The notes under the pieces: model-generated
What the model saw: only the letters and a program-made list of their open reading frames with translations
Database searches by the model: none
Told to the model about the DNA's origin: nothing
Assembly (NCBI GenBank): GCA_964604305.1
Contig: CAZRYM010000005.1
Location: forward strand, 7,217-71,216
DNA from: an uncultured Thermotogaceae bacterium
Lineage (GTDB): Bacteria > Thermotogota > Thermotogae > MWEM01
Reading direction: 5' to 3'
Length of the DNA: 64,000 bases
In this document: piece by piece, positions 1 to 64,000 of the stretch
How the letters are laid out: each line of letters starts with the position of its first letter
How positions within the stretch are numbered: position 1 is the first letter of the stretch
Position numbers and translations under genes: made by a program

Positions 1-293
1 CCCATAACGGTTTAATGGTAGAATATGCCAAGCAAAAAGGAATAAATGTTGTTGTCCGGGGTTTGAGAGCTGTCTCTGATTTTGAATACGAAATGCAAAT
101 GGCAGCTGCCAACAAAAAGATGTTTAGCGATTTGGATACTTTTTTTTTGATGACTGAGACAAAGTATTCGTTTATTTCATCTTCTCTGGTTAAGGAGATC
201 GCATTTCATGGAAGCTCCGTTGATCCATGGGTACCGGAAATTGTCAAGGAAAAACTGAAAAAAAAATTAAATGATGATCAAGACAGTTTTTGA
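1..293 (+). CDS. coaD: Phosphopantetheine adenylyltransferase, C-terminal part (gene starts upstream of window)
   Basis: The open frame runs from the window edge. The translation ...RGLRAVSDFEYEMQMAAANKKMF...SFISSSLVKEIAFHG matches the conserved CoaD C-terminus (LRAVxDFEYExQ...SFISSSLVKE). Confidence 0.85.
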   Translation, partial: HNGLMVEYAKQKGINVVVRGLRAVSDFEYEMQMAAANKKMFSDLDTFFLMTETKYSFISSSLVKEIAFHGSSVDPWVPEIVKEKLKKKLNDDQDSF

Positions 294-343
294 GAATAAA
301 ATTTTAATGTTTAAATATAAAGTAAACAGAAGGGGATGGTTTA

Positions 344-1615
344 ATGACAGAAAAACAAAAAAAAGATATCTGGGGTGATTGTACCCAGGAAGAGTGGAAT
401 GATTGGAAATGGCAACTGAAAAACAGAATAATGGATGTAGAAACCTTAAATAAGGTTATAAAACTCTCAGAGGAAGATAAAAGAGCCATAGAACACAGTT
501 TGGAATTTTTAAGAATGGCCATAACACCTTATTATGCATCACTGATAAATCCGGATGATCCGAAGGATCCCATCCGACTTCAGGCTGTCCCTTCTGTTCA
601 TGAGTTAATTGTTGCGCCTGAAGATATGTTGGATCCTTTACATGAAGACGTTGATTCGCCTACGCCAGGGATGACACATAGATATCCCGACAGGGTTTTA
701 CTTTTGGTTACAGATAGATGTTCCATGTACTGCAGGCATTGTACTAGAAGAAGAAAAGCCGGCGATACCGATAAAGCCCTCCCTCTTGGATATGTTGACA
801 AAGCCGTTGAATATCTAAAGGATCATACCGAAGTCAGAGATGTATTAATCTCCGGAGGCGATCCCCTGACACTTCCTACGGAGCATCTTGAAAAAATTAT
901 TCAAAAGATAGCTACCGTTCCCACAGTGGAAATCATAAGAATCGGATCAAGGACACCCGTTGTATTGCCTCAAAGGATTGATGAGGAACTAATCAACATG
1001 CTTAAAAAATATAAAACAATCTGGTTGAATACTCATTTTAACCATCCTGCTGAAATAACGGAAGAGAGTATTAACGCCTTAAACAAACTAGCTGAAGCCG
1101 GAATACCCCTTGGCAACCAGTCTGTACTACTCAGAGGAATCAACGATCATCCCGAAATAATGAAATGCCTCGTTCAAAAATTGGTGAAAAATCGGGTAAG
1201 ACCCTATTACATGTATCAATGTGATCTTTCACAAGGTTTGTCGCATTTTAGAACAACAGTTGCAAAAGGGTTGGAAATCATGGAATATTTAAGAGGACAT
1301 ACATCAGGCTTTGCCGTTCCAACGTATGTAATCGATGCCCCTCATGGAGGAGGAAAGATACCGGTTATGCCACAATATTTGATCTCATATGGAGAAAACA
1401 AAATTATTCTCAGAAATTATGAAGGTGGGTTGTTTGTCTATGAAGAACCAAAAGACTATCATGCATCCGCAGATCCAGATGGCTGGCTTGATGAAAACCG
1501 CAAAAGTAAAGAGGGATTGGCAAGCATGCTATCAGGTAAAAACAAAAAACTGGTACCGGGCGAAACAGAACGTTTGCATAGGGCCGGAGAATGGAAACGA
1601 ACACATTCTCAATAG
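344..1615 (+). CDS. kamA: Lysine 2,3-aminomutase family radical SAM enzyme (KamA/AblA-like)
   Basis: 423 aa with a CxxxCxxC cluster motif (CSMYCRHCTRRR). The LVTDRC...GGDPL core is typical of KamA. RBS AGAAGGGGA lies upstream of ATG 344. Confidence 0.85.
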   Translation: MTEKQKKDIWGDCTQEEWNDWKWQLKNRIMDVETLNKVIKLSEEDKRAIEHSLEFLRMAITPYYASLINPDDPKDPIRLQAVPSVHELIVAPEDMLDPLHEDVDSPTPGMTHRYPDRVLLLVTDRCSMYCRHCTRRRKAGDTDKALPLGYVDKAVEYLKDHTEVRDVLISGGDPLTLPTEHLEKIIQKIATVPTVEIIRIGSRTPVVLPQRIDEELINMLKKYKTIWLNTHFNHPAEITEESINALNKLAEAGIPLGNQSVLLRGINDHPEIMKCLVQKLVKNRVRPYYMYQCDLSQGLSHFRTTVAKGLEIMEYLRGHTSGFAVPTYVIDAPHGGGKIPVMPQYLISYGENKIILRNYEGGLFVYEEPKDYHASADPDGWLDENRKSKEGLASMLSGKNKKLVPGETERLHRAGEWKRTHSQ

Positions 1616-2622
1616 AAGAACTGTTTGATTTCCTGGCAGCAAAGCAAAGAGTGATTTCAATTATTGGCATGGAAAAGAACATCGGTAAGACAACTCTTTT
1701 AAACTTTTTGCTTAAAGGAATGTATGAACGTTCATTGCCTACCTTGGTTATGACTGTTGGCATGGACGGCGAGGCAATTGACAGTGTTGAGAATACTCCG
1801 AAACCTGAGATTATTGTGTACAAGGGCGGGTGTTTTTTAACCATTACTGAATTAATTACTACGCCTTCTTCTGTCGAAGTATTGGAGACATTTGACGTAA
1901 AAGTCTCTGGGTCCAAGGTAATTTTAGCACGAGCGTTAGCAGATACAAAGATTCAACTGGTCAACCCGGCCAACCAAATGATGCTTTCGAAGTTGATTGA
2001 TCAAGGTGTGCGTCATTGCGGAAAGTGTACCGTTCTTATTGATGGAGCTCTGGACAGATTCTCACACGGTTCAACATCCTTAATCGACGGGGTTTTTGTT
2101 TGTGCTGGGGTTCAAACAGCTGGGGATTTACCTCTAATAATCAAAAAAACAAAGTTGTTGATTGGCTATCTTGAGTGCACTGAAAGTGAAGATTATATTC
2201 GAAGACTCATTCGTAATAATGAGATTGAAAAGGGAAGTGCGATAATTAGAGATCGTAAGGCAGTTGCGTGTATAACAGGTACTTTGCTGGATACAACGGA
2301 ACTTGATGAAAAGATCAAGAATAATGATATAATCTATACAACCGGTGTGATAACCGATAAGATAATGAAACGATTTATTGATAGAGAATTAAATGTGACA
2401 ATCGTGTTGATTGATGGCACAAGATGTCATATTAGTCAAAGATATAGCCTTATAATCAACAGAAAGAGAATCGCAATACGTGTCTTGAACAGGATACCAG
2501 TTTATGGTTTGGCAGTTAACAGTGTAGGAATAAGGCGTTCCATGAACCCGTCAAAAGTATTGAAGGATTTTAGAGAAGCGTTTAAAGATTTAAGGGTTTT
2601 TGATACAAGGTATTTGATGTAA
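1591..2622 (+). CDS. Hypothetical protein, partner of kamA; non-canonical G-x5-GKT phosphate-loop-like motif
   Basis: 343-aa ORF overlapping the kamA 3' end by 25 bp, so probably translationally coupled. It carries the motif IIGMEKNIGKTTLLNFL. I recognise no well-characterised family. Confidence 0.5.
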   Translation: METNTFSIEELFDFLAAKQRVISIIGMEKNIGKTTLLNFLLKGMYERSLPTLVMTVGMDGEAIDSVENTPKPEIIVYKGGCFLTITELITTPSSVEVLETFDVKVSGSKVILARALADTKIQLVNPANQMMLSKLIDQGVRHCGKCTVLIDGALDRFSHGSTSLIDGVFVCAGVQTAGDLPLIIKKTKLLIGYLECTESEDYIRRLIRNNEIEKGSAIIRDRKAVACITGTLLDTTELDEKIKNNDIIYTTGVITDKIMKRFIDRELNVTIVLIDGTRCHISQRYSLIINRKRIAIRVLNRIPVYGLAVNSVGIRRSMNPSKVLKDFREAFKDLRVFDTRYLM

Positions 2623-2699
2623 AGACATTCTAACAGGGCAATCTGAGAATTGCCCCTATGTAAAAGCTACTTTCTAAACGTCCACAAAGGGGTGATACG

Positions 2700-3245
2700 A
2701 TGGATTACAAATTAGTGACTAGAGGATTTTCAGCAACAGATGCAGTAGAGGATTATGTGGAAAAGAAAGTTTCAAAACTTGAAAAGGTCATGCCGGAAGG
2801 AGATCATGTTCATACCGAAGTTAAGATTGAACGGGAAAACAAAGATTTCAGAGCCGAGCTAACCGTCCACATAAGAGGGGCTGTGGTCAGAACAGATGAA
2901 ATGACCAATGATATGTACGCTTCTCTGGATCTGGCGGTAGATGCGATGGAAAAGAAACTTGAAAAGTATAAGAACAAAAGAATTGCAAGACACCGGGCTT
3001 CTTCCAAGGTGTTATCGGAAGTGATGAAGAAAGAGAAAGAAGAGGATGAATTTGAGGATGAGTTTGAAGATATCGTCAAGACAAAAAGATTTTTCCTCAG
3101 ACCGATGAATCTTGAGGAGGCAAAACTTCAATTGGAAATGTTGGGCCATAATTTCTTTGTTTTCAAAAACGCTGATACAGACGAGATCAACCTGATCTAC
3201 AGACGTCAAAACAAGACAATGGGTTTAATAGAGTTTGAAGTTTAA
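2700..3245 (+). CDS. hpf: Ribosome hibernation promoting factor, long form (HPF/RaiA)
   Basis: N-terminal YfiA-type fold (MDYKLVTRGFSATDAVEDYVEKKVSKLEK...), an acidic linker (EDEFEDEFED), and the C-terminal dimerisation domain typical of long HPF. RBS AAAGGGGTGA. Confidence 0.9.
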   Translation: MDYKLVTRGFSATDAVEDYVEKKVSKLEKVMPEGDHVHTEVKIERENKDFRAELTVHIRGAVVRTDEMTNDMYASLDLAVDAMEKKLEKYKNKRIARHRASSKVLSEVMKKEKEEDEFEDEFEDIVKTKRFFLRPMNLEEAKLQLEMLGHNFFVFKNADTDEINLIYRRQNKTMGLIEFEV

Positions 3246-3265
3246 CTTAAATAAATGGGAAAAGG

Positions 3266-3298
3266 GGCCCGTTTCGAGGGTCTCTTTTTTTTAGTTTC
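3266..3298 (+). terminator. Probable rho-independent terminator after hpf (weak stem + T8)
   Basis: GGGCCC GTTTCGA GGGTCTC followed by TTTTTTTT. The stem is imperfect. Confidence 0.4.
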
Positions 3299-3434
3299 AC
3301 TTTTTTAATATTTTACGTTATAATAAAGAAAAGAAGTAAATCGATTTTACAGAGGTATTAATCGTCTTCTTAATATAAAAAAGAAGAAATTACAGTTAAT
3401 TGAGAGGTGAAAAGATATAGTCATTTCCAACCCA

Positions 3435-4871
3435 TTGATAAAAAGGATTCTTGTGGGAACGTTTCAGGATGAGATAATGATCGCTGTTCTAGAGGGAAAT
3501 CAGCTCGTTGAGTTGCATCTGGAGGAGATGGATAACGAAAGTATTACCGGGAATATCTTTCTCGGCAAAGTGGAAAATTATGTTAGTAGTTTGGATGCTT
3601 CTTTTATTGATATTGGGAAAGGTAAAAACGCATTTTTGAGAAATAAGGACTTCTTGAAAAATTCCCTGGGAAATAAAGAGGCAAGAAAAAAAAGTGAAGT
3701 TCCGGTTAAGGGGAACAAGATAATCGTTCAGGCAAAAAAGGACCCTATGGGGAGCAAAGGGCCGCAAGTGACGACGAATATAGGGATTGCCGGTAGATAT
3801 CTTGTCTTTATGCCTTTTTCCAGAAGTGTAGGAGTTTCAAAAAAGATTGAAGACAGCCTTGAAAGAAAACGCCTGCATAATCGGATGTCAAAGGTTGTCA
3901 AAGATTCCGGCATCATTATAAGGACAGTAGCACAAAATGTTGATTATGAAGCTTTGGAAGAGGAATATCAACTTTTAAAAAAAAGATGGGAAGAAATCCA
4001 CAAACAGTTCCAAAGGTTCAAAAAGCCTCGATTGTTGCACGATGAGGCTGAAATTCTGGAATACCTTATGAGGGAAAAATATGATACTACCGTTGATGAG
4101 GTGGTAACCAATTCCAGGGAGATGTTTGCAAAACTTGAAAAGATATTAAAAGTCTTTGACAAAAAACCCGTGAAGGGTAAATTGCGTTTATGCAAAGAAG
4201 ATGTCTTTGACACCTATAATGTAAGTGAACAACTGGAGGCGCTTTATTCAAGAAAGATTGAGATGGAGTGTGGTGGTTGGTTGGTGGTGGATAGAACGGA
4301 AGCATTTACCATCATTGATATCAATTCCGGAAGTAACGTATCCAGTAACAACACCAGAGACATGGCATTGGAGACGAATGTACAATCAGCTACAGAAGTA
4401 GCGAGACAGCTTAGACTGAGGAATTTAAGTGGGATAATAATCGTTGACTTCATAGATATGGAACAAGAAAACGATCGGATGACAATTTTGAAGGTTTTGA
4501 ATGAAGAGTTGAAAAAGGATAAGGCAAAAACTGCTGTGATGGGTTTTACAAAACTTGGCTTAGTAGAAATTACAAGAAAGAGAACCTCCCCTCCTGTGGA
4601 GGAGTTGCTTTTCGAAAAATGCCCCATATGTCATGGAGAAGGATTGGTATTTTCTCCAAAGCGAATACTGAAGATGATTTCTGTGGAGTTGGACCAGGCC
4701 AAAAGGTTGAAAGACGTAAAAGGTATTCAACTAAATCTCCATTGGAGCCTTTCAGGTTATTTGAATAAGGAATGGCGTGAAGCTATGTTAAAAAGCACAG
4801 GATTTGATTCTATCGACATCGATTTTTCACGAAAAGATCCTAACGGGTATGATATAAAATATAAAAAGTAA
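3435..4871 (+). CDS. rng: Ribonuclease G / RNase E family endoribonuclease
   Basis: N-terminal S1 domain (ITGNIFLGKVENYV...FIDIGKGKNAFL), catalytic DINSGS motif, RNLSGIIIVDFIDM, and a C-terminal CPxCHGxG zinc link. It aligns along its length to E. coli Rng. Start is either TTG 3435 or GTG 3453. Confidence 0.85.
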   Translation: MIKRILVGTFQDEIMIAVLEGNQLVELHLEEMDNESITGNIFLGKVENYVSSLDASFIDIGKGKNAFLRNKDFLKNSLGNKEARKKSEVPVKGNKIIVQAKKDPMGSKGPQVTTNIGIAGRYLVFMPFSRSVGVSKKIEDSLERKRLHNRMSKVVKDSGIIIRTVAQNVDYEALEEEYQLLKKRWEEIHKQFQRFKKPRLLHDEAEILEYLMREKYDTTVDEVVTNSREMFAKLEKILKVFDKKPVKGKLRLCKEDVFDTYNVSEQLEALYSRKIEMECGGWLVVDRTEAFTIIDINSGSNVSSNNTRDMALETNVQSATEVARQLRLRNLSGIIIVDFIDMEQENDRMTILKVLNEELKKDKAKTAVMGFTKLGLVEITRKRTSPPVEELLFEKCPICHGEGLVFSPKRILKMISVELDQAKRLKDVKGIQLNLHWSLSGYLNKEWREAMLKSTGFDSIDIDFSRKDPNGYDIKYKK

Positions 4872-4889
4872 CTTTGAGAGGTGAATAAT

Positions 4890-6977
4890 ATGAGGAAGAT
4901 ACAATTTATATTTGGCGTTCATAATCATCAACCTGAAGGGAATTTTGATTTTGTTTTCCAGAAATCCTTGGAAAAAGGGTATAAGCCTTTTTTGGAAACG
5001 GTTTTTGAATATCCCCAGATTAAAACAACACTGCATTTTAGTGGATCTCTGCTTCAATTCATAGAAAAAAAGGACCCCAAGTTAATCGACTTGATAAAAA
5101 AAATGCTTGACAGAGATCAGATCGAATTGTTCTCAGGTGGTTATTATGATCCCATATTATCTGTGATTCCTGAGGAAGATCGGTTACTTCAGATCAAGAT
5201 GATGAACGAGAAACTGAAAGAGTTGTTTGATTACAAGGCAAAGGGCTTTTGGCTTTCTGAAAGAGTTTGGGAACCATCCATGGTATCAACGCTTTCAAAA
5301 CATGATGTAGAATACATTGCCCTGGATGACGATCACTTTAAAAATGCCGGTAATTACGAAGATGAACTCAATGGATATTTTCTGACTGAGGACCAGGGTT
5401 ATCCCTTGAAGATATTCCCAATAAACAAAAAGCTCAGATATCTTATACCTTTTCATGATATTGACGAAACAATCAATTTCTTACACGAAAGGGCATCAGA
5501 AAGTGCTCAAAGCATGTATCTAATGATGGATGATGGTGAGAAATTCGGTATTTGGCCGGGTACTCATGAGCTGGTTTTCAAAAAAGGTTGGCTTGAAGGC
5601 TTTTTTAAAAGACTCATTGAAGAGTCGGAATGGTTAACTTTAACAACTTTTGGAGAGTATGCAAAGGAAGTTCCACCACGTGGGAGAACGTATATTCCCG
5701 ATTCCTCTTATCCTGAGATGATGAGCTGGGCACTTCCCAGTAGAGCCAGAACACATTATGAGAGATTGGAAAATGAACTAAAGGAAAAAGGGGATTTCGA
5801 AAGATTTTCAATGTTTCTCAAGACTGGTTTCTGGAGGACTTTTTTGTCCAAATATACTGAATCTAATCTGATGCACAAAAAGATGCTTCACATCAGATCA
5901 AAAATCACCGGGGAAATGCCTGATAATATTAAAGAAAAGATACTGAAAAGTCAATCTAATGACGCTTATTGGCATGGCCTTTTTGGTGGATTGTATCTTC
6001 CTAATTTAAGAGCGGAAGTCTATAAAAATCTTATAAGCGCAAATAGGAGCATAGATGAAATCAAACATTCGGGTGAGGATGATTTTGTTGAAATTGAGGT
6101 AAAAGATTATGATATTGACGGATATGAGGAGATCATCATCAACAACAAAAGACTCACGATCGGAATTTCTCCGGCGAATGGCGGGAGAATATTCGAACTT
6201 TCTTTAAAAAATAAAGAAATTAACCTGATGAACAATCTTACCAGAAGATATGAACCTTATCATGAAAAGATGGAAGAAGCGAAAACGAAGGAGGAAGGCG
6301 GATACGGCAACCATTTGACAAAGGAAAAAGGCTTGGAAAAGCTCCTGAATTATGATTGGTATGAACGTTTTTCCTTCCTGGATCATTTCCTTGGAGAATG
6401 GAGTAATTTGGAAAAATACGCCCGATGCCGTTATCCGGAACAAGGTGACTTTACCAATCAGGATTATGCCTTTGAGATAATGGATAAGGAAACAGGTTCA
6501 ATCAAGTTGACAAGAGAAGGGCACATCTGGCATGGATCTCTTTGGGTTCCCATAAAACTGGAAAAACACATCAAACTTGATGATGATGGCATACTGCTAA
6601 AAAACGTAATTACAAATATGTCCACCCACAATATTCCAATCTTCTACGGATGTGAATACAACATCAACATGATTTCTGACAGTTCAATGGATCGTTTTCT
6701 ATACGCCGGTGAATATCCCAAAATCGGGATCTCGGAAACAGGAAAGGTTAAGGCAACCTATTTTGGCTTAAGAAGTGAATTTGAAGGTATAGACATTAAC
6801 TTACAACCTGACAGAGAAGTAGAATTTTGGTATTTTCCGGTTTATACGGTTTCCTATTCGGAAAGAGGGTACGAAAAACTCTATCAAACTACGAGTATAA
6901 CCCCTATTTATAAATTTAAGTCGGAACCCATGTCGACCTTTGAAACAGAAATGAAATTTAAAATAGAAGAATTTTAA
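4890..6977 (+). CDS. Glycoside hydrolase family 57 protein (alpha-amylase/4-alpha-glucanotransferase type)
   Basis: The N-terminus (FIFGVHNHQPEGNFDFVF...LHFSGSLLQFIE) is the GH57 signature. ATG 4890 is preferred because of the strong RBS GAGAGGTGA; the ORF track started at GTG 4881. Confidence 0.8.
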   Translation: MRKIQFIFGVHNHQPEGNFDFVFQKSLEKGYKPFLETVFEYPQIKTTLHFSGSLLQFIEKKDPKLIDLIKKMLDRDQIELFSGGYYDPILSVIPEEDRLLQIKMMNEKLKELFDYKAKGFWLSERVWEPSMVSTLSKHDVEYIALDDDHFKNAGNYEDELNGYFLTEDQGYPLKIFPINKKLRYLIPFHDIDETINFLHERASESAQSMYLMMDDGEKFGIWPGTHELVFKKGWLEGFFKRLIEESEWLTLTTFGEYAKEVPPRGRTYIPDSSYPEMMSWALPSRARTHYERLENELKEKGDFERFSMFLKTGFWRTFLSKYTESNLMHKKMLHIRSKITGEMPDNIKEKILKSQSNDAYWHGLFGGLYLPNLRAEVYKNLISANRSIDEIKHSGEDDFVEIEVKDYDIDGYEEIIINNKRLTIGISPANGGRIFELSLKNKEINLMNNLTRRYEPYHEKMEEAKTKEEGGYGNHLTKEKGLEKLLNYDWYERFSFLDHFLGEWSNLEKYARCRYPEQGDFTNQDYAFEIMDKETGSIKLTREGHIWHGSLWVPIKLEKHIKLDDDGILLKNVITNMSTHNIPIFYGCEYNINMISDSSMDRFLYAGEYPKIGISETGKVKATYFGLRSEFEGIDINLQPDREVEFWYFPVYTVSYSERGYEKLYQTTSITPIYKFKSEPMSTFETEMKFKIEEF

Positions 6978-7025
6978 AATAAATTTACGCAGCGTCTGAG
7001 AAATTGGACGAAAGGAGATGTAACA

Positions 7026-9188
7026 GTGGCATTTAAGCAATGGAAATTTGAAATAGCCGGCAGAGAGTTGGTTGTAGAACATGGAAAAATGGCAAAACAA
7101 TCAGCGGGATCTGTAGTTGTTAGATTGGGAGATACGGTCGTTTTGATAACGGCTAATTGTAAAAAATCAGCATCCGGAATGGACTTTTTTCCGTTAACCG
7201 TTGAGTTTCAGGAAAAGTTTTATTCATCCGGGAAGATACCCGGGGGATTTTTAAAAAGAGAAGGAAGGCCGGGAGATACATCAATACTGGCTGCAAGGCA
7301 AATAGACAGACCCATTAGACCTCTGTTTCCAGAAGGTTTTTATAACGAGGTTCAGTTGATTGCAACGGTATTATCAATAGATGAGGATAATCCGGCGGAT
7401 GTTCTTGGTATTCTTGGAGCCTCACTTGCGTTAAACCTTTCAAATATACCATTTGAAGGAATAGTAGCAGGGGTGAAAGTTGGTTATGTAGACGGTCAGC
7501 CGGTTGTTTTCCCAACAGAAGAAGAGTTGAGGAAAAGTGATATTGAGTTGACTGTAGCCGGTTCAAAAGAGGCTATTGTAATGGTAGAAGGTGAAGCCAA
7601 AGAAGTGGAAGAGGAACGGATGCTTGAAGGTCTGGACAAAGCTCATGAGGCAATCAAACAGATGTGCGAATTCCAGGAAAAAATATTAGAAGAGGTGGGG
7701 CCTTTTGAGAAGATGGAGTTTGAAGTATTAGCTCTATCAGATGAGGAGAAAGGCAGCCTGGAATCTTTGGTTGATAAAGCTGAACTGAAAACCAGAATGC
7801 TAACTACCGGGAAGAAAAATGCTGAGAAGGCACTTGGAGAATACAAAGAACAAATTCTTGAACAATTTGTCGAAAGTCTTGAAGAAGAAGCGGACTCTGT
7901 TAAACTTAGACTTGTTTCCGAGCATTATGAAGAGATTCTAAAGGGAATTATGAGAAGATCAATCGTAGAAGACAAAAAGCGTTCCGATGGCCGCGATCCC
8001 AGAACCATCAGACCCATTACATGTGAAACCGGTATTTTACCCAGGGCACATGGTTCTGCTCTTTTTACAAGGGGAGAAACTCAAAGTTTGGGAATCCTCA
8101 CACTTGGAAGTGGTCGGGATGTTCAGTACATCGATTCAATTTATGAGGAATCGGAGAAGAATTTCATGTTGCATTACAATTTCCCGCCGTTTTCCGTCGG
8201 TGAGGTTAAAAGAATGTTTGGCACCTCTCGAAGAGAAATAGGACACGGCCATCTTGCAGAGCGTTCTGTAAAATCGATCATGCCTTCTGTAGAAGATTTT
8301 CCCTATACCGTTCGGGTAGTATCCGAAATACTTGAATCAAACGGATCATCATCAATGGCAACAATATGTTCAGCATCACTTTCATTGATGGATGCGGGGG
8401 TTCCTGTGAAGAAACACGTTGCCGGAATAGCCATGGGTATGATAAAAGAGCCTGATGATACGGTCATTCTTTCGGACATACTTGGAATAGAAGATCACCT
8501 TGGTGATATGGACTTTAAAGTTGCCGGGACTAAAGAAGGTATAACAGGATTTCAGATGGATGTAAAAGTCAGCGGAATAAGCAGGGACATCATGGCACAA
8601 GCATTGAATCAGGCCAAAGAGGGAAGACTGCACATATTGGACATCATGTACAACACCATTGAACAGTCCAGGGAGAAGCTTTCTGAATATGCTCCTGTGG
8701 CTATCTCTTTCGATATTCCGGAAGAATCTATCGGAGAAGTTATCGGACCCGGAGGAAAGACTATCAAGTTCATCACCGCTGAATTCGATGTTAAGGTAGA
8801 GATTGACGATGAAAAAGGAAAGGTTAATATCTACGGAGATGATGCCAAAAAGAGTAACGCAGCCGCTGAATACATACACAGAATGCTGGAACCCCTTGTG
8901 CCTGACAAGGAATACACCGGAAAGATAACCCGTATCGAAAAATATGGGGTATTTGTGGAATTGGCACCCGGTAAAACAGGCCTTCTCCACGTTTCAAACA
9001 TGGAAGGCTATGTGAAAGATCCAGCAGCAAAGTTTAACCTTGGAGATGAAGTAAAGGTTGTCTGCGGTAAACTTGAACAGGGTGGAAAGATTGATTTGAG
9101 AGAACCCGGCAGTAAAAAGAAAAGTACCGGCAACAACGACAGAAGGGGTGGCAGAAAACCACCTGAAAGAAGAGAAAACAGGAAGTGA
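7026..9188 (+). CDS. pnp: Polynucleotide phosphorylase
   Basis: 720 aa with two RNase PH domains, KH and a C-terminal S1 (GKITRIEKYGVFVEL). GTG start with RBS AAAGGAGA. Confidence 0.95.
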   Translation: MAFKQWKFEIAGRELVVEHGKMAKQSAGSVVVRLGDTVVLITANCKKSASGMDFFPLTVEFQEKFYSSGKIPGGFLKREGRPGDTSILAARQIDRPIRPLFPEGFYNEVQLIATVLSIDEDNPADVLGILGASLALNLSNIPFEGIVAGVKVGYVDGQPVVFPTEEELRKSDIELTVAGSKEAIVMVEGEAKEVEEERMLEGLDKAHEAIKQMCEFQEKILEEVGPFEKMEFEVLALSDEEKGSLESLVDKAELKTRMLTTGKKNAEKALGEYKEQILEQFVESLEEEADSVKLRLVSEHYEEILKGIMRRSIVEDKKRSDGRDPRTIRPITCETGILPRAHGSALFTRGETQSLGILTLGSGRDVQYIDSIYEESEKNFMLHYNFPPFSVGEVKRMFGTSRREIGHGHLAERSVKSIMPSVEDFPYTVRVVSEILESNGSSSMATICSASLSLMDAGVPVKKHVAGIAMGMIKEPDDTVILSDILGIEDHLGDMDFKVAGTKEGITGFQMDVKVSGISRDIMAQALNQAKEGRLHILDIMYNTIEQSREKLSEYAPVAISFDIPEESIGEVIGPGGKTIKFITAEFDVKVEIDDEKGKVNIYGDDAKKSNAAAEYIHRMLEPLVPDKEYTGKITRIEKYGVFVELAPGKTGLLHVSNMEGYVKDPAAKFNLGDEVKVVCGKLEQGGKIDLREPGSKKKSTGNNDRRGGRKPPERRENRK

Positions 9189-9192
9189 TTTA

Positions 9193-10470
9193 GTGGATTC
9201 AGCCATAGCAACAACTTCGAAACTTAATAACGGAATGGAAATATTTTCACATAAAATGAACGGAGTAAGATCCGTAAGTCTTTCGATTGCGGTAAAGGCG
9301 GGTTCTTCAAATGAACCTGCCGGAAGCTCCGGTGCTGCTCATTTTACAGAGCATATGGTTTTCAAAGGAACCAGGACCCGCTCTCCAATAGAATTAAAAG
9401 AGCCTATTGAAAGAGTTGGTGGAACGCTCAATGCTTTTACCGGTAAGGAAAATACCGTTTACTTTGCAAGGGTACCAGATTCAAAATCAAGGATAGCTCT
9501 GTCAATATTAAAGGATATATGCAGTGAGTCATTATTTCCACAGAAATTTTTTGACCTTGAAAAGCAGGTTGTTATCGAGGAAATTTCAGCTGCAGATGAT
9601 GATCCCGCTGATATTGTTTATGAACAATTTTTCAAAAATGTATGGGGAAAATGCAACTACGGGAATCCCGTTTTAGGTACACTTGACAGTATACAAGACA
9701 TTAACAGGCAAGATCTTCTTGATTTTTACAGAACCAAATATAATCCTTCCAATATGGTTTTTTCAGTAGCCGGAAATTTCCCGGTGGAACTTTTGGAAAG
9801 TTTTAATGACTTGGCCTATACTCAATCGGAAAGAGAAGTATCTTCTTTAATATACTCACCTGAACGTTCGATAACGGTTACTGAAAAGGAAGATCTAAAA
9901 CAGCTTCACATGTTGATTGGTATCGAAGCACCTTCAAGACAGGATCCGGATTTTAACGTTTTTCAAGTCTTGAATACACTTTTGGGTGGAGGAATGAGTT
10001 CAAAACTTTTCAATCGACTCCGGGAAGAATTAGGTTTGGTATACACAATAGATTCGGGATTAATAAGCTATCCGGAGGGAGGGCTTTTTTTCATTTACGC
10101 AGCAACGACACCTGAAAGGTTTTTAAAGCTCAAAGATGAACTGATGAAAGAACTTTTAAAGATCGTGAAAAACGGAATGAATGAACAGGATATCAATTAC
10201 GGAAAAGAAAGGTTGAAAGGAAAACTTCTTCTTTCAACGGAAAGCACCTATTCCACAATGATGAGAAACCTTGATACCGGCCTTGCCTTTGGTAGACCGC
10301 TGAGTGTAGAGGAAATGGTGGAAAGGATTAATGCAGTGGATATTTCCCGGATGGATAAGGTTATGGAAAAATACTTTTCACGAAAATGGATACTGAGTCT
10401 GGTGACTCCAAAAAAGATCCTGAAACAATCGTTAATCGATAACTGGGAGGAGAAGGGGATAACGATTTGA
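9193..10470 (+). CDS. M16 family zinc peptidase (insulinase-like; YmxG/MlpA-type), encoded directly after pnp
   Basis: Inverted zinc motif HFTEHMVFKGT (HxxEH). GTG 9193 is preferred (RBS AGGAAG 8 nt upstream) because ATG 9148 would overlap the pnp 3' end by 41 bp. The pnp-M16 peptidase order matches Bacillus pnp-ymxG. Confidence 0.8.
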   Translation: MDSAIATTSKLNNGMEIFSHKMNGVRSVSLSIAVKAGSSNEPAGSSGAAHFTEHMVFKGTRTRSPIELKEPIERVGGTLNAFTGKENTVYFARVPDSKSRIALSILKDICSESLFPQKFFDLEKQVVIEEISAADDDPADIVYEQFFKNVWGKCNYGNPVLGTLDSIQDINRQDLLDFYRTKYNPSNMVFSVAGNFPVELLESFNDLAYTQSEREVSSLIYSPERSITVTEKEDLKQLHMLIGIEAPSRQDPDFNVFQVLNTLLGGGMSSKLFNRLREELGLVYTIDSGLISYPEGGLFFIYAATTPERFLKLKDELMKELLKIVKNGMNEQDINYGKERLKGKLLLSTESTYSTMMRNLDTGLAFGRPLSVEEMVERINAVDISRMDKVMEKYFSRKWILSLVTPKKILKQSLIDNWEEKGITI

Positions 10471-11597
10471 AAATAATCTGGAAGCGAACAGAGGATTTAA
10501 AGGCAGGCGAAATATGTGGCGATGATGTATTCGATCCCAACAGCTTTGTTTTGCTTGCTCATAAATCCAGTATTCTGGATTCAAAAACAATCAAATATCT
10601 TCAGAGAAGGGAAGTAGAGTGGGTTCCAGTAAGAATCCAAGATGGCGGAGAAAAAGAAGAAAACATCATACTGGAGCTTGAGGACGAATATTCCAAAGAA
10701 GCCAAAGCCATTCTCTCACCAGAACTCCCCTTAATCGTTTCTGATGAAAAATACCATGAATCCATTGCCCGCTTTGAAACCGTTACGAAAACTTTTCTAA
10801 AAACAAACTCCTTTCAAAAAGAAGAAGTTGTTAATCTTAGTAATGAATTGGTGAATGAAGTGCTTAAGAGTAATTCCAGCGTTTTTAATTTCATGACGGA
10901 CATCGCCCCGGGGTTTATCATCAAACATGGAATTAACACTGCAATTCTTGCTTGTGTTCTTGGAAAGGCTTTAAATAAGTCAAGGCATGTCCTATTTAAA
11001 TTAACTAAGGTTGCTTTATTACATGATATCGGCTTAATTTACGCCGGGAAAGAAAAATCCCTGGATTATGTTGAAGATATATTTCAACAATACAAACACG
11101 GCGCATTGAACAGGGTAAAGATACATCCTGTTATTGGGGTGAAAATCATCAATAAAGTAGCCCCTGGATTTCTGGAGAAAGATGAAGAAGACGCCCTGAT
11201 CGAACATCATGAACGTTATGATGGCAATGGCTTTCCCATGGGGGCAAAGGGTGAAAAAATTAACGAAATATCTCGTTTGATGGCCATTCCCGATGCTTAC
11301 GATACCTTGATTACAAAGGTGGGAGGGAAATCCACTATGGATCCATATACCGCATTGAAATGGATAGTATCCAATTCAGGAATATTGTTCGACCCAACTT
11401 TTGTGAAGACCTTTGTCCAATTGACCGGTATTTACCCTACCGGAACCCATGTCAGATTAAGTAACGGAACCAGGGGAACAGTTATATCAAAAGGAGGGAA
11501 GGCGATAGGGCGTCCGATTTTACTGGTTGAAGATGAAGAAATCTCTTTAAGCGATAAAACAGATTTATTCATTACCGAGGTGCTTGGTGTTGATTAA
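10467..11597 (+). CDS. HD-GYP domain protein (putative c-di-GMP phosphodiesterase) with N-terminal ~90 aa domain; GYP motif variant GFP
   Basis: LLHDIGLIY (HD) and HHERYDGNGFPMG (HD-GYP signature with Y->F). The TTG start overlaps the stop of the upstream peptidase gene. Confidence 0.8.
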   Translation: MKIIWKRTEDLKAGEICGDDVFDPNSFVLLAHKSSILDSKTIKYLQRREVEWVPVRIQDGGEKEENIILELEDEYSKEAKAILSPELPLIVSDEKYHESIARFETVTKTFLKTNSFQKEEVVNLSNELVNEVLKSNSSVFNFMTDIAPGFIIKHGINTAILACVLGKALNKSRHVLFKLTKVALLHDIGLIYAGKEKSLDYVEDIFQQYKHGALNRVKIHPVIGVKIINKVAPGFLEKDEEDALIEHHERYDGNGFPMGAKGEKINEISRLMAIPDAYDTLITKVGGKSTMDPYTALKWIVSNSGILFDPTFVKTFVQLTGIYPTGTHVRLSNGTRGTVISKGGKAIGRPILLVEDEEISLSDKTDLFITEVLGVD

Positions 11598-12666
11598 ATG
11601 GAAGCAGGTCAATACATTAAGAGACGGGGATATTTGTTCCGAAACGATTATGGGAAACAACCATGATGATGTTGTCATAGAAAATGGGGAAAAGATTACT
11701 TTTAAAACAATTCAGAAGCTTCATAACAGAGGTATAGACTGGATTTCTGTTTATGAAGAAGATGAAAATGATACTCCCCTCAACGATCTCTTTACAGAAG
11801 AAAAACTCGAAAAATTTTCATCCGAATTATCTCAGGTTTGTGAAGAGACTTTGAGAGAGGGAAGAATAAATATCGGAAAGACCAAGCAGATCAGTGACGA
11901 GATTAACAAAGAAATTATTGAAGAATATGGGGAATACGTAGTCCCTTCTCTGGTAAAGTTAAAGAATATGGATGATTATACCTTTACCCACCAAGTAAAT
12001 GTTGCTATCATTTCCACTATACTTGCTACTGAGAAATATGGTAAAAAAAAGGAAATCATAGAAAAATTCACCATGGGTGGTTTATTGCACGATATGGGGA
12101 AATTGTGGATTCCCGGTGAAATACTGCAAAGTAATGAACGTTTAAAATCCTTTGAATATGATATTATCAAAAAACATCCGGAATACGGGCATAAGATCGC
12201 TTTGTTGTCTGGGGTGGATAATGAATCGATATTGAACGCTATTAAGTGTCATCACGAGAGATGGGATGGAAAGGGTTATTTGGAGGGTTTAAACGGTCTA
12301 AATATCCCTTTAGAGGGTAGGCTTTTAATGGTTGCTGATGTATTTGACGCCTTAACAACTAAACGCCCTTACAAAGATGCATGGGAGCCTTATGAAGCAG
12401 TTAGTTTTATCGTAAAGCAATCCAAGAAGATGTTCGATCCTGAAATTGTCCGACTATTTTTAATAGCGTTTGGACTTTATCCCATTAACACGAAAGTGAT
12501 TTTGACCACAGAAGAACTGGCAATAGTGGTAGGTAACAAAAGGGGTTCTATAACCAGACCCATTGTAAAAGTAATTAGGAATGATCAGGAAATAGAGATT
12601 GATTTATCAAAAGAAGAGAAAGTTAGTATTAAAAAGGTCATAAAAATAAGAATGCTGAACAATTAA
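11584..12666 (+). CDS. HD-GYP domain protein, tandem paralogue; GYP motif variant GYL
   Basis: LLHDMGKLWIP and HHERWDGKGYLEG. The N-terminal (W..V..L.DG-IC...) and C-terminal segments are collinear with the upstream paralogue. It overlaps the previous gene by 14 bp. Confidence 0.8.
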   Translation: MVLIKWKQVNTLRDGDICSETIMGNNHDDVVIENGEKITFKTIQKLHNRGIDWISVYEEDENDTPLNDLFTEEKLEKFSSELSQVCEETLREGRINIGKTKQISDEINKEIIEEYGEYVVPSLVKLKNMDDYTFTHQVNVAIISTILATEKYGKKKEIIEKFTMGGLLHDMGKLWIPGEILQSNERLKSFEYDIIKKHPEYGHKIALLSGVDNESILNAIKCHHERWDGKGYLEGLNGLNIPLEGRLLMVADVFDALTTKRPYKDAWEPYEAVSFIVKQSKKMFDPEIVRLFLIAFGLYPINTKVILTTEELAIVVGNKRGSITRPIVKVIRNDQEIEIDLSKEEKVSIKKVIKIRMLNN

Positions 12667-12674
12667 TAACCGGG

Positions 12675-13937
12675 GTGATCGCTATTTTTCCCGATATGAA
12701 TTCTCAGGAACTTGTACCTGGCCTTTTTTTACCCGATTATTCTAAAAGGTCGATCGTGAATCTGTCAAATTTTATCTTAAAATTCTTTAGCTGTTCTACT
12801 CCATATCCTCCCTTGGAAATAATGGATAAAATCAGATTTCCCGAAAAGAAAAAAAAGGTCGTGTTGTTTGTAATCGATGCCATTGGAAGGGATAATCTTC
12901 AAATGGCTGCTGAACAATCTGCATCATTAAAGAATGACTTACTCATATATGAAAAGGAAGTATTAACGAGTGTTTTTCCATCAACTACTACCGCAGCCCT
13001 CACCTCTTACAGCACTGCTCTTCCTCCGTTGGAACACGGTATGTTGGGGTATACACTGTTTCTATCTGATTATTCCTCTCTTGTAAACATGATTTTGTTA
13101 ACTCCTCCGGAATTTGAAAGGGATTCGCTGATCCAATGTGGACTAAACCCTATGAAATTCTTAACAACACCGACGATTTTTGAAATCCTTCAAGAAAAGG
13201 GTGTCAAATGCTGGACAATTACCTCAGACTTGTTTGTGGAGTCAGGTTTAACAAAAATGCATCATAAAGGTTCTGCAAAGCGATCCTATGCAGGTATGTT
13301 GGAAATGTTTTATCAACTGTTAAAAACAATTGAAGAAGAGGATTCCAAGACATTTATCTTTATGTACTGGGGTTTGACCGATACCCATGGTCATCATTAT
13401 GGAACAAATTCAAGGCCTTATCAGGGAGGAATTGAGTATCTTTTCAGAATGCTTCGACAGGAAGTTATTGATAGAATGAATAAACAGCAGATTGATGAAA
13501 CCCTGTTCCTTGTCAGCTCAGACCACGGACAAATCGATACAACCTGGCAGGATGAGGAATGGATAACCTCAGAAGACGAACTTTTTGAACACTACATTCA
13601 TCCGCCTATGTCCGGTGAGCCTCGAGCTGTTTATTTCAACGTTAAAGACCCGGATGGTTTTACAAACTATTTCAACAGACGTTTCTCAAAGCGATTTCAT
13701 CTGATTGAAAAAAAACATGCCATAGAGAGCAATCTTTTTTCCAACACCGCTTTACCAATCAGTGTTCAGGAGAGAGGGTTTAAGGAGAATCATTCACGTA
13801 TTGGAGACTTCATAGCCATTGCTAAAAACAGGTATTCCCTGCATTTTAAGCATCATGGCAAATCGTATACCTTAAAGGGTAAACATGGTTCATTGACATC
13901 AGAGGAACTGCTGGTACCTCTGTTAATATATTCATAG
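12675..13937 (+). CDS. Alkaline-phosphatase-superfamily protein, type I phosphodiesterase/nucleotide pyrophosphatase (NPP)-like
   Basis: VVLFVIDAIGRDNL (metal-ligand Asp region), SSDHGQ, and HGSLTSEELLVPL at the C-terminus are typical of the NPP/AP core. The exact start (GTG 12675 vs ATG 12696) is uncertain. Confidence 0.6.
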   Translation: MIAIFPDMNSQELVPGLFLPDYSKRSIVNLSNFILKFFSCSTPYPPLEIMDKIRFPEKKKKVVLFVIDAIGRDNLQMAAEQSASLKNDLLIYEKEVLTSVFPSTTTAALTSYSTALPPLEHGMLGYTLFLSDYSSLVNMILLTPPEFERDSLIQCGLNPMKFLTTPTIFEILQEKGVKCWTITSDLFVESGLTKMHHKGSAKRSYAGMLEMFYQLLKTIEEEDSKTFIFMYWGLTDTHGHHYGTNSRPYQGGIEYLFRMLRQEVIDRMNKQQIDETLFLVSSDHGQIDTTWQDEEWITSEDELFEHYIHPPMSGEPRAVYFNVKDPDGFTNYFNRRFSKRFHLIEKKHAIESNLFSNTALPISVQERGFKENHSRIGDFIAIAKNRYSLHFKHHGKSYTLKGKHGSLTSEELLVPLLIYS

Positions 13938-13981
13938 ATTCAATCAGTTACAATTTTTGTCGCAGCAAAGGATATGATAGC

Positions 13982-14785
13982 ATGTCATCAAAAATTTGTG
14001 TTGTTTTACTAAAGGATTTTGCGCTGTTAGGGAGGAAAGGAGAGCTTCTTGAAATTGAAAGTGATTATGCCAGATCATACCTCCTTCCGAAGGGAATTGT
14101 AAAACAAATAACCGATAAAAATACCGTGATCAGGTTAAAAGAGAAAATAAAAGATCAAAAGAAAGAGAAACAGACTTCTTTGTCTGAGACATCGAAGGCT
14201 TTATTATATAAATATAACGATCCTTCTGCTGGCTCAGAAAGGCAATCCGTATTGGGGAAATTGCCCCCGATGAAATTCAGGGTACATTTCAAGAATTCTC
14301 ATACAGAGAAGATGAGTTGGGAATGGTATCCCGCTTACAAATTGAACAGGCTCCCGGCAGGTTACAGATTTGTTATTCTCACACACAAAGGGAGGCAATA
14401 CCTTGGAACATTTCATTATCTTCAACAATTGTTAATCAGAAGGGTGCACTCTCCCTTGATTATCGACGGATCGAATTTGGGCTGGGTAAAAGGGAAACCG
14501 GCGATGGATCCTATATTTGACCTTTATGAGTACATTGCAGATAAATCTGAAAAGTTTTTCTTTCCTTTCATCTGGGCATTTGACAAATCTTTTAAAAGGA
14601 AATTGCCAAAAACAGAAAGAAGGGAATTAACTGAATTTTGTGCATGGTCAGGGACAAAAGTGGTAGATTACGCAGATGAAGAGATTTTTAAATTAGCAAA
14701 ACGATATCACACAAAATATATTTTCTCTCAAGATCATTTTAAACAGTACCATACAGAGTATTATACAAGGATCACTTACAGATAA
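13982..14785 (+). CDS. Fusion protein: ribosomal protein L9 N-terminal domain + Regnase/Zc3h12a-like NYN ribonuclease domain
   Basis: aa 1-45 (MSSKICVVLLKDFALLGRKGELLEIESDYARSYLLPKGIV) matches the L9 N-domain (VILLKDVKGLGKKGE..EV.DGYARNFL.PKG). A K/E-rich helix follows. The C-terminal half has IIDGSNLGW and DYADEEIFKLAKRYHTKYIFSQDHF, which resemble Regnase-1 VIDGSNVAM and DDRFIVKLA...VSNDTYRDL. Confidence 0.6.
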   Translation: MSSKICVVLLKDFALLGRKGELLEIESDYARSYLLPKGIVKQITDKNTVIRLKEKIKDQKKEKQTSLSETSKALLYKYNDPSAGSERQSVLGKLPPMKFRVHFKNSHTEKMSWEWYPAYKLNRLPAGYRFVILTHKGRQYLGTFHYLQQLLIRRVHSPLIIDGSNLGWVKGKPAMDPIFDLYEYIADKSEKFFFPFIWAFDKSFKRKLPKTERRELTEFCAWSGTKVVDYADEEIFKLAKRYHTKYIFSQDHFKQYHTEYYTRITYR

Positions 14786-14805
14786 ACAAGTTGAGGGGTG
14801 TAAGA

Positions 14806-15975
14806 ATGGAACAGATAGAAGACTTAAAATTGGAAAATGAAACTTTAAAGAAAAGAATAGAGATTTTGGAAAGGGAGTTAACTGAACAGGATATTTTGAA
14901 GTTTCAGTGGGCCGGTAGTCTTGGAAGATGGGAATTGAATCTGAAGACAAAAAAGGTAAAATTCAATCCATTGAAAATCCAGACTTTGGGATACGAACCA
15001 GGAGAAATCGATCCGGATATGTATGGTTTTGTGAATATGATTCACAAAGACGATTACGATACCGCCATGCAGGCTATGAGAGAACATATTGCGGGAAAGG
15101 TTCCCGTTTACGAAACAGAATACAGGATAAAAACAAAGACAGGCGAATTTAAAACCTTTTATGACAGGGGGAAGATAATCAAAAAGGACGAAGCCGGACA
15201 TCCTGAATTGGTTGCAGGGATTGTTTTTGATATAACGGAGAGAAGGAAGATGGAAGAGAAGCTGAAAGAGACGGTTTCTCAACTGAAAAAGGAAAATGAG
15301 CTCACCAATCAAATCCTGTCTATTATTTCACATGATCTCAGGGGGACAATAGGTGCCATCTCTTCATTAATCGACCTTTTTCTAAACGAGGAATATCAGT
15401 TATCCTCCTCTGAAAAAGAACGTTTTCTTTATGACATCAATATATCTGCGAAGTCTTCATTGTCAATATTGGAAAATCTTCTGAATTGGTCAAGAAACGT
15501 AAAAGGAAGTATTAAAGCGGATTTTACCGCATTCAACCTGACTGAAGTTGTGAATGATATAGTGAGTTTTAACAGGAGTATTTTCAGTTCAAAAAACATT
15601 ACCATAACGAATAACATTAAAGAGAAGATCTACGTCAAAGGTGATAGCGATATGATTCATACCGTTGTTAGAAATCTGATCTCCAACGCCTTAAAATATA
15701 CCAAAAGAAACGGGGAAATTAGCATTGATCATACAAAAGATCACGAAAAATGTTTTTTGATTATCAAAGATAACGGAGTTGGAATGGATGAAAGTAGATT
15801 AAAGGAAATTAACAGGAACAAGGTAAAATCAAAAGAAGGAACTGAAGGAGAAACCGGAACGGGTCTGGGACTTTCACTTGTGAGAGAGTTTTTGGAGAAA
15901 AACAACGGGATTATGGAAATAGAAAGTAAAAAAGGGGTAGGTACTACAATTAAAATCGGGTTACCAGAAGCATAA
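14806..15975 (+). CDS. Cytoplasmic PAS-domain sensor histidine kinase (orphan, no adjacent response regulator)
   Basis: Coiled-coil N-terminus, PAS domain, H-box SHDLRGTIGAI, N box NLISNALKYT, G boxes DNGVGMD and GTGLGLSLV. No TM segments. ATG 14806 is preferred (RBS GAGGGGTG). Confidence 0.85.
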   Translation: MEQIEDLKLENETLKKRIEILERELTEQDILKFQWAGSLGRWELNLKTKKVKFNPLKIQTLGYEPGEIDPDMYGFVNMIHKDDYDTAMQAMREHIAGKVPVYETEYRIKTKTGEFKTFYDRGKIIKKDEAGHPELVAGIVFDITERRKMEEKLKETVSQLKKENELTNQILSIISHDLRGTIGAISSLIDLFLNEEYQLSSSEKERFLYDINISAKSSLSILENLLNWSRNVKGSIKADFTAFNLTEVVNDIVSFNRSIFSSKNITITNNIKEKIYVKGDSDMIHTVVRNLISNALKYTKRNGEISIDHTKDHEKCFLIIKDNGVGMDESRLKEINRNKVKSKEGTEGETGTGLGLSLVREFLEKNNGIMEIESKKGVGTTIKIGLPEA

Positions 15976-16429
15976 AAAAATAGGCACAGCAATTGAAGAC
16001 TTAAAAATTCACTGAAGAAAGCGTTAGAATAAGATGTTTTTTAAAAGTGTTAATGGAGTTTGAATAGAAAGTACACGCTGTACCTATTTATAAAAAAACT
16101 AAAAATCTCGAAATTACATATAATTTATTCATCAGATAAATCAATCGCGCAAACATAATAAAGCAATAATACCATACGATTCTGCTTGCTATTTCATTCA
16201 TTTTTTACTTTAATCATCTCGATAACTATACAACAAATAATTCGGTTTGTCAAGTATTATTTTTTAATTTTTATTGTCAGTTTGGTTTAATTTATCTCAG
16301 CCGATCTTCTTTAGACAAAATCAGCTTTCTCTCAAGCGCAGATTAAAGGGTAATTTAGCAACATAACAAAAATAATGGATTTAATAAAGGTAAAGAATTC
16401 AAAAGCCCTTTATCTACTTGTGTTCTTAA

Positions 16430-16459
16430 TTGTACAATTTTTTTATTTAGTAGTATAAT
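16430..16459 (+). promoter_or_regulatory. Sigma-A-type promoter upstream of MFS transporter gene
   Basis: TTGTAC, an 18-nt spacer, then TATAAT. It sits about 35 nt upstream of the RBS AAAAGGAG. Confidence 0.4.
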
Positions 16460-16494
16460 TCAACAAGTAAAACGAAAAAGGAGCGACCGATCCG

Positions 16495-17880
16495 GTGATA
16501 GAATCCGATATTAAAAAGGCATTAAAATTATCGCTGATTGAAGGTGCAGGAGCTTCAGTCTTCTTAATTTTAATTCAAGGATTTATCTTTACAAAAATAG
16601 CACTTGAATTTGGTGTTGATGAACTTTTATTGGGTTTTTTAATGGGGATTCAACTGTTGAGCCAAGTTTTTCAAATCTTCGTTCCAATGATCATCAATCG
16701 CCTTCAAAAGAGGAAACCTTTTGTGATATTCTTTATTGCGTTATCAAGAGCTTTTTGGCCGCTTTTGCTGATTATGTCACTTTTGGGGTGGGCTAATCAG
16801 GAAGTCTTTATCACCATTATTTCACTAAGTTTTATATTTGGTGCCTTTGCAGGAAATGCCTGGACCTCTTGGATGAGAGATCTTATTCCGGATAGCAAAA
16901 TGGGATCATTTTTTGGTCTTCGTAACCTCATCAACACGGTTGTCAGTTTGATATTTACTTGGATTTTTTCAAGAATTCTTGAAAATAACCCCGATATTCA
17001 CGGAGTAAGAATCGTCATCCTGATCGGTTTTATTTGTGCTATATGGAGTATCTTCTTTTTATCCAAACAGTATGATCCGCCATTAAAAGATTCAAAATCC
17101 GGTAATCTTTTTAAGTATATTGTTTCTGATAAAAACAATATACGATTAATGGTTTTTGGCGGATTCTGGAATTTTGCAGTCTTATTCACTGCTCCTTTTT
17201 TTTCTTATCATCAAATTCAGAATCTGAATATGAGTTTTTCGTTTTTGGGATATCTGTCCATCACATTCAGCGGCGTCATGATATTGTCGGTTATTTTATG
17301 GGGGAAACTTGCCGATAAAATCGGACACAAGAATATATTAAGAATTGGTGTTGCTTTGGCTTCAGTCGTATCAATCATGTGGTTTTTTATGGCACCACAA
17401 AATTTGCATGTATTAATGTGGGTTGATGCCTTTTTAGCTGGTACAGCCTGGTCTGCAATCAACCTGTCTATTTTTACTCTTCCTCTCATTATAGGAGGAA
17501 GGTCGGCAGCAGTGGTATACGGATTTTTTTCTGCTTTCAACGGTGTTTTTGGTTTTTTGGGCTCAGTATTAGGAGGAGTGGCGGCTAAATATTTATCAGG
17601 TTATTCTTTCACACTCTTTGAATTGGATATGAACGGCCTTCAAATCATGTTCCTCTTTGGCGGTATAATGCGGTTATTTTCGCTCTACTTTCTAAATAAG
17701 ATAAACGTTTCCGGACATATCAGACTACGTACTGTCTTAGGACAAAGGGTTGTTAATATAAACAGAAGATTATCAAGAGACTTTTTTGAACCTATGCCCA
17801 GGTATATGTATCTGAAATCATTAGAGGTAGTCTCCCCCAAAAAGGCATCCAGAATCAAAAAAGAAATTTCATTGTTATAA
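16495..17880 (+). CDS. Major facilitator superfamily transporter
   Basis: 461 aa with about 12 predicted hydrophobic TM segments. MFS-like loop RNLINT between TM2 and TM3. GTG start. Confidence 0.7.
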   Translation: MIESDIKKALKLSLIEGAGASVFLILIQGFIFTKIALEFGVDELLLGFLMGIQLLSQVFQIFVPMIINRLQKRKPFVIFFIALSRAFWPLLLIMSLLGWANQEVFITIISLSFIFGAFAGNAWTSWMRDLIPDSKMGSFFGLRNLINTVVSLIFTWIFSRILENNPDIHGVRIVILIGFICAIWSIFFLSKQYDPPLKDSKSGNLFKYIVSDKNNIRLMVFGGFWNFAVLFTAPFFSYHQIQNLNMSFSFLGYLSITFSGVMILSVILWGKLADKIGHKNILRIGVALASVVSIMWFFMAPQNLHVLMWVDAFLAGTAWSAINLSIFTLPLIIGGRSAAVVYGFFSAFNGVFGFLGSVLGGVAAKYLSGYSFTLFELDMNGLQIMFLFGGIMRLFSLYFLNKINVSGHIRLRTVLGQRVVNINRRLSRDFFEPMPRYMYLKSLEVVSPKKASRIKKEISLL

Positions 17881-17884
17881 GCAT

Positions 17885-17923
17885 AAAAAAAGAGAGGGCT
17901 ATTTAAAGCCCTCTCTTTTTTTG
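17885..17923. terminator. Bidirectional rho-independent terminator (A-run / 9-bp GC-rich stem / T-run)
   Basis: AAAAAA AGAGAGGGC tatttaaa GCCCTCTCT TTTTTTT. It serves the MFS gene on the + strand and the minus-strand small-ORF/GGDEF unit. Confidence 0.75.
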
Positions 17924-17935
17924 GTTATATTAATA

Positions 17936-18046
17936 CTAAAATCTTTCAGAGAACCAATATGTCATATCTCTTGCTCGCTCTATACCTTCAACAATCATAT
18001 CTTCTTTTACTAAATTCTTCTTTAAAAAATTTCTTTTATTTTTCAT
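17936..18046 (-). CDS. Small ORF (36 aa) MKNKRNFLKKNLVKEDMIVEGIERARDMTYWFSERF with strong SD; paralogue of 18132..18242
   Basis: I translated this by hand because it is below the ORF-track size cutoff. SD AAGGAGTGA lies 8 nt upstream of the ATG. It ends right at the bidirectional terminator. Confidence 0.35.
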   Translation of the reverse strand: MKNKRNFLKKNLVKEDMIVEGIERARDMTYWFSERF

Positions 18047-18131
18047 TTTGATCACTCCTTATTTAGGTTTAAGTTTTCTTTCTCAGTGTATCAAACACAA
18101 AAGTTAAAATTCTTAAATGATAGTTTGGTTA

Positions 18132-18242
18132 TTAGTGAAGTCCCTGCATCGTCCAAAAAAATCTGTCTTTTTCCCTTTCAATCTGTTCACTTAACGTCTC
18201 GTATGGTTTTGAAACCTTTATTTTGAAAATATTCCTTTTCAT
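18132..18242 (-). CDS. Small ORF (36 aa) MKRNIFKIKVSKPYETLSEQIEREKDRFFWTMQGLH with strong SD; paralogue of 17936..18046
   Basis: Translated by hand. SD AAGGGAGGGA lies 5 nt upstream of the ATG. It shares the core E-x-I-E-R-x-[KR]-D-x2-[FY]-W with its neighbour. Confidence 0.35.
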   Translation of the reverse strand: MKRNIFKIKVSKPYETLSEQIEREKDRFFWTMQGLH

Positions 18243-18332
18243 TGTAATCCCTCCCTTTTTAGTCACATAATATTAGACGAGTTATTTATGTATAATATTA
18301 CACGCCATACCTATAATATATAGGAGGGGTTG

Positions 18333-20003
18333 TTAATATTCAGTTTTCTTTTTCTTTGACTTATACTCGTACATACGTGAATCAGCAATATGTATGATCT
18401 TCTCCAGATCATCAATACTCTTCTCTTCAAGAGTCGTGATTCCGTAACTGATTGATAGCTCCAATCCCTTTTGAAGCGTCTGCCCTTTTTCTTGAAGTAT
18501 AGAGTTGATTCTTTCCATAATTTTTTCGGATGTTTGTGCATCTGTTTTGATAAGGGCGATAACAAATTCATCTCCACCTATTCTGGAAATCAGATCTTCG
18601 GACCTTGTACAACTCAGAAGTGTTTCACCGAGTAGGTTTAAGGCCTTATCACCCATATTGTGACCGTATTGATCATTAATCTTTTTCAGATTATCCATGT
18701 CCACAAACACCAGAGTCCAGGGATAAATGTCTTTATCTATAATTTTTTTGATCTTTCTGAAAAATGTTCTTCTATTTTCCACTCCTGTCAGCTCATCATG
18801 TGAAGCAAGAACTTCCATACGGTCTTTGGCGATCTGTAAACTTTTATTTGCACTATTTTGATGGTTTATTAGAGAAGTGATTCGATGGGACATAATCTTA
18901 AAAGCATTTCCCAATTTTTCGGTTTCGCTGAAATCAGCATGTTTTTCCAGTTCCGATAATCCTAAGGAGGGATTCTTCTCATAATCATGTACCTTTTTAA
19001 TAATCATATTTAAGTTATTGACCAATTTTTTTACCTTTTGGTGATTAATTAGCACCATGATAATTAGAATGGAAGAGATGATGATGTTGAAAAGGGTTAG
19101 GAATGAATTTTTGATTTTTAAAAGTTGTGAAAAGTCTATTTCAAATTTGGTTCTTACAATGGGAGAAATTTCATTTGGGTTGAAATCTTCTTCATAAAGA
19201 CTGGTGTACACGATGTATAAGCCTTCTGAATTTTCTTTGAAAGCATAAAGTTGTTCGTTTTCAGCTTTTTTGAACATTCTTATATCATCTTTTGTCAATT
19301 CCGGGAAGTTTCCAAAAGGTTCATTCGAAACGGTATAAACAGCTATATTTTCCACATAGTCGTTGTTGTTTGCAAACAGTTGAAATTGATCGATAAATTT
19401 TTTTAAAATATCATCTTTCAACTTTAAGCCTATTTCGAAAAAATTGCCGTTGTTTAATCTATAATAACCAAAAATTCTGGGAATACCGGTTTTAACTTCA
19501 TAAAGCATCTTATCAATTTTGATTTTGTTTATTTGTAATTGATTTAAAAAAGTCCAGTATTTAGGGACTGTTTTCTGTAAATCAAGTCCAAGATCGTTTT
19601 CATAATTTGTCTTTTCTATAATGCCTTCGTTTGAGATCACATACCAGTTGACTTTTTCAACGGTATTATCCTGTGATAAATAGTGAGAATCAATTATTTG
19701 GCTGATTTGATCATCTGTAGCTTCTGGATTGTTTTCATACCAAGTGGCACTATCCTGAAGTATTTGATCCATCTTCTGTCTGTTAGTCTGTTGAAAACCT
19801 GTAATCATTTGATGCCAGTTTTCCTGATAAGAGATGACGCTTTCTACTATCGTGTTAAATATTGGATCAAAAATGTATTTTTTATAACCTTTATCGAAAA
19901 CAACATTGATGATGATAAGAAAGAATAATAAAGAGAATGCCAATGTAATGATTTGTGTTTTCAGTAAAGCGTAAATAAAACCACGTTTTTTCAAATTTCC
20001 CAC
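18333..20003 (-). CDS. Membrane-anchored diguanylate cyclase (TM - extracytoplasmic sensor domain - TM - GGDEF)
   Basis: Intact RIGGDEF with the I-site RSED five residues upstream. Other motifs: DELTGVENRR, DMDNLKKINDQYGH. Two TM helices flank a roughly 270-aa sensor domain. The start may be TTG 19994 (better RBS) rather than GTG 20003. Confidence 0.85.
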   Translation of the reverse strand: MGNLKKRGFIYALLKTQIITLAFSLLFFLIIINVVFDKGYKKYIFDPIFNTIVESVISYQENWHQMITGFQQTNRQKMDQILQDSATWYENNPEATDDQISQIIDSHYLSQDNTVEKVNWYVISNEGIIEKTNYENDLGLDLQKTVPKYWTFLNQLQINKIKIDKMLYEVKTGIPRIFGYYRLNNGNFFEIGLKLKDDILKKFIDQFQLFANNNDYVENIAVYTVSNEPFGNFPELTKDDIRMFKKAENEQLYAFKENSEGLYIVYTSLYEEDFNPNEISPIVRTKFEIDFSQLLKIKNSFLTLFNIIISSILIIMVLINHQKVKKLVNNLNMIIKKVHDYEKNPSLGLSELEKHADFSETEKLGNAFKIMSHRITSLINHQNSANKSLQIAKDRMEVLASHDELTGVENRRTFFRKIKKIIDKDIYPWTLVFVDMDNLKKINDQYGHNMGDKALNLLGETLLSCTRSEDLISRIGGDEFVIALIKTDAQTSEKIMERINSILQEKGQTLQKGLELSISYGITTLEEKSIDDLEKIIHIADSRMYEYKSKKKKTEY

Positions 20004-20087
20004 ACCTTTTTGTGTAGCCTAAACTCTTATCGTGGGATTATATCATATGACAAAGGTGTGGGGCTTTATGAAAGTACAAACGTTTTT

Positions 20088-20342
20088 TTATACAGGACTT
20101 TTTCTCCTGAGATATTCTCTGACGGCATCATTTGTAAATTGCTGGATTGTTTTCTCTTCTATCTTTGCAAGTTCTTTTAAAACAGCCCAGTCTTTATCGT
20201 CTAAATCCAGCTTGATAATCCTAATCTTTCCCTTGGTCATTTCCTGGATCCATTGATTGATGTCTTTCAGATTATCTTTGATATTTTCATTGATAATGTT
20301 TTCGAAATCCTCTTCAAAATCATTATGATTTTTCTTCATCAT
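20088..20342 (-). CDS. Small ribbon-helix-helix-like protein (84 aa), last gene of DUF4097 operon
   Basis: The C-terminal half (KIRIIKLDLDDKDWAVLKELAKIEEKTIQQFTNDAVREYL) has a beta-alpha-alpha RHH pattern. It overlaps the upstream gene by 20 bp. Confidence 0.45.
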   Translation of the reverse strand: MMKKNHNDFEEDFENIINENIKDNLKDINQWIQEMTKGKIRIIKLDLDDKDWAVLKELAKIEEKTIQQFTNDAVREYLRRKSPV

Positions 20343-21513
20343 CTCTCACTTCCTGCTCACTGTTATTTGTGGTTTCTTCAGAGTTCTTTTTATTTTCCGG
20401 TATGACTTCTTCACGCATATCTTGAATCAGTTTTTCTGTTTGTTCCTCTGAATATTCCAAGATTTTTAGCATTTCCTTAGCTTCTTCCAGAGTAATAATA
20501 CCCTGTAAATAAGTATAAACAATTCTTTCAGCATCCGGATCGTGTTTAGATGTTTTCTCTTCAGTTGATTTTTCTTTTAATTGCTCAGGTGTAAATTCTT
20601 CGGTTTTGATAATCAGATCGCCAGAAACGGTTTTAGCGTTGATTTCTCCTCCTGTTCCTTCTCCAAAGGTAAACTCGTTTTTACCTTTGACTTTAGGCTG
20701 TCTCTTTTTGAAAAGTGGATCTCCGGAAACAGAAATAAAACTGACAGAAGCATCAACGGGTGTTGTGAGTATGTTGATGTCTCCACTAACCGTATTGGCA
20801 TTCCAAGAAATTTTTCGATTGACATTTTTTATCATGATATCCCCGCTGACCGTAATAATTTTTGATTCAGACGGGATGTTTCTGACGGCAATATCCCCGC
20901 TGACATTGTTGGCAGAAAGATACTGTGCGTTTTCAGAAATGGAGTCAATCTTAATGTCTCCCGATTTATCATTGCATGCTATCTGTGTTGCATCAATGTC
21001 GAAAGAAGAGATGTCTCCGCTTAATGATGAAAGGGTGCATTTATTTTCAACCTTGATCCCCTGTATTCTGATATCCCCTGATTTGGTGTTAATGGTCAGT
21101 TCATCACTAAAAGCAGCATCACATGTAATATCTCCCGATGTTGAGGAAAGTTTGATCTTTCCGCCTTTCAGTCCGTTTGCTTTTATTGATCCGGAAACGG
21201 TACTAATTGAAATTTTTTTAAGAATATCGACGGGTATTTTTAACTTGGCTTTGTATAGATTACCAACCGATGTGTTTATTGTTATTCCGAAAAATTTTAC
21301 AATATTGCTCTTATCGTCAAAACGGATAATGAGTTTTTTTTCATTTCTGACAACTTCAACATCACAGTTTTCCTTTTCCCAAATAACATCCCAAGATACT
21401 TCTGAAACTGGTTCTTCAACACCTTCTAATTCGAAATCTCCTCCAACAGTAGAGATGACGATTTCATCTATATCGGTAAGGCTTGTGTTGCCTTTTTTTT
21501 GATAGAATGACAT
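20323..21513 (-). CDS. DUF4097-like (LiaF C-domain/YvlB-like) putative adhesin/beta-helix repeat protein
   Basis: About 10 reiterations of [VTKL]SGDI spaced roughly 20-25 aa apart (VSGDI, TSGDI, KSGDIRIQ, LSGDIS, KSGDIKID, VSGDIAV, VSGDIMI, VSGDINI, VSGDPLF, VSGDLII). The start is set at ATG 21513 because of RBS GAAGGGGGA. Confidence 0.7.
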   Translation of the reverse strand: MSFYQKKGNTSLTDIDEIVISTVGGDFELEGVEEPVSEVSWDVIWEKENCDVEVVRNEKKLIIRFDDKSNIVKFFGITINTSVGNLYKAKLKIPVDILKKISISTVSGSIKANGLKGGKIKLSSTSGDITCDAAFSDELTINTKSGDIRIQGIKVENKCTLSSLSGDISSFDIDATQIACNDKSGDIKIDSISENAQYLSANNVSGDIAVRNIPSESKIITVSGDIMIKNVNRKISWNANTVSGDINILTTPVDASVSFISVSGDPLFKKRQPKVKGKNEFTFGEGTGGEINAKTVSGDLIIKTEEFTPEQLKEKSTEEKTSKHDPDAERIVYTYLQGIITLEEAKEMLKILEYSEEQTEKLIQDMREEVIPENKKNSEETTNNSEQEVRDDEEKS

Positions 21514-21526
21514 TTTTAATCCCCCT

Positions 21527-21736
21527 TCAAGCAATCAATGTTTTTATAAGCCATATGAAACCAGCCACGGCCAATATCACAATCAATATGGGTAAGAAGA
21601 TAACGAATATGCCTGCAAAAATCAAACCAACTAGAATGACAGCGCCTATTGCGACGAATATTCCGATAATCGCCGGGAATAACTTAAAACCCAAAAAGAT
21701 GAGGAAAATTGCCCCAAGAACTGATAGTATATTCAT
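21527..21736 (-). CDS. Small integral membrane protein (69 aa, 2 TM)
   Basis: Almost entirely hydrophobic (GAIFLIFLGF...ILAVAGFIWLI). Small-TM partners like this commonly accompany DUF4097 and DUF2089 genes. Confidence 0.55.
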   Translation of the reverse strand: MNILSVLGAIFLIFLGFKLFPAIIGIFVAIGAVILVGLIFAGIFVIFLPILIVILAVAGFIWLIKTLIA

Positions 21737-22113
21737 TTCTTCTCCTCCTTCTTTAACGTTCTCAACATTTCCATGGCATCCTTTGAACTTATCTCACCGT
21801 TTTCAAGCATATCAAGAATTTTTTGTGATTCTGTTCTCTCAGGTTGTGCACCTTCATATCCCATGGTTCTGACAATATCTTCCAATCTGTTTCTGGCAGT
21901 TGGGTATGAAATCTCCAACTCCTTCTGGACTTCCGAAAGATTTCCCCTGTTTTTAATAAATACTTTTGCAAAAAAAAGCTGATCTTCAGATAATTTGAAC
22001 AGCTCATCCAGTTCAAACTTTCCGTTTACCGTTGTACCACAATTACCACACTTATACTCAGAGATAAAAAGTTGATGATTACAAGCGGGACATTTAGTTA
22101 AAGTTTTTCTCAT
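21733..22113 (-). CDS. DUF2089-like zinc-ribbon + HTH protein (probable regulator of the downstream operon)
   Basis: N-terminal CPACNHQ...CGNCG zinc ribbon and C-terminal HTH (LSEVQKELEISYPTARNRLEDI). It overlaps the next gene by 4 bp. Confidence 0.6.
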   Translation of the reverse strand: MRKTLTKCPACNHQLFISEYKCGNCGTTVNGKFELDELFKLSEDQLFFAKVFIKNRGNLSEVQKELEISYPTARNRLEDIVRTMGYEGAQPERTESQKILDMLENGEISSKDAMEMLRTLKKEEKK

Positions 22114-22353
22114 TTTTCTTCACCTTCTTTCTGTTGATATAAACATTATACAGTATAAAGTTGCAAAAGTCAAGTTCTATAGAAAGATATTTAAGTTTGA
22201 AGTGAATATTATTAATGTGGAAGCGAATATATTTAATTAATTGAAGTTTTATTATTATTCAGGAGGATTAACAGACACAGCCGGTTCTTTCTGTTTGAAT
22301 GGATTACTGGCCAATGCAGTTATTCAATTTGAATCAGTAATTTTTTCCAGAAG

Positions 22354-23778
22354 TCATTCTTGATTGGGGAACTGAAAATCTTTGGAAGCGTTTGCAATTT
22401 GGTATTGTTCAATACTGTTACGTATGCTTTCAAATTTAATTTCTACAGTTTTTCCAAGGATTTTTTCTATGGCATGTTTTTTTTCTTTCAGAATCTTGAT
22501 GTCTTCAATTTTTCTTTGTGCAAAAGGTGTACCCGGCTTTGGAATCAATGGGTTGAAGCTGATTTTTATATCTGTAACTCCAAATGAGTGAGCAAGGTCA
22601 CTGATTTTTCCAATCGCTGTAAAATCGGATTCCTCCTCTTCTCTCAAGCCGTAGATAAAGTACATCTTAAGCTTTTTTAAGCCTTTTTTTGCGATCATTC
22701 TAAGACTTCTTTCAATATCCTCATTGGATATTTGTTTCTTCATCACATCTCTTATCTTTTGACTGCCACCCTCCGGGGCGATAGTGATTTCCCTTTGTCC
22801 ACTTCTTATGATTCCTTCAATCAACTTTTCTGATAGAGAATCCAGCCTTAATGATGAAACTGAGAATTTCATATTCCTCTCTTCAAGAAGGTCGAGAATA
22901 TTTTCTTTAAATGGATGATCTGTAAATGTTGCTGAGATTAGACCGCAATCAGTAAATCCTTTTTCTTTTATTTCATCCAGAACAGTTCTTATAACATCTA
23001 TTTTAACAAATCTGGCCGGACTTCGAGTATGTCCTGCGACACAGAATGCGCAAGATCTAATACATCCTCTGCCAATTTCCAAGAGGACTTTATCAGGAAA
23101 AACTGATTTTCTACTTGTAAAAATAGAAACAGCAGGTTTATCTATCATCTCAAATGATTTGGAAGTTGCTTTTGAGTCCACATTAAGAGGGGGGATTGAA
23201 AGATTTTCAATTATTCTAAGTTCTTCAAGTATAGTTGTCCGATCTTTTTTTCCTTTAAAACCTTCCCGAAGATTTAGCATGAGAAATTGTAGTTTACCTT
23301 CCGCATCCCCATGAAAAATTATGTCTGTATATCTCCAAAGGGCATTAGGGTTAAAATATGTAACGGCACCCCCCAGTAGAATAAACGGATGATGGTTTGT
23401 TCTGTTTTGACTTTGCAGTGGAATCCCCTTTTTCTTTAAGAGGGTAATAACATTTTTGAAATCCATTTCAAAAGAAACGGAAAAGGCCCAAATGTGAAAT
23501 TCATCCAAAGGCCTAAAAGTATCTAGAGAATAAAAACGGGAAAAACCTTTATCAAAAAAAAATCTTTCACATTGAATTCCATCAAGGGAGTTTAATAGTT
23601 CAAATACTTTGTGAAACCCAAGATTTGAAATAGCTGTCTCGTAAGATGAAGGGAAGATCAGAGCCACTTTTAAATCCTTTTCCATAATATGAAGAGATCT
23701 GAATGTCTTTTCAGATCTCTTTTTGTTTTCAATAATCTTAAATTCTTTCAGGTCTTCGGACCTTCTTGGTTTTCTCAA
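22354..23778 (-). CDS. B12-binding-domain radical SAM protein (TIGR03960-like, function unknown)
   Basis: The N-terminus (KVALIFPSSYETAISNLG) resembles a B12-binding-like fold. Radical SAM cluster motif GRGCIRSCAFCVAG. The start is either TTG 23778 (coupled) or ATG 23685. Confidence 0.8.
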   Translation of the reverse strand: MRKPRRSEDLKEFKIIENKKRSEKTFRSLHIMEKDLKVALIFPSSYETAISNLGFHKVFELLNSLDGIQCERFFFDKGFSRFYSLDTFRPLDEFHIWAFSVSFEMDFKNVITLLKKKGIPLQSQNRTNHHPFILLGGAVTYFNPNALWRYTDIIFHGDAEGKLQFLMLNLREGFKGKKDRTTILEELRIIENLSIPPLNVDSKATSKSFEMIDKPAVSIFTSRKSVFPDKVLLEIGRGCIRSCAFCVAGHTRSPARFVKIDVIRTVLDEIKEKGFTDCGLISATFTDHPFKENILDLLEERNMKFSVSSLRLDSLSEKLIEGIIRSGQREITIAPEGGSQKIRDVMKKQISNEDIERSLRMIAKKGLKKLKMYFIYGLREEEESDFTAIGKISDLAHSFGVTDIKISFNPLIPKPGTPFAQRKIEDIKILKEKKHAIEKILGKTVEIKFESIRNSIEQYQIANASKDFQFPNQE

Positions 23779-23779
23779 T

Positions 23780-24193
23780 TTATAACCGCTTTTCTTCGAC
23801 TTTTCTTTTGATGTAGTCAGGAGAAATGATTACCCTGTCGATCTTACCGTGTGCAATATGCTCCATTTCGTCGTAAGCTTCAAAGGAAAAACGTATATGA
23901 TTTCCTTCCACGCAATTTATTCGAATTTTTAATGTTACTCGCATAGAAACGGGAGTGATGCCAAAATGTTTGATGCTGGATGATACAACAGCAGCAATAA
24001 TGTTTTCTCCAAGGACTCTTTTCAACATGTTTTCAGTAAATTCAAAAACTTTGATTATTAATTCTCTGGTTGCCAAAACGCTTAAATTTTTTACGATGGC
24101 GTTCTCTTTCCATATTTGTTCAGGTAGAACCTGAAATTGTGACGTTTCTTCTTTTTGTTCAAGAAAATTATAGGAACGATTTAAAACTGACAT
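23780..24193 (-). CDS. Hotdog-fold thioesterase-like protein (137 aa)
   Basis: Size and the pattern GENIIAAVVSSS...HGKIDRVII are consistent with a 4HBT/FlK-like hotdog fold. This is a weak assignment. Confidence 0.4.
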   Translation of the reverse strand: MSVLNRSYNFLEQKEETSQFQVLPEQIWKENAIVKNLSVLATRELIIKVFEFTENMLKRVLGENIIAAVVSSSIKHFGITPVSMRVTLKIRINCVEGNHIRFSFEAYDEMEHIAHGKIDRVIISPDYIKRKVEEKRL

Positions 24194-24207
24194 ACTCTAC
24201 CTCCAAA

Positions 24208-24891
24208 TCAATTTCTTCTTGATAATAAAAGCATCCTCAATAATTGGGATATTGCCATTAGAGTGGATGCAACATAGGTCATTGCAGCTGCATTCAATAC
24301 TCTTTTTGCCATGGCTGTTTCTTTGTTGTCAAGAATATGCTGACTCTCGATCATTGCCAGCGCCCTGCTGCTGGCATTAAACTCAACGGGTAAAGTGATG
24401 ATTGAAAATATTACAACTGCCAGAAAAAGCCAAATGCCAACGTTAATTAAAAGTGGTGTAGATAAAAGAAGTCCAGCAAAAAAAATGATCCATGAAAAAG
24501 AAGAACCGAATTGTGCGATAGGGACAAATGCGTTTCTTATTTTCAAAGGAGCGTAATTGTTTTTGTGTTGTATGGCATGGCCTATTTCATGTGCAACTAC
24601 ACCCAGACTTGCAACGGAATCACTGGAATAAGTAGATTCAGAAAGGGCGACTTGCTTCTTTCTTGGATCGTAATGATCAGATAGATTTCCGCCGATATGA
24701 ACGATTCTGATATTGGATAATCCGTTAGATGTGAGGAGTTGCTGGGCCAATTCATAACCGGTAATTCCCGATTTGGAACGAATGTGAGAAAACCTCTCAA
24801 ATGTTGATTTAACCTTCATCTGTGCCCAAATCCCAAACACGAAGGCTGGAATCAGGAGAATCATGGATGCATAAAAAAACATTTTTACCAC
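24208..24891 (-). CDS. Membrane-associated neutral zinc metallopeptidase (YugP/Zn_peptidase_2-like)
   Basis: HExxH site VAHEIGHAIQH. N-terminal TM helix and a hydrophobic C-terminal region. Confidence 0.75.
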   Translation of the reverse strand: MVKMFFYASMILLIPAFVFGIWAQMKVKSTFERFSHIRSKSGITGYELAQQLLTSNGLSNIRIVHIGGNLSDHYDPRKKQVALSESTYSSDSVASLGVVAHEIGHAIQHKNNYAPLKIRNAFVPIAQFGSSFSWIIFFAGLLLSTPLLINVGIWLFLAVVIFSIITLPVEFNASSRALAMIESQHILDNKETAMAKRVLNAAAMTYVASTLMAISQLLRMLLLSRRN

Positions 24892-24923
24892 CTCTTTTCA
24901 CGGTTGTTATCATTTTCAAAGGA

Positions 24924-26174
24924 TTATTTGTTCAAGTACGTGATTAACGTCTTCAAATGCTTGCTTCTGGTTGGATGCCGAAGCTTTCTCAATGCCTTTA
25001 CTTCGATCTGTCTTACTCTTTCACGTGTAACATTCAAATATTTTCCAACCTCTTCCAATGTTTTTTGACGTCCGTCAATCAATCCGTATCTCATTTTTAA
25101 AACTGTCGCCTCTCTGGGGCCCAATGTGTTTAAAACTTCATTTATCTCGTCTCTTAAAAGCATTAACATGGCAGAATCTTCGGGATTTATATTTTCCACA
25201 TCTGCAACAAAATCTCCTACTGAGGAATCTTCATCTCCACCAACCGGGGATTCCAAGGATAGAGTCTCTTTATCTGCTTGCAATATCTCTTCAATCTTTT
25301 CAGTTGTTTTTCCTGTCATCTTTGCAAGGGTTTTTACTGAAGGATAATCTCCATGCTCCTGCAAATATTCCCGTCTGATCTTGTTGATTTTATTGATGGT
25401 TTCTACCATGTGAACCGGAACTCTTATGGTTCTCGCCTGATCAGCAATAGCTCTGGTAATGGCCTGTCTAATCCACCATGTAGCGTAGGTGCTGAATTTA
25501 TAACCCTTTTTCCAGTCAAACTTCTCTACAGCCTTTAGAAGACCGATATTTCCTTCCTGGATGAGATCGAGAAAGGTTAATCCCCTTCCAATATATCTTT
25601 TTGCAATACTGACCACAAGTCTTAAGTTTGCCACAACCAGCTTCTGTTTTGATTTGTCATTACCCCTTTGAGCCTTTCTTGCATAGGTTCTCTCTTGCGT
25701 TGGGGTTAAAAGCGGGATTCTTCCGATTTCCTTCAGGTACATTTTGACACCGTCTTTAGTATATGATGCGTTATCAAAAATAGCCGGTCCTGTGGTACTA
25801 ATAATCTTCTCCATGACTTCATCGTTTGTACTGGAAACCTCGTCTTTTTCTTCGTCATCATCATCAATGTCAGGTTCGCTTTCCTTGATCATGATATTAG
25901 CCTTTTCCAAATTTTCGTAAATTGTTTCCAGAAAGTTTCCATCAAATCCGGTATAATCCGGTGGAAGTGATTTATCAATATCCTCGTATGTGATATATCC
26001 CTTCTTTTTACCAATAGTTACAAGTTCCTTCATCCTTGCTTTAATTTCTTCCGGACCCAGGGTTTTTGGTTCTTTGGAGGCTTTCTTTTTTGTGCTGCCT
26101 TTTGTTGAGCGCTTTTTTACCGTTGGTTTTTTTTGTTCGTTTTTTTCACTGTCATCTTGCTTGTTCACGCTCAT
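24924..26174 (-). CDS. rpoD: RNA polymerase sigma factor RpoD/SigA
   Basis: Region 2 [18 protein letters not shown], region 4 [20 protein letters not shown], and an acidic N-terminal region. It overlaps dnaG by 23 bp. Confidence 0.95.
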
Positions 26175-27924
26175 TCATTGTCCTCCCTTCTGATTTATTT
26201 AATTTATTAAATTCTCTGGAGAGTTTCAAACGATTTGTAATAAGCTGAAAACGTTCCTTTTCTTGTTCTGTATTCTGGATCAACTTATCAAGCTTTTCCA
26301 TTTCATAACGTAATTGCCTTTTTTTAAAAGCCTTTTCACAATCTGAAATAATGAAGGGAAACGAATCGGATTTTTCATATCGTTCAAATTGACGAAAAAA
26401 ACCCTCAATTTTATCGTTTGTAAAATAGTTCTGCAAATGCTCTGCAGCATCATCAGGTTGAAATTTTTGGCGAACATCTTTGAAAAAATTGATATAGGCA
26501 TCCTTTATAATTTGCGCATACTCTTTAAATATGGACTCTATGGTAATCCTGGTGGTCGGATGAAACAAATAGAGTACAGTTAATTCCTGTTCAGGTTCCA
26601 AGTTATGAAGTATTTGAGACTTTTTTTCTCCTAATATTTGTCCTCCCATGTTTTTCTTTTGGGAACTTTCTTTTTTTGAAATATTCCAATTTTCCAAAAG
26701 TAGGCTTTTATCAAGTTGTGTCCAATCTGACAGCTTAGAAATCAACTTATCGAATCTTGAGATATTACCGGTTCTCTTTGCTCGAGCCAGGATGTATCGG
26801 CTATTTGCAATAAGAGAATCTCTGCCGGTTTCTTTTTCAAGATTGAAAGTTTTTTTTAAACTTTCCAATAAAAATTCTTCTATCGAAATAGCTTTAAGAA
26901 GTGTATTCTGAAAACTTTCAATGCCATATTTTAAAACGTATTCATCAGGATCTTTTACCGGAGACAATTGTAAAACCAGGGCGTTAATGGAATCATTCAG
27001 GTTTTTGAATGATTTTTCGATAGCGTTGATACCAGCTTCATCACTATCCAAGGCGAAAACAAATTTGTTTGTATACCTTGAAAGTTCACCGATCTGTTCT
27101 TTTGTAAGACTCGTCCCCATAATCGCCACGGTGTTTTTCATCCCATTTGTGTATAGCCTGATGGCATCAAAATACCCCTCTGTCAGTATTACAAAATCCA
27201 CATCTTTAATGTTTTTTCGACTTAAGTCAAAAAGATAAAGAACTTTGCTTTTATTAAAGTAATCCGTTTGAGGTGAATTGATGTATTTCGGTTTTTCGTC
27301 ATCTTCTACTTTTCTACCTGAAAAACCCAAAACATTGCCCGATTGATCTCTTAGAGAAAATATAAGGCGGCCCGCGAAAATATTATTCTCTCTTTCGTTA
27401 AAAATTCCTAATTCTTTTAGTCTTTGAGCACTAAAAATTTCCAAGAGCTTTTTGGTATCAGCATAATCTGACCAACCTAATCCTATCTCTTTGAGTCTTT
27501 CAGGTTCTAATCTCCTGATGTTTTTTAGGTAATGCCAACCTGCAGACCCCTCTTTCAAATTATTTGTGAATAAGGTCTCAATCTTTTTCATATCATTGGC
27601 ATATGTTCGGAATTTTGAATCAATTGTTTTGTCAAATTGGGGCATTTGAACAGAATATCTGTCTGCAATTAATTTGACACTGTCCATAAAATCTAAATTC
27701 TCATAGGCTTGTATGAAAGAAATAATATCACCATTGGCACCACAACCAAAACAGTGAAAAGATTGTGTATTTTCATAGACGTAGAAAGATGGAGTTTTTT
27801 CCTGATGAAAAGGGCATAATGCCTTATAATTTCTTCCTGATTTTTGAAGTTCGATGTATGAAGAAATCAAATCCACTATGTTTACTTCTGTTTTGAGTTT
27901 CTGTACAAATCCTTTTAAACCCAC
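26152..27924 (-). CDS. dnaG: DNA primase
   Basis: Zinc-binding N-terminus [11 protein letters not shown]...CFGCG. TOPRIM region. 590 aa immediately upstream of rpoD. Confidence 0.9.
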
Positions 27925-28035
27925 AGGTCACCTCTATAATGAGGATAAGTTCAAATCATTGAGTTAATAAACACGAAAAGGGCACGAGGAGTTTTTCCCC
28001 TCGCACCGTTGTTTATCATATTAATGATGTTGTGA

Positions 28036-28440
28036 TTAACGTTTTGAGAACTGTGGTGATTTTCTGGCTTTCTTCAAGCCATATTTTTTTCTCTCAACCA
28101 TTCGTTCGTCTCTTCTTAAAAGCCCGGCTGATTTTAAAGTGGGTCTCAAATCCGAATTAAATTCAAGGAGTGCCCTCGACAAACCGAGTCTTATTGCACC
28201 GGCTTGTCCGCTCATACCACCACCGTGAATCTTCATGACCATGTCAAACCGGTCAATCGTTCCCGTTAGCATTAGCGGTTCTACTGCATGTCTAACAAGC
28301 GTATCTCTCATGAGGTAATCCTGAAGTGTCTCGTATTTTTTACCATTTATCTTGATTTGACCTTTACCCGGTCGAAGATGCACTCTTGCTACGGCTCTCT
28401 TTCTTCTTCCGGTACCGTAATAGTCTATAAACTCTGACAT
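28036..28440 (-). CDS. rpsI: 30S ribosomal protein S9
   Basis: [12 protein letters not shown]...[19 protein letters not shown]...[17 protein letters not shown]. Confidence 0.95.
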
Positions 28441-28462
28441 TTATTATAACCTCCCGATTATC

Positions 28463-28906
28463 CTATAATTCAATTTGTTTAGGTTTCTGGGCTGTATGAG
28501 GATGCTGATCCCCAGCATACACTTTAAGCTTTTGAAACATTGTTCTGCCTATTTTGTTCTTTGGGAGCATTCTTTTTACCGCTAAGGTTACAATACTCTC
28601 AGGATGTTTTGCCAACATCTGTTTTGTTGTAAATTCTTTCATATGTCCGGGATATCTTGAAAATCTTCTGTAAATTTTATCATCCATCTTAGAACCGGTC
28701 ATTATAACTTTATCTGCATTGATAACAATTACAAAATCTCCGGAATCCACGTTTGGTGTATATTGCGGATTGTTCTTGCCGGTTAAAATCTTTGCAATCT
28801 GAGTAGCCATTCTGCCTAAAACCTTATCTTTGGCATCTACAACATACCATTTCTTTTCTCTTTCCTCAGGTTTGAGGCGGAAACTTTTTTGTTGATATTT
28901 CATCAA
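28463..28906 (-). CDS. rplM: 50S ribosomal protein L13
   Basis: KKWYVVDAKDKVLGRMATQIAKIL...KRMLPKNKIGR. Confidence 0.95.
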   Translation of the reverse strand: MMKYQQKSFRLKPEEREKKWYVVDAKDKVLGRMATQIAKILTGKNNPQYTPNVDSGDFVIVINADKVIMTGSKMDDKIYRRFSRYPGHMKEFTTKQMLAKHPESIVTLAVKRMLPKNKIGRTMFQKLKVYAGDQHPHTAQKPKQIEL

Positions 28907-28918
28907 ATTCTCCTCCTC

Positions 28919-29197
28919 TTATCGTTCGTCAACAATGTGAACGTATTTTCGATTTCTTCGAGTCTCAAAGGATACAAATCCCTCTTTTAATGCGAAAAGG
29001 GTGAAGTCCTTGCCCATTCCAACATTGTTTCCGGGAAAGATTTTTGTGCCTCTTTGTCTCATTATTATATTGCCCGGTATAACCGAGCTGCCATCGCCTT
29101 TTTTTATACCAAGGTATTTTGGATTTGAGTCTCTTCCATTTTTACCACCACCGCTCTTTCTATGAGCGAAAAGTTGTATATTCATTTTAACTTTCAT
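28919..29197 (-). CDS. rpmA: 50S ribosomal protein L27 with N-terminal propeptide ([10 protein letters not shown]|AHRKSGGG...)
   Basis: Conserved AHKKGGGS-type core preceded by a 10-aa extension ending in F. This is the motif cleaved by Prp in Firmicutes-type systems. Confidence 0.9.
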
Positions 29198-29508
29198 ACT
29201 TTCACCTCCACTGATAAGTAGCCGGAATATTCATTTTGAATCTCCCGTAGGGTTTTAATAAGGTTTTCGATAAGCATCTCAGTTAAGTGATCGGTTCTTT
29301 TCAACTCCACACTAAGTTGGCCTTTGTCATCCTGGGTCAGTGTATCCACCACTAAGCATTCCTCGCTTAATATCCTTGTAGTATGAAGGGATAGGGCGCT
29401 TACAGAAGCACAAACAATGTCTTTACCCATTGGCGCATATCCTGAATGACCGCTTATCTCAAAACCGCTGAAACCGTTTTCGTTTTTGTAAAAGACCGCT
29501 TTAATCAT
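29194..29508 (-). CDS. Ribosomal-processing cysteine protease Prp (YsxB-like)
   Basis: 104 aa located between rplU and rpmA. GHSGYA...IVCASVSAL contains the catalytic His/Cys dyad. Confidence 0.85.
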
Positions 29509-29519
29509 TTCTGTTCAGA

Positions 29520-29831
29520 TCATTGTTCAATATTTTCTACCTTAACCGCTGTATAGGGTTGCTTGTGTCCTTTAACTCTCCTATACATCTTACGGCCCTT
29601 GAACTTGATAATCATGACTTTGTCATCTCTTACATGTTCAACAACCTTGCCGACTACCTTTGCGCCTTCAACATATGGTTTTCCGGTATGAATCTTATCA
29701 TCGGTTCTTAGCATAACTACCCGGTCGAAGGTGATGGAGCTTCCTGGCTCTGCATCGTTTTTGTCGACATACACAATCTGTCCTTCTTCGATTTTGTATT
29801 GTCTGCCGGATGTTTCGATTATGGCGTACAT
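29520..29831 (-). CDS. rplU: 50S ribosomal protein L21
   Basis: MYAIIETSGRQYKIEEGQIVYVDK...KFKGRKMYRRVKGHKQPYT. Confidence 0.95.
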   Translation of the reverse strand: MYAIIETSGRQYKIEEGQIVYVDKNDAEPGSSITFDRVVMLRTDDKIHTGKPYVEGAKVVGKVVEHVRDDKVMIIKFKGRKMYRRVKGHKQPYTAVKVENIEQ

Positions 29832-29985
29832 TTTTGACCTCCTTTTGTCTTAAATATGCTGATGAAGGTACTTACAACCACAATATTCTTAGATTGCAAG
29901 ATTTGTTGACCACCATCAGGCAAAATCCCGCATATTATATCATAAATGCAAAGGATATAACGAACGTATTGGATGTAAATTTTAT

Positions 29986-31071
29986 TTAAACTCTGAAATA
30001 ATTTTTTCTGTTGTCACCCAACTTTTTTAATCCCTCAATGATGGATGTTGATCTCTTTTCCCCGATTCCCGCAACTGCCTTTAATGTTTCTGGGTCTGCA
30101 CCTCTAATGGCATTTAAGGAAGTTAATTGTTCAACCAGATTGTAGATGATATTGATGGGTATCTTGGTAACCGTTCTTATCATTCTAATACCTCTTGGAT
30201 TAATCATTTCTTCAGTAAGTAAAGATTGTACTTCTATTCCAAGATAATTTGCCATCTTTGAGTAATCCAGCAGCTCCTTGTCCTTCAGTGATTTTAATCT
30301 TTGCACACAAAGGTCTACCTTATCTTCTTCCGGAATTCCATCTGCATTTAAATAGTCGTAAACGATCAAATGAAGATTTTCTTCCAAATCTCCGATCATT
30401 TCCTGTAATTGCAAGTTTGCCAATCTTCCGTTTATCCCAAGTTCCCAAATATAAGGCTCTATTTCTTCAGATGTCCTAAGGGCAGCAATAGACTTTTCCA
30501 GGGTTCTGCACAAATCAAATACGGTAACTTGGTTTTCAATCTCTAAAGTATTCAAGTTTTCAATCTCCCTGGAATAGCTTGCACTATATTTTTCAATTGC
30601 TTTCAGCCCCTGATCCACCATGGTAATTAAAAAATTAAGATCCTTTAAGACATATGCAAATGCACCCCAATATATGCTTACAACTCCTCTTCTTCTGGAA
30701 ACGGCTATAGCCACTTTTCCTGTTTGTTTGGCAATCCTTTCGGCATTTCTGTGCCGCATACCCGTCTCTTTTGTAGGGATTGATGAATCGGGGGTCAATT
30801 GTACATTGGCGTGAAGAATTTTTGTGACATCCTCATTTAATATCACAGCCCCATCCATTTTAGTTAATTCGTAAATTTTCTGGGGCGTATAGTCACAATT
30901 TACATTGAATCCCAGTTGTATGATATTTTTATGTCTCTCGATATCTTCCTCGTTCATCAGCAGGATCAAACCACCGCTGTTTGATTTAATGATATTTTCA
31001 AGACCGAGTCTTAATTGTGTACCAGGAGAACATATTTTGATGATTTCTTTTAACAGTTCGTATTTTGCCAT
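29986..31071 (-). CDS. disA: DNA integrity scanning protein DisA (diadenylate cyclase + HhH)
   Basis: N-terminal DAC domain (GTQLRLGLENIIKSNSGGLILL, DGAVILNED..., RHRNAERIAKQTG) and C-terminal helix-hairpin-helix (AGIGEKRSTSIIEGL). Confidence 0.85.
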   Translation of the reverse strand: MAKYELLKEIIKICSPGTQLRLGLENIIKSNSGGLILLMNEEDIERHKNIIQLGFNVNCDYTPQKIYELTKMDGAVILNEDVTKILHANVQLTPDSSIPTKETGMRHRNAERIAKQTGKVAIAVSRRRGVVSIYWGAFAYVLKDLNFLITMVDQGLKAIEKYSASYSREIENLNTLEIENQVTVFDLCRTLEKSIAALRTSEEIEPYIWELGINGRLANLQLQEMIGDLEENLHLIVYDYLNADGIPEEDKVDLCVQRLKSLKDKELLDYSKMANYLGIEVQSLLTEEMINPRGIRMIRTVTKIPINIIYNLVEQLTSLNAIRGADPETLKAVAGIGEKRSTSIIEGLKKLGDNRKNYFRV

Positions 31072-31254
31072 TATTTCCTCCCCACATTGTTATTAATTAT
31101 ACCATAAGAGCTAATTTCCAAGTTATTTTCAAGGTATTTTTGTTGATGAAAGACCTCTCTTGAGTAGAATGATGATTTTGTTCTTACTGAAAAGCATAGT
31201 ATAATTAAAGACGCAATTGTAAAAAAAGTCTTTGCCAAAAAGGAGGTAACTGAA

Positions 31255-31830
31255 ATGAAGGAAAAACCGGAAATTATTTTTCATTTATCTGATTCTCAAA
31301 TCAATCAACAATATTCAATAAAAGGTATTGTTAAGCAAAAAGAACTTGAGGGCGTTTTGGATACTGAGACCCCGATTACGGATTTAACTTATTCGATTTC
31401 AATATTTAAGGCAAAAGATGAGGCTTTTGTCAGCGGTCAGGTAGAATGCACTTTAGAAGACCTTTGTTACAGGTGCTTGAAACCAACAACAGAAAAAATA
31501 ACAGGGGTGATTGAGGCTACATATATTCATAGTAATGAAAATGATACAATTCTCAAAGAAAAGGAATTGGAATCTCTGGAAAATGTGATATACTATGTGG
31601 GCTCAGAGATCGATTTGTACGATCGTGTTATTGAAGCACTCATAACTGCTATCCCACAGAGATTTTTATGCTCTGAAAACTGTAAGGGTCTATGCCCCTT
31701 TTGTGGGGAAGATTTAAATGAGAATCCCAATCATCAATGTGAACCGGCTGAAGAATTTGAAAATAAAAGTGCTTTTTCAAAATTGGCGGAATTAAAAAAG
31801 AGTTTAAATAATGATTATCACGGTAAATAA
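31255..31830 (+). CDS. YceD/DUF177 family protein (precedes rpmF)
   Basis: C-terminal Cx2C...Cx2C (CSENCKGLCPFCGEDLN) and conserved placement upstream of L32. A promoter-like TTGTTC-N17-TATAAT lies about 60 bp upstream. Confidence 0.8.
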   Translation: MKEKPEIIFHLSDSQINQQYSIKGIVKQKELEGVLDTETPITDLTYSISIFKAKDEAFVSGQVECTLEDLCYRCLKPTTEKITGVIEATYIHSNENDTILKEKELESLENVIYYVGSEIDLYDRVIEALITAIPQRFLCSENCKGLCPFCGEDLNENPNHQCEPAEEFENKSAFSKLAELKKSLNNDYHGK

Positions 31831-31868
31831 TAGAACAATAAAAGAACGGATATAAGGAGGGAATTAAA

Positions 31869-32057
31869 ATGGCTGTTCCAAAGAAAAAGACTTCTCGCAG
31901 CAATACCAGGACCAGAAGGGCTCATTTTTTTAAAGCGATAAAAACACCCAGATCGGTATGCCCTAATTGCGGCGAAGCAAAACTGCCTCATCGTATTTGC
32001 CTGAGTTGTGGTTATTACAAGGGAAAGAAAGTATTGGAATTTGAAGAAGCAGAATAG
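31869..32057 (+). CDS. rpmF: 50S ribosomal protein L32
   Basis: [20 protein letters not shown]... with CPNCGE...CLSCGYY zinc ribbon. RBS AAGGAGGG. Confidence 0.9.
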
Positions 32058-32079
32058 TCTTATACTTCAATAGAATAAA

Positions 32080-32112
32080 GCACAGTAGGTTACAGTTACT
32101 GTGCTTTTTTTT
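32080..32112. terminator. Bidirectional rho-independent terminator (8-bp stem GCACAGTA/TACTGTGC + T8), shared by rpmF and fliI
   Basis: GCACAGTA ggttacagt TACTGTGC TTTTTTTT. It overlaps the last codons of fliI on the minus strand. Confidence 0.7.
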
Positions 32113-33448
32113 CCGGTCTTCCTTCATCTATCCTTTTACTTAGATTTTTCATTCTTTCAACCAAATGTTCGAAATTTATTTTTTCTTCAACTTCCTGTGT
32201 AAGGAATCCGTTGATATCGTCAATCAGTTCAATAGATTTGTCAATTTTTGGATCGCTTCCGCCTTTATAAGCACCAATATCGATCAGGTCTTTTGCATCG
32301 TTGTAAACAGCCATCAGGTCTTTCAATTTCCTTGAAGCTGAAATATGTTCTTTATCGACAATCTCCACCATCAATCGACTGATGCTGGCGAGAACATCAA
32401 TGGCCGGATAATGGTTGGATTCAGCTAAACTTCTGGATAAGATAATATGACCGTCAACTACCCCTCGGACAGTATCACTGATGGGTTCGTTAAAATCATC
32501 TCCTTCAACCAGGACTGTGTATATCCCCGTTATGCTGCCTTTTTCGCTATTGCCGGCCCTTTCCAGGACTCCAGGGAGTCCTGCGAAAACACTGGGTGGA
32601 TAACCTCTGGTAGTTGGGGGTTCACCGATGGCGAGTCCTACATCGCGCTGGGCCATAGCCCATCGGGTCAGCGAATCAACCATCAGCATAACGTTGTATC
32701 CCCTGTCTCTGAAAAATTCAGCAACGGAGGTTGCGGATTGTAAAGCCTTAACACGCATTAGAGCGGGCTGATCGGATGTTGAAACAAGGACAACACTTCT
32801 TTTAAGCCCTTCTTCTCCCAAATCTCTTTCGATAAATTCCCGGACCTCTCTTCCCCTTTCACCGATCAGGCCGATGACGTTGATATCCGCTTTGGTGTTT
32901 CTGGCAATCATTCCCAGAAGAGTGGATTTCCCCACACCACTGCCCGCAAAAATACCGATTCTCTGTCCCTTTCCAAGAGTTGTGAATCCGTCTATAGCCC
33001 TTATGCCCACAGGAATGACTTCTTTGATTCTATTTCTTACCATGGGGTTTGGTGGCTTGTTGTTGAGAGAAGTGTGATTTTTAACAAAGAGGTTTTTTCC
33101 ATCAAGCGGTCTGCCAAGTCCATCCAGTACTCTGCCAAGTGTGTTCTCATCTATACCGATACTCAGGTTTCGTTTGGTTCCATGAACTTCACAACCCAGT
33201 GAGATTCCAGCATATTCATCAAGGGGCATGAGGATAATATGATTGTCTTTGAATCCCACCACTTCGCTTAAAACGCTCTTGCCATCGATGGTTTTGATCC
33301 TGCAACATTCACCAAGAAACACTTCAGGGCCGGCTGATTCAATGGTCAGGCCGATGATTTTTTTGACGTTTCCGTTTAAATGTAAAAAATCATGTTCTTG
33401 AAACAGGTCGTTTAAGAAATCCAATTTCTGGAGAGAGTTGAAAGTCAT
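32096..33448 (-). CDS. fliI: Flagellum-specific ATP synthase FliI
   Basis: Walker A GSGVGKSTLLGMI and Walker B VMLMVDSLTRWA. F1/T3SS-ATPase fold, 450 aa. Confidence 0.9.
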   Translation of the reverse strand: MTFNSLQKLDFLNDLFQEHDFLHLNGNVKKIIGLTIESAGPEVFLGECCRIKTIDGKSVLSEVVGFKDNHIILMPLDEYAGISLGCEVHGTKRNLSIGIDENTLGRVLDGLGRPLDGKNLFVKNHTSLNNKPPNPMVRNRIKEVIPVGIRAIDGFTTLGKGQRIGIFAGSGVGKSTLLGMIARNTKADINVIGLIGERGREVREFIERDLGEEGLKRSVVLVSTSDQPALMRVKALQSATSVAEFFRDRGYNVMLMVDSLTRWAMAQRDVGLAIGEPPTTRGYPPSVFAGLPGVLERAGNSEKGSITGIYTVLVEGDDFNEPISDTVRGVVDGHIILSRSLAESNHYPAIDVLASISRLMVEIVDKEHISASRKLKDLMAVYNDAKDLIDIGAYKGGSDPKIDKSIELIDDINGFLTQEVEEKINFEHLVERMKNLSKRIDEGRPEKKAQ

Positions 33449-34236
33449 TCTTCTTCTCCGAATACCTGATCGATCATATCATCGATAATTTCCAGTTGGT
33501 TTTCAATCGTACCGTCAAGTGTTCCGTAATTGGTTTCAACAATTACTCCACCCCTGGAAATAGAAGCGTCTTGTCTGATTTCAAAGGAGGATAATGTTTC
33601 TTGCATTTTCTCTTTTAATTCGTTCGGGATGACCTTAATATCATTCGGATTGAACTTAAATACAATTTCCTTTAAGCTCATCACTCTTGATACCATTTCG
33701 TTTATCTTTTTTTCCAAAACTTCCTGATGATTTTCCTCTAGTGTTTGTAAAAGGATTTTTTCTATTAATCTTGACAGGATAATCCGTATCTTTTCCGTTG
33801 TCATTTCAACGTATTCGGTCTTTGATTTTTCGAAGCTGCTTTGCGCCTTGTTTAATGCCTCGATAGATGTATTGTAATGATCCTTCCACTGCTTTTTTAT
33901 TTTTTCTTCTTTTGATATAATATCATTTTGAGCTTTTTCAAGCATTCCTTCAATCTTTTTCTGTTGTTCTTTTTCCGTTTTTTTTGCCTTCTCCACTATT
34001 TGTTCAGCCTCTTTTTCGGCTTCTTCGATTATTACACGGGCCTTTTCCTTAGCTAAAGAAACAGCTGGAGTAAGATCTTCCGGAGCATTATCTTTTGTTG
34101 AATTTTCCGTATCGGAATTTTTAGAATTACCGGTATTGTGGCCACTCTTGTCTTTTAAAGAATCTTCTTTTTTATACAGCTTAAATTTTTCATTTTCATC
34201 AATTGTTACCAGGGCTCTTTTGATAAGATTATACAA
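33445..34236 (-). CDS. fliH: Flagellar assembly protein FliH
   Basis: Coiled-coil K/E-rich N-terminus and a C-terminal FliH-like domain. It sits between fliG and fliI with 4-bp and 8-bp overlaps. Confidence 0.65.
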   Translation of the reverse strand: MYNLIKRALVTIDENEKFKLYKKEDSLKDKSGHNTGNSKNSDTENSTKDNAPEDLTPAVSLAKEKARVIIEEAEKEAEQIVEKAKKTEKEQQKKIEGMLEKAQNDIISKEEKIKKQWKDHYNTSIEALNKAQSSFEKSKTEYVEMTTEKIRIILSRLIEKILLQTLEENHQEVLEKKINEMVSRVMSLKEIVFKFNPNDIKVIPNELKEKMQETLSSFEIRQDASISRGGVIVETNYGTLDGTIENQLEIIDDMIDQVFGEEE

Positions 34237-35272
34237 TCAGTTCTTCTCCTCCGCCTCTTGCGATAAATATCTCACCACTCTCTTCAAGGCGTCTAATCGT
34301 GTTTACGATTTTTTGCTGGGCTTCTTCAACATCGACAACACGTAAAGGTCCCATAAATTCTATCTCTTCTTTTAACAGCTGTCCGGCTCTCTTCGACAAG
34401 TTGTTTGCGATTTTATCCATAATATCTTCTGAAGAACCTTTAAGAGCCTTTGCCAATTCTTTGGTGTCAACTTCTCGTAATACCATTTGTATGGATCTGT
34501 CATCCAGTTTGGTGATATCTTCAAATACAAACATATGGCGTCTTATTTCTTCAGCAAGTTCGGGATCGGTTTCTGAAAGTTTATCAAGAATTTCCTTTTC
34601 AGTTGATCGGTCCATTGTATTAACAAGTTCAACAACGGTGTCCAACCCCCCTACTTGGGCAAAATCCTGTGTGACAAAAGTAGAAACTTTTCTTTCCAAT
34701 ACTTTTTCAACCTCCCTGACAACTTCCGGGTTGGCCTTATCGAGAATAGCGATACGTTTGACAACTTCGGGCTTCAGGTCATCCGGTAAAGCGCTGATAA
34801 CTTGTGATGCTTGTTTTGGAGCCAAATAGCAGAGAATCAATGATATGGTTTGCGGGTGTTCATTTTGCAAAACGTTTACCAATTGCATAGGATCGGATTT
34901 TTTAAGAAAATCAAAGGGTTTTACCTGAAGATTACTGGTGAGTTTTTCCAGAATATCCAAAGCCCTTTCCGGACCGAGTGCCTGTTCCAACATATCTTTG
35001 GCGTATTCAATTCCCCCTGCAAGGATGAATTCTCTTGCCTGGAAGGTACTGGAGAACTCTTCAAGAACCCTCTTCTTTTCAGAGTCAGAGATTTTATCCA
35101 GTTGTGCCAATTCCAGCGTCAACCTTTCAATATCATCATCACTCATATGTTTAAGTACTTTGGCTGCTCTTTCTGAACCCATTGTAAGTAATAGTACCGA
35201 TGCCCTTCTTAATCCGCTGATTTGTTTTTTTTCAGCCATTGAAACACCCCGTTTTTTATTGAGCTTATACAT
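34229..35272 (-). CDS. fliG: Flagellar motor switch protein FliG
   Basis: 347 aa with armadillo-like repeats and a C-terminal charged torque helix region (...MGPLRVVDVEEAQQKIV). Confidence 0.9.
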   Translation of the reverse strand: MYKLNKKRGVSMAEKKQISGLRRASVLLLTMGSERAAKVLKHMSDDDIERLTLELAQLDKISDSEKKRVLEEFSSTFQAREFILAGGIEYAKDMLEQALGPERALDILEKLTSNLQVKPFDFLKKSDPMQLVNVLQNEHPQTISLILCYLAPKQASQVISALPDDLKPEVVKRIAILDKANPEVVREVEKVLERKVSTFVTQDFAQVGGLDTVVELVNTMDRSTEKEILDKLSETDPELAEEIRRHMFVFEDITKLDDRSIQMVLREVDTKELAKALKGSSEDIMDKIANNLSKRAGQLLKEEIEFMGPLRVVDVEEAQQKIVNTIRRLEESGEIFIARGGGEELIV

Positions 35273-35523
35273 TATTATACTACAAAAGCTATTTATCGAT
35301 AAATCTTCATAATAATGCCGAATTTGTTCGAAGGATCATAAAATCTTTAAAGACTCCATATATAAAGGACTATAGTGATTATTTGTTTTTTTCTTGGTAA
35401 AAAAAATCACAAAAAATGACTTGGTTGACTTTAGTATTTACACAATCGGACTCTAATTTTAAAACGCTTGTTTTTATTTATTAAATATGATAAAATATGT
35501 GTGGGGAGGGGGCATGAAATCAG

Positions 35524-35823
35524 TTGAAAAGAAAAATTACTATCACGATCGGGCGGAAAAACTACTCTTTTCTGACGGATGAATCAAAAGAAAAGGTACA
35601 GAGGATTAAAGATATTATCGCCGAAGACTATGAAAAATTTGCACATGTAATCGAGAGCACGGATAAAAAAGGCGTTGATGATCTTCTGATCCTCATGCTT
35701 CTCAATCATGTTTCGAAGGAAGTTGGACATGAGGAAGCTTTGAGAGAACAAAAAGAGAAAAATGAAAGATTAGTCGTAGAGCTCGAAAGGATGAAAACTG
35801 AGCGTGGGGAAATAGCGGGTTGA
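35524..35823 (+). CDS. zapA: Cell division protein ZapA-like
   Basis: KITITIGRKNYSFLTDESKEKVQRIKDII... followed by coiled coil. TTG start. Promoter-like TTGTTT-N17-TAAAAT upstream. Confidence 0.55.
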   Translation: MKRKITITIGRKNYSFLTDESKEKVQRIKDIIAEDYEKFAHVIESTDKKGVDDLLILMLLNHVSKEVGHEEALREQKEKNERLVVELERMKTERGEIAG

Positions 35824-35855
35824 ATTTTTCTTGGTGTTCTCTGTAACCTTTTTTC

Positions 35856-36752
35856 TTGAAGTCGGGGTTGATTCATTTGAGTAAATTAAAAAAGATGCTT
35901 ATTGTAACCGGTCTTTCCGGATCGGGAAAGACTACATGTCTTGCCTTACTTGAAGATATCGGTTTTTTTTGTGTTGATAATATCCCACCAAAACTTTTAA
36001 AGAATATGCTTCCACTATTTGAACAGTCCGAGGTTGAAAAGATAGCTCTGGGTATTGATGCCAGATGGAAACAACAATTTGACGACATAGTTGATGATCT
36101 GGATATTTTCATTGATAAGGAAAAGGGCTATTCTTTGGGAATCTTATTCCTGGAAGCCTCAGTAAATACTATCATGAATCGTTATAATTTAACAAGAAGA
36201 AAACATCCTCTTTCAGAAGACGGTTTGGTGGAAGAAGCCATTGCCAAAGAGAAAAAAATCTTATCTCCGCTTCGTGAAAGGGCAGATTATATTTTAGATA
36301 CTTCAAAATACAATACACATGAATTGCGTAAAGCTTTGATTAATACATTGAAAGACTCCTCAGAGTTAAGAGACAGAAAAACAGAAGTGAGTATTTACAG
36401 TTTTGGTTTCAAGTTTGGAACACCCCTTAATGCAGATTTTATAATTGATACAAGATTCTTGCCCAATCCTTACTGGAAACCTGAGCTTTCCGGATATACC
36501 GGATTAGATGTAAAGGTTCAGCAATTTCTCAATCAGTTTCACGTTGTTCATGATTATCTTACTGCAATCACAAGCATGCTTTTAATGGCAGTATCCAGGT
36601 ATAATGAAGAGGGCAGAAGCAATATAAACGTTTATATTGGTTGTACCGGTGGTAAACATCGCTCTGTTTATCTTGCCTCAAAAATTCACGAATTCTTTCT
36701 CAACAACGGCTTTAATTCACAATTAAATCATCGTGAACGGGGAAATTGGTGA
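35856..36752 (+). CDS. rapZ: RNase adapter protein RapZ (YvcJ), P-loop ATPase
   Basis: Walker A TGLSGSGKTT, FCVDNIPP and a conserved C-terminal domain. The start is uncertain (TTG 35856 or ATG 35895). Confidence 0.85.
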   Translation: MKSGLIHLSKLKKMLIVTGLSGSGKTTCLALLEDIGFFCVDNIPPKLLKNMLPLFEQSEVEKIALGIDARWKQQFDDIVDDLDIFIDKEKGYSLGILFLEASVNTIMNRYNLTRRKHPLSEDGLVEEAIAKEKKILSPLRERADYILDTSKYNTHELRKALINTLKDSSELRDRKTEVSIYSFGFKFGTPLNADFIIDTRFLPNPYWKPELSGYTGLDVKVQQFLNQFHVVHDYLTAITSMLLMAVSRYNEEGRSNINVYIGCTGGKHRSVYLASKIHEFFLNNGFNSQLNHRERGNW

Positions 36753-36756
36753 AAAA

Positions 36757-37725
36757 ATGTCCAAACGTTTAAATCTAATAGTGTTTGGTGGAGGGACAGG
36801 ATTGTCAGCATTGGTGAGAGGTCTGAAAGAACGCGATTTAAACCTTACAGCTGTTGTGACAATTACGGATGAAGGAGGCAGTTCCGGAACAATCAGACGG
36901 GAGATGAAAATCCCCCCACCCGGAGATGTGAGAAACAATATTACCGCTTTTGCCGAGGATGAGAATCTGCTGACAAAATTAATACAATTTCGCTTTAAAG
37001 ATGAAGGAACCTTTGAGGGTCATTCTGTAGGCAATATCATATTGGCGGCTTTAACCAAAATTCTGGGTAGTTTTCCCGATGCTGTCAGAAGTCTTTCAAA
37101 GGTATTGGCTATAGAAGGGGAAGTTTTACCAATCAGTGAAGAACTGGTAAGATTAAAAGCGAAAAACGATATTGGAGAAATCCTAATCGGGGAAAAGGAA
37201 ATCGAACGCAATACAGGAAGAATTACAGTTCTTGAAGCTGACAGAAAATTCAAACCACTGGATGAAGTGATGAACAGGATTCGACAAGCAGATGGTATCA
37301 TATTAGGTCCCGGAAGCCTTTATACCAGTATCATATCCAATCTCATTGCCGAAGGTATATCCAATGCGATCTGTACATCTACAGCCCCGGTTATTTACAT
37401 CTGCAACATCATGACACAACCCGGAGAAACAGTGAATTATTCCATGGCCGATCATGCCAATGAGATTAAAAAATACCTGGGAAAACACCCGGATTATTAT
37501 ATCGTGAATTCCCAACCGATTCCACAAAAGATGCTCATGCGTTACAATGAAAGAGGAGCACAACAGGTGGAACTGAAGTTTGAATCCCTAAACGGAGCAA
37601 TTGTAATGGAAAATCTCATTAAAACAGTTGTGGATGAACGGGATGGTTTGGAGAAAGTCCGTCATGATGAAAAGAAGCTTGGAGAGATGATATTGAAAAT
37701 TATGGGATGGGAGAGAGAAAATTGA
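36757..37725 (+). CDS. Gluconeogenesis factor / YvcK (CofD-like, UPF0052)
   Basis: LIVFGGGTGLSALVRGLK, ITDEGGSSG, ILGPGSLYTSI. ATG 36757 (RBS GGTGA) is preferred over the in-frame upstream extension. Confidence 0.85.
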   Translation: MSKRLNLIVFGGGTGLSALVRGLKERDLNLTAVVTITDEGGSSGTIRREMKIPPPGDVRNNITAFAEDENLLTKLIQFRFKDEGTFEGHSVGNIILAALTKILGSFPDAVRSLSKVLAIEGEVLPISEELVRLKAKNDIGEILIGEKEIERNTGRITVLEADRKFKPLDEVMNRIRQADGIILGPGSLYTSIISNLIAEGISNAICTSTAPVIYICNIMTQPGETVNYSMADHANEIKKYLGKHPDYYIVNSQPIPQKMLMRYNERGAQQVELKFESLNGAIVMENLIKTVVDERDGLEKVRHDEKKLGEMILKIMGWEREN

Positions 37726-38660
37726 GTTTTTCCTCGGACCTGAAGATTGAGTTAAATTCAGTGAAAACATCTGATCAGGTCTCTGCGTTTGTTGAGTTTT
37801 TTGGTATGCTGAAATTCAGAGGGAGCATGTTACTGAAAAAAGAGCAGGAAAGGAATCGGGTTTTTTTTGTCATCTCCACCGGAAACCCTACCGTGGCCAG
37901 AAGAGTTCATTATCTATTAAAAGAAATCAAACATGCATCTGTTGAAACATCTTACACGATTAATCCATATCTTTCAAACAGTAAATCCTATCAGATTAAA
38001 ATCAGTTTTATTAAATCAAAATTAAACATCCCTTTTTTGGAAAAAGGAGAGATATTCACCTGGGACCCTTATGATCTAATCAGAAACGATAGTGCTTATT
38101 TCAGTGAATTTCTCAGAGGGGTGTTTTTTGTGAGCGGTTACATTGTTGATCCTAAAAACTCTTATCACTTTGAAATCCTTGAAAAAGACGGATCGGATAA
38201 CATAGAAAAAATACGAAAGATCATGTATAACATTCTGAGGGTTAAGGCCGGAATAACAGAACATAAAAAAGGGATGAAGCTCTATCTAAAAAAATCAAAT
38301 GATATAATAAGTATGTTAGAATTGATGGGATCAAAGGTTCAACTTGAAAAATACGAAAGAATTGTTGGCCAAAGAAAGGTCAAGTCAAACGTGAACCGGT
38401 CAATAAATTTTACATTGGCAAACGCCAAGAAGATTGGACAAAGTAGTGCCAATCAGATAGATGCGATTATAAAAATCAGTGAAAAGAACGCTTTTCCACA
38501 TTTGGAGAAAGAATTACGAGAATTATGTGAATTGAGGATGAACAATGAGGATTTGAGCCTGGCAGAACTGGGCCAGTTGTTGGCAAAACCATTAACTAAG
38601 TCAGCTGTGTATAATCGGATGAAAAAAATAATCAAAATCTCCGATGAGTTGGAGGATTAA
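37707..38660 (+). CDS. whiA: Sporulation/cell-division regulator WhiA
   Basis: 317 aa with a LAGLIDADG-like N-terminal half and a C-terminal HTH (LAELGQLLAKPLTKSAVYNRMKKI). Conserved yvcJ-yvcK-whiA order. Confidence 0.85.
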   Translation: MGERKLSFSSDLKIELNSVKTSDQVSAFVEFFGMLKFRGSMLLKKEQERNRVFFVISTGNPTVARRVHYLLKEIKHASVETSYTINPYLSNSKSYQIKISFIKSKLNIPFLEKGEIFTWDPYDLIRNDSAYFSEFLRGVFFVSGYIVDPKNSYHFEILEKDGSDNIEKIRKIMYNILRVKAGITEHKKGMKLYLKKSNDIISMLELMGSKVQLEKYERIVGQRKVKSNVNRSINFTLANAKKIGQSSANQIDAIIKISEKNAFPHLEKELRELCELRMNNEDLSLAELGQLLAKPLTKSAVYNRMKKIIKISDELED

Positions 38661-38662
38661 TC

Positions 38663-39118
38663 ATGCAATGTCCTTTTTGTGCAAATAAAAACACAAAGGT
38701 GATAGACTCAAGAACCTCTGAAGATGGAACAAGCGTACGGAGGAGGAGAGAATGCCCTATATGTGATGCCCGCTTTACCACTTATGAACGGTATGAAAAT
38801 TTACCGCTTATGGTAAAAAAAAGAGATGGCCGGTTGGAGCGCTTTAGGAGAGAGAAGTTACTTAACGGTTTGCTTAGGGCAACTGAAAAAAGAGATATAG
38901 ACATAGAAGTCCTTAACGATATCGCTATGAAAATCAGACAGAATTTCGTTGAAAAAGGTGCTACTGAAATTGATAGTGAAGCAATTGGCGAAGAGGCTAT
39001 GAAATATTTAAAAACACTTGATGATGTTGCATATATAAGATTTGCCTCAGTGTATATGGATTTTGACAGTGTGGGGCAATTTAAGAATATTATTGATGAA
39101 TTGAAAAAGGGAGGATAA
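38663..39118 (+). CDS. nrdR: Transcriptional repressor NrdR
   Basis: MQCPFCANKNTKVIDSR...CPICDARFTTYE zinc ribbon plus ATP-cone. Confidence 0.9.
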   Translation: MQCPFCANKNTKVIDSRTSEDGTSVRRRRECPICDARFTTYERYENLPLMVKKRDGRLERFRREKLLNGLLRATEKRDIDIEVLNDIAMKIRQNFVEKGATEIDSEAIGEEAMKYLKTLDDVAYIRFASVYMDFDSVGQFKNIIDELKKGG

Positions 39119-39123
39119 AATCA

Positions 39124-39606
39124 ATGGCAAAAAAAGAAATCATATATCTGACTCAGGAAGGTTTTGATTCTTTAAAGAAGGAATTAAAAGAACTCAAAGA
39201 AAGACTTATGTACGATATTGCTGCCCGAATTAAAGAGGCAAGAGAATATGGAGATTTAAGCGAAAACAGTGAATATGAAGAAGCCAAAAACGAACAGGGA
39301 AGAATCAATGGAAGAATACTTGAGATCGAACATATCCTTGATAAATCAGAAATAATCGATGCAAATGATGTGCAAAGTGATATTGCCAGGTTGGGGTTGA
39401 CGGTTATGGTTAAAAATCTTGAAAACATGCAGGAGAAGACCTTTAAACTTGTAAATCCACAGGAAGCGGACATATTTGAGAACAAGGTCAGTGTAGAATC
39501 CCCTGTGGGTGAAGCGTTGGATGGCGGCAGTATTGGGGATATCGTTAAGGTAAAAACACCCAGTGGCATACAACAATACGAAATTATCGGTATTGGATTA
39601 AAGTAG
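39124..39606 (+). CDS. greA: Transcription elongation factor GreA
   Basis: [17 protein letters not shown]...[17 protein letters not shown]..., C-terminal FKBP-like domain. Confidence 0.9.
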
Positions 39607-39622
39607 GAAAGGCGGTAAGCAG

Positions 39623-41137
39623 ATGTCATCATATATCAGAGACCAAAAGATCAGGGAATTGGATGAGATTAGAAAAAAGGGTTTAGAACCCTATCCCCAT
39701 AAATTTGAACGAAAACAAACCACGCAGGATATTTTAAACGCATTTGGAGACATGGATTCCGGTGAGGTAAGAGAAGACGAAATGATTAAAACAGCCGGCA
39801 GAATTATGGCTATCAGAGACCATGGGAAATCTGCTTTTTTTGAACTAAGAGATTTTTACGGAACTGTACAGGGATACATCAGAAAAAGTGAAGTTGGACA
39901 GGATACTTTTGATTTTTTTAAAGAACACATTAGTACCGGAGATTTTGTTGGAATAGAAGGTTTCCCTTTCAAATCCAAAACCGGTGAGCTCTCTGTTTAC
40001 ACTAAAACGATCCAGCTTTTGACAAAAACACTGAGACCGATGCCTGAAAAATGGCATGGTTTAAAAGATAAAGAAGTCATTTACAGACAACGTTATGTGG
40101 ATTTAATTGCCAACAAAGAGAGTATGCAAAGATTTAGAATCAGATTTGAAGTGATCAGGCTTATCCGTGAATTCATGAATAAAAAAGGATTTGTGGAAGT
40201 GGAAACTCCTATGTTGCATTACACACTTGGAGGAGCTTCAGCAAGGCCTTTTATTACCCATATGAATACTTATGATATTGACATGTATATGAGAATTGCA
40301 CCTGAATTGTATCTTAAAAGGCTTATTGTGGGAGGTTTTGACAGAGTATTTGAGATCAACAAGAATTTCAGGAACGAAGGTGTCAGTTACAAGCACAGTC
40401 CTGAATTTACAATGATGGAGTTTTACCAGGCTTATGCTGATTACAATGATCTTATGAAATTGACTGAGGAGCTTTTTGCTTTTGTAGTGAAGGAAATATT
40501 TGGTCAATACGAGATAGACTATCAGGGACAGAAAATTAATTTTGAGCCACCGTGGAATAAGGTTACCATGCAGGGATTCATTAAAGACAAACTGGGAGTA
40601 GATATCTTGAATGATTCCGATGAGGTCCTTTTGGAAACCTTGAAAAAACATCATCATGAACCGGAGATAAAAGACAGGAGTCACTTAATTGACGGATTGT
40701 GGGATCTGGTAGAAGATCTGATCATTCAGCCTACCTTTGTTACGGATCATCCCGTTGAAATTTCTCCTTTGGCAAAAAAACACAGAGATAATCCACAAGT
40801 GACAGAACGTTTTGAACCGATAATTCTTGGAAGAGAGATGGGAAATGCCTTTACCGAATTGAACGATCCCATTGACCAACGAGAAAGATTTGAGAAACAA
40901 ATGGATTTAAGGGATTCCGGTGATGAAGAGGCTCAGATGATGGATCATGATTTTATAAGAGCTTTGGAATATGGCCTTCCACCAACCGGAGGGGAAGGCA
41001 TAGGAATTGATCGATTCGTCATGTTTTTGACAAATTCAGCTTCCATCAGAGATGTCATCCCATTCCCTATGGTAAAGCCATCAAGTCTTGAAGAAGAATA
41101 CGATGAAGAAGTCGAGCAACGGGATGAATGCGAATAA
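39623..41137 (+). CDS. lysS: Lysyl-tRNA synthetase (class II)
   Basis: OB-fold N-terminus and class II motifs (FRNEG..., GGEGIGIDR). 504 aa. Confidence 0.95.
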
Positions 41138-41250
41138 CCGTTGTTTTAACATTCATTTCCATATCTAAAGATGAGAAATGCAATGACTCGTTCAGTTTTT
41201 AAAACTAAAGACAGAGGAAAACCGGGTAAGATATGGGAGGATTTGATAAT

Positions 41251-42468
41251 ATGAATATTGGACTTTTCAGCGATACATATACCCCTCAAAGAAACGGGGT
41301 TGCTATAGCAATAACCTTATATCGTAAAGTAATGGAGCAGATGGGGCATAAGGTTTATATCTTTGTTCCAAAGTTTGAATCATCATATAAAAGAAAGGAA
41401 AAAGGGGTATTTGAATGTCCTTCCTTTGGTTATTCCTTGGAAAAGGGACAGAGAATCGGCATCCCGATTTTTCCACTTATAACGACTATCCGATCATTAA
41501 ATTTGGATGTTATCCACGTTCATTCACCCTTTTCCATGAGTTTTTATGCGAAAGTAGTAGCCAAAAATCTCAAAATACCTGCTATTTGCACCCATCACAC
41601 CTTATTTGAATATTATTTGCATTATGTACCATCTATGATAAGGCCTTCAGTAGAGCAAACGAGAAAATTGATGGCCTATTGGACATACTTGTTTGATAAG
41701 GTCATCGCTCCAACCGAGAAAATACGCGAACTCCTTGAAGAATGGGGTGTACCCGGCCATAAACTTGCCACAATTCCAACTGGCATCGATACCAGTTCGT
41801 TTAAAAATCCGGTGAAATGGAATATTAGAGAGGTCTACAATATCCCGGATGATGAGAAAATATTACTTTTTGTAGGTAGAATCGGAAAAGAGAAGAACAT
41901 TGACTTTTTGCTTCGTGCCTTTAAAAATCTCTTACAAAAAAGACATGACGTTCATTTTGTCATTATCGGTGAAGGTGAAGAAAAAGTGCCACTTGAACGC
42001 CTTGCCGGGGAGCTTGGCATATCACAAAAGGTTCATTTCACTGGAGGCATGGATAGAAGGGATGTCATCGATGCTTACAACATTGCAGATATCTTTTGGT
42101 TCGCCTCCTTTTCAGAGACACAGGGTTTGGTAATTCTAGAGAGTCTTACCGCCGGAACACCGGTTGTGGCGCTGGGGAGACTGGGAGTGTATGAACTGCT
42201 TAAAAACAGTGAGAGCGGTGGCACTATGTTGGAGGAACTGAAAGAGGAAGCGTTTACGGAAGCAGTTGAAAGACTTTTAAATGACAAAGAGGAATATGAC
42301 AAAAGAGTCTTAATGGGGAAAAATTTTGTGAAAAAGAATTTCTCCCTCCAACATTCAGTGGAAGAGATGCTTAAATTATACAAAACAGCTATTAAAGAAT
42401 TAGAGATCAAAAAAGAGCAAACGGATACAAAGAAAAGAAAGATTTCCTTGTTTACACAATCGAATTAG
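41251..42468 (+). CDS. GT4 family glycosyltransferase (glycolipid-synthase-like)
   Basis: MNIGLFSDTYTPQRNGVA (GT4 N-terminus) and the EX7E region (FASFSETQGLVILESLTAGTPVV). ATG 41251 with RBS GGGAGGA. Confidence 0.75.
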   Translation: MNIGLFSDTYTPQRNGVAIAITLYRKVMEQMGHKVYIFVPKFESSYKRKEKGVFECPSFGYSLEKGQRIGIPIFPLITTIRSLNLDVIHVHSPFSMSFYAKVVAKNLKIPAICTHHTLFEYYLHYVPSMIRPSVEQTRKLMAYWTYLFDKVIAPTEKIRELLEEWGVPGHKLATIPTGIDTSSFKNPVKWNIREVYNIPDDEKILLFVGRIGKEKNIDFLLRAFKNLLQKRHDVHFVIIGEGEEKVPLERLAGELGISQKVHFTGGMDRRDVIDAYNIADIFWFASFSETQGLVILESLTAGTPVVALGRLGVYELLKNSESGGTMLEELKEEAFTEAVERLLNDKEEYDKRVLMGKNFVKKNFSLQHSVEEMLKLYKTAIKELEIKKEQTDTKKRKISLFTQSN

Positions 42469-42495
42469 TATCACAATGAAAGGAAGTAAAAGAGA

Positions 42496-43773
42496 ATGGA
42501 AACGACAATAGTACTGATACTGTTTTTCCTAACTTATTATCTGATCATCACGGGGAAATTCCAACGGTCACTTGTAGCTTTTACCATGGGGCTTTTGGTT
42601 ATGCTTTTCCAAATCAGCGAAGGCATTTCCATCAAGCGTGTTAGTACTTATGTGGATTTTAACACGATTGGTATTTTACTGGGGATGATGATTCTCGTTG
42701 GTATATTGAAAAAAACGGGCTTGTTCCAATATATCGCCGCAAAGATCGTCAAGAATTCAAAAGGTAAAATGTATCTTATATACTTTACTCTGTTGATTGC
42801 TGTAGCCTTTTTTTCCAGTGTACTGGATAACGTTACCACGATTCTGCTTTTTTCACCTGTGGTGTTTTTGATAGCAGATACGGCCGGGATCAGTCCCGTT
42901 TCGTTAATCTTTTCAATGATATTTGCCGCTAACATTGGTGGAATGACAACCATCGTAGGGGATCCTCCCAATATTCTTGTTGGAAGTGCCTCCGGGTCAA
43001 GCTTTGTCGGTTTCATGCTGGTGATGATTATACCTTCAGTGTTGATGCTGGCCAGCGTTTTGGTTTACTTTCATTTCAGATACCCCCATATCAGAAAAGT
43101 GGAACAATCGAAATTGCAGCGGCTGATGGATATCGATCCGAAAAAGGCCATAGAAGATCGGCCACTCTTTATCAAGGGAATTGTTATTTTCGCATTGGTT
43201 ATTTTGGGGTTTGTTGTGCATGAAAAGTTGGATTATGAAGCTTCTCTCATTGCATTAACGGGAGCAGCCGTTTTAATGTTGCTTTCAAAAATAGATTTTC
43301 AGGAGATTTCACAAGAGGTTGAATGGGATACCATCTTTTTTTTCGTGGGGTTGTTTACCCTGGCCAAGGCCCTTGAGGATGTAGGTGTTATCGGTTCAGT
43401 GGCGAACTGGATCAACCAGTTCAGTGCCAATCCCTTGCTGCTTATTTTAGCTGTATTGTGGATTTCAGCTGCGCTTGGTGGTTTTATTGGAGCAGTTCCT
43501 GTGGTGACGGTTTTCATTCCTATCGTACAAAGGCTTCAGGGGATGATTCCTAACAGCACGGAATTATGGTGGGCGCTTGCATTGGGAGCCTGTATAGGAG
43601 GAAACTTAACCATAAGTGGAGCAGCTGCTAATATGGTTGCAGTAGGTCTTGTTGAAAAAACTCAAAAGACAAAAATCAGTTTTGTAGCCTTCCTAAAAGA
43701 AGGACTTGTAATAACTACAATAGGTCTGGTAGTCGCTACTCTTTATCTTGTTTCAAGGTGGTATATGATATAA
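42496..43773 (+). CDS. ArsB/NhaD-superfamily permease (ion/anion transporter, 12 TM)
   Basis: 425 aa polytopic protein. Its two halves each carry GxxxxGDPPN-type/hairpin re-entrant signatures (IVGDPPNILVG). Confidence 0.6.
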   Translation: METTIVLILFFLTYYLIITGKFQRSLVAFTMGLLVMLFQISEGISIKRVSTYVDFNTIGILLGMMILVGILKKTGLFQYIAAKIVKNSKGKMYLIYFTLLIAVAFFSSVLDNVTTILLFSPVVFLIADTAGISPVSLIFSMIFAANIGGMTTIVGDPPNILVGSASGSSFVGFMLVMIIPSVLMLASVLVYFHFRYPHIRKVEQSKLQRLMDIDPKKAIEDRPLFIKGIVIFALVILGFVVHEKLDYEASLIALTGAAVLMLLSKIDFQEISQEVEWDTIFFFVGLFTLAKALEDVGVIGSVANWINQFSANPLLLILAVLWISAALGGFIGAVPVVTVFIPIVQRLQGMIPNSTELWWALALGACIGGNLTISGAAANMVAVGLVEKTQKTKISFVAFLKEGLVITTIGLVVATLYLVSRWYMI

Positions 43774-43807
43774 TCGACAAACAATTAATCATATTGGAGT
43801 CAACAGC

Positions 43808-44800
43808 ATGGCAGACATTGGCATAAAAGCATTAACTGAATACATAAATTCTTTTAACAAGTTCCTCATTATTGGGCATATTGATCCGGATGGAGACTGT
43901 ATCAGTTCGGTATTGGCATTAACATATGGGTTAAGGAGAATGAAAAAAAAGGCCATCCCAGCCATAGATAGTAAATGTCCTGCTGTTTTCGAGAGATTCC
44001 AACCGGTATCACAAATCGTCTTTTCACAAGAGGTGAATTTAGAAGATTTTGAAGCAGTGATAACAGTAGATTCCTCATCCCCGGACAGAATGGGAAGATT
44101 TCAAGAGCTAATCGGGAAGAAACCGAATTTTGTAATTGATCATCACATAACCAATGAAGAATGGGGAGATTATAATTGGTTGGATTTTGAAGCCTCCTCT
44201 GCGGCAGAAATGGTCTATAAATTCCTGAGGGATTTAAACATCGAATACGATCCGATTCTCTCTACAATTAACCTTCTGGGTATTCAAACCGATACGGGCT
44301 TTTTTAAATACACCAACACAGGGTGGCAAGTTATGGAAATAGCCGGAGAGCTTATAAAAAAAGGGGCGAACGCACCATTTAACGCTTCCATGGTTCTTGA
44401 AAACAACCGTGTAGAGGAATTTTATCTGCTTTCGAAAATGGCGAATAACATCAAATTGGAATTAAACGGTAAGCTGATTTATTCATATATCACATTGGAA
44501 ATGATGGAAAAAACAGGATGTACTTATGAAGATTCAACAGGACTGATTGGTGAGTTAAGATCTATTAAGGATGTGGAAACGGCTATTCTCTTTACTGAAA
44601 TGGAAAGGGAAGAAATCAAGGTCAGTTTTCGTTCAAAGAGATGGTTTGATGTAGCAAAGATCGCCATAGATTATGGTGGTGGCGGTCACCAACGGGCTTC
44701 AGGATGTACAATTTATAAAACAATGGAAGTTACCATAGATGAAGTGGTCAAAAAAACTATGCTGGAAATGGCACAAACTGACCAAGATAGAATACAGTAG
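43808..44800 (+). CDS. nrnA: DHH/DHHA1 phosphoesterase NrnA (nanoRNase / pAp phosphatase)
   Basis: IIGHIDPDGDCISS, DHH, DHHA1 with GGGGHQRASG. Confidence 0.8.
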   Translation: MADIGIKALTEYINSFNKFLIIGHIDPDGDCISSVLALTYGLRRMKKKAIPAIDSKCPAVFERFQPVSQIVFSQEVNLEDFEAVITVDSSSPDRMGRFQELIGKKPNFVIDHHITNEEWGDYNWLDFEASSAAEMVYKFLRDLNIEYDPILSTINLLGIQTDTGFFKYTNTGWQVMEIAGELIKKGANAPFNASMVLENNRVEEFYLLSKMANNIKLELNGKLIYSYITLEMMEKTGCTYEDSTGLIGELRSIKDVETAILFTEMEREEIKVSFRSKRWFDVAKIAIDYGGGGHQRASGCTIYKTMEVTIDEVVKKTMLEMAQTDQDRIQ

Positions 44801-44809
44801 GAGGAAAAA

Positions 44810-45115
44810 ATGTCAAAAATAACAAAAGAACAGATAGTAGATGCATTAAAAACGGTAATCGATATAGAAATAGGGATCGATATCGTTTCTTTAGGTCTTA
44901 TATATGATATAAAGATCAACGACGATGATAGTGTGGATGTTAAAATGACTCTCACCGTACCAACTTGTCCTATGGCAAGTATTCTGACAGAACAAGCAAG
45001 AAATGCAGCGGCTTCAGTAGATGGAGTTAAAAAAGCTCAAGTTGAACTTGTCTTTGAACCTAGATGGACCCCTGATATGATGGATGAGAGCGCAAAAAGA
45101 CTTCTGGGGAGATAA
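44810..45115 (+). CDS. DUF59/MIP18-family Fe-S assembly protein (SufT-like)
   Basis: ITKEQIVDALKTVIDIEIGIDIVSLGLIYDI...TLTVPTCPMASIL. Confidence 0.75.
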   Translation: MSKITKEQIVDALKTVIDIEIGIDIVSLGLIYDIKINDDDSVDVKMTLTVPTCPMASILTEQARNAAASVDGVKKAQVELVFEPRWTPDMMDESAKRLLGR

Positions 45116-45117
45116 TC

Positions 45118-45927
45118 ATGAATAACAGGCAAGTAATTGTTATAACATCGGGAAAAGGCGGTGTTGGAAAAACAACTGTTACCGCAAATCTTGGGGCTGC
45201 TTTTGCCAACCTGGGAAAAAGGGTTTGTTTGATAGATGGTGATCTGGGATTAAAGAATCTCGATGTGGTTCTTGGACTTGAAAATCGTATTCTCTATACA
45301 ATCATGGATGTTGTGTCAGGAAGGGTAGGAGCTTCAGAAGCTCTTGTCCGTCATAAAACAAATCGAAACCTCTATTTGATGCCTGCATCTCAAATAGCTA
45401 CAAAAGAGATGATGACTGTTGAGGACATGACAAATGTTGTCACCAGAATTAAACAGGATTTTGATTATATTATAATTGACTCTCCTGCGGGAATAGAAAG
45501 TGGTTTTCGTAATGCGATTGCAGCTGCTGATACAGCCATCCTGGTAACAAATCCGGAATATACAGCTGTCAGTGATGCGGACAGAGTTTTGGGCTTGTTG
45601 GAAAACACGCCCCTCGGACTGGATAATGTGTTTTTTGTCTTGAATAAGGTTAAAGATGGCATTAATGAAAAACGCGGCATGCTGAAAACTGAAGAAGTCA
45701 TTAAAACACTTTCTATACCTATGATCGGGATGGTTCCTGACAGTGATGAAGTTTTTATTGGTTCAAACAGAGGGGTACCGATAGCGTTTGAGCCCTCTCA
45801 TGATATGAATAAAATATTTACCAACATTACCAGAAGGATAATGGGACACAATATTCCCGTGGAGCAGGATTTCAAACTGGCTAAAACCAGTGTTTGGAAG
45901 CTTTTCTTAAAACTTTTTAGAACTTAG
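45118..45927 (+). CDS. MinD-like ParA-family ATPase with C-terminal amphipathic membrane-targeting helix
   Basis: Deviant Walker A SGKGGVGKTT, LYLMPASQ, DSPAGIE, TNPEYTAVSDADRVLGLL. The C-terminal KLFLKLFRT resembles the MinD membrane-targeting sequence. No minC or minE is adjacent. Confidence 0.75.
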   Translation: MNNRQVIVITSGKGGVGKTTVTANLGAAFANLGKRVCLIDGDLGLKNLDVVLGLENRILYTIMDVVSGRVGASEALVRHKTNRNLYLMPASQIATKEMMTVEDMTNVVTRIKQDFDYIIIDSPAGIESGFRNAIAAADTAILVTNPEYTAVSDADRVLGLLENTPLGLDNVFFVLNKVKDGINEKRGMLKTEEVIKTLSIPMIGMVPDSDEVFIGSNRGVPIAFEPSHDMNKIFTNITRRIMGHNIPVEQDFKLAKTSVWKLFLKLFRT

Positions 45928-45947
45928 ATTCAGGGGAGAAAATCAAC

Positions 45948-46349
45948 ATGAAATACATGGAAATAGATGTGAAAACAAAGAATAGAGCAGAAGTTGTTGA
46001 TATAACATCCGAAGTTCAGGAATTGATCAATCGCAAAGGATTAAAAAATGGTGTTGTGATCGTGTATGTACCACATACTACAGCAGGTGTAGCCATCAAT
46101 GAAAATGCAGATCGAGATGTGAAATCGGATTTCATAAGAAAAATGGGTGAAATCGTACCTTCAAATGACAATTACAGGCACATTGAAGGGAATGCTGATT
46201 CGCATATCAAAACCATTTTGACCAACACCTCACAAACTTTATTTATAGAGAATGGCCAATTGGTTTTGGGGACCTGGCAGGGAATTTATTTCTGTGAGTA
46301 CGATGGTCCACGAAAAAGAAAATGCTGGATTAAATTTCTTGAAGAATGA
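45948..46349 (+). CDS. YjbQ/UPF0047 family protein
   Basis: 133 aa with HTTAGVAINENADRDV...HIEGNADSH. Confidence 0.75.
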   Translation: MKYMEIDVKTKNRAEVVDITSEVQELINRKGLKNGVVIVYVPHTTAGVAINENADRDVKSDFIRKMGEIVPSNDNYRHIEGNADSHIKTILTNTSQTLFIENGQLVLGTWQGIYFCEYDGPRKRKCWIKFLEE

Positions 46350-46350
46350 C

Positions 46351-47394
46351 ATGCAAAGTAGAGAGTTGTACATCTCAGTAAACTCTTCTGAATTTGACAA
46401 ATCAGAAGAGTTTTTGCAATGTGCAAGTGATTTACGCTCAGGAGAGCTTGTCATTTTTCCTACGGAAACTGTATACGGACTCGGTGCCGTTATCAATAAC
46501 GAAGAGTCATTGAAATCAATATACACAGCCAAGGGAAGGCCTTCTGATAATCCTCTCATTGTCCACATTGGAGATATAAGTCAGATCTGGCAGGTGGTGG
46601 AAAGAGATCCACCTGAGCTATTTTGGAAGCTGATTGAACGATTTTGGCCTGGTCCTGTAACCTTCATTTTAAAGAAGGCTAAACAAGTTTCTCATATAAT
46701 AACCGGCAATAGAAACAGTGTAGCAGTGAGGTTTCCATCCAACAAAATTGCCCAACGATTGATTAATGTTTGTGGGATGCCTGTAGCCGCACCAAGTGCC
46801 AATATTTCAGGACTTCCAAGCCCTACAAGACCTGAGCATTTGAATGAGATGAAGGGAAGGGTCAAATGGATTATAGAAACCGAGCCTTTAGAGTTTGGTA
46901 TTGAATCCACAATCATTTCCCTACTGGAAGATATTCCAATTTTATTGAGACCCGGTCCGATAACAACAGAAAAATTAAAAGAGATCATACCGGAATTAGC
47001 AATCAAAGAAGACATGACCGAGGCAATTGCACCGGGAATGAAGTACAGACACTATTCTCCAAAGGCACAAATAAAATTGATTCCTTGGAATAGTGACAAC
47101 AAACAAATATCAGAACAAGGGATTAGGTTGTACAAAGAAGAGCGAATGTCACATTCTCCGCAAAAAATAGCCCTGATTTGTACAGATGAAACTGTAAAAA
47201 TATATGACGATGCGGGAATTAAGTGTATTTCTTTGGGATCAAGAGCAGACCTTTATCGTGTTGCAAGCAACCTATTCCATGTGTTAAGGAGTTTGGACAA
47301 AGATAAAATAGATTGTGCATTGGTTGAAGCCTTTGAAGATAAAGGATTGGGGATAACCATTATGAACAGACTCAAGAAAGCATCATCAAAATGA
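46351..47394 (+). CDS. tsaC: L-threonylcarbamoyladenylate synthase (Sua5/YwlC type, YrdC + Sua5 domains)
   Basis: GELVIFPTETVYGLGA...KGRPSDNPLIVHI plus the C-terminal Sua5 domain. ATG 46351 sits right after the yjbQ stop. Confidence 0.85.
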   Translation: MQSRELYISVNSSEFDKSEEFLQCASDLRSGELVIFPTETVYGLGAVINNEESLKSIYTAKGRPSDNPLIVHIGDISQIWQVVERDPPELFWKLIERFWPGPVTFILKKAKQVSHIITGNRNSVAVRFPSNKIAQRLINVCGMPVAAPSANISGLPSPTRPEHLNEMKGRVKWIIETEPLEFGIESTIISLLEDIPILLRPGPITTEKLKEIIPELAIKEDMTEAIAPGMKYRHYSPKAQIKLIPWNSDNKQISEQGIRLYKEERMSHSPQKIALICTDETVKIYDDAGIKCISLGSRADLYRVASNLFHVLRSLDKDKIDCALVEAFEDKGLGITIMNRLKKASSK

Positions 47395-48011
47395 AGAAGA
47401 AAAGCATAACACACCTGTTTGTTCAGTTGGGGGAGATACTGCAAAAAAACAGAATAAAGAGTGGTTTTTCAAAAGAAAAGGTATATGAAAAGACCCATAT
47501 AAGCGTTGAAACCATCGAACAAATAGAAAATGGTGAGTTATCCGATATTCCTAATATTTACTTGAAAGATTTTATCAACAGATATTCCACTTTTTTAGAA
47601 ATTCAAAACGACGCTGCTGTAGAGGAATTTTTAAGCTGTTTAGATCAAAACAGCAAAAAGATACCAAAGATCAAAAAGGAAAACGTAAACAAAAAACCTG
47701 TTAGAATGATGATGAAAACAATCATACCTGTGCTGTTAATAATTATTTTACTCCAGGTATTATTAATACAAAAACAAAAAGACAGAGAAATTGTAAAGAT
47801 TACGAATAGAGGCAACTCAGAGGTTATACTAAGAACAAATGGTGACACTATTCCACTAAAACCGAATGAGACTTTAACTTTTGAAGATAATTTTTCAGGT
47901 AAAGTTATCAATACTGAAAAATCGTTAATTGTGGTAGAATATTATGAAGATACATGGGAAGTTTTTTTTAAGGAATTTGAGGTGCTAATAGGTAATGGGC
48001 AGGATTCGTAA
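47391..48011 (+). CDS. RodZ-like HTH membrane protein (XRE HTH - TM - C-terminal domain)
   Basis: N-terminal HTH (LGEILQKNRIKSGFSKEKVYEKTHISVETIEQIENG), one TM helix (IIPVLLIIILLQVLLI), and a C-terminal beta domain. Confidence 0.55.
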   Translation: MKKKSITHLFVQLGEILQKNRIKSGFSKEKVYEKTHISVETIEQIENGELSDIPNIYLKDFINRYSTFLEIQNDAAVEEFLSCLDQNSKKIPKIKKENVNKKPVRMMMKTIIPVLLIIILLQVLLIQKQKDREIVKITNRGNSEVILRTNGDTIPLKPNETLTFEDNFSGKVINTEKSLIVVEYYEDTWEVFFKEFEVLIGNGQDS

Positions 48012-48528
48012 AGCAGAACTTGTCAACCTGGTAATTTTCGCTTTCGGGCGTTATATTGATTATAGATTGACTGATGTAAAAAATGAATTAATAGAAGAAT
48101 TTGGAGAAATTGATTATATTTCCGAACCTCTTGATTTTGGTAAATACACCCACTATTACAATAAAGAGATGGGTGAAGGTAAAATAGAGGGGAAGTTAAT
48201 CAGTTTTAAAGAATTAATACATCCCGTGGAACTCGCGCATACAAAGCTTGTAACGAATCGAATAGAATTAAAAAACCTTCTTGAAGGGAACAGAACCATA
48301 AATATCGATTCGGGGTATGTTCATCATACTCAATTTGTTTTAGCTTCAACAAAACCACAGGGACACAGAATTTACATCGGAAAAGGCATTTATGCCGAGG
48401 TTACCTTATACTACGCTGAAGGCGCTTACAAACCCTTAAAATACACTTACCCCAATTATGCAAATCAGGAGTACATATCTGAGGTTGAGAAAATAAGAAA
48501 GGCATTTTTAAAAAAAAGAAAGAGTTGA
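47995..48528 (+). CDS. Hypothetical protein (177 aa) upstream of rimO
   Basis: ORF overlapping the previous gene by 17 bp. No motif recognised. Confidence 0.45.
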   Translation: MGRIRKAELVNLVIFAFGRYIDYRLTDVKNELIEEFGEIDYISEPLDFGKYTHYYNKEMGEGKIEGKLISFKELIHPVELAHTKLVTNRIELKNLLEGNRTINIDSGYVHHTQFVLASTKPQGHRIYIGKGIYAEVTLYYAEGAYKPLKYTYPNYANQEYISEVEKIRKAFLKKRKS

Positions 48529-48532
48529 TATC

Positions 48533-49861
48533 TTGAAGGTTTACATAGAAACATTGGGCTGCGCGAAAAACGAAGCGGACAGTCGAGTACTTTCCGGTCT
48601 TTTTTTAGAGAAAAAACACGTCATTACGGATAACCCGGAAATGGCTGACCTGGTTGTTGTTAATACTTGTGGGTTTATCTTGGATGCAGCGGAAGAATCC
48701 ATACAGAAGTTAATTGTGTATAGTAGTGAGTTAAAAAAGACAAATCCAAACGTGAAAGTGATGGCCATGGGCTGTCTCGTTCAAAGGTATAAGAACGAAA
48801 TAATTCTAGAAATACCGGAAGTTGATTATTGGATCGGTTTGGATACCTTGGAAAACACACTTTTATTTACAAATAATACTTCTGAAAGCGTTAGTATACC
48901 TGAAAAACCAATGCCTATCTTTTACCGAACACCTGAAATTTTCCCCAAAGAAGAAACCGCTTATTCCTACATAAAAATCGGAGACGGTTGCGATCGTGCC
49001 TGTGAATTTTGTTCAATTCCCACATTCAAAGGTGAGCATATAAGCAGGGATCCATTGGACATCAAAAAAGAATTCAACACACTGGTTCAAATGGGAAAGC
49101 GAGAACTGATTCTTGTTGATCAGGATATCACCCAATATCAACATGGCGAAACGGGGCTTTCAGAGTTAGTTCGCGAACTATCCATGATTGAAGGAGATTA
49201 TTGGATCCGCCTGATGTATATGCATCCCGACCACATCACAACTGAACTTTTTGAATCTTTAAAAGATCTCAAACACCTGATAAGGTATTTTGATATTCCG
49301 GTTCAACACGGTTCTGATTTGGTTTTAAAAAACATGGGAAGAATACGTACCGTTATAGAATTGAAAAATCAAATAAAGAAAATACGCGAAATTTTCCCTG
49401 AAGTAAGTCTACGGACTACCATTATGCTTGGATTTCCAGGTGAAGGGCAAAAGGAGTTTGATGAGTTAAAAGCATTTTTAGAAGAAATCCGTTTTGATAA
49501 AGTAGGATTCTTCATATTTTCCCCTGAAGAGGGAACGCCTATTTCAAAAAGGCATTATCAACTGGAAGATGAGGCTGTAATTCAGGAAAGACTTACGGAG
49601 ATTACAGACCTGCAAAGAGAGATATCAGCGGAGATTAACGAGGGTTTTATTGGCAAAGAGGTGCAGTTGATAGTAGATTCTTATGAAGAGGAAACACTTG
49701 TTTGTAGAAGTTATCGAGACGCTCCTGAAATTGATTCGGAGGTATTTGTTCATGATGGAGCAAATAGCACAGAGGGTCAACCTTCTGTTGGAGATTTTAT
49801 AGATGCGAAGATAACCGGCTTTGACGATTACGATTTGGAGGCTGAACGTTTATGCGATTGA
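48533..49861 (+). CDS. rimO: Ribosomal protein S12 methylthiotransferase RimO
   Basis: MTTase N-terminus (VYIETLGCAKNEADS), radical SAM cluster CDRACEFCSIP, and C-terminal TRAM domain. Confidence 0.9.
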   Translation: MKVYIETLGCAKNEADSRVLSGLFLEKKHVITDNPEMADLVVVNTCGFILDAAEESIQKLIVYSSELKKTNPNVKVMAMGCLVQRYKNEIILEIPEVDYWIGLDTLENTLLFTNNTSESVSIPEKPMPIFYRTPEIFPKEETAYSYIKIGDGCDRACEFCSIPTFKGEHISRDPLDIKKEFNTLVQMGKRELILVDQDITQYQHGETGLSELVRELSMIEGDYWIRLMYMHPDHITTELFESLKDLKHLIRYFDIPVQHGSDLVLKNMGRIRTVIELKNQIKKIREIFPEVSLRTTIMLGFPGEGQKEFDELKAFLEEIRFDKVGFFIFSPEEGTPISKRHYQLEDEAVIQERLTEITDLQREISAEINEGFIGKEVQLIVDSYEEETLVCRSYRDAPEIDSEVFVHDGANSTEGQPSVGDFIDAKITGFDDYDLEAERLCD

Positions 49862-50391
49862 ATATTCCCACAAGGATAACACTTATAAGAGTTTTGGCAA
49901 TTCCTTTCCTAATGTGGTTGGTTCTGTTATCAAAAGAAAATTCCTTTTTCGGAATCATTTCGCTGATAGTTTTTATTGGGGGATCATTTACTGATTGGCT
50001 TGACGGGTATCTAGCCCGTAGGAACAATCAGATTACCAATATCGGAAAATTTATGGATCAACTTGCGGATAAGGCGTTTATCTCCGGCACATTGTGTGCC
50101 TTGGTATGGAATCAACAGGTAAGCCTTTGGTTATTAGCCATCATTATTATAAGGGATACTGCTGTAAGTGGTATAAGAATGCTGGCTGCAACTGAAGGAG
50201 AGGTTATATCAGCTAATATTTTCGGAAAAAGTAAAACAGCCGTTCAGATGGTATATATAACAGCGGTCTTATTTTCGGTTGCTTTCAATTGGCCTAATCA
50301 AATAGTTTTAACAGTATTTGCATGGATAGTTGGTATCATAACGGTTATCTCCGGATTAACTTATTTCAAAGGATCAGAGAGATATTTATGA
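49852..50391 (+). CDS. pgsA: CDP-diacylglycerol--glycerol-3-phosphate 3-phosphatidyltransferase
   Basis: CDP-alcohol phosphatidyltransferase motif DWLDGYLAR...GKFMDQLADK. Confidence 0.85.
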   Translation: MRLNIPTRITLIRVLAIPFLMWLVLLSKENSFFGIISLIVFIGGSFTDWLDGYLARRNNQITNIGKFMDQLADKAFISGTLCALVWNQQVSLWLLAIIIIRDTAVSGIRMLAATEGEVISANIFGKSKTAVQMVYITAVLFSVAFNWPNQIVLTVFAWIVGIITVISGLTYFKGSERYL

Positions 50392-50927
50392 ACAGATGCT
50401 TTATTGCTTTAGAAATTGGAGAAAAGGCAAAAAAACAATGTGAAAATGTGATTTCCATCTTAAAAGAAAGTGGATTTTTAGCCAAGTGGGTAGAAAAAGA
50501 AAATTTGCATATAACCCTATTTTTTTTGGGTGAAATTACAGACGAAGAAATCAAAGAAGTCACAGCGTTGTTAGAAAAGCTTGACCATTTAAGTTTTCAA
50601 TTGTTTATTGACAAAGTTGGTTTTTTTCAAAAAAACGGTAAACCAACAACTATATGGCTTGGAATAGAAAAGAGTAAACCGATTCAGGAAGTGTATTCAA
50701 TCATGCGAAGTAAATTAGAGAACATATTTAACATTAAATTTAGGGAGAAATATTCTCCACATCTAACTTTGGGAAGGATAAAACAAACACCTGAAGATTG
50801 GATGCAAAAACTGAAAAAAATGACTGTAGAGACTGTTGAAATAGGAGAAATTGTATTCAGCTTAAAACGGTCCACCCTGACAAAAGAAGGACCAATTTAC
50901 GAAACACTGGCAACAAAGGTATTTTGA
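50388..50927 (+). CDS. thpR: RNA 2',3'-cyclic phosphodiesterase (LigT/ThpR, 2H family)
   Basis: Two H-x-T-x motifs (HITLFFLG and HLTLGRI). The start ATG overlaps the pgsA stop (ATGA). Confidence 0.8.
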   Translation: MNRCFIALEIGEKAKKQCENVISILKESGFLAKWVEKENLHITLFFLGEITDEEIKEVTALLEKLDHLSFQLFIDKVGFFQKNGKPTTIWLGIEKSKPIQEVYSIMRSKLENIFNIKFREKYSPHLTLGRIKQTPEDWMQKLKKMTVETVEIGEIVFSLKRSTLTKEGPIYETLATKVF

Positions 50928-50948
50928 ATTCAAAGGAGGTAACAGTGG

Positions 50949-52028
50949 ATGGCGAGACGCAAAAAAGAAGTTGACAATAACAAGAAAACAGCAATAGATA
51001 CCGCAATAAAAAAGATTGAAAAGGATTTTGGAAAGGGTAGTATTATGGTCATGGGTGCTGATCAAGTTGCCAATGTAGAGGTAATTCCAACAGGCTCTCT
51101 TGCGCTTGATTTAGCGTTGGGTGTTGGTGGCTATCCCAGGGGACGGATTATTGAGATTTACGGACCGGAATCGAGTGGTAAAACAACACTTACCCTTCAT
51201 GCTATCGCAGAGGCTCAAGCCAATGGCGGAATAGCTGCATTCGTTGATGCGGAACACGCCTTAGACCCTATTTATGCAAAGAACTTGGGTGTTGATCTTG
51301 ACAGTCTTTTAATTTCACAGCCCGGTAGCGGTGAAGAGGCTCTTGAGATTGTGGAGACTTTGGTAAGAAGCGGTGCAGTTGACTTAATAATAGTAGATTC
51401 AGTTGCAGCACTTGTACCCAGAGCTGAAATTGAAGGAAACATGGGAGATGCACAGATGGGACTCCAGGCGAGATTGATGTCTCAAGCCTTGAGGAAACTA
51501 TCCAGTGCCGTTAATAAATCAAAAACATGTGTGATTTTTACCAATCAGCTAAGAATGAAGATAGGGATTACTTTTGGAAACCCAGAAACCACCACCGGGG
51601 GGATGGCGTTAAAATTTTACTGTTCCCTACGTCTTGATATAAGACGAATAGGCTCTTTGAAAGAATCAGCTGAATTCGTGGGAAATGAGACCAGAGTGAA
51701 AGTAGTCAAAAACAAAGTTGCACCCCCCTTTAAAGAGGCCTATTTCGATATCATTTACGGAAAAGGTGTTGTCAGAGAAAATGAGCTTATCACTCTTGGT
51801 GATGCGGACGATTTTGTCCTGAAAAAGGGCTCCTGGTTCAGCTATTTAACTCCGGATGGTGAAGAAATCAGCATGGGTCAGGGGAAGAACAATGCAGTTG
51901 CATTTTTGAAGGAAGAAACAAAGATCAGATATGAGCTTGAAAACAGGATAAGAGAAAAACATGAAATACCGTTAATCGAACTTGAGGATTTGCAAGAGGA
52001 AAAAAGGGAAGATGAAAGAAAAAAATAA
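50949..52028 (+). CDS. recA: Recombinase RecA
   Basis: [26 protein letters not shown], loop L2 and others. Confidence 0.95.
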
Positions 52029-52464
52029 GAAAGATATTCACAGATATTGTTCTCTTTTATTTAAATACAGGCCAAGAACGGAAGAGGAAATAAGAAGACG
52101 CTGTATCGAAAAGGGATTTGACGAGGAAACGGTTGAGAATACAATCGATGAATTATACGAATTAAAAATGTTGGATGATTTGAGATTTTCTAAGATGTTT
52201 ATTGAAGATGGCCTTAAACTTAAAACTAAGGGTCTGTACAGATTGGAGATGGAACTGGCTGATCTGGGTGTAGCAAAAGAAATAATCAGACAGTCGATTG
52301 AAGAAGTGAATGAAGAGGATATTTTAGACGTATTAAAAATGGATTTTACAAGGAATTGTAAAAACAACCCTGAAAAATGGTTACAAAGAATGTATAGGAG
52401 AGGGTTTAAAACAAAAAGAATTATTGAAGTCATTAATTCTTTTAAGGACAATAATTTTGATTGA
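52012..52464 (+). CDS. recX: Regulatory protein RecX
   Basis: Three-helix repeats typical of RecX ([28 protein letters not shown]...). It overlaps the recA 3' end. Confidence 0.8.
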
Positions 52465-52482
52465 TATAAACGGAGGTAGATT

Positions 52483-54054
52483 ATGGGATTAGAAATAGTG
52501 TTATGGATTGTTTTTATTGTTGCGGCTGGTATTTCCGCGTTTTTTGCAGGAGTTCTATATACAAAAAAATATCTGGAAACGAAGATAAAACAAGAAATAA
52601 TAAATGACATTCAAAGGGCAGAAAAATCATATGATGAGATTATTGCAAAGGCAAAGGTTGAATCCAATTCAATTATAAGGCAAGCAAAACTGGATGGAAA
52701 AGAAGAAGCTCACAAGATAATAGAAGCTGCTGAAAGAGAAGCAAAAAAATCCAGGGACGAAATCAAGCGTGCAGAAATTAGACTGGAAAAGAGAGAAGCA
52801 TCATTTGATAAACGTGAAGAGCAATTTATCGTCAAAGAAGAGAAGTTGGAAGAAAAACAATTGGAAATCAGTGAAAATGAAGAAAGACTTAATAAACTCA
52901 TTAGCGAAGAAGAGGAAAAGCTGTATAAGATATCCCAGTTAACACCAGAAGAAGCAAAAGAGATTATCTTTAACGAGACAAAAAGACAGTACGAACATGA
53001 TTTGGCACAAATGTTTAAAGTGATAAAGGATGAAAAAGAGGAAGAAGCTGAAAGACATTCCCAATGGGTAGTCACAACGGCAATTCAAAGGTATGCAGCT
53101 GATTATGTGAATGAAGGAACGGTAAGTACTGTTCCCCTTCCTACAGATGATATGAAAGGCAGAATAATCGGAAGGGAAGGTAGAAATATCAGGGCTTTTG
53201 AGAAGATAACAGGTGCCGATTTGATCATTGATGATACTCCTGAAATAGTTGTAGTTTCCTGCTTTAATCCCTTAAGAAGGGAAGTTGCCAGATTAACTCT
53301 TGAAAAGCTTGTAGTGGATGGTAGGATACACCCGGCAAATATCGAAGAGATGTACATCAAATCAAAGAAAGAGGTTAACAAGCTCGTCAAAGAAGAAGGA
53401 GAACGTGCTACTTTTGAGACAGGTGTAAGAGGGCTGAACAACGAACTCATAAAACTGATTGGAAGACTAAAGTTTAGAACGAGCTTTGGACAAAATGTTC
53501 TGGAGCATTCAATTGAAGTTGCCAAATTTGCCGGTATGATGGCAGAAGAGTTGGGACTTAACATCGACAGAGCAAAAAGAGGAGCATTGTTACACGATAT
53601 TGGAAAAGGTGTGGATCATGAAGTCGAAGGCTCTCATGCACTCATCGGAGCAGAATTGGCAAAACGATACGGAGAGAAAGATGACATTATCAACATGATC
53701 CAGTTTCATCATGGTGAAACGGAACCGGAATCGCCAGAGGCCTGTCTTGTTGCTGCTGCTGATGCAATATCAGCTGCAAGACCCGGTGCAAGGCGCGAGA
53801 CTGTTGATTTGTACATTAAAAGACTTCAAAAGTTAGAAGAAATCGCCAAAAATCATAAAACTGTCGAGAAGGCATATGCAATTCAGGCGGGAAGAGAGCT
53901 CAGGATACTGGTTCAACCGGATAAAATCGATGATATTATGGCTGATAAACTGGCATTTGAAATCGCCAAAGAAGTTGAGGAAGGTGTGGAATATCCCGGC
54001 CAGTTGAAAGTAACGGTAATAAGGGAAAAGAGATCGGTTGCATACGCAAAATAA
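52483..54054 (+). CDS. rny: Ribonuclease Y
   Basis: N-terminal TM, coiled coil, KH domain ([16 protein letters not shown]) and HD domain (LLHDIGK). Confidence 0.9.
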
Positions 54055-54128
54055 AGAACGGTTTGGTGTATGCATAGGAGAAAACTAAGCATAGTCAATA
54101 TATCAACAAATTAGTTTACATAACTTAG

Positions 54129-54157
54129 AGGGCGGATCTTTTTCGCCCTTCTTTTTT
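54129..54157 (+). terminator. Rho-independent terminator after rny
   Basis: AGGGCG gatcttttt CGCCCT followed by TCTTTTTT. Confidence 0.7.
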
Positions 54158-54171
54158 AAGGGAGTGATAAC

Positions 54172-55305
54172 ATGAAGAAGCTTGTTAAGTTTTACTTTGT
54201 CTGTGTATTGGTTGCTATCAGTTCAGTTGTATTTGGGGTAACTGAAGTTTGGGTTTCATGGGAAGGTGAAAGTCTTTTCAGGACTTTGGCAGAGGAGTGG
54301 GAAACTGAAACTGGAAAAAAAGTAAAGTTGGTCTACATCCCCGAGCTGGAAGAAAAATTGACAATTACCTTAAAAGCAGGAGGGGAACTGCCTGATATCT
54401 GTTTGATAAAAAACGACAACCTTCCAATGATCGTTAAGTATATTAAGCCTGTAAAAACGAGTGAATTAAACGGGTTGGACTATCATTTTGATGAACATTT
54501 ATCAAATGCTTTTCTTTATAATTCCCAGAGCTATGTTATCCCGTTTTATGCAGATATGCAACTTATGTATCTTTCAACAAAGGTGTTTGAAGAAATAGGG
54601 TTAGAATATCCTGATACTAACTGGCATTTTGAAGAATTTTTACAGATCATGAAAACGATTAAAGAAAATAAAGTTCAACCAAGCGGTTGGGGCATTAATT
54701 CCGCGTATCTTTTCACTGGTCTTCAGGAGGGCTTAGGAAGTCCTGTCATTAATGAAAATGGAGATATTGATCTCCTTACTCGGGAAAATATAAAGCTTTT
54801 AAAAAGTTTCAAAGAATGGTATGATTCCGGCTTACTTTTTGACTATGTTAACAGACCTAACATTGTAAAAGCTTTTTCAAAGGGGCAATTGGCAATGTTT
54901 CCACAAGGCAGTTTTTTGATTCAGAAATTTCTGTCATCAGATGTTAAATTTATCATCAGGCCATTACCTCATCCCTGGAAATCTGTTATTGATCCAAAAG
55001 GATTTGTTTGTTTTAATAATGAAGAGAGTACCATCTCACTGTTAAAAAAGTTTATGGACGCAAATGAAATTTTTGCTAAAAGGTTTATTAAATACCCCGC
55101 TGTTTATCCCCAGTGTCCTGAAGAAATTCCCTATTATTTTCAAATGTTAAAAACGATTCAGAATGGGATGATACAACCTGTGAATGATCAGTATATTTTC
55201 GGTTATTGGCCGGCAATGAGTACAAGCCTTGATTTAATTCTGAAAGAAGGGATTGACATACAGGAAACTCTTGAAAGAGCACAATCATATATCGATCAAA
55301 GATGA
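54172..55305 (+). CDS. ABC transporter extracellular solute-binding protein (family 1, carbohydrate-type)
   Basis: N-terminal signal/TM anchor and an SBP_bac_1-like length and composition. It is directly upstream of the permease gene. Confidence 0.7.
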   Translation: MKKLVKFYFVCVLVAISSVVFGVTEVWVSWEGESLFRTLAEEWETETGKKVKLVYIPELEEKLTITLKAGGELPDICLIKNDNLPMIVKYIKPVKTSELNGLDYHFDEHLSNAFLYNSQSYVIPFYADMQLMYLSTKVFEEIGLEYPDTNWHFEEFLQIMKTIKENKVQPSGWGINSAYLFTGLQEGLGSPVINENGDIDLLTRENIKLLKSFKEWYDSGLLFDYVNRPNIVKAFSKGQLAMFPQGSFLIQKFLSSDVKFIIRPLPHPWKSVIDPKGFVCFNNEESTISLLKKFMDANEIFAKRFIKYPAVYPQCPEEIPYYFQMLKTIQNGMIQPVNDQYIFGYWPAMSTSLDLILKEGIDIQETLERAQSYIDQR

Positions 55306-57167
55306 TATTTGCGCTTCCTCTTATCACTTTAATCATTGCATTTTCTATAATACCATTTTTCCTAAGTCTATTTGCCCTCAATGAGTTTTCTTTACAACAG
55401 TTGATCAATGTCATAAGGGATTCTTCCATGAGAATCAGCATGATGGTATCACTTTTGTATGCTTTAGTAACCATAACCCTTTCACTTGGTATTGGAATGC
55501 GCTTTGCATTTAGAATTTTCCGCATGCCTGAAAGGAATCAGAATCTTTTTTTGTTTCTTTTGTTTTTTACCTGGATGATTCCTGGTTTCATCTCAATACC
55601 TATTTACAGAAGTGTTTTGTATTGGTTTACAGAATCCCTTGTTCAAAATCGTGTTTACGCTTTTTCAGTTACAGCTCTTGTTAAAATTTGGATTAATATC
55701 CCCATTACAACCTTAATTTCGTTCGCTTCAATTAAAAACATCCCTTATAATCAAATCGAAATGATGCGAATTGAAGGTGCAAATAAAGAACAGTACTACG
55801 ATTATTTATTGAACCCTCTCACAAGATCAACATTGTTAAGTTTTTCTGTCATTCTCTTGATTAACAGCTTCAGAGATCTTTCAGTACCTTTGATGCTTAC
55901 AAACGGAAGGCCATTTTTAATAGAAGGATTTACACCCTATGGTATAGCAGGGGCCACAACCACTCTTGGGTTGTTTCTCAAAGATTCTATGCTAAGAGTC
56001 AGTAGCGATTTTATTTCTTATTCTCAATCTTTGTTTGTGACTTTGTTTATTCTCTTGTTGTTTGTCAGTATCAGAAAGGTCAGAGACAAAAACCTTTTCT
56101 ATTTTTTATTGGCACCTTTGATAGACCTTTTTCTTTTTTTTAATGTCCCTGTTTTTTTTGGGACTTTGGTTTTTTTTCTTCTTTTTTTTATTATGAAACT
56201 TAAAAAGCGTCCTTTTACGATGACTATGTTAATCTTGCCGCTAATCTTTCATGCTCTGATCATGTTGGAATTGACTCCAGGGTTACTTTTTTTTGCACTT
56301 TTATTATTTTTTAAACCGAAAGAGCTCTTTGACAATCGTTTTTTGAAATTAATTTGGAATAAGCTATGTGATCTGTCGATGTTTTTTTGGATCATTTTGA
56401 CATTTTTGATCTTTTTCAACTTTCTGAAGCTTGCATTTTCAAACCCTCTCTACATACCTGATTGGAATGAATTTAAACAGTTCACATTTACCAATTTTGG
56501 GGCGGTTTTTTCTGACCGTTTTCCGCTGAATTTACTCAACAGTACAATAATTGGTTTGTCATCCGCTCTGCTGACATTGATCATTGTATTCCCGGCGGCA
56601 TATAAGGCGAGTCTTAAAAAGGGAGTTTTCAAAAAGCTGAATTTCTTAATCGTATTATCCATGGTGATGACCGGTATGAACACAATTGTTCCGCTATTTC
56701 TTATTTTTAAATTAAGCGGGCTTTTAAACAGTCTTTTCGGAGTTATCTTAATTGTCGTGAATCATGCTATTCCCATTGCCTTTTTGATAGCATATGAAGA
56801 TATGCAAAAAATACCACCTGCTTACATCGAGAACGCCAAAATTGAAGGTGCTACGCCTTTCAAAACCTTCCATAAGGTTATCTTTCCACAAATATTACCG
56901 GTTACATTAATCGTATTTGCAAAAGTCATGATAGATGGTTGGTCCAGTTTTACTGCTCCTTTGATTTTTATTACGGATCAAGATAAATACCCTGTTTCTT
57001 TAAGACTTTATGCCTATGCCGGGAAGGATGCCTTAATGTATCCTGATTGGGGGAAATTTGCAGCGGGAAGCCTTATCTCTTTAGTTATTTTATTCTTAAT
57101 CATTTTCCCTTTTAGGAGAATCCTTTTTAAAGGAGTGTATCGTTCCTGGTCTGAAGAACAAATATAA
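55302..57167 (+). CDS. Fused two-domain ABC transporter permease (MalF-like + MalG-like in one polypeptide)
   Basis: 621 aa with about 12 TM segments and two separate EAA loops (EMMRIEGANKEQYYDYLLNPL and IENAKIEGATPFKTFHKVIFPQILP). No ATPase gene is adjacent. Confidence 0.7.
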   Translation: MIFALPLITLIIAFSIIPFFLSLFALNEFSLQQLINVIRDSSMRISMMVSLLYALVTITLSLGIGMRFAFRIFRMPERNQNLFLFLLFFTWMIPGFISIPIYRSVLYWFTESLVQNRVYAFSVTALVKIWINIPITTLISFASIKNIPYNQIEMMRIEGANKEQYYDYLLNPLTRSTLLSFSVILLINSFRDLSVPLMLTNGRPFLIEGFTPYGIAGATTTLGLFLKDSMLRVSSDFISYSQSLFVTLFILLLFVSIRKVRDKNLFYFLLAPLIDLFLFFNVPVFFGTLVFFLLFFIMKLKKRPFTMTMLILPLIFHALIMLELTPGLLFFALLLFFKPKELFDNRFLKLIWNKLCDLSMFFWIILTFLIFFNFLKLAFSNPLYIPDWNEFKQFTFTNFGAVFSDRFPLNLLNSTIIGLSSALLTLIIVFPAAYKASLKKGVFKKLNFLIVLSMVMTGMNTIVPLFLIFKLSGLLNSLFGVILIVVNHAIPIAFLIAYEDMQKIPPAYIENAKIEGATPFKTFHKVIFPQILPVTLIVFAKVMIDGWSSFTAPLIFITDQDKYPVSLRLYAYAGKDALMYPDWGKFAAGSLISLVILFLIIFPFRRILFKGVYRSWSEEQI

Positions 57168-57197
57168 AAAAAGCCGGTTATCGTAACCGGCTTTTTA
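57168..57197. terminator. Bidirectional terminator (A-run, GCCGGTTA/TAACCGGC stem, T-run) between permease gene and tRNA-Ser
   Basis: AAAAAAA GCCGGTTA tcg TAACCGGC TTTTT. Confidence 0.75.
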
Positions 57198-57286
57198 TGG
57201 CGGAGAGAGTGGGATTTGAACCCACGTAAGGGAAACCCTTAACACGCGCTCCAGGCGTGCGCCTTCGACCGCTCGGCCATCTCTCC
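57198..57286 (-). tRNA. tRNA-Ser (anticodon GGA), class II with long variable arm, encoded CCA
   Basis: Reverse complement: GGAGAGATGGCCGAGCGGTCGAAGGCGCACGCCTGGAGCGCGTGTTAAGGGTTTCCCTTACGTGGGTTCAAATCCCACTCTCTCCGCCA. It has a 7-bp acceptor stem, anticodon loop CTGGAGC, T-loop GGTTCAAATCC, and a 3' CCA. Confidence 0.85.
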
Positions 57287-57296
57287 AACAGATGCG

Positions 57297-57325
57297 ATTA
57301 TATCACACTAACATTTTATGGTCAA
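57297..57325 (-). promoter_or_regulatory. Near-consensus promoter for tRNA-Ser (TTGACC-N17-TATAAT, +1 about 7 nt downstream)
   Basis: Minus-strand sequence TTGACCataaaatgttagtgtgaTATAATcgcatct followed by the tRNA 5' G. Confidence 0.5.
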
Positions 57326-57368
57326 GAAAGAATTAATAAAGTTAATTGAAAGCTCCAATAATATGATA

Positions 57369-58421
57369 TTACTTTTCCTTCGTTTGAATTATCAAGGTTG
57401 AAATTTCTTCCAGATATTCCTTTTCTTGAGAACCAATTACATTAATTTCAATATTTTCAATGATCTTTTGGCACATGTTATAATTTTCAGGGATTTTACC
57501 AAGAATAGACTCTGAATTCGATGTATTGACTATATTGTCATGAATAATTATGACAATGACAAATGGAGAAGATTGTTGTTGTCGATCTGTCATTGTAAGG
57601 AACATGGCGCGGGCATCTGTGAATTCGATCATTTCTGTTTTTTGTATAGCATAGTTTTCTAAAAGAGGTTTTAAAAGCTCTTCAAAATCGCTTAGTATGG
57701 TAACATCTTTAAGGGTGTTGTCCTGAGTATCATCTGATGAGTTCAGATTGTCAGCAGATTCTTCAGGTATATCCTGATACCAACTGATCTGATTCGTAAA
57801 ATCGTCTTTATTACCCTGATTGAGATTATCATACAACATAACAGTCAGTTTTGATTCTGTTTCCTTTTCCAATCTGATAAATTGCATGCTTTCCTGTAAA
57901 AGGATAACTCTGTAAGTCCAATTTTCCTGATATAGAAGGATATAAAAAGCTGGTATCCCCGAGTATTGTATCTCTGTTAATTTGATGTCTTTTATTTCCT
58001 TTTGAATATCTTCTAAAAAGACATCTTCTAAATCCTTCATCTTATCTTCCATCATAATCTTTTTACCATCCATGATGATGTACCCATTATCATGGACTCT
58101 ATACCAAGTCACTCTATATGGCATTTTAAGAGATACTAACTTATCGTGGCCTTTTCTCATAATAAATTCATAGCGATATCTTGCGGATTCACCGGTTTCC
58201 ATCATAATCCTGGTTCCGTTGACACAACTATTTGAATAAGATTCCAGTATATTGTTAATGAACTCCTCTATGTCAAAAGAAGTATCAATCTGCTGTGAAA
58301 GATCGTTACTTGACGATTTCATATCAATATTTTCTGAATACAAAAAGGTACAATAAAAAACAAAGAAAAGAAGTATGATTATTACTCTTTTTTTCTTCCC
58401 AAGAGGCATTAAACCACCCAT
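57369..58421 (-). CDS. Hypothetical membrane-anchored/secreted protein, third gene of ECF sigma operon
   Basis: 350 aa with an N-terminal hydrophobic anchor (VIIILLFFVFYCTFLY). No recognised motif. It lies 45 bp downstream of the anti-sigma gene. Confidence 0.5.
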   Translation of the reverse strand: MGGLMPLGKKKRVIIILLFFVFYCTFLYSENIDMKSSSNDLSQQIDTSFDIEEFINNILESYSNSCVNGTRIMMETGESARYRYEFIMRKGHDKLVSLKMPYRVTWYRVHDNGYIIMDGKKIMMEDKMKDLEDVFLEDIQKEIKDIKLTEIQYSGIPAFYILLYQENWTYRVILLQESMQFIRLEKETESKLTVMLYDNLNQGNKDDFTNQISWYQDIPEESADNLNSSDDTQDNTLKDVTILSDFEELLKPLLENYAIQKTEMIEFTDARAMFLTMTDRQQQSSPFVIVIIIHDNIVNTSNSESILGKIPENYNMCQKIIENIEINVIGSQEKEYLEEISTLIIQTKEK

Positions 58422-58466
58422 AAGATAATATAATATTGTTCTAAAGCATAAAACTTTAATTGATAA

Positions 58467-58940
58467 TTATTCTTTTTCTCCGTCGTTTATGAGGTTAAAA
58501 ATTCTTTCTGTTCGGGATTTGACATCTCCCGATGCATTTTTCACGCCAAGGTTCGTGTTACTTTCGGAGTTTTGCGCAGAATTAAGCATTTCTACACTTT
58601 TATTGACAATGGTTTCGTAACGCTGATTCACCCTGTTGAAATCCATGAAAGTCTTCGAACCGAAAAATCCTATCGTCAATATTGCAAATCCCGCTGCAAT
58701 CTGGTAAGGTATGCTCTTTCTTCTTTTGACTCTTTTCAAAAACATCTTCTTTCCCTTTTCACTTGAACTGTAGGATGCCCTGATTTTTTGGAAATTAAGA
58801 ACTTCTTTGTAGGAAAGAAAAATGGAACGACAAGATTCACATTCCTTCATATGTTCCCTGAATTCCCTTATCTCTTTCGAGTTCATTTCGTTGTCTAAAT
58901 ATCTATCCATATAATCATCTCTGAACTCATTGCAGTTCAT
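58467..58940 (-). CDS. Anti-sigma factor (zf-HC2-type zinc finger + single TM)
   Basis: N-terminal C...H...C..C pattern (MNCNEF...HMKECESCR) and a TM helix (IAAGFAILTIGFFG). Confidence 0.65.
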   Translation of the reverse strand: MNCNEFRDDYMDRYLDNEMNSKEIREFREHMKECESCRSIFLSYKEVLNFQKIRASYSSSEKGKKMFLKRVKRRKSIPYQIAAGFAILTIGFFGSKTFMDFNRVNQRYETIVNKSVEMLNSAQNSESNTNLGVKNASGDVKSRTERIFNLINDGEKE

Positions 58941-58963
58941 TAAAATACCTCCTTATAGCTAAT

Positions 58964-59572
58964 TTAATCCCCAATACCATGCTCTTTTAACAATTTCTTT
59001 AATCTCTTTCTAGCATAATAAATCCGACTTTTAACTGTGCCCAGAGGTTTTTCAGTTATTTTACTAATCTCTTCATAATCCATTCCCTCAATGTCCCTTA
59101 AAGTAATGAAAAGATTATCCTCTTCAGACAACTTCCCCAATACACTTCTAAAATCCTCTATCCTAAGTTCGTTTCTTATATCTTCTTCAATATCGGTTTC
59201 AGAAGCGGGTTCTCCAATTCCTCCGTTTTCCTCATCTTCGAAATCCGTAAACGTTTCAGATCTCTTGGAGTATTTCTTTAAAGTATCCTTGCAAACATTT
59301 ACTGCGATACGATATAACCAGGTAGAAAAAGCTGAATCACCCTTGAATCTTTTGATACTTTTATAGACCCTAAAAAAAACTTCCTGTATGACATCCTCAA
59401 CATCGTCAACATTTAAATAAGATCTTGCGATTCCGCCTACCATACTCGCATAACGGTCATAAAGTGCTTCATAAGCCCATATCTTCTTTTTTTTGAGGGC
59501 TTTAATGAATTCCTTTTCCCCTTCGCGTATCTCCTGAGGGCTTTTTTCCTGATTTTTTTCATTGGAAAACAC
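58964..59572 (-). CDS. ECF-family RNA polymerase sigma factor (sigma-70 regions 2 and 4)
   Basis: Region 2 (ALYDRYASMVGGIARSYL...DVIQEVFFRVYKSIKRF...FSTWLYRIAVN) and region 4 (EEISKITEKPLGTVKSRIYYARKRL). Confidence 0.85.
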   Translation of the reverse strand: MFSNEKNQEKSPQEIREGEKEFIKALKKKKIWAYEALYDRYASMVGGIARSYLNVDDVEDVIQEVFFRVYKSIKRFKGDSAFSTWLYRIAVNVCKDTLKKYSKRSETFTDFEDEENGGIGEPASETDIEEDIRNELRIEDFRSVLGKLSEEDNLFITLRDIEGMDYEEISKITEKPLGTVKSRIYYARKRLKKLLKEHGIGD

Positions 59573-59625
59573 GCGCGTTTCCCCCCTACATAGGTTTAGA
59601 CTAAGAAAACTTCTAAAAGTTCAAA

Positions 59626-60405
59626 CTATTCGCTAAACCAATCAATTATTTCCCTTGCTACTCTTTCCTTTTCGACATCATTGACCACAACATGAGGGCT
59701 CTTTTCCAAGATTACGCTCTCTTTTTTTTCGGATGAGATGCCTTTTTCGATCATATACAAAACATCAACAGGTACTGTTTGATCATTTTTAGAAACGATT
59801 GTGAGGCAATCAGAATGTACTTTATTTAATCTTGTTCTGGTCAGTCTCTGAAGTTTTAGTAGATCTTGTGCCTTCGTTGGCCAATCGTAATCCCAATATT
59901 CCTTTTGAAGCTTTTGTAAATGTGCCTCTTTATGATTTTCAGATAATGGTCTCTTGATCTTTTTTTTAAATAAGCCCACAAATGGAGTGAGATAAATCAT
60001 CTTATTATAAGCCTTCAAAGCGGGAGCAGCTAGAGCAATTTTTTGAGGCCGAAATATAGACGACAATAACAGCGTCAACAACCCTCCCATGGAAAGACCG
60101 CAACAAAACACCTCCGAGAACTCTTGGATTAGGTTTAAATAGGAATCAGTTACCTTTCGAAGCCATTGGTTGTAATTGCTGTTCAAGAAATCAACATGAT
60201 TTGTGCCATGTCCGGGTAATCTGGGAATATATACTGAAAATCCGGCTTCATGAAGTTTTTTTCCTAAATACAGCATATCATGTGGAGATCCGGTATAACC
60301 ATGGATTAAAAGAATGCATGTATCACTGCCTCTGTAAAAGTGCTCCTGGCACTCTGGTGCTGCCAATGTGGTGTTTTTATCAACGTTATCAATCCACATG
60401 ATCAA
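59626..60405 (-). CDS. Alpha/beta-hydrolase fold esterase/lipase
   Basis: ILLIHGYTGSPHDM...PGHG and nucleophile elbow GLSMGG. Confidence 0.8.
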   Translation of the reverse strand: MIMWIDNVDKNTTLAAPECQEHFYRGSDTCILLIHGYTGSPHDMLYLGKKLHEAGFSVYIPRLPGHGTNHVDFLNSNYNQWLRKVTDSYLNLIQEFSEVFCCGLSMGGLLTLLLSSIFRPQKIALAAPALKAYNKMIYLTPFVGLFKKKIKRPLSENHKEAHLQKLQKEYWDYDWPTKAQDLLKLQRLTRTRLNKVHSDCLTIVSKNDQTVPVDVLYMIEKGISSEKKESVILEKSPHVVVNDVEKERVAREIIDWFSE

Positions 60406-60911
60406 TCATTTTCCCTTCGGTGTTCTTTCGAGAGAGTAACATACTTTTGGGCATGGGCTTGGAGATCTTTTTGATTATTATCCAATTTCTTTTTCAGAAT
60501 TGATGGTGTCCCGGCGTATAAAGATGACTCTTCACAAATCTGACCTTCTTTCACTAAAGAGCCGGCAGCAATGACTGTTCCGGATTTAACCTCTGATTTG
60601 TTTAATACGATTGCGCCAATCCCGATTAAGACGTTATCTTGAATGGTACAACCATGTAATATTGCATTATGCCCTACCGTCACATTTGCCCCGACAATAG
60701 TTGAAACACCGGTGTCTGTGTGGATCGTGGCGTTGTCTTGTATATTGGAGTTTTCCCCTACTGTAATAGAAGCCATATCACCCCGTAATACAGCTCCATA
60801 CCAAATACTGGCACCCTTTTCAATAGTCACATCTCCAACCACGGTTGCATTTGCAGCAATAAACGTATCGGGATGTATTTTTGGATGTTTACCGTTATAC
60901 GCTAATATCAA
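60402..60911 (-). CDS. Gamma-class carbonic anhydrase family / hexapeptide-repeat (PaaY-like) protein
   Basis: Left-handed beta-helix hexapeptide repeats with conserved His ligands (ATIHTD..., NAILHGC). Confidence 0.8.
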   Translation of the reverse strand: MILAYNGKHPKIHPDTFIAANATVVGDVTIEKGASIWYGAVLRGDMASITVGENSNIQDNATIHTDTGVSTIVGANVTVGHNAILHGCTIQDNVLIGIGAIVLNKSEVKSGTVIAAGSLVKEGQICEESSLYAGTPSILKKKLDNNQKDLQAHAQKYVTLSKEHRREND

Positions 60912-60913
60912 CT

Positions 60914-61900
60914 CTATCCCTCCTGAAACTCTTCATACTCTGCGACATGAAAGGTATTTAACTTATTATTGGTACTTTCATACCATTCACAGATGATTTT
61001 TTGGGCAAAATCCCTTTTCAAAAAACCTGCCTCAATCCTTTGACGGGCTACCGGGTTTCTGAATATGGAAGGGTTGGCTAAAACTTTCAATTTTAAGGGA
61101 GATTGAACCAGTACGACTTTATCAATTGAGTTTATATTTGATAATCTTTCTACAATTTTATCTGTTATTGCCTTTGCAGGTAACGGGTTGATATTGATCA
61201 AGGCAATATTTGAACTGAGAGGGCCGATAATCTTTACGTTTGCCAAAAGAGCGTTGAATGAGGCCCCTTCTAGAATATCCAATAGAATTTCATTGGATAG
61301 GCATACACTATGGCCATGATATTCAGGAACGATTAGCATTTTAAGCAAATGCTTTGCCTTACACCCCTCACGATGAACAGATTCTCCTATTTTAACTCTG
61401 GATTCATCGACATCATAGTAAGACAAAATTGATCTGATTTCATCTTTGCCAAGTTCTAAAAAAGGGGCATAAACACGATTCATGAGCTTAAAACCATATT
61501 CTCCCCAACTGTCCGATAAATTTGCTCCCGTTGCAATTAATAAATCTCTGTCTTTGGCGAGAATTTTTACCCCGGCAATTTTCACCTTTTTTGTGCACCT
61601 GTTACAAGAAGGACCGTTTCTCAATACCTTTTCCTGAACATTTCTCATTTCCACAAAATTCAACTCGCAACCTAACTCCGACGATGTTTTTAAAACATTT
61701 TCCAAAGTTCTGGAATAGGTATAAGGCCCATAAATGACATGAACAAGTTTGACGTGGTGATTTCCCAATGCATCCGCACAGATATAAGCCAAAGCTGTGG
61801 AATCCAATCCTCCAGAAAAACCTATCATTAGCGGAAATTTATCCACACTTTCAATTATATCATCTTTGATTTTTTTCACAAGGCTTAAGGGCTTTTCCAA
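60914..61900 (-). CDS. PP-loop superfamily ATP pyrophosphatase (LarE/TIGR00268/TtuA-like), start uncertain
   Basis: SGGLDS PP-loop (MIGFSGGLDSTALAY) and Cys-containing GPSCNRCTKK. The ORF-track N-terminus (to 62047) overlaps the GalK 3' end in another frame. The true start is probably TTG 61900, GTG 61879 or ATG 61828. Confidence 0.6.
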   Translation of the reverse strand: MEKPLSLVKKIKDDIIESVDKFPLMIGFSGGLDSTALAYICADALGNHHVKLVHVIYGPYTYSRTLENVLKTSSELGCELNFVEMRNVQEKVLRNGPSCNRCTKKVKIAGVKILAKDRDLLIATGANLSDSWGEYGFKLMNRVYAPFLELGKDEIRSILSYYDVDESRVKIGESVHREGCKAKHLLKMLIVPEYHGHSVCLSNEILLDILEGASFNALLANVKIIGPLSSNIALININPLPAKAITDKIVERLSNINSIDKVVLVQSPLKLKVLANPSIFRNPVARQRIEAGFLKRDFAQKIICEWYESTNNKLNTFHVAEYEEFQEG

Positions 61901-61901
61901 A

Positions 61902-62981
61902 TTAATCAACAATACAAGCCCCCTGAGAGGGATTGACCTGGTAAAAATCGAATTCAGTTTGAAATCTTTTCTTGTAAGCTGTATTGAGTTCTCTGAATGT
62001 AGCAGCAGTAATACCTTTTTCAGCCAGGAAAATAATACTGCCTCCAAACCCCCCTCCCATTATTCTTGCCCCATAAACAAATGGCATTTCATTTATGGCA
62101 TCAACTAAAAAATCAATTTCCTCGCAGCTGCATTCATAATCGTCACGAAGACTGAAATGAGTAAGTGTCAATAACTCTCCTACCCGTTTATCATCTCCCG
62201 TTTCCAAAGCGGTTCGACAAGCCAGCACGCGTTCATTTTCAGTTAAAACATGTCTGGCTCGTTTATATTCAGTATCTTCCAATAAGTTTTTAAATTCATT
62301 TAGATAGTTAATATCCAATTCTCTGAAAGAATTTTTCCCCAGCTTATTAAGAGCGCTTTCACATTGTATTCTTCGTTTGTTGTATTCTCCATCGCCCAGC
62401 GAATGATTGACATTAGAATCTAAAATATAAAATTGAGAATCTTTTAGTTTGATTTCAACGTATTTGTAGTCCATGGTCATGGTATCGAGGAAAACAGCAT
62501 GATCTTTTTTTCCCATTACTGAAATGAATTGGTCCATGATACCGCATTTAACGCCAACAAATTCGTTTTCTATTTTCTGAGCGAATTTATAAACATCCTC
62601 TTTATCAAGGGACAAGCCAACGTGATTTGATATTGCCATGATGGTAGCGACTTCAATCGCAGCACTGCTGGATAGCCCGGCACCTATGGGTATATTTGAT
62701 TCTACTTCGATTTTAAGGGGCGGGATATGTAGATTGTAAATCATGGTAAAAAAATAGAGGGTTCCCTTTATGTAATCAGTCCAATCTCCGGTTTTGGTTA
62801 GTGAATTTGTCTTGAAAGTCTTACTTCCAAATCCTTTTGACGAGATAAGATGTTGCTTCTCTTTAGAATCCGAAACATGGACATTTGTGGTTTTATCAAT
62901 CGCAAATGGCAGAATAAAACCGTCATTATAATCAACATGTTCACCGATAATATTGACCCTTCCGGGAGCTTTTGTATACAA
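61902..62981 (-). CDS. galK: Galactokinase-like GHMP kinase
   Basis: GalK signature APGRVNIIGEHVDYNDGFILPFAI and GHMP ATP motif PIGAGLSSSAA. Confidence 0.8.
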   Translation of the reverse strand: MYTKAPGRVNIIGEHVDYNDGFILPFAIDKTTNVHVSDSKEKQHLISSKGFGSKTFKTNSLTKTGDWTDYIKGTLYFFTMIYNLHIPPLKIEVESNIPIGAGLSSSAAIEVATIMAISNHVGLSLDKEDVYKFAQKIENEFVGVKCGIMDQFISVMGKKDHAVFLDTMTMDYKYVEIKLKDSQFYILDSNVNHSLGDGEYNKRRIQCESALNKLGKNSFRELDINYLNEFKNLLEDTEYKRARHVLTENERVLACRTALETGDDKRVGELLTLTHFSLRDDYECSCEEIDFLVDAINEMPFVYGARIMGGGFGGSIIFLAEKGITAATFRELNTAYKKRFQTEFDFYQVNPSQGACIVD

Positions 62982-63065
62982 AAAAACACCTCCTGTTTGT
63001 TCTATCTATTCAATTTTACCATGAATTCAGCACCAGAGGAAGTAAACGGAATTTGATAATTAAGA

Positions 63066-63557
63066 TTAAAAGAGAATTTGGCAGAAATAAAATTGCCCGG
63101 ATTCTCCCTGACCAATGCCAATAGCGGTATATTGACAATTTTTTAACAGATTGAAACGATGGAACGGACTGGCAACAAATAATTCAAAGGCCTTTTTGGC
63201 AGGGTCAATGCATATTTGAAAATAACAGCAGTTTTCTACTACTGAAACAAAACCAAAAGAGTTGTTTTGAGTTAAAGATTCCTGTTTAACATATTCCATA
63301 ATCAGATTTGCCCTGATATTAAATCCTCTGTGTGCAAGATATTTATCCTTTGAAGCCTGATTGTTAGCGTGTTCTTGAGCAATAAATGAATACATTTGTT
63401 CGAGGTCTTCCAGCCCATTTTCTCTTCTGTAATTATTGACATATAAAAGAAAACGGCTGCGAACCTCTTCCAAGGTGAGTGTTTTCTCCATTCCGAATAG
63501 AGTTGAAAAGAGGCAAAGAAAAAGACAAAAGAAAACGAAAAGTCTCATTGATATCAC
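63066..63557 (-). CDS. Secreted CAP/SCP/PR-1-like domain protein
   Basis: Signal peptide (MISMRLFVFFCLFLCLFSTLFG) and CAP motifs (HRGFNIRANL, SPFHRFNLL). Confidence 0.6.
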   Translation of the reverse strand: MISMRLFVFFCLFLCLFSTLFGMEKTLTLEEVRSRFLLYVNNYRRENGLEDLEQMYSFIAQEHANNQASKDKYLAHRGFNIRANLIMEYVKQESLTQNNSFGFVSVVENCCYFQICIDPAKKAFELFVASPFHRFNLLKNCQYTAIGIGQGESGQFYFCQILF

Positions 63558-63581
63558 GGCCTTTAAATAGCTTAATACTCA

Positions 63582-64000
63582 TTAATCATCTTTGACAAAA
63601 CGATCGAACTCCAAAGTAAAGAAGAAAGTACTGCCCTTACCAGGGATACTCTCAACTTTTAGTGAACTACCCATATATTCCAAAAGAGAATTTGATATTG
63701 TCAATCCAAGTCCTGTTCCTCCGTATTCCCTTGTTATTGAATTGTCTGCTTGTGTGAAAGAACGAAAAATATCCGACATTTTTTCTTTTGGAATACCGAT
63801 TCCCGTATCAATAACTGAGAATTTGCATTGAATTGTCTCTTCGCTTTGTGAAATCAATTTGATTTCGAGTAAAACAGACCCTTTTGAAGTAAATTTCACT
63901 GCATTACTTAACAAATTACTGATGACCTGACTGATCCTTAAAGGGTCAGAATAAACAGAGGCTTTTTGCGTTTCGTCTATGTTGTAATTTAATGTAATAC
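63582..64000 (-). CDS. Sensor histidine kinase, C-terminal HATPase_c part (gene continues past window end)
   Basis: N box LSNAVKFT, G1 DTGIGIP, G2 GGTGLGLTISNSL. The ORF runs off the 3' window edge. Confidence 0.7.
   Translation of the reverse strand, partial: ITLNYNIDETQKASVYSDPLRISQVISNLLSNAVKFTSKGSVLLEIKLISQSEETIQCKFSVIDTGIGIPKEKMSDIFRSFTQADNSITREYGGTGLGLTISNSLLEYMGSSLKVESIPGKGSTFFFTLEFDRFVKDD

Follow-up and report, generated by a model that had tools for sequence, protein, structure and literature searches.

Results

A lysine 2,3-aminomutase gene overlaps its downstream neighbour

Near the start of the window, by which we mean the whole 64-kb stretch of DNA analysed here, kamA (344–1615, forward strand) is followed by an overlapping gene for a 343-residue protein (1591–2622, forward strand). 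The kamA product (423 residues, radical SAM/PLP) is a lysine 2,3-aminomutase, as originally proposed: it scored 599.7 bits against the lysine 2,3-aminomutase equivalog model TIGR03820 (cutoff 525.4) and its alignment with the C. subterminale enzyme of known structure (2A5H) covered 407 residues at 553 bits. Comparison with 2A5H showed that the radical-SAM motif CxxxCxxC is retained together with Arg134, Asp293 and Asp330 (the ligands of the lysine epsilon-amino group) and Lys337 (the PLP lysine). KamA is 92–93% identical to its close relatives, with a dN/dS of 0.02–0.03.

The window KamA lacks the four cysteines that form the structural zinc site in Clostridium (Cys268, Cys375, Cys377 and Cys380), with H, A, P and W in their places, and the four-cysteine site is complete in no Thermotogota KamA examined, including those from complete lysine-fermentation clusters. 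Its absence is therefore not disqualifying, and zinc-site loss was rejected as a correlate of the pair-only gene organisation. Assignments as a glutamate or arginine 2,3-aminomutase, which fell below their model cutoffs, and as EpmB (246 bits, cutoff 369.3) were also rejected, Asp293 and Asp330 being present. TIGR03820 carries the name AblA, and KamAs from fermentation clusters pass it equally (582–641 bits); the model thus says nothing about osmolyte synthesis, and we rejected that function as a deduction from the match.

The 3′ end of kamA and the start of the partner gene share 25 nt (1591–1615, forward strand; read from the sequence), the same overlap of the same two open reading frames as first reported. 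The partner gene begins with an ATG at 1591 directly preceded by GGAG, an arrangement that implies translational coupling with kamA. Upstream lies the 3′ end of coaD (phosphopantetheine adenylyltransferase, PF01467; 15–293, forward strand), and downstream lies hpf (ribosome hibernation factor, Pfam; 2700–3245, forward strand), followed by rng, a GH57 glucanotransferase gene and pnp, with no lysine-pathway gene besides the pair on that side. A Pfam scan of 26 of the window's ~50 larger open reading frames returned housekeeping functions only, an Rfam scan of the window returned only a tRNA, and a promoter and terminator scan around the pair gave nothing exceeding the shuffled expectation.

In AblA/AblB, which synthesises N-epsilon-acetyl-beta-lysine, and EpmB/EpmA, which carries out beta-lysylation of EF-P, a KamA-family aminomutase likewise stands beside a single partner gene, encoding a GNAT acetyltransferase (AblB) or a LysRS paralogue (EpmA). 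The partner in the window is neither, since Pfam and NCBIfam detected no GNAT or tRNA-synthetase domain in it, bearing out the original prediction on this point; the sole class II aminoacyl-tRNA synthetase of the window is full-length (504 residues) and lies 38 kb from the pair.

The partner is a diverged KamB-family protein with a predicted NTPase domain

The partner, at first regarded as uncharacterised, matched essentially the whole of the NCBIfam model NF052386, named "lysine 5,6-aminomutase reactivase subunit KamB" (E=5e-59, 199.8 bits; residues 22–338 against model positions 1–325 of 326), falling just short of the 210-bit cutoff. By this profile comparison it is clearly homologous to KamB and, as a borderline case, not an equivalog by NCBI's rule. 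Clade relatives scored 210.6 bits (L013), 204.1 bits (L015) and 105–156 bits (Pseudothermotoga group), compared with 303–401 bits for KamBs from canonical clusters and detached loci. Neither Pfam, even at E≤10, nor a PDB sequence search gave a family or a significant match. The protein agrees with alignment A1 at each of its 25 invariant columns, and 29 positions are at least 90% conserved in the Thermotogota clade and in the remaining family alike. Homologues of the open reading frame span 41–99% identity, and hhalign connected a still more diverged Pseudothermotoga open reading frame to the KamB-like family with 99.5% probability. Together with a dN/dS of 0.17–0.18 (unsaturated pairs) and a structure model of good confidence (pLDDT 84.6, pTM 0.84), these homologues establish that the gene is real, and its product belongs to the KamB family as a highly divergent member. 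On the whole, the original interpretation found partial support.

Canonical KamB is homologous over its full length (~340 residues), occupies the same place immediately downstream of kamA and shares the motifs GxxKNxGKT, GxDGE, KP, DGALxR and DGT. The window protein differs from it in being only 28–30% identical, in overlapping kamA rather than kamC and in evolving fast.

In the structure model, the N-terminal domain (residues ~18–195; 1642–2175, forward strand) shows a SIMIBI-type alpha/beta fold with a parallel sheet, which identifies the N-terminal half, at the level of a model, as a SIMIBI-class P-loop NTPase nearest to dethiobiotin synthetase (BioD). Structure prediction and profile comparison, the checks suggested along with the original prediction, removed the orphan status: the protein is a predicted SIMIBI P-loop NTPase of the KamB family. 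The G-x5-GKT motif noted at the outset was found as IIGMEKNIGKTT at residues 24–35, with the P-loop G26-M-E-K29-N30-I-G32-K33-T34 aligned at 1666–1692 (forward strand); its spacing is that of the dethiobiotin synthetase loop, GTDTEVGKT. The pattern G-[LM]-x-K-N-x-G-K-T occurs in all bacterial family members of every context class, and S replaces G32 in three Promethearchaeota homologues. None of G26, K29, N30, K33 and T34 varies among the 12 sequences of alignment A3, and in the more diverged L103 open reading frame N30 is Gly (GTKKGAGKTT).

The Walker A residues G32-K33-T34 are accompanied by an invariant Walker-B Asp (V-L-I-D151) at the end of a strand aligned as D151-G-A-L-D-R156 (VLIDGALDR; 2041–2058, forward strand), in which D151, G152, A153 and R156 are invariant in A1 and A3; even the most diverged homologues keep DGALDR, DGAFGR, DGALER or DGAFNR. 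A charged segment, G57-x-D59-G60-E61-x-x-D64 ... K71-P72 (1759–1806, forward strand), is invariant in A1 and A3 and more than 90% conserved both in the Thermotogota clade and in the rest of the family, and may represent a switch-I-like element or a substrate/Mg site. In total, 17 residues of the NTPase domain are invariant in all 12 sequences of A3. The NKxD guanine-specificity motif is not conserved in either alignment, which suggests ATP as the likely nucleotide of the predicted NTPase.

The resemblance to dethiobiotin synthetase opens a reading in which this domain, with ATP, would phosphorylate, ligate or cyclise lysine, beta-lysine or a derivative and thereby send beta-lysine to another fate, in line with the ligase or kinase originally suggested. 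Beta-lysine is a diamino acid, as is the substrate of dethiobiotin synthetase, and we nevertheless consider such an enzyme distinctly unlikely. The window protein is only 9–20% identical to BioD, MinD/ParA/NifH/Get3, SRP54/FtsY and the G3E proteins (UreG, MeaB), belongs to none of these SIMIBI families in Pfam or NCBIfam, and has an extra C-terminal domain.

This C-terminal alpha/beta domain (residues ~196–343, with G252, D275-G-T277 and N310; 2176–2619, forward strand) weakly resembles cytidine-deaminase-like and FdhD-like folds and has no zinc ligands. The H/C-x-E ... C-x-x-C zinc-binding motifs of cytidine deaminases are not found in it, and a zinc deaminase was rejected in view of the missing conserved Cys. 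The Cys and His residues that had initially looked conserved did not prove so, as neither Cys nor His is conserved family-wide at any position and the Cys residues of the window protein are shared with its closest relatives only. An ATP-driven reductase of the NifH/archerase type was likewise rejected, because there is no conserved Cys to hold a cluster; NifH, UreG and HypB carry bridging Fe-S or metal-site Cys ligands that the window protein lacks.

The pair recurs as a unit and its second gene evolves rapidly

Every examined locus of the Thermotogota KamA clade contains the overlapping pair. All window-type loci have an identical −25 nt junction, including L014/L015, in which the partner is ~29% identical, and L104, and the order coaD–kamA–kamB-like–hpf is kept in L001–L015 and L104. 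The overlaps measure 16–52 nt in Pseudothermotoga, Athalassotoga, Mesoaciditoga and T. caldifontis-type loci. Across three neighbourhoods, in which the pair lies between coaD and hpf, PEGA and dnaN, or Mrr and dnaN, the pair alone is constant, and judging by these gene orders it has moved at least two times as a unit. A metagenome scan with a single sequence added four further, near-identical loci.

Both genes have diverged from their counterparts in canonical clusters. The window KamA is 58–60% identical to canonical-cluster KamAs, which are 64–85% identical among themselves, and the KamB-like protein forms a separate deep branch; by these sequence comparisons the two have co-diverged from the canonical versions.

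The partner gene is the fastest-evolving of its conserved block, with 61–67% identity against 86–97% in its neighbours and a dN/dS 6–8 times that of kamA. Homologues shorten from 343 to 294–323 residues in the Pseudothermotoga group, where the C-terminal motifs are lost, and NF052386 scores fall stepwise. These observations would fit an evolutionary relic, a gene left without a client after the loss of kamC, kamD and kamE and held under weak constraint by translational coupling or a minor regulatory role. Against this stand the dN/dS of 0.17–0.18, which indicates purifying selection, and an open reading frame that is intact at every locus examined in lineages whose housekeeping proteins are only 51–75% identical. 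The invariant N-terminal NTPase residues, which persist in the Pseudothermotoga group while the C-terminal domain decays and of which N30 is Gly in L103, and the survival of the pair through its relocations argue in the same direction, and we hold a relic to be highly improbable.

The other lysine-fermentation genes are not found beside the pair

Canonical lysine-fermentation clusters have kamB after kamA and ahead of kamC-kamD-kamE, as in the Fusobacterium order kce-kdd-kamA-kamB-kamC-kamD-kamE, and kamB is overlapped by kamC; in the window its overlap partner is kamA. Searches with kce, kdd, kamC, kamD and kamE (tblastn) gave no match within the 64-kb window, and none of these genes was found in the flanks (up to 10 kb per side, less at contig ends) of more than 15 related loci. 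The association of KamB with KamC (NF052383, a MutS-like ATPase) and kamD/kamE was therefore not seen in the window or in these flanks.

An ordinary KamB could still belong to a split pathway, in which the remaining genes (kamC, kamD, kamE, kdd and kce) lie elsewhere on the chromosome, the partner acts in trans as a reactivase subunit and the pair is the detached front half of the cluster. The only family match of the partner is KamB, kamA-kamB is the normal order of complete clusters, and lysine-fermentation genes are common in Thermotogota (PMC3994512). However, we found no locus with kamC, kamD and kamE only: in Thermosipho, Marinitoga, Fervidobacterium, Kosmotoga, Oceanotoga and Petrotoga, KamD occurs in complete clusters that have their own canonical kamA and kamB, and none of the Thermotogota KamD contexts examined lacks these two genes. 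Among the best 120 of more than 8000 KamD matches, no named match came from a genus with the pair-only arrangement, that is, from Pseudothermotoga, Mesoaciditoga or Athalassotoga, or from the pair-bearing MAG lineages. The low KamB-model scores of the pair-type partners (105–211 bits against 300–400 for canonical or detached KamB), the co-divergence of KamA, and the tight coupling with kamA instead of a KamC that is missing from the window also speak against a split pathway, which we judge unlikely. Should kamC, kamD and kamE be encoded elsewhere in these genomes, the finding would be an ordinary split lysine-fermentation pathway.

Outside Thermotogota, two Bacteroidales clades have kamA-kamB without kamC, kamD or kamE nearby, which lends independent support to a dedicated pairing, and a Bacteroidales clade has kamB-kamC with no aminomutase nearby. 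The latter clade shows that components of the pathway can disperse, a point in favour of a split pathway, and also that KamB has no inherent link to KamA. At the loci examined in the lineage of the window, the radical-SAM aminomutase is the sole companion of the KamB-like protein, whose client may therefore be this enzyme and not lysine 5,6-aminomutase.

Discussion

The explanation that we favour, to which we assign a probability of roughly 45%, is that the partner is an NTP-dependent accessory factor dedicated to KamA, a diverged KamB within a coupled two-gene module. It would bind the aminomutase itself, and nucleotide hydrolysis would load or exchange a cofactor in KamA; alternatively, hydrolysis would release dead-end products after abortive turnover, such as 5′-deoxyadenosine and methionine, an oxidised cluster or a PLP adduct, and so restore activity. 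We infer the contact with KamA, the nucleotide and the repair chemistry by analogy with the reactivases of B12 enzymes and with the SIMIBI cofactor chaperones MeaB, UreG, HypB, CooC and ApbC.

The likeness to DdrAB of diol dehydratase, GdrAB of glycerol dehydratase, EutA and MeaB would lie in the use of a nucleotide to expel or swap the damaged cofactor of a radical enzyme. DdrA and EutA are actin/Hsp70-fold ATPases with no P-loop, and MeaB is a SIMIBI-class NTPase that acts as a chaperone for methylmalonyl-CoA mutase; the clients of these reactivases are B12 enzymes, whereas the likely client of the window protein is a radical-SAM enzyme. Several observations weigh against a KamA-dedicated factor. 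The fast evolution and C-terminal degeneration of the partner also fit a relic under weakening constraint, and the Bacteroidales clade with kamB-kamC has no aminomutase nearby. Many KamA enzymes, among them those of AblA/AblB systems, B. subtilis KamA and EpmB, moreover function without any KamB, and the need for such a factor is thus not a general property of KamA.

In the NCBI annotation, KamB and KamC jointly form the reactivase of B12-dependent lysine 5,6-aminomutase. A 2022 review (PMC9081730) describes the ATP-dependent, reactivating "E2" component of this aminomutase in biochemical terms only, and a 2011 paper (PMC3149608) labelled the kamB and kamC genes just "HP" and "mutS". In the searchable literature we found nothing that links KamB to E2 biochemically, no publication supporting KamB/KamC as the 5,6-aminomutase reactivase and no assay, nor anything relevant on beta-lysine, B12 enzymes or KamA in Thermotogota. 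The new NCBIfam name calls for caution, since it is given to, or only just withheld from, proteins in four or more contexts in which the 5,6-aminomutase is not nearby. A broader proposal would free KamB-family NTPases from an exclusive role with the B12-dependent 5,6-aminomutase and see in the Thermotogota pair a dedicated, nucleotide-driven reactivase or cofactor chaperone of a radical-SAM enzyme; in our view it is rather doubtful.

Lysine 2,3-aminomutase is the textbook case of SAM serving as a true, regenerated coenzyme, the "poor man's B12". Radical enzymes that depend on B12 are served by ATP-dependent reactivases of their own, and we know of no equivalent for radical-SAM mutases. If the partner does service KamA, no earlier description would exist of a repair factor for an enzyme with SAM as a regenerated coenzyme; the partner would be a counterpart of the adenosylcobalamin reactivases, and one would have to ask whether canonical KamB, whose gene always adjoins kamA, acts on KamA as well. 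A conserved, coupled pair of KamA and a putative reactivase-subunit homologue, in genomes seemingly without the B12 enzyme, is a concrete candidate for a radical-SAM reactivase, and this candidate is present in cultured organisms with complete genomes, namely Pseudothermotoga, Athalassotoga and Mesoaciditoga.

The gene overlapping kamA encodes a diverged KamB-family protein

In the window, kamA (344..1615, + strand, 423 aa) and the gene downstream of it (1591..2622, + strand, 343 aa; its product is hereafter the partner) overlap by 25 nt on the same strand, in agreement with the original prediction. KamA passed the TIGR03820 equivalog model (599.7 bits against a cutoff of 525.4), failed all glutamate-, arginine- and EpmB-type models, and could be aligned across 407 residues to the solved Clostridium structure 2A5H. 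It has the CxxxCxxC motif for the cluster together with Arg134, Asp293 and Asp330 (lysine binding) and PLP lysine 337, and on these sequence criteria the product is a genuine lysine 2,3-aminomutase. An intact four-Cys structural zinc site (Cys268, Cys375, Cys377 and Cys380 in the Clostridium enzyme), retained by most other KamAs, was absent from all Thermotogota KamAs examined, in complete fermentation clusters and in the pair-only module alike (the window and loci L060, L089, L090 and L100–L102), and was also missing in one Bacteroidales clade; Pseudothermotoga, Athalassotoga and Mesoaciditoga KamAs keep Cys268 and Cys375 and no others.

The partner had been read as an uncharacterised protein with a Gx5GKT look-alike of a phosphate-binding loop and several conserved-looking Cys/His residues. 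The loop, IIGMEKNIGKTT, is indeed found at residues 24–35. No Pfam family matched the partner, even with permissive thresholds, and no sequence relative was found in the PDB; NCBIfam gave a single strong full-length match, NF052386 “lysine 5,6-aminomutase reactivase subunit KamB” (E=5e-59), at 199.8 bits, slightly under the 210-bit cutoff. Profile searching against 1.8 billion representatives matched 2,212 clusters, with a single architecture of ~300–400 aa in all 150 matches listed. All 25 of the 25 invariant alignment columns are kept in the window protein, with the invariant motifs GxxKNxGKT, GxDGE..D, KP, DGALxR, G173, T187, G252 and DGT. Since the P-loop G-[LM]-x-K-N-x-G-K-T is near-universal among KamB-family members, the supposed look-alike is a hallmark of this family. 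The full-length match and the invariant columns thus place the “uncharacterised” protein in the KamB family; the conserved Cys/His residues were not borne out, with no such column conserved across the family.

Homology searches placed the partner in a small clade of Thermotogota MAGs (41–99% identity), followed by Fusobacterium proteins (24–30% identity) named KamB in UniRef. Among its homologues, P0007 is a ‘hypothetical protein’ in NCBI, and P0004 is named ‘aerobic-type carbon monoxide dehydrogenase small subunit (CoxS/CutS family)’ by one JGI source, a label that found no support from sequence or fold and is probably an annotation error.

Structure prediction, proposed from the outset as a check, yielded a confident AlphaFold model built from the family alignment (pLDDT 84.6, pTM 0.84). 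Its fold matches were dethiobiotin synthetase (3of5 and 1a82; scores 12.0 and 11.5), SRP54/Ffh (11.4), Get3 (11.3), DUF1611/DgcN (11.0 and 10.5), MinD/ParA/NifH (about 10) and UreG (9.7), and Foldseek returned weak matches of the same structural class. The dethiobiotin synthetase loop, GTDTEVGKT, has the G-x5-GKT spacing found in the partner. A rival reading, which we consider quite unlikely, is that the partner uses ATP to act on lysine or beta-lysine, as a BioD-like enzyme. Taken together, these data establish that the partner belongs to the KamB family and has a SIMIBI P-loop NTPase core. It is a strongly diverged variant and no new kind of protein; the two-gene arrangement is unreported.

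No publication characterising KamB or KamC was found in the searchable literature. In a 2011 paper on the cluster, kamB and kamC are marked only “HP” and “mutS” (PMC3149608), and a 2022 review describes E2, the reactivating component of lysine 5,6-aminomutase, as an ATP-dependent sulfhydryl protein, without further description (PMC9081730). KamC has an NCBIfam model of its own, “reactivase ATPase”. As far as we could verify, the reactivase name of both proteins rests on annotation, not on experiment in the searchable literature.

The kamA pair is an old module in Thermotogota

The order cheB-coaD-kamA-kamB-like-hpf-rng-GH57-pnp is common to the window and all window-type relatives (L001–L015 and L104). 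None of the other lysine-fermentation genes kamC, kamD, kamE, kdd and kce occurs in these loci within the fetched flanks (up to 10 kb each side), tblastn with the five gave no match across the whole 64-kb window, and the 26 other window ORFs scanned with Pfam were all housekeeping. Also in the window, one ORF (13982..14785, + strand, 267 aa) matched Pfam only at residues 7–47, the ribosomal protein L9 N-terminal domain, and is far longer than a typical L9; another (22354..23778, − strand, 474 aa) is a second radical-SAM protein, with Radical_SAM_N2 and Radical_SAM domains, unrelated to KamA.

Exactly this 25-nt overlap recurs in all window-type loci, L014/L015 and L104 among them, although their partner is only ~29% identical. 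Between the window and close relatives, neighbouring proteins are 86–97% and KamA 92–93% identical, whereas the partner is only 61–67% identical; with dN/dS of 0.17–0.18 against 0.02–0.03 for kamA, the partner is fast-evolving yet under purifying selection. KamAs are 75–83% identical inside the clade and share 58–60% identity with the KamAs of fermentation clusters (Kosmotoga and Thermosipho included), which are 64–85% identical to one another; the window-clade KamA has co-diverged with the partner.

In L001 and L006, two adjacent Lys_export (LysO, PF03956) domain genes (1..612) lie beyond the window, ~8 kb upstream of kamA, in a conserved syntenic block with the pair; nadE, tauE, a four-subunit 2-oxoacid:ferredoxin oxidoreductase, cheB and coaD lie between. 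These genes may have a connection with the handling of lysine or beta-lysine.

The nearest KamAs beyond the window clade (64–68% identity) are those of Pseudothermotoga, Thermotoga caldifontis, Mesoaciditoga and Athalassotoga, where kamA is followed by an overlapping ORF (16–52 nt overlap; 294–323 aa; no Pfam match) and then dnaN. Judged by sequence comparison, these ORFs encode KamB-like proteins even more diverged than the partner: hhalign gave a probability of 99.5% (E=1.2e-22), KamB model scores were 105–156 bits, and the motifs GxxK[NG]xGKT, GxDGE, KP and DGA[LF]xR are kept. As the overlapping pair recurs here among other genes, it persists as a unit in three neighbourhoods, of which it is the sole constant element. 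The KamB-like gene and the gene for a genuine lysine 2,3-aminomutase make up an old module with coupled translation, conserved through a large branch of Thermotogota and detached, at least locally, from kamC/D/E.

We propose, at a probability of roughly 45%, that the partner is an NTP-dependent accessory factor of KamA. By analogy with reactivases of B12 enzymes and with SIMIBI cofactor chaperones, it would work with KamA, loading or exchanging its cofactor or clearing dead-end states. The C-terminal motifs G252, DGT and N310 are lost in the cultured-genera group, and this C-terminal decay, with the fast evolution, would suit a relic under weakening constraint; the same features also fit the loss of former partners KamC and KamDE. 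Against a relic, which we regard as very improbable, the NTPase core is invariant (all 17 invariant residues among twelve diverse homologues lie in this N-terminal domain), the ORFs are intact over deep divergence, and the pair has survived relocations as a unit.

The B12-dependent aminomutase in pair-carrying genomes

The lysine pathway has been reported in some Thermotogae (Vital et al. 2014; PMC3994512). Were the pathway split, with the partner an ordinary KamB acting in trans, a kamC-D-E locus lacking kamA and kamB would be predicted. None was seen among the Thermotogota KamD contexts examined, all of which were complete clusters with their own canonical kamA and kamB, and this alternative appears unlikely. 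The best 120 of >8000 matches to Thermosipho KamD (72–100% identity) named Thermosipho, Marinitoga, Fervidobacterium, Kosmotoga, Oceanotoga, Petrotoga and Bacteroidales/Bacteroidota (including one Chitinophagaceae), and none of the pair-only genera, indirect evidence suggesting that genomes with the pair-only module may have no B12 aminomutase elsewhere. If kamC/D/E do sit elsewhere in these genomes, the outcome is ordinary; it would be notable if the partner were, as in the accessory-factor proposal, to help a radical-SAM aminomutase in a nucleotide-driven way.

KamB gene neighbourhoods across the family

Fusobacterium KamB lies inside the classical lysine-fermentation cluster kce-kdd-kamA-kamB-kamC(MutS_V)-kamD-kamE. 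Scanning one genome per GTDB species gave at least 562 relatives, and the best 80 loci were scored for seven cluster genes. Among the 46 of these with adequate flanks, 23 carried kamA-kamB-kamC-kamD/E, nine kamA-kamB only, seven kamB-kamC only, three kamB alone, three kamA, kamB and kamD/E without kamC (two Promethearchaeota, one Sporomusaceae) and one kamA-kamB-kamC. By neighbour joining, the Thermotogota pair-only proteins formed a separate deep branch, two more pair-only clades had independent origins within Bacteroidales, and the kamB-kamC-only loci formed a single clade. KamB model scores were 303–401 bits in every context outside the Thermotogota clade, and 200–211 bits in the window clade.

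The two Bacteroidales pair-only clades (L022, L023, L024, L028, L034, L045 and L056) have an otherwise canonical KamB (338–353 bits); in L023 the pair is surrounded by nrdD/nrdG and genes for a PLD-like protein, enoyl-CoA hydratase and hflX, and lysine-fermentation genes are absent from this neighbourhood. In another Bacteroidales set (L027, L044, L048, L050, L053, L061, L068, L073, L078, L081 and L082), the ORF for KamC is longer, at 610 aa. Kosmotoga-type clusters (L089–L095, Kosmotoga and related MAG contigs) carry a 4HBT thioesterase upstream of kce and a MaoC-like dehydratase gene between kamA and kamB, so that even complete clusters do not always have kamB next to kamA. In Asgard-archaeal lysine clusters (L063, L079 and L084, Promethearchaeota or uncultured archaeon; compare L080, Sporomusaceae), kamD-kamE directly follows kamB, with no kamC, and the KamB P-loop reads GLAKNVSKT, Ser replacing the otherwise invariant Gly that precedes Lys; the KamB model score is still 401 bits.

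Follow-up and report, generated by a model that had tools for sequence, protein, structure and literature searches.

Does the string of genes that follows pnp in an uncultured Thermotogota bacterium constitute a dedicated cyclic-nucleotide or pGpG turnover module, as an earlier note on this DNA proposed? In the 64,000-nucleotide stretch that we analyzed (i.e., the window), five plus-strand open reading frames lie 3' of pnp and an M16 peptidase gene (Table 1). They encode two HD-GYP-type proteins (HD1 and HD2), an NPP-like protein, a fusion of an L9 N-terminal domain to an NYN nuclease (L9NX), and a PAS histidine kinase. The overlaps (M16/HD1, 4 bp; HD1/HD2, 14 bp) and gaps (HD2 to NPP-like, 8 bp; NPP-like to L9NX, 44 bp; L9NX to kinase, 5 bp, or 20 bp if the kinase starts at ATG 14806) bear out the description of five tightly packed, co-oriented genes: no junction overlaps or is spaced by more than 44 bp.

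Table 1. Positions of the genes of the string, and of the L9NX domains, in the window
Feature	Position (nt)	Residues	Strand	Basis or remark
RNase E/G family gene	3435..4871		+	PF10150, E 2.9e-89; context only
GH57 alpha-amylase / 4-alpha-glucanotransferase gene	4881..6977		+	PF03065, PF09094, PF09095
pnp, polynucleotide phosphorylase	7026..9188		+	TIGR03591, 934.7 bits (cut-off, 525)
M16 zinc peptidase	9148..10470		+	PF00675, PF05193; HxxEH at residues 65-69
HD1	10467..11597		+	HD_5/HD (Pfam); HD_5, 58.6 bits
HD2	11584..12666		+	HD_5/HD (Pfam); HD_5, 100 bits
NPP-like	12675..13937		+	PF01663 full length, E 1.6e-20
L9NX (L9N-NYN fusion)	13982..14785		+	Ribosomal_L9_N, 37.6 bits (cut-off, 20.7)
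L9NX, bL9 N-terminal rRNA-binding domain	14000-14122	7-47	+	Ribosomal_L9_N
L9NX, L9-like long connecting helix		46-74	+	
L9NX, small beta domain		98-152	+	Low-confidence linker before
L9NX, Zc3h12a-type NYN/PIN nuclease domain	14444-14782	155-267	+	
PAS histidine kinase	14791..15975		+	PAS_3 and HATPase_c (Pfam)

The tightly spaced plus-strand run starts at the RNase E/G gene, which is also present upstream at loci L001 and L003; the GH57 gene begins 9 bp further on and lies directly 5' of pnp (gap, 48 bp). The genes for long HPF, RNase E/G, PNPase, and the NYN RNase lie in one co-oriented run here. The pnp product contains the complete set of PNPase domains (Pfam). The M16 gene likely starts at GTG 9193, which would place the pnp stop 4 bp before it; the L003 ortholog is called 15 residues shorter. 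No plausible intrinsic terminator was found between genes on the plus strand of positions 4881-15975, where the few matches were weak and within coding sequence, and the sole strong match (17884-17923) lies 3' of an MFS gene. Tight spacing is retained at 44 to 66% protein identity. Judged solely by its overlapping and closely spaced genes, the string is probably co-transcribed.

The order pnp-M16-HD1-HD2-NPP-L9NX was syntenic in 11 of the 11 species-level genomes carrying the fusion, a clade known from MAGs only, down to 44% L9NX identity; the block conserved in the clade ends with L9NX. The downstream flank varies among distant genomes of the clade; upstream, the GH57 gene is syntenic in most clade genomes and has no match in L015. 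Since the block is syntenic in all 11 genomes while its flanks change, the gene arrangement exceeds chance. Part of the block extends further: in four distant Thermotogota lineages, a small sample outside the clade that excludes the pnp loci of cultured Thermotoga, Kosmotoga, and Mesotoga, pnp is again accompanied by M16 and an HD1-type gene, in most cases together with an HD2-type gene. Tepiditoga spiralis and L020 have the order rpsO-pnp-M16-HD-HD, and L022 has rpsO-pnp-M16 and an HD1-type gene without an HD2-type gene; their PNPases are only 54 to 56% identical to that of the window. M16 follows pnp in L018, L020, and L022, where rpsO takes the place of the GH57 gene 5' of pnp. The neighbor of M16 always belongs to the same orthologous HD1-type group. 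However, neither the HD1/HD2 pairing nor the link to pnp is obligate, because the HD1-type gene occurs away from pnp in L019 and L021 and without HD2 in L022.

The remaining genes have narrower distributions. The NPP-like and L9N-NYN genes are joined to the block in one clade only (11/11 species-level genomes), and the NPP homologs of Kosmotoga and Marinitoga show no linkage to pnp or HD genes. The PAS kinase gene occurs only in loci of at least 72% identity (L003-L009); it is missing from L001/L011 and L012-L015 and is thus a recent add-on outside the conserved block. The string is therefore layered rather than a single module, its old block consisting of pnp, M16, and the two HD-GYP genes. 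Of the five-gene unit originally proposed, the tight packing and the conserved pnp/HD-GYP linkage hold, while the absence of the kinase from distant genomes and the clade-specific linkage of NPP speak against the whole.

On balance, we consider it moderately probable that the locus is a layered, co-transcribed string whose foundation is an old block tying PNPase, perhaps physically or through regulation, to HD-GYP-type phosphohydrolases. The oldest layer would comprise (rpsO-)pnp and M16 with an HD1-type gene, after which an HD2-type gene usually comes. To this, the clade alone would have added an NPP-type enzyme (a phosphodiesterase/pyrophosphatase) and an NYN endoribonuclease with an L9 anchor, and the closest relatives alone an orphan PAS kinase that is probably unrelated in function. 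The surroundings of the block point to RNA and nucleotide turnover: here, the run that includes the RNase E/G, HPF, PNPase, and NYN RNase genes, and in relatives, PNP_UDP_1, PfkB, and DHH/DHHA1 genes close to HD1-type genes. An alternative, which we regard as unlikely, is that unrelated leading-strand genes in a compact genome have kept their order through shared ancestry, without selection for linkage. The adjacency of pnp and M16 is common across bacteria for no known functional reason, which favors this explanation, as do the derivation of the bulk of the evidence from one MAG clade, the richness of Thermotogota in HD-GYP genes (making adjacency likelier), and the presence in the same run of a GH57 glycoside hydrolase with no obvious connection. 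Yet the block persists where its downstream neighbors change and, in the case of L015, where the GH57 gene upstream does so as well, and pnp, M16, and an HD1-type gene persist together in four lineages despite low PNPase identity and differing neighbors. The constancy of the HD1-type group beside M16 and the retention of overlapping stop/start junctions also argue against mere inertia.

The two HD-GYP proteins differ in what their residues predict. HD2 (HD2-type group bootstrap, 99) matched the Persephonella marina enzyme PmGH (4mcw, E 1.4e-30), V-cGAP3 (E 2e-24), and PA4781 (E 4e-17). It shares with PmGH (PDB 4MCW/4MDZ) the H, HD, H, HH, and D ligands, the D183/K225 pair, Tyr285, and the RxYK motif. 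Its residues are D130 (= D183), H136, H169/D170, K173 (= K225), H198, H223/H224, and D252, accompanied by Y232 and L233 (GYL) and R261/K264 (RPYK, equivalents of R314 and K317); all PmGH catalytic residues and c-di-GMP contacts read via the side chain are kept. Compared with PmGH and the binuclear class, GYP is replaced by GYL, the KPG motif by SNE, and the third-metal residue E185 by Tyr (Y132); HD2 resembles PA4781 (4R8Z) in lacking the third-metal Glu. Unlike PmGH and PA4781, HD2 has a DUF3391-like rather than a GAF or REC N-terminal domain and an additional C-terminal beta extension. HD2 is most likely a near-canonical binuclear-class HD-GYP c-di-GMP phosphodiesterase, although activity prediction from residues has known exceptions in this family. 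Tyr at the E185 position marks a class reported to stop at pGpG; together with the retained side-chain contacts, it suggests that the main product of HD2 is probably pGpG. Among the exceptions, PA4781 and VCA0681 yield GMP although the third-metal Glu is missing, and RpfG-like proteins are variable.

HD1 (HD1-type group bootstrap, 95) keeps seven of the eight PmGH metal ligands (H154, H186/D187, H220, H247/H248, and D276), with F150 at the position of the third-metal Glu (PmGH E185). P148, L190, and F256 (GFP) occupy the positions of D183, K225, and Y285, and Arg314 is absent. Across HD1-type proteins, D183 is replaced by P, S, G, K, or R and K225 by L or Y, Arg314 is unconserved, and Y285 is replaced by F within the clade. 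The substitutions D183A and K225A abolished PmGH activity. The losses do not reflect decay, because HD1 orthologs (49 to 91% identity) are as conserved as those of HD2. HD1 is accordingly classed as an unconventional HD-GYP paralog and is probably not an ordinary c-di-GMP phosphodiesterase. It would still bind metal and, since it lacks both the Asp/Lys catalytic pair of PmGH and the c-di-GMP-reading side chains, would most likely act on another substrate or serve as a nucleotide-binding or regulatory partner. In HD1, an insert also follows the HD motif, the N-terminal region is DUF3391-like, and the C terminus carries a beta extension. [quoted passage not shown] Both keep binuclear-type ligands and lack the hydroxyl of the GYP Tyr as well as the consensus Lys that follows the HD motif (Tyr deleted [G-P] and His for Lys in Bd1817; Phe and Leu in HD1), but HD1 also lacks the D183 equivalent, carries the insert, and lies in a conserved pnp-M16 context. 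At the sequence level, the resemblance to Bd1817 is marginal, with only HD2 matching 3tm8 (E 1e-4).

The motifs first reported for HD1 (HHERYDGNGFP, residues 247-257) and HD2 (HHERWDGKGYL, residues 223-233) are exact, and the HD dyads are kept. The meaning given to the altered tripeptides (i.e., changed substrate range or lost activity) is weakly founded: the characterized active phosphodiesterase PA4781 carries the same GFP as HD1, HD2 orthologs have GYL, GYP, GYN, GYC, GYV, or GYT, and PmGH activity was not substantially lowered by G284A, Y285A, or P286A. Among 80 unrelated HD-GYPs, GYL occurred in 21 and GFP in 4. On residue content, the informative contrast is the D183/K225 pair, present in HD2 and absent from HD1. 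Likewise, the shared terminal extensions do not indicate a tandem duplication, as they are family-wide (present in P0176, P0177, P0182, and P0183 from other lineages) and only 25 of 100 bootstraps placed HD1 and HD2 as sister groups.

The NPP-like protein has an NPP fold and a complete bimetallo site with its Thr nucleophile (invariant D68, T104/T105, D236, H240, D283, H284, and H404); it is cytoplasmic, with no signal peptide. It is only 13 to 16% identical to NPP/ENPP family members (Xanthomonas NPP, ENPP4, and ENPP6), and the family to which it belongs, with members in Thermotogota and Thermoproteota, bears no annotation beyond "alkaline phosphatase family protein." PorX-type AP-superfamily domains are among its profile and fold matches. 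The active site and PF01663 thus sustain its identification as an NPP-type enzyme, but a nucleotide substrate is not established, since NPP-fold relatives include lipid and phosphonate hydrolases (ENPP6, ENPP7, and phosphonoacetate hydrolase). The HD pair of Tepiditoga is followed, after one other gene, by a PNP_UDP_1 gene and then by a DHH/DHHA1 gene, which is the third after the pair and lies roughly at the place of NPP here; TM1595 of T. maritima, of the DHH/DHHA1 family, hydrolyzes linear dinucleotides. This position, together with the Tyr of HD2, makes a dinucleotide or pGpG turnover reading chemically plausible, and NPP may clear linear dinucleotides or other nucleotide diesters.

A single second-messenger module, in which GYP-specialized HD-GYPs are followed by an NPP enzyme degrading the linear product and a PAS kinase provides sensory input, nevertheless appears improbable. 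The predicted stop of HD2 at pGpG, the full-site NPP enzyme directly after the HD pair with its PorX-type matches, the Tepiditoga DHH/DHHA1 gene, and a GGDEF cyclase gene 2.4 kb downstream on the opposite strand are all consistent with it. However, the GGDEF gene, like the kinase gene, is confined to the closest subclade, and the NPP linkage is clade-specific. The tripeptide variation is uninformative, what sets HD1 apart is missing catalytic residues and not a retuned pocket, cyclic-nucleotide signaling offers no evident role for the L9N-NYN nuclease, and no c-di-GMP riboswitch or other Rfam element was found in the region. The dedicated module thus retains its chemical plausibility but not its unity. 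The kinase (PAS_3-HisKA-HATPase_c; H-box His at residue 181; HisKA just under the cut-off, 24.4 versus 26.9 bits) is orphan and cytoplasmic as described, with no response regulator or REC gene within about 10 kb at the syntenic locus L003.

The L9N-NYN fusion is new and clade-restricted and is the novel part of the string. The architecture is real: Ribosomal_L9_N scores above its cut-off, and although Pfam gave no NYN match for this protein at E ≤ 10, the predicted fold and homology through relatives support the assignment (PF11977 is weak in family members P0256 and P0258 and above the cut-off in P0264 and P0268, which are distant relatives), as do the invariant motifs IDGSN, FDxSF, VDYAD, and FSxDHF. 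Invariant residues of the nuclease domain are D162, N165, D201, D229, D232, S249, and D251, and the domain belongs to a very small separate NYN subfamily (14 matches among 1.84 billion representatives). Its NYN/PIN fold and its acidic residues (IDGSN, D, D, and SxD) are those of Rae1/YacP of B. subtilis and Zc3h12a/MCPIP1-type domains. Rae1, a precedent for a bacterial NYN nuclease acting on translating or collided ribosomes, lacks an L9 domain, whereas L9NX bears a bL9 N-domain with its connecting helix as a covalent part and may plausibly dock at the bL9 site of the 50S subunit. The long helix is kept; most profile alignments to solved L9 chains stop at about residue 75. We rejected L9NX as an rplI ortholog, because the bL9 C-terminal domain is absent, replaced by the beta domain and nuclease.

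A module for RNA decay and ribosome quality control, in which mRNA is cut by L9NX on ribosomes and broken down further by RNase E/G and PNPase, and the HD proteins and NPP clear nanoRNAs, dinucleotides, and nucleotides for salvage rather than c-di-GMP, would fit the co-oriented run of RNase and HPF genes, the genes for nucleoside phosphorylase, PfkB kinase, and DHH/DHHA1 proteins that relatives carry beside or close to HD1-type genes (in L019 and L021, the solo HD1-type gene is followed by PNP_UDP_1 and PfkB), the nanoRNA chemistry of pGpG, which some HD-GYPs hydrolyze, and the action of Rae1 at stalled or collided ribosomes, but it is very unlikely, given that HD2 retains the c-di-GMP-specifying Arg/Lys pair and Tyr, that general nanoRNase activity is known for no HD-GYP, and that L9NX and NPP, both late additions, cannot explain the old pnp-HD linkage. 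The layered string that we prefer recalls the DosC/DosP-PNPase "oxydegradosome" of E. coli, which likewise ties c-di-GMP enzymes to PNPase and RNase E. Whereas the tie here is one of gene order with HD-GYPs, that of E. coli is a physical complex with GGDEF/EAL haem proteins.

The reading best supported by our analysis is an old PNPase-linked HD-GYP block, which was extended in this lineage by two more enzymes cleaving nucleic acids or nucleotides and to which a kinase gene was joined recently. The earlier note had treated the five genes after pnp and the M16 peptidase gene as one dedicated cyclic-nucleotide or pGpG turnover module. Of that proposal, the coupling to pnp stands and dinucleotide turnover is a reasonable role, whereas the five-gene unit is not supported, given an NPP-like gene whose linkage is clade specific and a kinase of recent arrival. 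The observation from which it started is confirmed, since the junctions are as tight as described (i.e., overlaps of 4 bp for M16/HD1 and 14 bp for HD1/HD2, followed by gaps of 8, 44, and 5 bp) and the motifs of the two HD-GYP proteins, HHERYDGNGFP (HD1) and HHERWDGKGYL (HD2), are exact. The G+C content is ~37 to 39% across most of the stretch occupied by the gene run.

Genes of the co-oriented run around pnp (positions in the window)
Feature	Position	Strand	Remark
Lysine-2,3-aminomutase-like radical-SAM gene	344-1615	+	
ORF of 343 aa, function unknown	1591-2622	+	Overlaps radical-SAM gene; no Pfam match at E<=0.001
Long-form hibernation factor HPF	2700-3245	+	Has S30AE and the associated C-terminal domain
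RNase E/G	3435-4871	+	9 bp from GH57
GH57 amylase/glucanotransferase	4881-6977	+	Immediately upstream of pnp
pnp	7026-9188	+	
M16 peptidase	9148 or 9193 to 10470	+	
HD1 (HD-GYP)	10467-11597	+	
HD2 (HD-GYP)	11584-12666	+	
NPP-like protein	12675-13937	+	
L9NX (bL9 N-terminal domain [L9N] fused to NYN nuclease domain)	13982-14785	+	
PAS histidine kinase	14791-15975	+	

A consensus scan of the + strand found no plausible intergenic terminator within the gene run; the sole strong + strand terminator lies at positions 17884 to 17923, after an MFS gene and past a 520-bp AT-rich gap that follows the kinase gene. On the basis of the overlaps and gaps of <=44 bp, the lack of a plausible intergenic terminator, and the conservation of spacing across species, we infer that the genes from pnp to the kinase are probably transcribed as a single unit. 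Since the RNase E/G gene nearly abuts GH57, and the HPF and RNase E/G genes precede GH57-pnp directly in the same orientation, the run may begin well before pnp. Several ribosome and RNA-decay genes are found in this co-oriented run. In a search of the whole 64-kb window against Rfam at the gathering threshold, the only structured-RNA gene detected was a tRNA-Ser(GGA) at positions 57198 to 57286 (- strand), so control of the gene run by a riboswitch or other structured RNA was rejected.

Among 5.8 billion proteins, the L9N fusion forms only 15 clusters, and a genome scan placed it in 11 species-level genomes, each of which is a MAG with the label Thermotogota or Thermotogaceae. When the window proteins were mapped onto all L9N-fusion loci, pnp-M16-HD1-HD2-NPP-L9NX was found in identical order and with tight spacing at every mapped locus (11 of the 11 genomes). 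This order remains intact at identities as low as 44% (L9NX), 49% (HD1 and HD2 each), and 64% (PNPase). The conservation of the block, which the earlier note proposed to check, extends up to L9NX but not to the kinase. The kinase gene (identity of at least 72%), the MFS gene, and a divergent GGDEF cyclase gene are limited to the closest subclade (loci L003 to L009), and the genes that follow L9NX in L001/L011 and in the distant members L012 to L015 are different and unrelated. The kinase is thus a recent add-on, and its membership in the proposed module lacks support. It carries a HATPase_c domain (75 bits), a HisKA match of 24.4 bits (under the cut-off of 26.9), and an H-box (SHDLR). Its description as an orphan was accurate, as no REC gene occurs within ~10 kb of the kinase gene in the syntenic locus L003.

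The front of the string (pnp-M16-HD) is much older than the rest. The order rpsO-pnp-M16-HD-HD is present in Tepiditoga spiralis (locus L018) and in a JGI contig (L020), and rpsO-pnp-M16-HD is present in L022. The PNPases of these three loci share only 54 to 56% identity with that of the window. Downstream of the Tepiditoga HD pair (L018, positions 10050 to 12508) are genes for an iron-dependent repressor, a PNP_UDP_1 nucleoside phosphorylase, and a DHH/DHHA1 (NrnA/TM1595-like) protein. In L019 and L021, a solo HD1-type gene is followed by PNP_UDP_1 and PfkB kinase genes. This recurrence of nucleoside- or dinucleotide-salvage neighbors beside HD1-type genes (L018, L019, and L021) is suggestive. 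NPP homologs of Kosmotoga pacifica and Marinitoga aeolica (~35% identity) reside in unrelated neighborhoods; therefore, an NPP-HD linkage outside the clade was rejected and the linkage is specific to this clade. Given the differing reach of the front, NPP/L9NX, and the kinase, the string consists of three layers of different age. Upstream of pnp, GH57 is the adjoining gene in this clade (no match was detected in L015, the most distant member), and rpsO takes that place in Tepiditoga, L020, and L022.

The neighboring genes point more towards RNA and nucleotide turnover than towards classical signal transduction: the window encodes RNase E/G, HPF, PNPase, and a NYN RNase, and the relatives encode nucleoside phosphorylase, PfkB kinase, and DHH/DHHA1 proteins. 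A precedent is known from Escherichia coli, in which c-di-GMP enzymes act with PNPase (Tuckerman et al. 2011; review, PMC8846402). The results on the HD-GYP pair offer a concrete and testable link, in a bacterium other than E. coli, between PNPase-mediated RNA decay and the metabolism of c-di-GMP or dinucleotides.

HD1 and HD2 are members of a known family, and the HD-superfamily ligands (H...HD...H...HH...D) are present in both and conserved across all orthologs. Their residues were compared with those of the Persephonella marina HD-GYP protein (PmGH). For HD1 H154, the MAFFT register was preferred, since it preserves the H-x-x-N-x-A pattern common to HD1 and HD2; one phmmer alignment placed this residue three positions off register relative to PmGH H189.

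Residues of HD1 and HD2 at functional positions of PmGH
PmGH position	HD1	HD2
Seven core metal ligands	All kept: H154, H186/D187, H220, H247/H248, D276	All kept: H136, H169/D170, H198, H223/H224, D252
D183 (essential)	P148; P/S/G/K/R in most HD1 orthologs	D130
E185 (third metal)	F150	Y132
K225 (essential)	L190; L or Y throughout HD1-type	K173
Y285 of GYP	F256	Y232
R314/K317 (RxYK)	Arg not conserved	R261/K264 (RPYK)

The catalytic Asp/Lys pair, present in HD2 (D130 and K173), is absent from HD1 (P148 and L190), and the PmGH substitutions D183A and K225A abolish activity (PMC4159591). Among the HD1-type orthologs, the Tepiditoga copy is an exception in keeping Asp at the D183 position. The pair of HD2 is kept in the clade and Tepiditoga orthologs, with the Asp of the L020 copy located one position off. 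Regarding c-di-GMP recognition, HD2 retains the Tyr and RPYK and carries SNE in place of KPG (a main-chain contact), while HD1 has Phe for Tyr, a nonconserved Arg, no KPG, and an insert after the HD motif. Since HD2 retains these c-di-GMP determinants apart from KPG, c-di-GMP and pGpG stay its most likely substrates. In the survey of Galperin and Chou, Tyr at the E185 position marks a class that stops at pGpG, with exceptions noted by the authors. HD2 is therefore predicted from these residues to be an active c-di-GMP phosphodiesterase with pGpG as its main product. HD1 probably differs in substrate or mechanism or else serves as a nucleotide-binding or regulatory protein. It is under selection rather than decaying, as its orthologs are at least as conserved as those of HD2 (91, 71, 52, and 49% identity in L003, L001, L014, and L015, compared with 82, 66, 51, and 49% for HD2). 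The closest described analog of HD1 is Bd1817, an unconventional HD-GYP protein without the Tyr and with His for the consensus Lys (PMC3188283). The N termini of HD1 and HD2 give the impression of being DUF3391-like, judging from their sequences and the description of the Bd1817 family; a Pfam search of the HD1 and HD2 termini at E<=10 returned no DUF3391 match. Three remote matches of HD1 (database proteins P0179, P0243, and P0253) have a hydrophobic residue for the post-HD Lys (HDIGL or HDIAL), GFP, and no RxYK, a pattern that suggests a wider uncharacterized HD-GYP subclass without the catalytic Lys.

The earlier note regarded the altered GYP tripeptides as a sign of altered function; comparison does not support the weight given to them. 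Each motif is one residue off the signature HHExxDGxGYP, and the characterized active enzyme PA4781 reads HHERWDGRGFPEGL in its crystal-structure sequence, with GFP as in HD1. The third residue of the tripeptide varies among HD2 orthologs (GYL, GYP, GYN, GYC, GYV, and GYT). The deviations seen in HD1 and HD2 were shared by 25 of 80 unrelated HD-GYP proteins (GYL in 21 and GFP in 4), a sample biased by its retrieval as matches to HD1. Moreover, the PmGH mutants G284A, Y285A, and P286A, as well as R314A and K317A, showed no substantial loss of activity (PMC4159591). Three results on the pair are new: HD1 is set apart from its canonical neighbor by the catalytic Asp/Lys pair and not by the GYP tripeptide, that neighbor belongs to a class expected to release pGpG, and a single HD-GYP subgroup, orthologous and catalytically unconventional, is kept beside pnp-M16 across distant Thermotogota.

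The proposed origin of the pair by tandem duplication also lacks support. HD1 and HD2 can be aligned over their full lengths with 27% identity, and a tree built from the loci separates the first genes of the pairs from the second genes, as two groups of orthologs to which the Tepiditoga and L020 copies also belong. In a wider tree with same-architecture HD-GYP proteins of other lineages as outgroups, bootstrap values were 95 for the HD1-type group and 99 for the HD2-type group, and the two groups were sisters in 25 of the 100 replicates (neighbor joining on BLOSUM distances, a crude method). The N- and C-terminal extensions, on which the claim had relied, are found in unrelated proteins as well (P0176, P0177, P0182, and P0183). 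A recent tandem duplication is thus excluded, and one at any depth is unsupported by these crude distance trees. An obligate HD1/HD2 heterodimer is weakened by the HD1-type genes standing alone in L019, L021, and L022. The two most distant clade genomes encode a third HD-GYP-like ORF (L014, positions 13174 to 14145; L015, positions 12661 to 14082) 2.4 to 3.3 kb downstream of L9NX. It carries HDVGR and HHER[YF]DG.GFP, has the final metal-ligand Asp apparently replaced (VNWYDN), and branches outside the HD1 and HD2 groups.

The NPP-like protein is an enzyme of the NPP type whose active site is complete, as PF01663 spans its entire length, the seven canonical positions (D68, T104/T105, D236, H240, D283, H284, and H404) are invariant in an alignment of 32 sequences from Thermotogota and Thermoproteota, and its AlphaFold model is confident (pLDDT, 93.3). 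A Thr/Ser nucleophile accompanies the bimetallo site (D, D/H, D/H, and H), and the fold is that of the NPP core. We hypothesize that it is a nucleotide phosphodiesterase; NPP chemistry includes the hydrolysis of pGpG or other 5'-nucleotide diesters. Its identity to NPP/ENPP fold matches is only 13 to 16%, enzymes specific for choline, sphingomyelin, and phosphonoacetate are among the closest folds (i.e., several substrates are not nucleotides), and the Kosmotoga and Marinitoga loci contain no conserved nucleotide-related neighbors of its homologs. In Tepiditoga, the DHH/DHHA1 gene is the third one downstream of the HD pair, at about the position of NPP in the window, and T. maritima TM1595, of the same family, hydrolyzes linear dinucleotides (PMC8861645). 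By analogy, this hints that different enzymes may fill one role, NPP in the window clade and DHH/DHHA1 in Tepiditoga.

In the structure model of L9NX (pLDDT, 80.8), the bL9 N-terminal domain (residues 7 to 47; PF01281, 37.6 bits against a cut-off of 20.7) is followed by a connecting helix (residues 46 to 74), a low-confidence linker, a small beta domain (residues 98 to 152), and an alpha/beta domain (NYN; residues 155 to 267). The best PDB match is Borreliella L9 (profile E value, 3.3e-8), and the profile alignments to solved L9 chains cross the connecting helix and mostly end at about residue 75. TIGR00158 scored 35.7 bits, under its cut-off of 58.6, and no bL9 C-terminal domain was matched in L9NX, residues 93 to 267 being the beta domain and NYN. 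Since Pfam gave no NYN match (PF11977) in the window protein even at E<=10, the NYN call had to rest on fold and relatives. The alpha/beta domain has a PIN-like fold with conserved acidic residues (D...D...D...SxD). PF11977 scored 20.0 and 17.5 bits in the fusion relatives P0256 and P0258 (both under the cut-off of 23) and 23.3 and 28.8 bits in the distant relatives P0264 and P0268 (above it). The fold and these last two proteins show that the NYN assignment made in the earlier note was right. An exhaustive HMMER search with residues 93 to 267 found only 14 matches among 1.84 billion representatives. The fusion family accounts for five of these (one is a short fragment, and the four full-length proteins share the N-terminal offset of the window protein); the L9N domain is recorded for P0010, and Pfam verified it in P0256 and P0258. 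Eight others are NYN proteins with a different, helical N terminus, two of which are P0264 and P0268. The remaining match, P0261, is spurious; this 701-aa protein consists of ~11 near-identical 57-residue repeats with a weak match to the L9NX beta domain and has the appearance of a DNA repeat array in translation, not of a relative. The L9N-NYN fusion is unique to this clade, and no relevant description of this architecture, which has very few relatives, was found in the searched literature.

An attractive but rather unlikely reading is that L9NX is a ribosome-docked mRNA endonuclease and that, separately, HD1-type proteins may be catalytically disabled HD-GYP nucleotide sensors. L9NX would keep the rRNA-binding N-domain and the rigid connecting helix of bL9, with the C-domain swapped for a NYN nuclease, and may dock at the bL9 site, bringing the nuclease to inter-ribosome mRNA. 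In disomes, the bL9 protein of the leading ribosome stretches as far as the ribosome behind it (PMC11832420), so that L9NX in its place would present the nuclease upon collision. The NYN nuclease Rae1 is reported to cut mRNA upstream of stalled ribosomes (PMC12407103), and together with trans-translation it rescues collided ribosomes (PMC13622287). L9NX would thus be a hard-wired analog of the collision-triggered cleavage by SmrB or Rae1, encoded beside RNase E/G, PNPase, and putative product-clearing phosphodiesterases, and HD1-type proteins may link c-di-GMP or pGpG levels to PNPase. If true, L9NX at the bL9 site would be a natural ribosome-tethered nuclease at the collision interface, with a bearing on stalled-ribosome resolution in bacteria without SmrB or Rae1.

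Several minor features were observed elsewhere in the window. An EAL gene hinted at by a regular-expression match at positions 45088 to 45927 was a false positive (the ORF encodes a ParA/MinD ATPase), and a defense-system reading was rejected, as PADLOC reported nothing relevant for the six proteins examined. The AT-rich stretch after the kinase gene (positions 15976 to 16494) contains no ORF and no Rfam match, and promoter-like hexamers are located at positions 16431 to 16459 (+ strand), just ahead of the MFS gene. The segment from 15960 to 16120 folds only modestly better than shuffled sequences (z = -2.4), and a T run of the terminator type is missing from the stretch. The hairpin at 17884 to 17923 is a strong terminator-like palindrome of 17 pairs; flanked by an A run on one side and a T run on the other, it could also serve the convergent GGDEF gene. 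That gene (positions 18333 to 20003, - strand), 2.4 kb downstream of the kinase gene and on the opposite strand, encodes a 556-aa sensor diguanylate cyclase, in which GGDEF spans residues 400 to 553. Absent from the distant loci and without a match in L006, it co-occurs with the kinase and MFS genes in the close subclade.

Follow-up and report, generated by a model that had tools for sequence, protein, structure and literature searches.

The window, by which we mean the whole 64-kb stretch of DNA that was analysed, contains on its forward strand a gene (13982..14785) that codes for a protein of 267 amino acids, in which an N-terminal domain of the bL9 type is fused to a predicted nuclease domain of the NYN type. 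According to the list of open reading frames, translation starts with the ATG at 13982 and ends with the stop codon at 14783-14785. A Shine-Dalgarno-like AAAGGA (13967..13972, forward strand), as read from the sequence, is located 9 nt before the ATG, and it is conserved in nearly all orthologues with a spacing of 9-10 nt, as part of a block 'gcaaagga(a/t)ttgata' in front of the start codon in most orthologous loci. The order of the segments within the protein is L9_N, connecting helix, linker motif, beta mini-domain and NYN. In the AlphaFold2 model, which was calculated from an alignment of 16 sequences and has a mean pLDDT of 80.8, these appear as four parts, namely the L9 N-domain, a helix of residues 46-74, a stretch of low confidence and then two more folded units. 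All the peptides quoted in the earlier note on this DNA are present in the protein (KICVVLLKDF...LLPKGIV at residues 4-40, IIDGSNLGW at residues 160-168 and DYADEEIFKLAKRYHTKYIFSQDHF at residues 229-253), and its reading of the gene as an L9N-nuclease fusion is supported; binding to the ribosome, nuclease activity and substrate are what we infer from this architecture. Since the same full-length architecture occurs in 15 clusters and in 11 genome assemblies, the fusion is not an artefact of assembly or of a frameshift.

The fusion gene is part of a co-directional string reaching from pnp to a histidine kinase gene, in which adjacent genes overlap or are no more than 44 nt apart. Based on Pfam, this string comprises pnp (7026-9188), a gene for an M16 peptidase (9148-10470), two tandem genes for HD_5 (HD-GYP-type) phosphohydrolases (PF13487; 10467-11597 and 11584-12666), a gene for an NPP-type phosphodiesterase (PF01663; 12675..13937), which is separated from the fusion gene by 44 nt, the fusion gene itself and a gene for a PAS_3-HATPase_c histidine kinase (14791..15975), all on the forward strand. 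The order pnp-M16-HD_5-HD_5-NPP followed by the fusion gene is kept at all 11 genome loci, the tandem HD_5 genes included. The NPP gene is the most constant neighbour and is found directly upstream not only at these 11 loci but also at the locus of the distant family member P0017. The distant members P0017 and P0018 likewise have an HD_5 gene in their vicinity, and both possess a downstream amidohydrolase-M50-HD_5 block. The constant presence of NPP and HD-type neighbours suggests co-expression with enzymes of nucleotide or RNA-end metabolism. A scan of positions 6800-16600 for promoters and terminators revealed no convincing forward-strand promoter just upstream and no intergenic terminator within the string, which is weakly consistent with co-transcription. 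The HD-GYP-type, NPP and histidine kinase genes named in the earlier note as operon partners are indeed present, but the histidine kinase is a neighbour in the closest subclade only: it is located downstream in loci L003-L009 and absent in L001, L011, L012, L013, L014 and L015. A gene for RNase E/G and a GGDEF gene also occur near the string.

The N-terminus of the fusion protein (residues 1-47; 13982..14122, forward strand) is a genuine but diverged Ribosomal_L9_N domain, i.e. the 23S rRNA-binding domain of bL9, as judged by Pfam and by its fold. The Pfam model Ribosomal_L9_N (PF01281, gathering score 20.7) matches residues 7-47 of the window protein with an E-value of 1.5e-9 (37.6 bits). It also matches 16 of the 16 close fusion members, with a best E-value of 7.7e-12, and reaches 23.7-36.4 bits in the distant ones. 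Foldseek places the domain on ribosome-bound bL9 N-domains with a deviation of 0.8-1.0 Å over 36-45 residues and a target TM-score of 0.87. The PDB sequences matched by the N-terminal part are nearly all bL9 proteins and the alignments run on into the connecting helix, to query residues 61-86. In the AlphaFold2 model the corresponding K/E-rich helix spans residues 46-74 (14117..14203, forward strand); it is the equivalent of the strut helix of bL9 and was correctly recognised as such from the sequence alone.

The designation of the N-terminal domain as near-textbook, however, needs correction. On the same L9_N model, a sister genome's canonical L9 reaches 84.5 bits, compared with 45 bits for the fusion orthologue of that genome and 38-40 bits for the window protein. 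The conserved L9 core (LLKDF, LG+KG and YA.SYL.P.GI) is kept, but the near-universal L9 motif G-Y-A-R-N is changed to D-Y-A-[RHKN]-S in the close fusion members, and AHDY, ADEY or AEKY stands at this position in the distant ones. The model TIGR00158 for full-length L9 is matched only at positions 3-62 of 148, with 35.7 bits compared to a cutoff of 58.6. The Pfam model for the L9 C-domain (PF03948) does not match any fusion member, while the canonical L9 protein P0281 scores 79.8 bits. Since the N-domain agrees with that of bL9 in HMM and fold and a long helix of the bL9 kind comes after it, the fusion protein plausibly shares, by analogy, the arm geometry of bL9 as well as its anchoring site (the base of the L1 stalk).

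The layout of a helix followed directly by a nuclease, as originally described, turned out to be incomplete: both elements are present, but a linker motif and a beta mini-domain between them had been overlooked. At the end of the helix lies the linear motif LSExSKALLYxYNDP (residues 66-81; 14177..14224, forward strand), which is apparent from family conservation, L75 being invariant and S68, Y76, N79 and P81 being conserved to at least 90% in the fusion family. The linker of residues 75-97 is modelled with low confidence, pLDDT values below 50 being found at residues 69-75 and 84-92. Then follows an orphan four-stranded beta mini-domain of about 45 amino acids (residues 98-143; 14273..14410, forward strand), deduced from the AlphaFold2 model and from conservation. 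Its predicted strands comprise residues 98-103, 108-115, 130-135 and 138-143, and the residues W113, W115, Y116, P117, L121, L124 and P125 are invariant. A profile of the mini-domain and the linker gave no significant match in PDB or Pfam. A weak similarity to RecO_N (OB-fold) was obtained with one family member alone (E-value 7e-4) and was set aside, and 10 repeats in P0029, which weakly resemble residues 106-144, were judged to be a spurious translation of repeat DNA. The standalone NYN relatives lack the mini-domain and possess a helical N-terminal region instead.

The C-terminal module (residues 144-267; 14411..14782, forward strand) is predicted from profiles and fold to be an NYN (PIN-like) endoribonuclease domain of the Zc3h12a/KHNYN clade. 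A profile of residues 85-267 matched, among 177,635 PDB sequences, ZC3H12B and ZC3H12C alone and only weakly. The broader profile of the nuclease module, which combines the fusion family with its standalone relatives, found ZC3H12C (E-value 7.8e-8), ZC3H12B (2e-7), ZC3H12A/Regnase-1 (1.6e-6) and KHNYN (1e-5) in the PDB, the next families being VapC6 (0.17) and PRORP2 (0.33). The fold is a PIN-like three-layer alpha/beta/alpha arrangement, for which Regnase/ZC3H12-type NYN domains are the best match; Utp24, Utp23 and VapC20 are also among the fold matches. The proposed Regnase/NYN-like region is thus borne out by a significant family profile and by the fold, although the module is larger than the approximately 110 amino acids assigned to it before. 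The Pfam model RNase_Zc3h12a (PF11977, gathering score 23 bits), which belongs to the PRORP group of PIN-like nucleases, does not match the window protein even at E-values up to 10. Five of the 16 fusion family members are matched weakly (best E-value 2e-4), and P0017 (23.1 bits), a distant member of the fusion family, and P0028 (23.3 bits), a standalone relative, just reach the gathering score. Since the window protein is not matched and its relatives are borderline, the module has to be regarded as a divergent member that is not captured by the current Pfam model.

The comparison of the putative active site with that of Regnase-1, whose catalytic residues are D141, N144, D225, D226, S242, D244 and D248 (PMC5499597), revealed similarities as well as differences. 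According to the HMM alignments, D141, N144, D226, S242 and D244 correspond to D162, N165, D232, S249 and D251 of the fusion protein, while A231 and Q255 occupy the positions of D225 and D248. The first catalytic motif, D162-G-S-N165 (14465..14476, forward strand), corresponds to the DGSN of ZC3H12B/C; it is invariant in the fusion family, and the standalone relatives, too, keep its D, G and N without exception. The second acidic residue of the tetrad, D201 ('WAFD', at the end of the second strand; 14582..14584, forward strand), is invariant in fusion proteins and standalone relatives alike. The motif D229-Y-A-D232 (14666..14677, forward strand) corresponds to 'CYDD' of ZC3H12B/C, with D232 being invariant throughout the wider family and D229 in the fusion members only. 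The motif S249-Q-D251-H252 (14726..14737, forward strand) aligns with S242-N-D244 of Regnase-1, and neither S249 nor D251 varies anywhere in the wider family. The position of Q255 is occupied by E or D in most relatives.

Down to 24-31% identity, exactly four acidic residues (D162, D201, D232 and D251) are invariant, together with N165 and S249. A loss of catalytic aspartates in orthologues, which the earlier note had named as possible counter-evidence, is not seen for these four, which are retained over the whole range of 24-100% identity. The dN/dS ratio (Nei-Gojobori, ten orthologues) amounts to about 0.07 for the gene as a whole; the NYN module has a lower value (about 0.03), the L9_N, linker and beta segments have higher ones (about 0.16-0.17), and all values are rough as dS is near saturation. 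Because of the invariant acidic residues and the low ratio in the NYN module, it is likely that the module is an active metal-dependent nuclease. The acidic tetrad differs from the site of Regnase-1, but would allow PIN chemistry.

The question raised before, whether a canonical rplI exists elsewhere in the genome, could be answered for a sister organism. The chromosome-level 3.98-Mb assembly OY763325.1 of an uncultured Thermotogae bacterium (contig ctg97506c/OY763325.1, ena:ERZ21831104) holds both L9 genes, with the fusion orthologue P0013 at approximately 1.40 Mb and a canonical rplI at approximately 3.85 Mb. The product of the latter (P0281, retrieved with the Thermosipho-like L9 query P0103) has 149 amino acids and consists of L9_N and L9_C. 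A gene for RNase R is located near the canonical rplI. Since both genes are located on one chromosome, the fusion protein is an extra paralogue and not the sole L9; with regard to this one sister genome, it is a lineage-specific bL9 paralogue additional to a normal rplI. The 64-kb window and the surroundings of all fusion loci, up to a distance of 10 kb, contain neither rplI nor rpsF or rpsR. Two further candidate L9 proteins (P0279 and P0280) were set aside as rplI products of the close clade of the window, since they belong to other samples and contexts. In closeness to the fusion N-domain, the resident canonical L9 ranks only about 260th of 281 and the scores against diverse L9 proteins are flat. 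As the N-domain is not close to the resident L9, either the duplication is ancient or its source is uncertain.

The fusion family is rare. In a collection of 5.8 billion proteins, we identified 15 full-length homologues of 255-303 amino acids (clusters at 90% identity) that share 53-99% identity, while 1.84 billion representatives at 50% identity contain about six fusion clusters, among them three distant members with 38-42% identity. Among 185,579 species-representative genomes there are 11 fusion loci, all of them in metagenome-assembled genomes of Thermotogota, Thermotogae or Thermotogaceae, as determined by a scan with DNA patterns, which would miss the most divergent members. In this survey of the distribution, which had been called for earlier, every named source of the fusion belongs to the Thermotogota. 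Across the 11 loci, the identity of the fusion protein falls from 81 to 44% while that of PNPase falls from 91 to 64%. This divergence, which tracks that of the neighbours at a fixed locus, indicates vertical inheritance.

Both halves of the protein have well-known relatives. The fusion protein resembles bL9 (rplI; PF01281 and PF03948) in its N-domain, by HMM and by fold, and in the long connecting helix, but the C-domain of bL9 is replaced by the mini-domain and the nuclease, and the N-domain reaches only half the canonical score and lacks GYARN. With Regnase-1/ZC3H12A-D, KHNYN and N4BP1 it shares a homologous nuclease domain (E-values down to 8e-8) including the DGSN, (D)D and SxD motifs, and it also shares the general design, in which a minimal PIN-like nuclease obtains its specificity from an appended targeting domain. 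However, Regnase and KHNYN come from eukaryotes, rely on CCCH zinc fingers or KH domains and have free mRNAs or viral RNA as their targets, whereas the targeting module of the fusion is a domain of a ribosomal protein. The CCCH zinc finger of Regnase is missing, since the fusion protein stops directly behind the NYN module, at residue 267, and contains no Cys-rich motif, and the positions of D225 and D248 are occupied by A and Q. Rae1/YacP from Bacillus subtilis belongs to another NYN subfamily (PF05991, NYN_YacP), for which the fusion protein gave no match; Rae1 is moreover a free factor that is recruited to the ribosome and has a demonstrated activity, in contrast to the inferred activity of a chimera with a ribosomal protein. 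SmrB from E. coli and Cue2/NONU-1 from eukaryotes would have the proposed logic in common with the fusion, i.e. a nuclease at the interface of collided ribosomes that cuts mRNA, but they possess the unrelated SMR fold and are soluble factors recognising disomes, while the fusion protein would be pre-installed via its bL9 anchor.

Counterparts in terms of design are the engineered L9-EF-G and L9-EF4 chimeras (PDB 4wpo and 4w2e), which were among the PDB sequence matches to the N-terminal part of the fusion protein. They consist of the L9 N-domain and helix with a foreign payload and bind to ribosomes. They are artificial and carry no nuclease, and hence show only that such a design physically fits the ribosome and that anchor and helix tolerate large payloads. 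In a census of PIN domains, Matelska et al. (2017) attribute an 'unknown function in bacteria' to bacterial PF11977 members and mention no fusion to a ribosomal protein (PMC5499597). We found no description of an L9-NYN architecture in the literature, in agreement with the earlier note, according to which no characterised bacterial protein of this kind is known. The domain families and the principle of an NYN domain with an appended RNA-binding module are known already, but the combination with an L9 anchor appears to be undescribed.

The best reading of the fusion protein, to which we give about an even chance, is that of a ribosome-tethered endoribonuclease. The rRNA anchor and the rigid helix of L9 are kept, while the C-domain is swapped for the linker motif, the mini-domain and the NYN module. 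On some of the 50S subunits, such a protein would sit in the position of bL9 at the base of the L1 stalk, exchanging or competing there with canonical bL9. The L9 helix together with the flexible linker of about 20 residues might form an arm by which the nuclease is swung across the area upstream of the mRNA exit. This arm would also reach the 30S subunit of a trailing ribosome, where the C-domain of bL9 docks in disomes. The most likely substrate would be ribosome-associated RNA; in the version that we prefer, it would be mRNA that is cut between collided ribosomes or at a stalled ribosome's trailing edge, with the truncated mRNA entering trans-translation; rRNA or the E-site tRNA might serve as alternative substrates.

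Since the arm of bL9 reaches the trailing ribosome in collisions, the fusion protein could be a collision-triggered mRNA cutter similar to SmrB or Rae1. In disomes of E. coli, the bL9 of the leading ribosome is stretched. Rae1 as an NYN enzyme is reported to cut about 12 nt upstream of the stalled codon, which is also the cutting place of SmrB, and to feed trans-translation (PMC12407103; PMC13622287). The preprint on Rae1 also raises the possibility of 'another nuclease' in phyla without SmrB, Rae1 and HrpA, although its text does not mention Thermotogota. One could speculate, by analogy, that some ribosomes carry the fusion protein instead of bL9 as a built-in collision nuclease. Upon collision, the arm would dock the mini-domain and the NYN module at the disome interface along the trajectory of the bL9 C-domain to h5/h15 of the 16S rRNA, the inter-ribosomal mRNA would be cut and the trailing ribosomes would be left to tmRNA. 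We regard this specific version as tentative and, taken by itself, as rather doubtful.

It is possible, albeit clearly less probable than an action on the ribosome, that the enzyme is a nuclease for the decay or processing of free RNA. The L9_N domain would then be a generic tag for structured RNA, comparable to the L9-like hybrid-binding domain in RNase H1, and would guide the NYN module to mRNAs or sRNAs, and PNPase, RNase E/G and the phosphodiesterases would be its partners. The divergence of the L9_N domain and the loss of the GYARN motif would fit this view, as would the binding of bL9 to the non-ribosomal exsA mRNA leader (PMC10931766), the structural relationship of the L9 fold to RNase HI's N-terminal domain (PMC1564403), the dependence of other NYN enzymes on appended CCCH, KH or PPR domains for their specificity (PMC5499597) and the position of the gene in a string with pnp and near RNase E/G. 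However, the match is specific to Ribosomal_L9_N and the Pfam search reported no Cauli_VI/RNase H1 hybrid-binding-domain model for the fusion protein. The retained connecting helix fits a strut on the ribosome better than a simple RNA-binding tag, and as pnp-M16 is a widespread housekeeping pair, proximity to it is weak evidence. The evidence for the anchor applies equally to a nuclease that docks on pre-50S particles or on idle or damaged ribosomes and cuts 23S or 16S rRNA, be it in a lineage-specific maturation of rRNA or to initiate the degradation of ribosomes under starvation or stress. Utp24 and Utp23, which act on pre-ribosomes, and VapC20, which cuts 23S rRNA, are all among the fold matches, PNPase is encoded in the neighbourhood and RNase R near the canonical rplI of the sister genome, and the nearby HD-GYP-type, GGDEF and histidine kinase genes suggest a control by stress signals in the close clade. 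We nevertheless consider rRNA as the target to be rather unlikely, since the long arm suits a reach past the subunit that carries it, the histidine kinase gene is not conserved in the neighbourhood and the sole Rfam match in the window is one tRNA, with nothing near the fusion gene.

A role as a toxin or as an anti-phage abortive-infection effector, which would cut ribosome-bound RNA when triggered, is very unlikely. PIN/NYN nucleases are common as toxins (VapC) and as CRISPR-associated effectors, a ribosome-tethered RNase would be highly toxic and the family is narrow and patchy in its distribution. Against this stand the location of the gene, which in all 11 species has the same chromosomal place among housekeeping genes, and the divergence that parallels that of PNPase. 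Moreover, PADLOC gave no match for the fusion, NPP or HD genes, the list of open reading frames of the window contains no small partner or antitoxin-like reading frame beside the fusion gene, no mobile-element genes were found near the fusion loci inspected, and GC and GC3 of the fusion gene equal those of the adjoining genes. Even less credible is that the protein is an L9 variant with no catalytic activity or with a purely structural role, or that it results from an error of annotation or assembly. It is true that two of the five Asp positions of Regnase-1 are not Asp and that the window protein alone fails the PF11977 threshold, but the conservation of the four acidic residues, N165 and S249 down to 24% identity, the low dN/dS ratio of the NYN module and the intact reading frame in more than 15 independent assemblies all speak against this.

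The architecture should be of interest for the field of ribosome quality control, even though its basis is an in-silico analysis of uncultured organisms. The fusion as such, the bL9 arm that bridges collided ribosomes and the rescue of collisions by Rae1 together lead to a testable hypothesis of collision cleavage outside the paradigms of SmrB and Rae1. If it proved true, bacteria would have evolved such a solution independently for a third time, after SmrB and Rae1, and for the first time by converting a ribosomal protein itself into a quality-control nuclease. The fusion also represents a natural design for bringing enzymes to a defined site of the ribosome. Should the substrate be rRNA or free RNA, a function would still be assigned to the bacterial Zc3h12a-like clade for the first time.

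The two tandem HD_5 proteins encoded upstream of the fusion gene (window 10467-11597 and 11584-12666) are paralogs that share an N-terminal region of approximately 130-150 amino acids, which lies outside the Pfam matches at E ≤ 1e-5. Their HD-GYP signatures read HHERYDGNGFP and HHERWDGKGYL and are thus not strictly of the "GYP" form; c-di-GMP is one candidate for their substrate. On the other side of the fusion gene, the histidine kinase ORF was called from a TTG at window position 14791. There is an alternative ATG at 14807, only 21 nt past the stop codon of the fusion gene and preceded by GAGGGG (14793-14798), and this pair looks like the real start codon and ribosome-binding site of the kinase gene.

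Just downstream of this operon, on the opposite strand, are genes for a GGDEF diguanylate cyclase (window 18333-20003, minus strand) and a DUF4097 "toastrack" protein (window 20323-21534, minus strand). At the Rfam gathering level, a single tRNA (window 57201-57286, minus strand) was the sole match in the whole 64-kb window, and riboswitches, leaders and rRNAs were absent at this level.

In the sister genome OY763325.1, the canonical rplI region (L016 8001-11489) is located at approximately 3.85 Mb. There, rplI overlaps the end of dxr and is followed by a gene for a protein of the metallo-beta-lactamase fold (Lactamase_B_2; also an Apyc1-like Anti-Pycsar match) and by that for RNase R. Other Thermotogota-like L9 genes are found in a different order, namely EF-G-like, rplI, radical-SAM and CN-hydrolase. 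A DUF4097 gene is present near the canonical rplI of the sister genome as well; its occurrence both here and near the fusion operon is probably a coincidence.

In the most divergent lineage of the fusion, represented by P0018, a 159-aa ORF (L020 8734-9213; L021 5786-6265) and the 3' end of the fusion gene share approximately 55 nt. A Pfam search with this ORF gave no match; it may encode a partner specific to this lineage, or the gene call may be wrong. The homolog searches also returned P0029, a protein of 701 amino acids that consists of about ten nearly identical repeats, each 60 aa long, with a weak match to residues 106-144 of the fusion protein. It appears to be tandem-repeat DNA that was spuriously translated, and we rejected it as a homolog.

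P0028, a standalone relative of the NYN module (L022 3753-4601; L023 3627-4475), has a helical N-terminal region and matches PF11977 with 23.3 bits. Its gene is flanked by an amidase gene and queA, with a 4-nt overlap on each side, and thrS adjoins. At these loci, the wider bacterial Zc3h12a-like clade is found in a tRNA- and translation-flavoured gene neighbourhood.

The L9_N domain also occurs with another payload. P0076 (267 aa) carries a canonical-looking L9_N (71.3 bits) and a helix, and after these a C-terminal WCX domain (PF25583; 25.5 bits, compared with a gathering threshold of 23.9) in place of L9_C. This protein suggests repeated reuse of the L9 anchor.

Follow-up and report, generated by a model that had tools for sequence, protein, structure and literature searches.

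Results

Two tandem sORFs and their probable transcription unit

Two short open reading frames lie in tandem on the minus strand of the window, by which we mean the whole 64-kb stretch of DNA analysed here. The first, sORF1 (18132..18242), begins with an ATG at 18242, ends with a stop codon at 18134-18132 and encodes the peptide MKRNIFKIKVSKPYETLSEQIEREKDRFFWTMQGLH. The second, sORF2 (17936..18046), begins with an ATG at 18046, ends with a stop codon at 17938-17936 and encodes MKNKRNFLKKNLVKEDMIVEGIERARDMTYWFSERF. Each comprises exactly 36 codons and is preceded on the same strand by a Shine-Dalgarno (SD) site: GGGAGGG for sORF1 (18249..18255), with its GGAGG core 7 nt from the ATG, and AAGGAGTGAT for sORF2 (18051..18060), where the ATG follows 8 nt beyond AAGGAG. 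SD1 is kept as AAGGAGGGA or AAGGGAGG in all lineages and SD2 is invariant in all of them. Coordinates, translations and SD sites all agree with the original prediction, as does the strong bidirectional terminator that it had placed beyond sORF2. This intrinsic terminator (17884..17923, acting on both strands) has 17 pairs with T-runs on either side and is common to the sORF unit and a convergent gene for an MFS transporter; an equivalent hairpin is found 3′ of sORF2 in the other lineages too.

The spacer between the two sORFs (18047..18131, minus strand) measures 85 nt in the window and 58–93 nt in relatives. With an identity of 0.46–0.62 it is unalignable, SD2 being its only conserved part. 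A terminator scan of the window and relatives found no terminator inside the spacer, and none was found between the GGDEF gene upstream and the sORFs. Given an upstream element about 30 nt 5′ of sORF1, a terminator-free spacer, an SD site for each ORF and a terminator after sORF2, we infer from this anatomy that sORF1 and sORF2 form one bicistronic unit. Because the junction upstream of the sORFs is also terminator-free, read-through transcription from the GGDEF gene is possible as well.

The pair had originally been described as invisible to ORF calling. This holds in part: sORF2 is missed by gene callers on some contigs, but both peptides are gene-called, without a name, in a public protein collection. 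NCBI nr holds one sORF1 homologue, listed as 'hypothetical protein PWQ84_643 [Thermotogaceae bacterium]'.

Coding status and extent of the family

The tandem pair was found in 12 of 12 related lineages, drawn from MAGs and metagenomes that include anaerobic-digester samples, in the same order and with 35–36 aa for each member (36 aa throughout for sORF2, 35–36 aa for sORF1). Start codons, stop codons, length and SD sites are kept in all 12. The ORFs are 65–86% identical among relatives, in contrast to the unalignable spacer, and their variable columns are distributed over codon positions 1/2/3 as 20/18/32 in sORF1 and 21/25/32 in sORF2. The checks of coding status proposed with the original prediction included conservation of the reading frames and Ka/Ks. 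Both frames are kept far beyond chance, and both of these checks were passed decisively, with pS of about 0.7 against pN of 0.15–0.17 at p of about 1e-21 to 1e-23; pooled over independent pairs, the values are pS 0.70 and pN 0.15 for sORF1 (Fisher p = 3e-23) and pS 0.67 and pN 0.17 for sORF2 (Fisher p = 2e-21). For individual pairs dN/dS is mostly 0.06–0.25, with dS at or near saturation. We regard the codon-position pattern and dN/dS as decisive, and conclude on these sequence grounds that sORF1 and sORF2 are genuine, paralogous protein-coding genes.

The paralogy itself, as claimed at the outset, is real but weak. BLASTP aligns sORF1 with sORF2 at 11/29 identities (E = 1e-4), hhalign matches the family profiles to each other at E = 4.7e-4 with a probability of 32%, and each family HMM recovers the other family at E 0.03–0.5 in a small database.

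HMMER searches over 1.84 billion cluster representatives returned six real matches, all of 35–36 aa. A profile of 17 sequences, run against 5.8 billion proteins in a word-indexed profile search, returned 22 clusters of 35–45 aa, all from this clade (E 1e-9 to 1e-16), with no weaker matches up to E = 10 beyond them; two 45-aa clusters represent sORF2 called from a start further upstream. A DNA-pattern scan of metagenomes matched the same clade only, and no fusion to a larger protein was seen in either protein search or in the metagenome scan. The sole long match, P0029 (1720 aa), was rejected as a repetitive coiled-coil artefact. Single sequences and family profiles had no match in Pfam, NCBIfam, PHROGs, PADLOC or PDB sequences; hits to DUF3155 (E = 0.012–0.03) and to a carnosinase fragment, 'EKEKDRFF', were set aside as sub-threshold chance matches. 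The window over its full length and all 43 loci, searched in six frames with the HMMs, yielded no further paralogues, and the next-closest relatives, whose MFS orthologues are 57–63% identical, have different neighbours and no sORFs within 13 kb. To judge from these searches, sORF1 and sORF2 make up an orphan family that is closed and restricted to one uncultured Thermotogota clade ('Thermotogaceae bacterium'). The family is new, with no Pfam or NCBIfam model, and unnamed.

Properties of the encoded peptides

Members of the sORF1 family end in the signature ...EQIEREKDRFFWxMQGLH and those of the sORF2 family in ...IEQARDMTYWFSERF. The N-terminal third is variable and basic (net +4) and the C-terminal 17–18 residues are invariant, with a Trp at a fixed distance before the stop in all lineages (6 residues in sORF1, 5 in sORF2). 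The pattern E-x2-E-R-x2-D-x3-W, common to both paralogues, falls on one helical face and a hydrophobic stripe on another. AF2 models, of moderate confidence (pLDDT 74–78, pTM about 0.4), show sORF2 as a single helix spanning residues 3–35 (pLDDT 78) and sORF1 as helices 5–11 and 13–33 with a kink at Pro13 (pLDDT 74), rather than the helical hairpins that had been expected.

Charged residues account for 36–42% of the peptides, mean hydrophobicity is low (0.2–0.28), there is no hydrophobic stretch, and the net charge of the conserved C-terminal half is negative. The predicted products are soluble, highly charged, alpha-helical 36-aa microproteins. The earlier statement that they are not hydrophobic type I toxins is borne out by this composition. 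A type I toxin or membrane microprotein was rejected for want of a hydrophobic transmembrane segment, and a membrane-binding amphipathic helix was rejected in view of the low hydrophobicity and the net negative conserved C-terminal half.

Genomic neighbourhood and a conserved upstream element

Genes for DUF2089, a 69-aa protein, Toastrack (DUF4097) and an 85-aa protein lie upstream of the sORF pair on the shared strand, with the GGDEF gene between or not; this arrangement holds in all lineages with enough flank. The DUF2089-Toastrack four-gene context has been put forward as a counterpart of the lia/psp envelope-stress operon (PMC11237479). Because synteny is uniform across the clade, adjacency carries little information on pathway.

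Upstream of sORF1 lies an element of roughly 37 nt (18267..18303, minus strand), a candidate promoter or operator with the sequence (G/T)TGTAATATTATA - N6 - TAACTCGTCTA - N - TATTAT. It is near-invariant in 12 lineages, against saturated synonymous sites and an unalignable spacer, and still adjoins sORF1 in L043 despite an insertion of ~455 nt and in L026 despite deletion of the GGDEF gene. Two readings of the element are possible, one ECF-like (TGTAAT-N17-CGTCTA) and one weakly sigma-70-like (TATACA-16-TATTAT); a sigma-70 scan detects it in the window and L022 only. ECF promoters are described by a -35 AAC, a -10 CGT or CGTC, a spacer of 14–17 bp and a T-tract beside the -35 (PMC5758882). The invariant CGTCT lies 17 nt past AAT, in agreement with the -10 and spacing rules. 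The AAC hallmark of the -35 is absent, all 12 lineages having TGTAAT or TGAAAT; with AAT in place of AAC, the ECF reading fails on the most conserved ECF feature.

The element is unique in the window: motif searches match the sORF1 site only, no second regulon member was found within the 64 kb, and loose versions of the motif are no commoner there than in shuffles. The same window contains an ECF sigma gene with a zf-HC2 (ZAS) anti-sigma gene (58467-59572); the sigma gene occupies 58964-59572. The sequence TTGAACTTTT-N-AGTCTAA lies 5′ of the sigma gene, and its likeness to the sORF1 element is statistically indistinguishable from chance in 64 kb. If the resemblance of the sORF1 element to this presumed autoregulatory promoter is meaningful, expression of the pair would depend on a stress sigma factor. 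Stress-sigma-dependent control is our best guess, based on the ECF-promoter resemblance and the adjoining Toastrack/DUF2089 envelope-stress-type module.

Candidate functions of the pair

On balance, we favour the view that the sORFs are co-transcribed and encode soluble microproteins that bind a partner, with dedicated control that may depend on a stress sigma factor. Each product would be a single long helix, unable to fold alone, and its most likely action would be stoichiometric binding to a conserved cellular protein; the two helices may pair with each other before the partner is bound. This is an argument by analogy, as most characterised bacterial microproteins act via stoichiometric binding to a larger protein. 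The C-terminal 17–18 aa are conserved at every residue, which is unlike a simple one-face helix interface; a peptide that lies buried in a groove or tunnel could show such conservation as well. A more specific version, which we consider improbable, has the pair as an ECF-controlled heterodimeric two-helix module that docks on a core component of envelope-stress response or signalling, the Toastrack/DUF2089 system and the anti-sigma factor being examples. In a more exotic variant, the contiguously invariant C-termini would serve as nascent-chain sensors in the ribosome tunnel.

The original prediction had looked to the neighbouring signalling genes, with the sORFs as small, Sda- or Spo0E-like regulators of adjacent c-di-GMP or two-component proteins, their target being either the GGDEF cyclase or the PAS histidine kinase. 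The pair does directly follow the GGDEF gene in most lineages with no terminator between them, and the PAS histidine kinase and two HD_5 proteins are close by. However, in L026/L027, the most abundant and most widely sampled lineage (73 index blocks), the GGDEF gene is reduced to a C-terminal remnant that matches residues 451-552 and has a premature stop, while both sORFs and the upstream element are intact and the sORFs show pN/pS of 0.06–0.3. The functional tie to the cyclase is weakened because purifying selection still acts on both sORFs in this lineage, where the cyclase gene has been lost; this natural deletion is the basis for INDEPENDENCE from GGDEF, and suggests that the target is not the adjacent cyclase, or not only the cyclase. 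The pair also has a conserved upstream element to itself. Pfam, NCBIfam and PDB revealed no homology to Sda, Spo0E or other inhibitor families, with no Sda or Spo0E-like Pfam match at E ≤ 1 for any of the 17 family members; AF2, at moderate confidence, does not predict a hairpin fold; and short BLAST and HMM comparisons with the window ORFs gave chance-level matches only, with no sign that the sORFs mimic any local sequence of the histidine kinase or GGDEF protein. A role as regulators of these neighbours is, in our estimation, unlikely.

The pattern of conservation brings to mind regulatory nascent peptides, either ribosome-arrest or leader peptides, whose invariant C-termini would act in the exit tunnel to control expression in cis. 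A variable N-terminus ahead of a segment conserved at each residue, the constant Trp-to-stop distance in all lineages and the strong SD sites are all of the expected kind. What such peptides would control is the difficulty, and makes this explanation very unlikely: there is no cis target downstream, since only the terminator and the convergent gene follow sORF2; the spacer has no conserved sequence or structure except SD2; and the G+C-rich stem of the terminator begins ~20 nt past the sORF2 stop, out of reach of a stalled ribosome.

We give even less credence to the idea that the sORFs are precursors of a pheromone, RiPP or leaderless bacteriocin pair, exported through the neighbouring MFS transporter. 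In its favour, two paralogous genes for short, cationic peptides with a Trp adjoin the transporter gene in tandem in every lineage, and a gene for a B12-binding radical SAM protein lies ~4.5 kb away. Yet the peptides show neither a signal peptide nor a double-glycine leader, they lack a Cys/Ser/Thr-rich core and a hydrophobic face, the adjacent genes include no modification enzyme and no immunity gene, and PADLOC and Pfam give no match. The MFS gene runs convergently to the sORFs and, in relatives that have no sORFs, is conserved beside other neighbours. Near-invariance across species (dN/dS ~0.1, core syntenic position) is likewise unlike bacteriocins or signals that diversify by pherotype.

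That the region is non-coding, a conserved small RNA or a 3′-UTR element of the GGDEF mRNA with fortuitous ORFs, is effectively refuted by the substitution pattern: although folding of the 463-nt region is somewhat more stable than that of shuffles (z = -2.6) and a C-rich tract past the GGDEF stop can pair with SD1, codon positions and dN/dS are decisive for coding, the start and stop codons, length and SD sites are conserved in the 12 lineages, Rfam has no match at gathering scores (the best, GibS sRNA, scoring 34.5 bits against a gathering score of 115), and RNAalifold yields only -4.8 kcal/mol with a covariation term of essentially nil. A long-range anti-SD:SD helix in the RNAalifold and MFE folds was also considered and rejected, 74.7% of cells being paired against 72.5% when shuffled and 73.5% when slid by one column.

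Discussion

Annotation systematically misses many proteins of less than 50 aa, and to our knowledge almost nothing has been learned of small proteins in Thermotogota. The sORF pair is a clean, well-supported case: an orphan family with a strong coding signature, strict pairing and a dedicated conserved element. As one of the two genes goes uncalled on some contigs, the pair is well suited to a new family model and better annotation.

The pair is also a tractable candidate for learning how microproteins connect to circuits of envelope stress or second messengers. The loss of GGDEF in L026/L027 weighs against the most obvious partner, the GGDEF cyclase. Should an ECF-controlled heterodimer docking on a stress component prove true, Lia/Psp-like stress systems of a deep-branching phylum would gain a previously unknown class of small proteins for output or feedback. 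Practical impact is limited by the uncultured host lineage and the narrow family, and nothing points to an unprecedented mechanism.

Several known systems bear comparison. Like the promoters of ECF sigma factors of the sigmaW/X/M/V type, the sORF1 element has an invariant CGTCTA that matches the -10 CGTC, and its TG(T/A)AAT, 17 nt upstream, resembles TGAAAC/TGTAAC; unlike them, it has AAT at the position of the -35 AAC, and in contrast to ECF regulons no other member was found in the window. The WXG100 proteins EsxA and EsxB are a tandem paralogous helical pair of about 100 aa that heterodimerises, with a WXG turn and a helix-turn-helix hairpin. By analogy only, the sORFs are also adjacent, paralogous, of equal length and helical, with a conserved Trp, but they are 36 aa long, lack the WXG turn and the helix-turn-helix hairpin, and have no Pfam match; neither the window nor the related loci analysed show an evident type VII secretion context.

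The Toastrack/DUF2089 four-gene context (PMC11237479) is shared to the extent that the sORFs lie downstream of it on the same strand, although they fall outside the four-gene unit as described and are preceded by a conserved element of their own. The association of this context with the sORFs is seen within one clade of close relatives only.

Sda, MciZ and CmpA of B. subtilis and SgrT and MntS of E. coli are cytoplasmic microproteins that bind a larger protein. The sORFs differ from these in having no detectable sequence similarity to them, in belonging to the phylum Thermotogota and in always occurring as a tandem paralogous pair; from Sda, a helical hairpin, they differ further in that a single long helix is predicted. 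In common with all five, the sORFs are of the same size class (about 30–46 aa), have no signal peptide or transmembrane segment, and possess a dedicated strong ribosome-binding site and helical propensity, and their conserved aromatic and charged residues suggest an interaction surface.

A pair of conserved 36-codon genes

Reading of the minus strand and a listing of its ORFs of at least 20 aa between 17700 and 18500 bore out two tandem 36-codon ORFs: sORF1 (18242->18132, minus strand; product MKRNIFKIKVSKPYETLSEQIEREKDRFFWTMQGLH) and, following it, sORF2 (18046->17936, minus strand; product MKNKRNFLKKNLVKEDMIVEGIERARDMTYWFSERF). Both have the strong Shine-Dalgarno sites originally described, SD1 (GGGAGGG, 18255-18249, minus strand) and SD2 (AAGGAGTGAT, 18060-18051, minus strand), each at a spacing of 7-8 nt. 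The pair indeed lies between a GGDEF protein gene on the same strand (556 aa, 18333-20003), located 5′ of sORF1, and a bidirectional terminator with a 17-bp stem (17884-17923), located 3′ of sORF2 and common to the convergent gene for an MFS transporter (461 aa, 16495-17880; Pfam). The suggested paralogy also holds, weakly but credibly: the peptides, which are equal in length, match with a BLASTP E-value of 1e-4 and a profile-profile E-value of 4.7e-4, and carry a common core, E-x-I-E-[RQ]-x-[KR]-D-x2-[FY]-W, in the same register.

Scanning a genome collection for the GGDEF protein returned a single orthologous locus, from an uncultured Thermotogaceae MAG (L001; GGDEF identity 76%), with both sORFs at the same place and 36 aa each. 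Further relatives were found by exact-match and profile searches and their contigs retrieved, giving 12 distinguishable lineages: that of the window (with the near-identical strains L012 and L013), L026, L030, L031, L001, L024, L022, L015, L016, L028, L014 and L043. All 12 carry the pair in the order sORF1, sORF2, at lengths of 35-36 aa and with SD1 and SD2 kept. The public gene caller omitted an intact sORF2 in L030 (3177-3287) and L031 (501-611), where sORF1 is listed. On other contigs sORF2 is called at 37-45 aa via upstream in-frame starts, and annotation of the family is inconsistent.

Reading-frame conservation and Ka/Ks both support the original prediction that the ORFs are genes. Nei-Gojobori dN/dS values are mostly 0.06-0.25, with synonymous sites saturated or nearly so. 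Pooled over five phylogenetically independent pairs, pS is far above pN, both for sORF1 (0.70 vs 0.15, Fisher p=3e-23) and for sORF2 (0.67 vs 0.17, p=2e-21), and variable alignment columns concentrate at third codon positions. Substitutions are thus distributed as in coding sequence. The ORFs retain 65-86% DNA identity across lineages, in contrast to the 58-93 nt spacer between them, which is essentially unalignable (identity 0.46-0.62) apart from the invariant AAGGAGTGAT. sORF1 and sORF2 are almost certainly real genes.

Distribution of the family

Neither peptide had a meaningful match in Pfam, NCBIfam, PHROGs, PADLOC or PDB sequences. Exhaustive HMMER searching of 1.84 billion cluster representatives yielded six real matches, all of 35-36 aa, and a 17-sequence profile run against 5.8 billion proteins recovered 22 clusters (35-45 aa, E 1e-9 to 1e-16) with no weaker match up to E=10. 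The sole name in any source is "hypothetical protein PWQ84_643 [Thermotogaceae bacterium]". A metagenome pattern scan gave no match outside the same clade, and the 64-kb window holds no third copy. The sequences form two clean subfamilies, with the C-termini ...EQIEREKDRFFWxMQGLH (sORF1 type) and ...IEQARDMTYWFSERF (sORF2 type). MFS orthologues are 79-88% identical among sORF-bearing genomes; in the next relatives (MFS identity 57-63%) the neighbours differ and sORFs are absent within 13 kb, and the closest named cultured MFS homologue, from Kosmotoga pacifica, shares only 33% identity. Judged from these searches, the family is narrow, orphan and lineage-specific. sORF1 and sORF2 represent a new family of orphan bacterial microproteins that is well supported as real: its evolutionary signature is unusually clean, the two genes are strictly paired and their control element is conserved. 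It is confined to one uncultured lineage, and nothing points to an unprecedented mechanism.

Transcription and candidate upstream control

An element of ~37 nt upstream of sORF1 (18303-18267, minus strand), (G/T)TGTAATATTATA-N6-TAACTCGTCTA-N-TATTAT, is almost invariant in all lineages, its conservation (74-82%) being on a par with that of the ORFs. sORF1 keeps it despite deletion of GGDEF in L026 and L027, and in L043 despite a ~455-nt insertion just 5′ of the element. This insertion (L043 27-480), between the post-GGDEF region and the element, is non-coding and relatively G+C-rich, lacks an Rfam match and has similar short sequences (ATAATAGG..CC.TG) at both ends, which suggests a small mobile element or duplication. 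In the lineages scanned, no terminator separates GGDEF from sORF1 or sORF1 from sORF2, and one always lies 3′ of sORF2. The simplest reading, and in our view a probable one, is that sORF1 and sORF2 form a bicistronic unit driven by a promoter of their own, to which read-through from GGDEF may add. A complement of SD1, the C-rich tract CCCCTCC (18329-18323, minus strand), lies 4 nt past the stop codon of GGDEF, and this long-range anti-SD pairing is present in the MFE fold. It was rejected as evidence for an RNA-level role, as across 12 lineages it did not outdo controls that were shuffled or slid, and L016 and L028 lack it.

As a sigma-70 promoter the upstream element is poor and unconserved, TATACA-16-TATTAT passing the scan in the window and L022 only; the DUF2089 operon, by contrast, has a textbook TTGACT-17-TGTATAAT promoter 5′ of the DUF2089 gene. 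If the element is read instead as TG(T/A)AAT-N17-CGTCTA, it is similar to ECF-sigma promoters, in which a spacer of 14-17 bp separates AAC at -35 from CGT or CGTC at -10 (PMC5758882). The window encodes an ECF sigma factor of the RpoE/SigW type (202 aa, 58964-59572, minus strand) with a zf-HC2 (ZAS) anti-sigma gene 3′ of it (58467-58940, minus strand). The sigma gene is preceded by TTGAACTTTT-N-AGTCTAA, a textbook-looking ECF promoter with a T-tract adjoining its -35 element; both genes together with this sequence occupy 58467-59624 (minus strand). The sORF element has AAT instead of the hallmark AAC in every sORF lineage; counts of relaxed ECF-like motifs in the window were not above shuffles, and no second site for the sORF motif was found there. 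The likeness is suggestive only, and ECF-sigma control of the pair is possible but doubtful. The 259-aa protein encoded just 5′ of the sigma gene (59629-60405, minus strand) ends in ERVAREIIDWFSE, similar, probably by chance, to ERARDMTYWFSE at the C-terminus of sORF2 (blastp-short E=0.16, tiny database).

Predicted structure and possible function

AlphaFold2, run with family alignments, predicted helices at residues 5-11 and 13-33 of sORF1, broken at Pro13 (pLDDT 74), and one helix for sORF2 (residues 3-35, pLDDT 78), with confidence peaking in the conserved C-terminal half. Neither model is the compact helical hairpin that had been expected. The peptides are, as first described, not hydrophobic: charged residues make up 36-42%, the N-terminal third being variable and basic (net +4) and the C-terminal half slightly acidic. 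A moderate hydrophobic moment (0.3-0.5) and low hydrophobicity mark them as soluble, not membrane-active. On a helical wheel, E19, E22/R23, D26 and W30 (sORF1 numbering), common to both paralogues, fall on one face and a hydrophobic stripe, Y14-L17-I21-F28-M32-L35, on another. Within each subfamily the final 17-18 positions are conserved throughout, which suggests that these residues are extensively buried in a partner.

We propose that the products may be two soluble microproteins, each a single helix, that are expressed together and would bind a conserved protein of the cell, possibly pairing as a heterodimer via their hydrophobic stripes, with the common Glu/Arg/Asp/Trp face as recognition surface and expression from a dedicated, regulated, possibly ECF-sigma-dependent promoter. 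The chances of such a partner-binding mechanism are about even.

The original prediction took a role in modulating signalling as plausible, given the neighbouring GGDEF cyclase and orphan histidine kinases. In L026 and L027, the most often sampled lineage (73 index blocks), the cyclase has been knocked out naturally: all that is left of GGDEF is a C-terminal remnant (L026 2650-3000, likewise in L027), which tblastn aligns solely to residues 451-552 and which has a premature stop and an internal gap. Both sORFs, SD1, SD2, the upstream element and the flanking 83-aa gene are intact, and sORF comparisons involving these genomes give pN/pS of 0.06-0.3. By this comparison the sORFs do not require the cyclase, which argues against the main function originally suggested; inhibition of GGDEF or a histidine kinase is unlikely. 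Nascent-chain arrest peptides would fit the contiguous C-terminal conservation and the fixed Trp-to-stop distance but have no cis target here, and we consider them improbable; that the products are exported peptide precursors seems highly improbable. A non-coding RNA is scarcely credible: the coding-type substitutions and the conservation of the ORFs beside an unalignable spacer lead us to reject an RNA-only explanation, and Rfam gave no gathering-score match for the region.

Genomic context

Gene order is identical throughout the clade, running rpsI, dnaG, sigA, Zn-peptidase, FlK, B12-binding radical SAM, DUF2089, a 69-aa gene, Toastrack/DUF4097, an 85-aa gene, GGDEF, sORF1, sORF2, then the convergent MFS gene, the PAS histidine kinase gene and others; adjacency alone therefore says little. 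The window is rich in genes for nucleotide second messengers: besides GGDEF it encodes a diadenylate cyclase, DisA, and a tandem pair of HD_5 (HD-GYP-like) paralogues (spans 10467-12666, plus strand, and 29986-31071, minus strand). The unit at 20088-22180 (minus strand) comprises DUF2089 (Zn-ribbon/HTH/SHOCT), the 69-aa gene, Toastrack/DUF4097, whose product has weak LiaG similarity, and the 85-aa RHH-like gene. Four-gene units of the DUF2089-Toastrack type have been described as probably analogous to the lia operon of the envelope-stress response (PMC11237479), and the genes at 20088-22180 match the "four-gene context" of that PSP survey.
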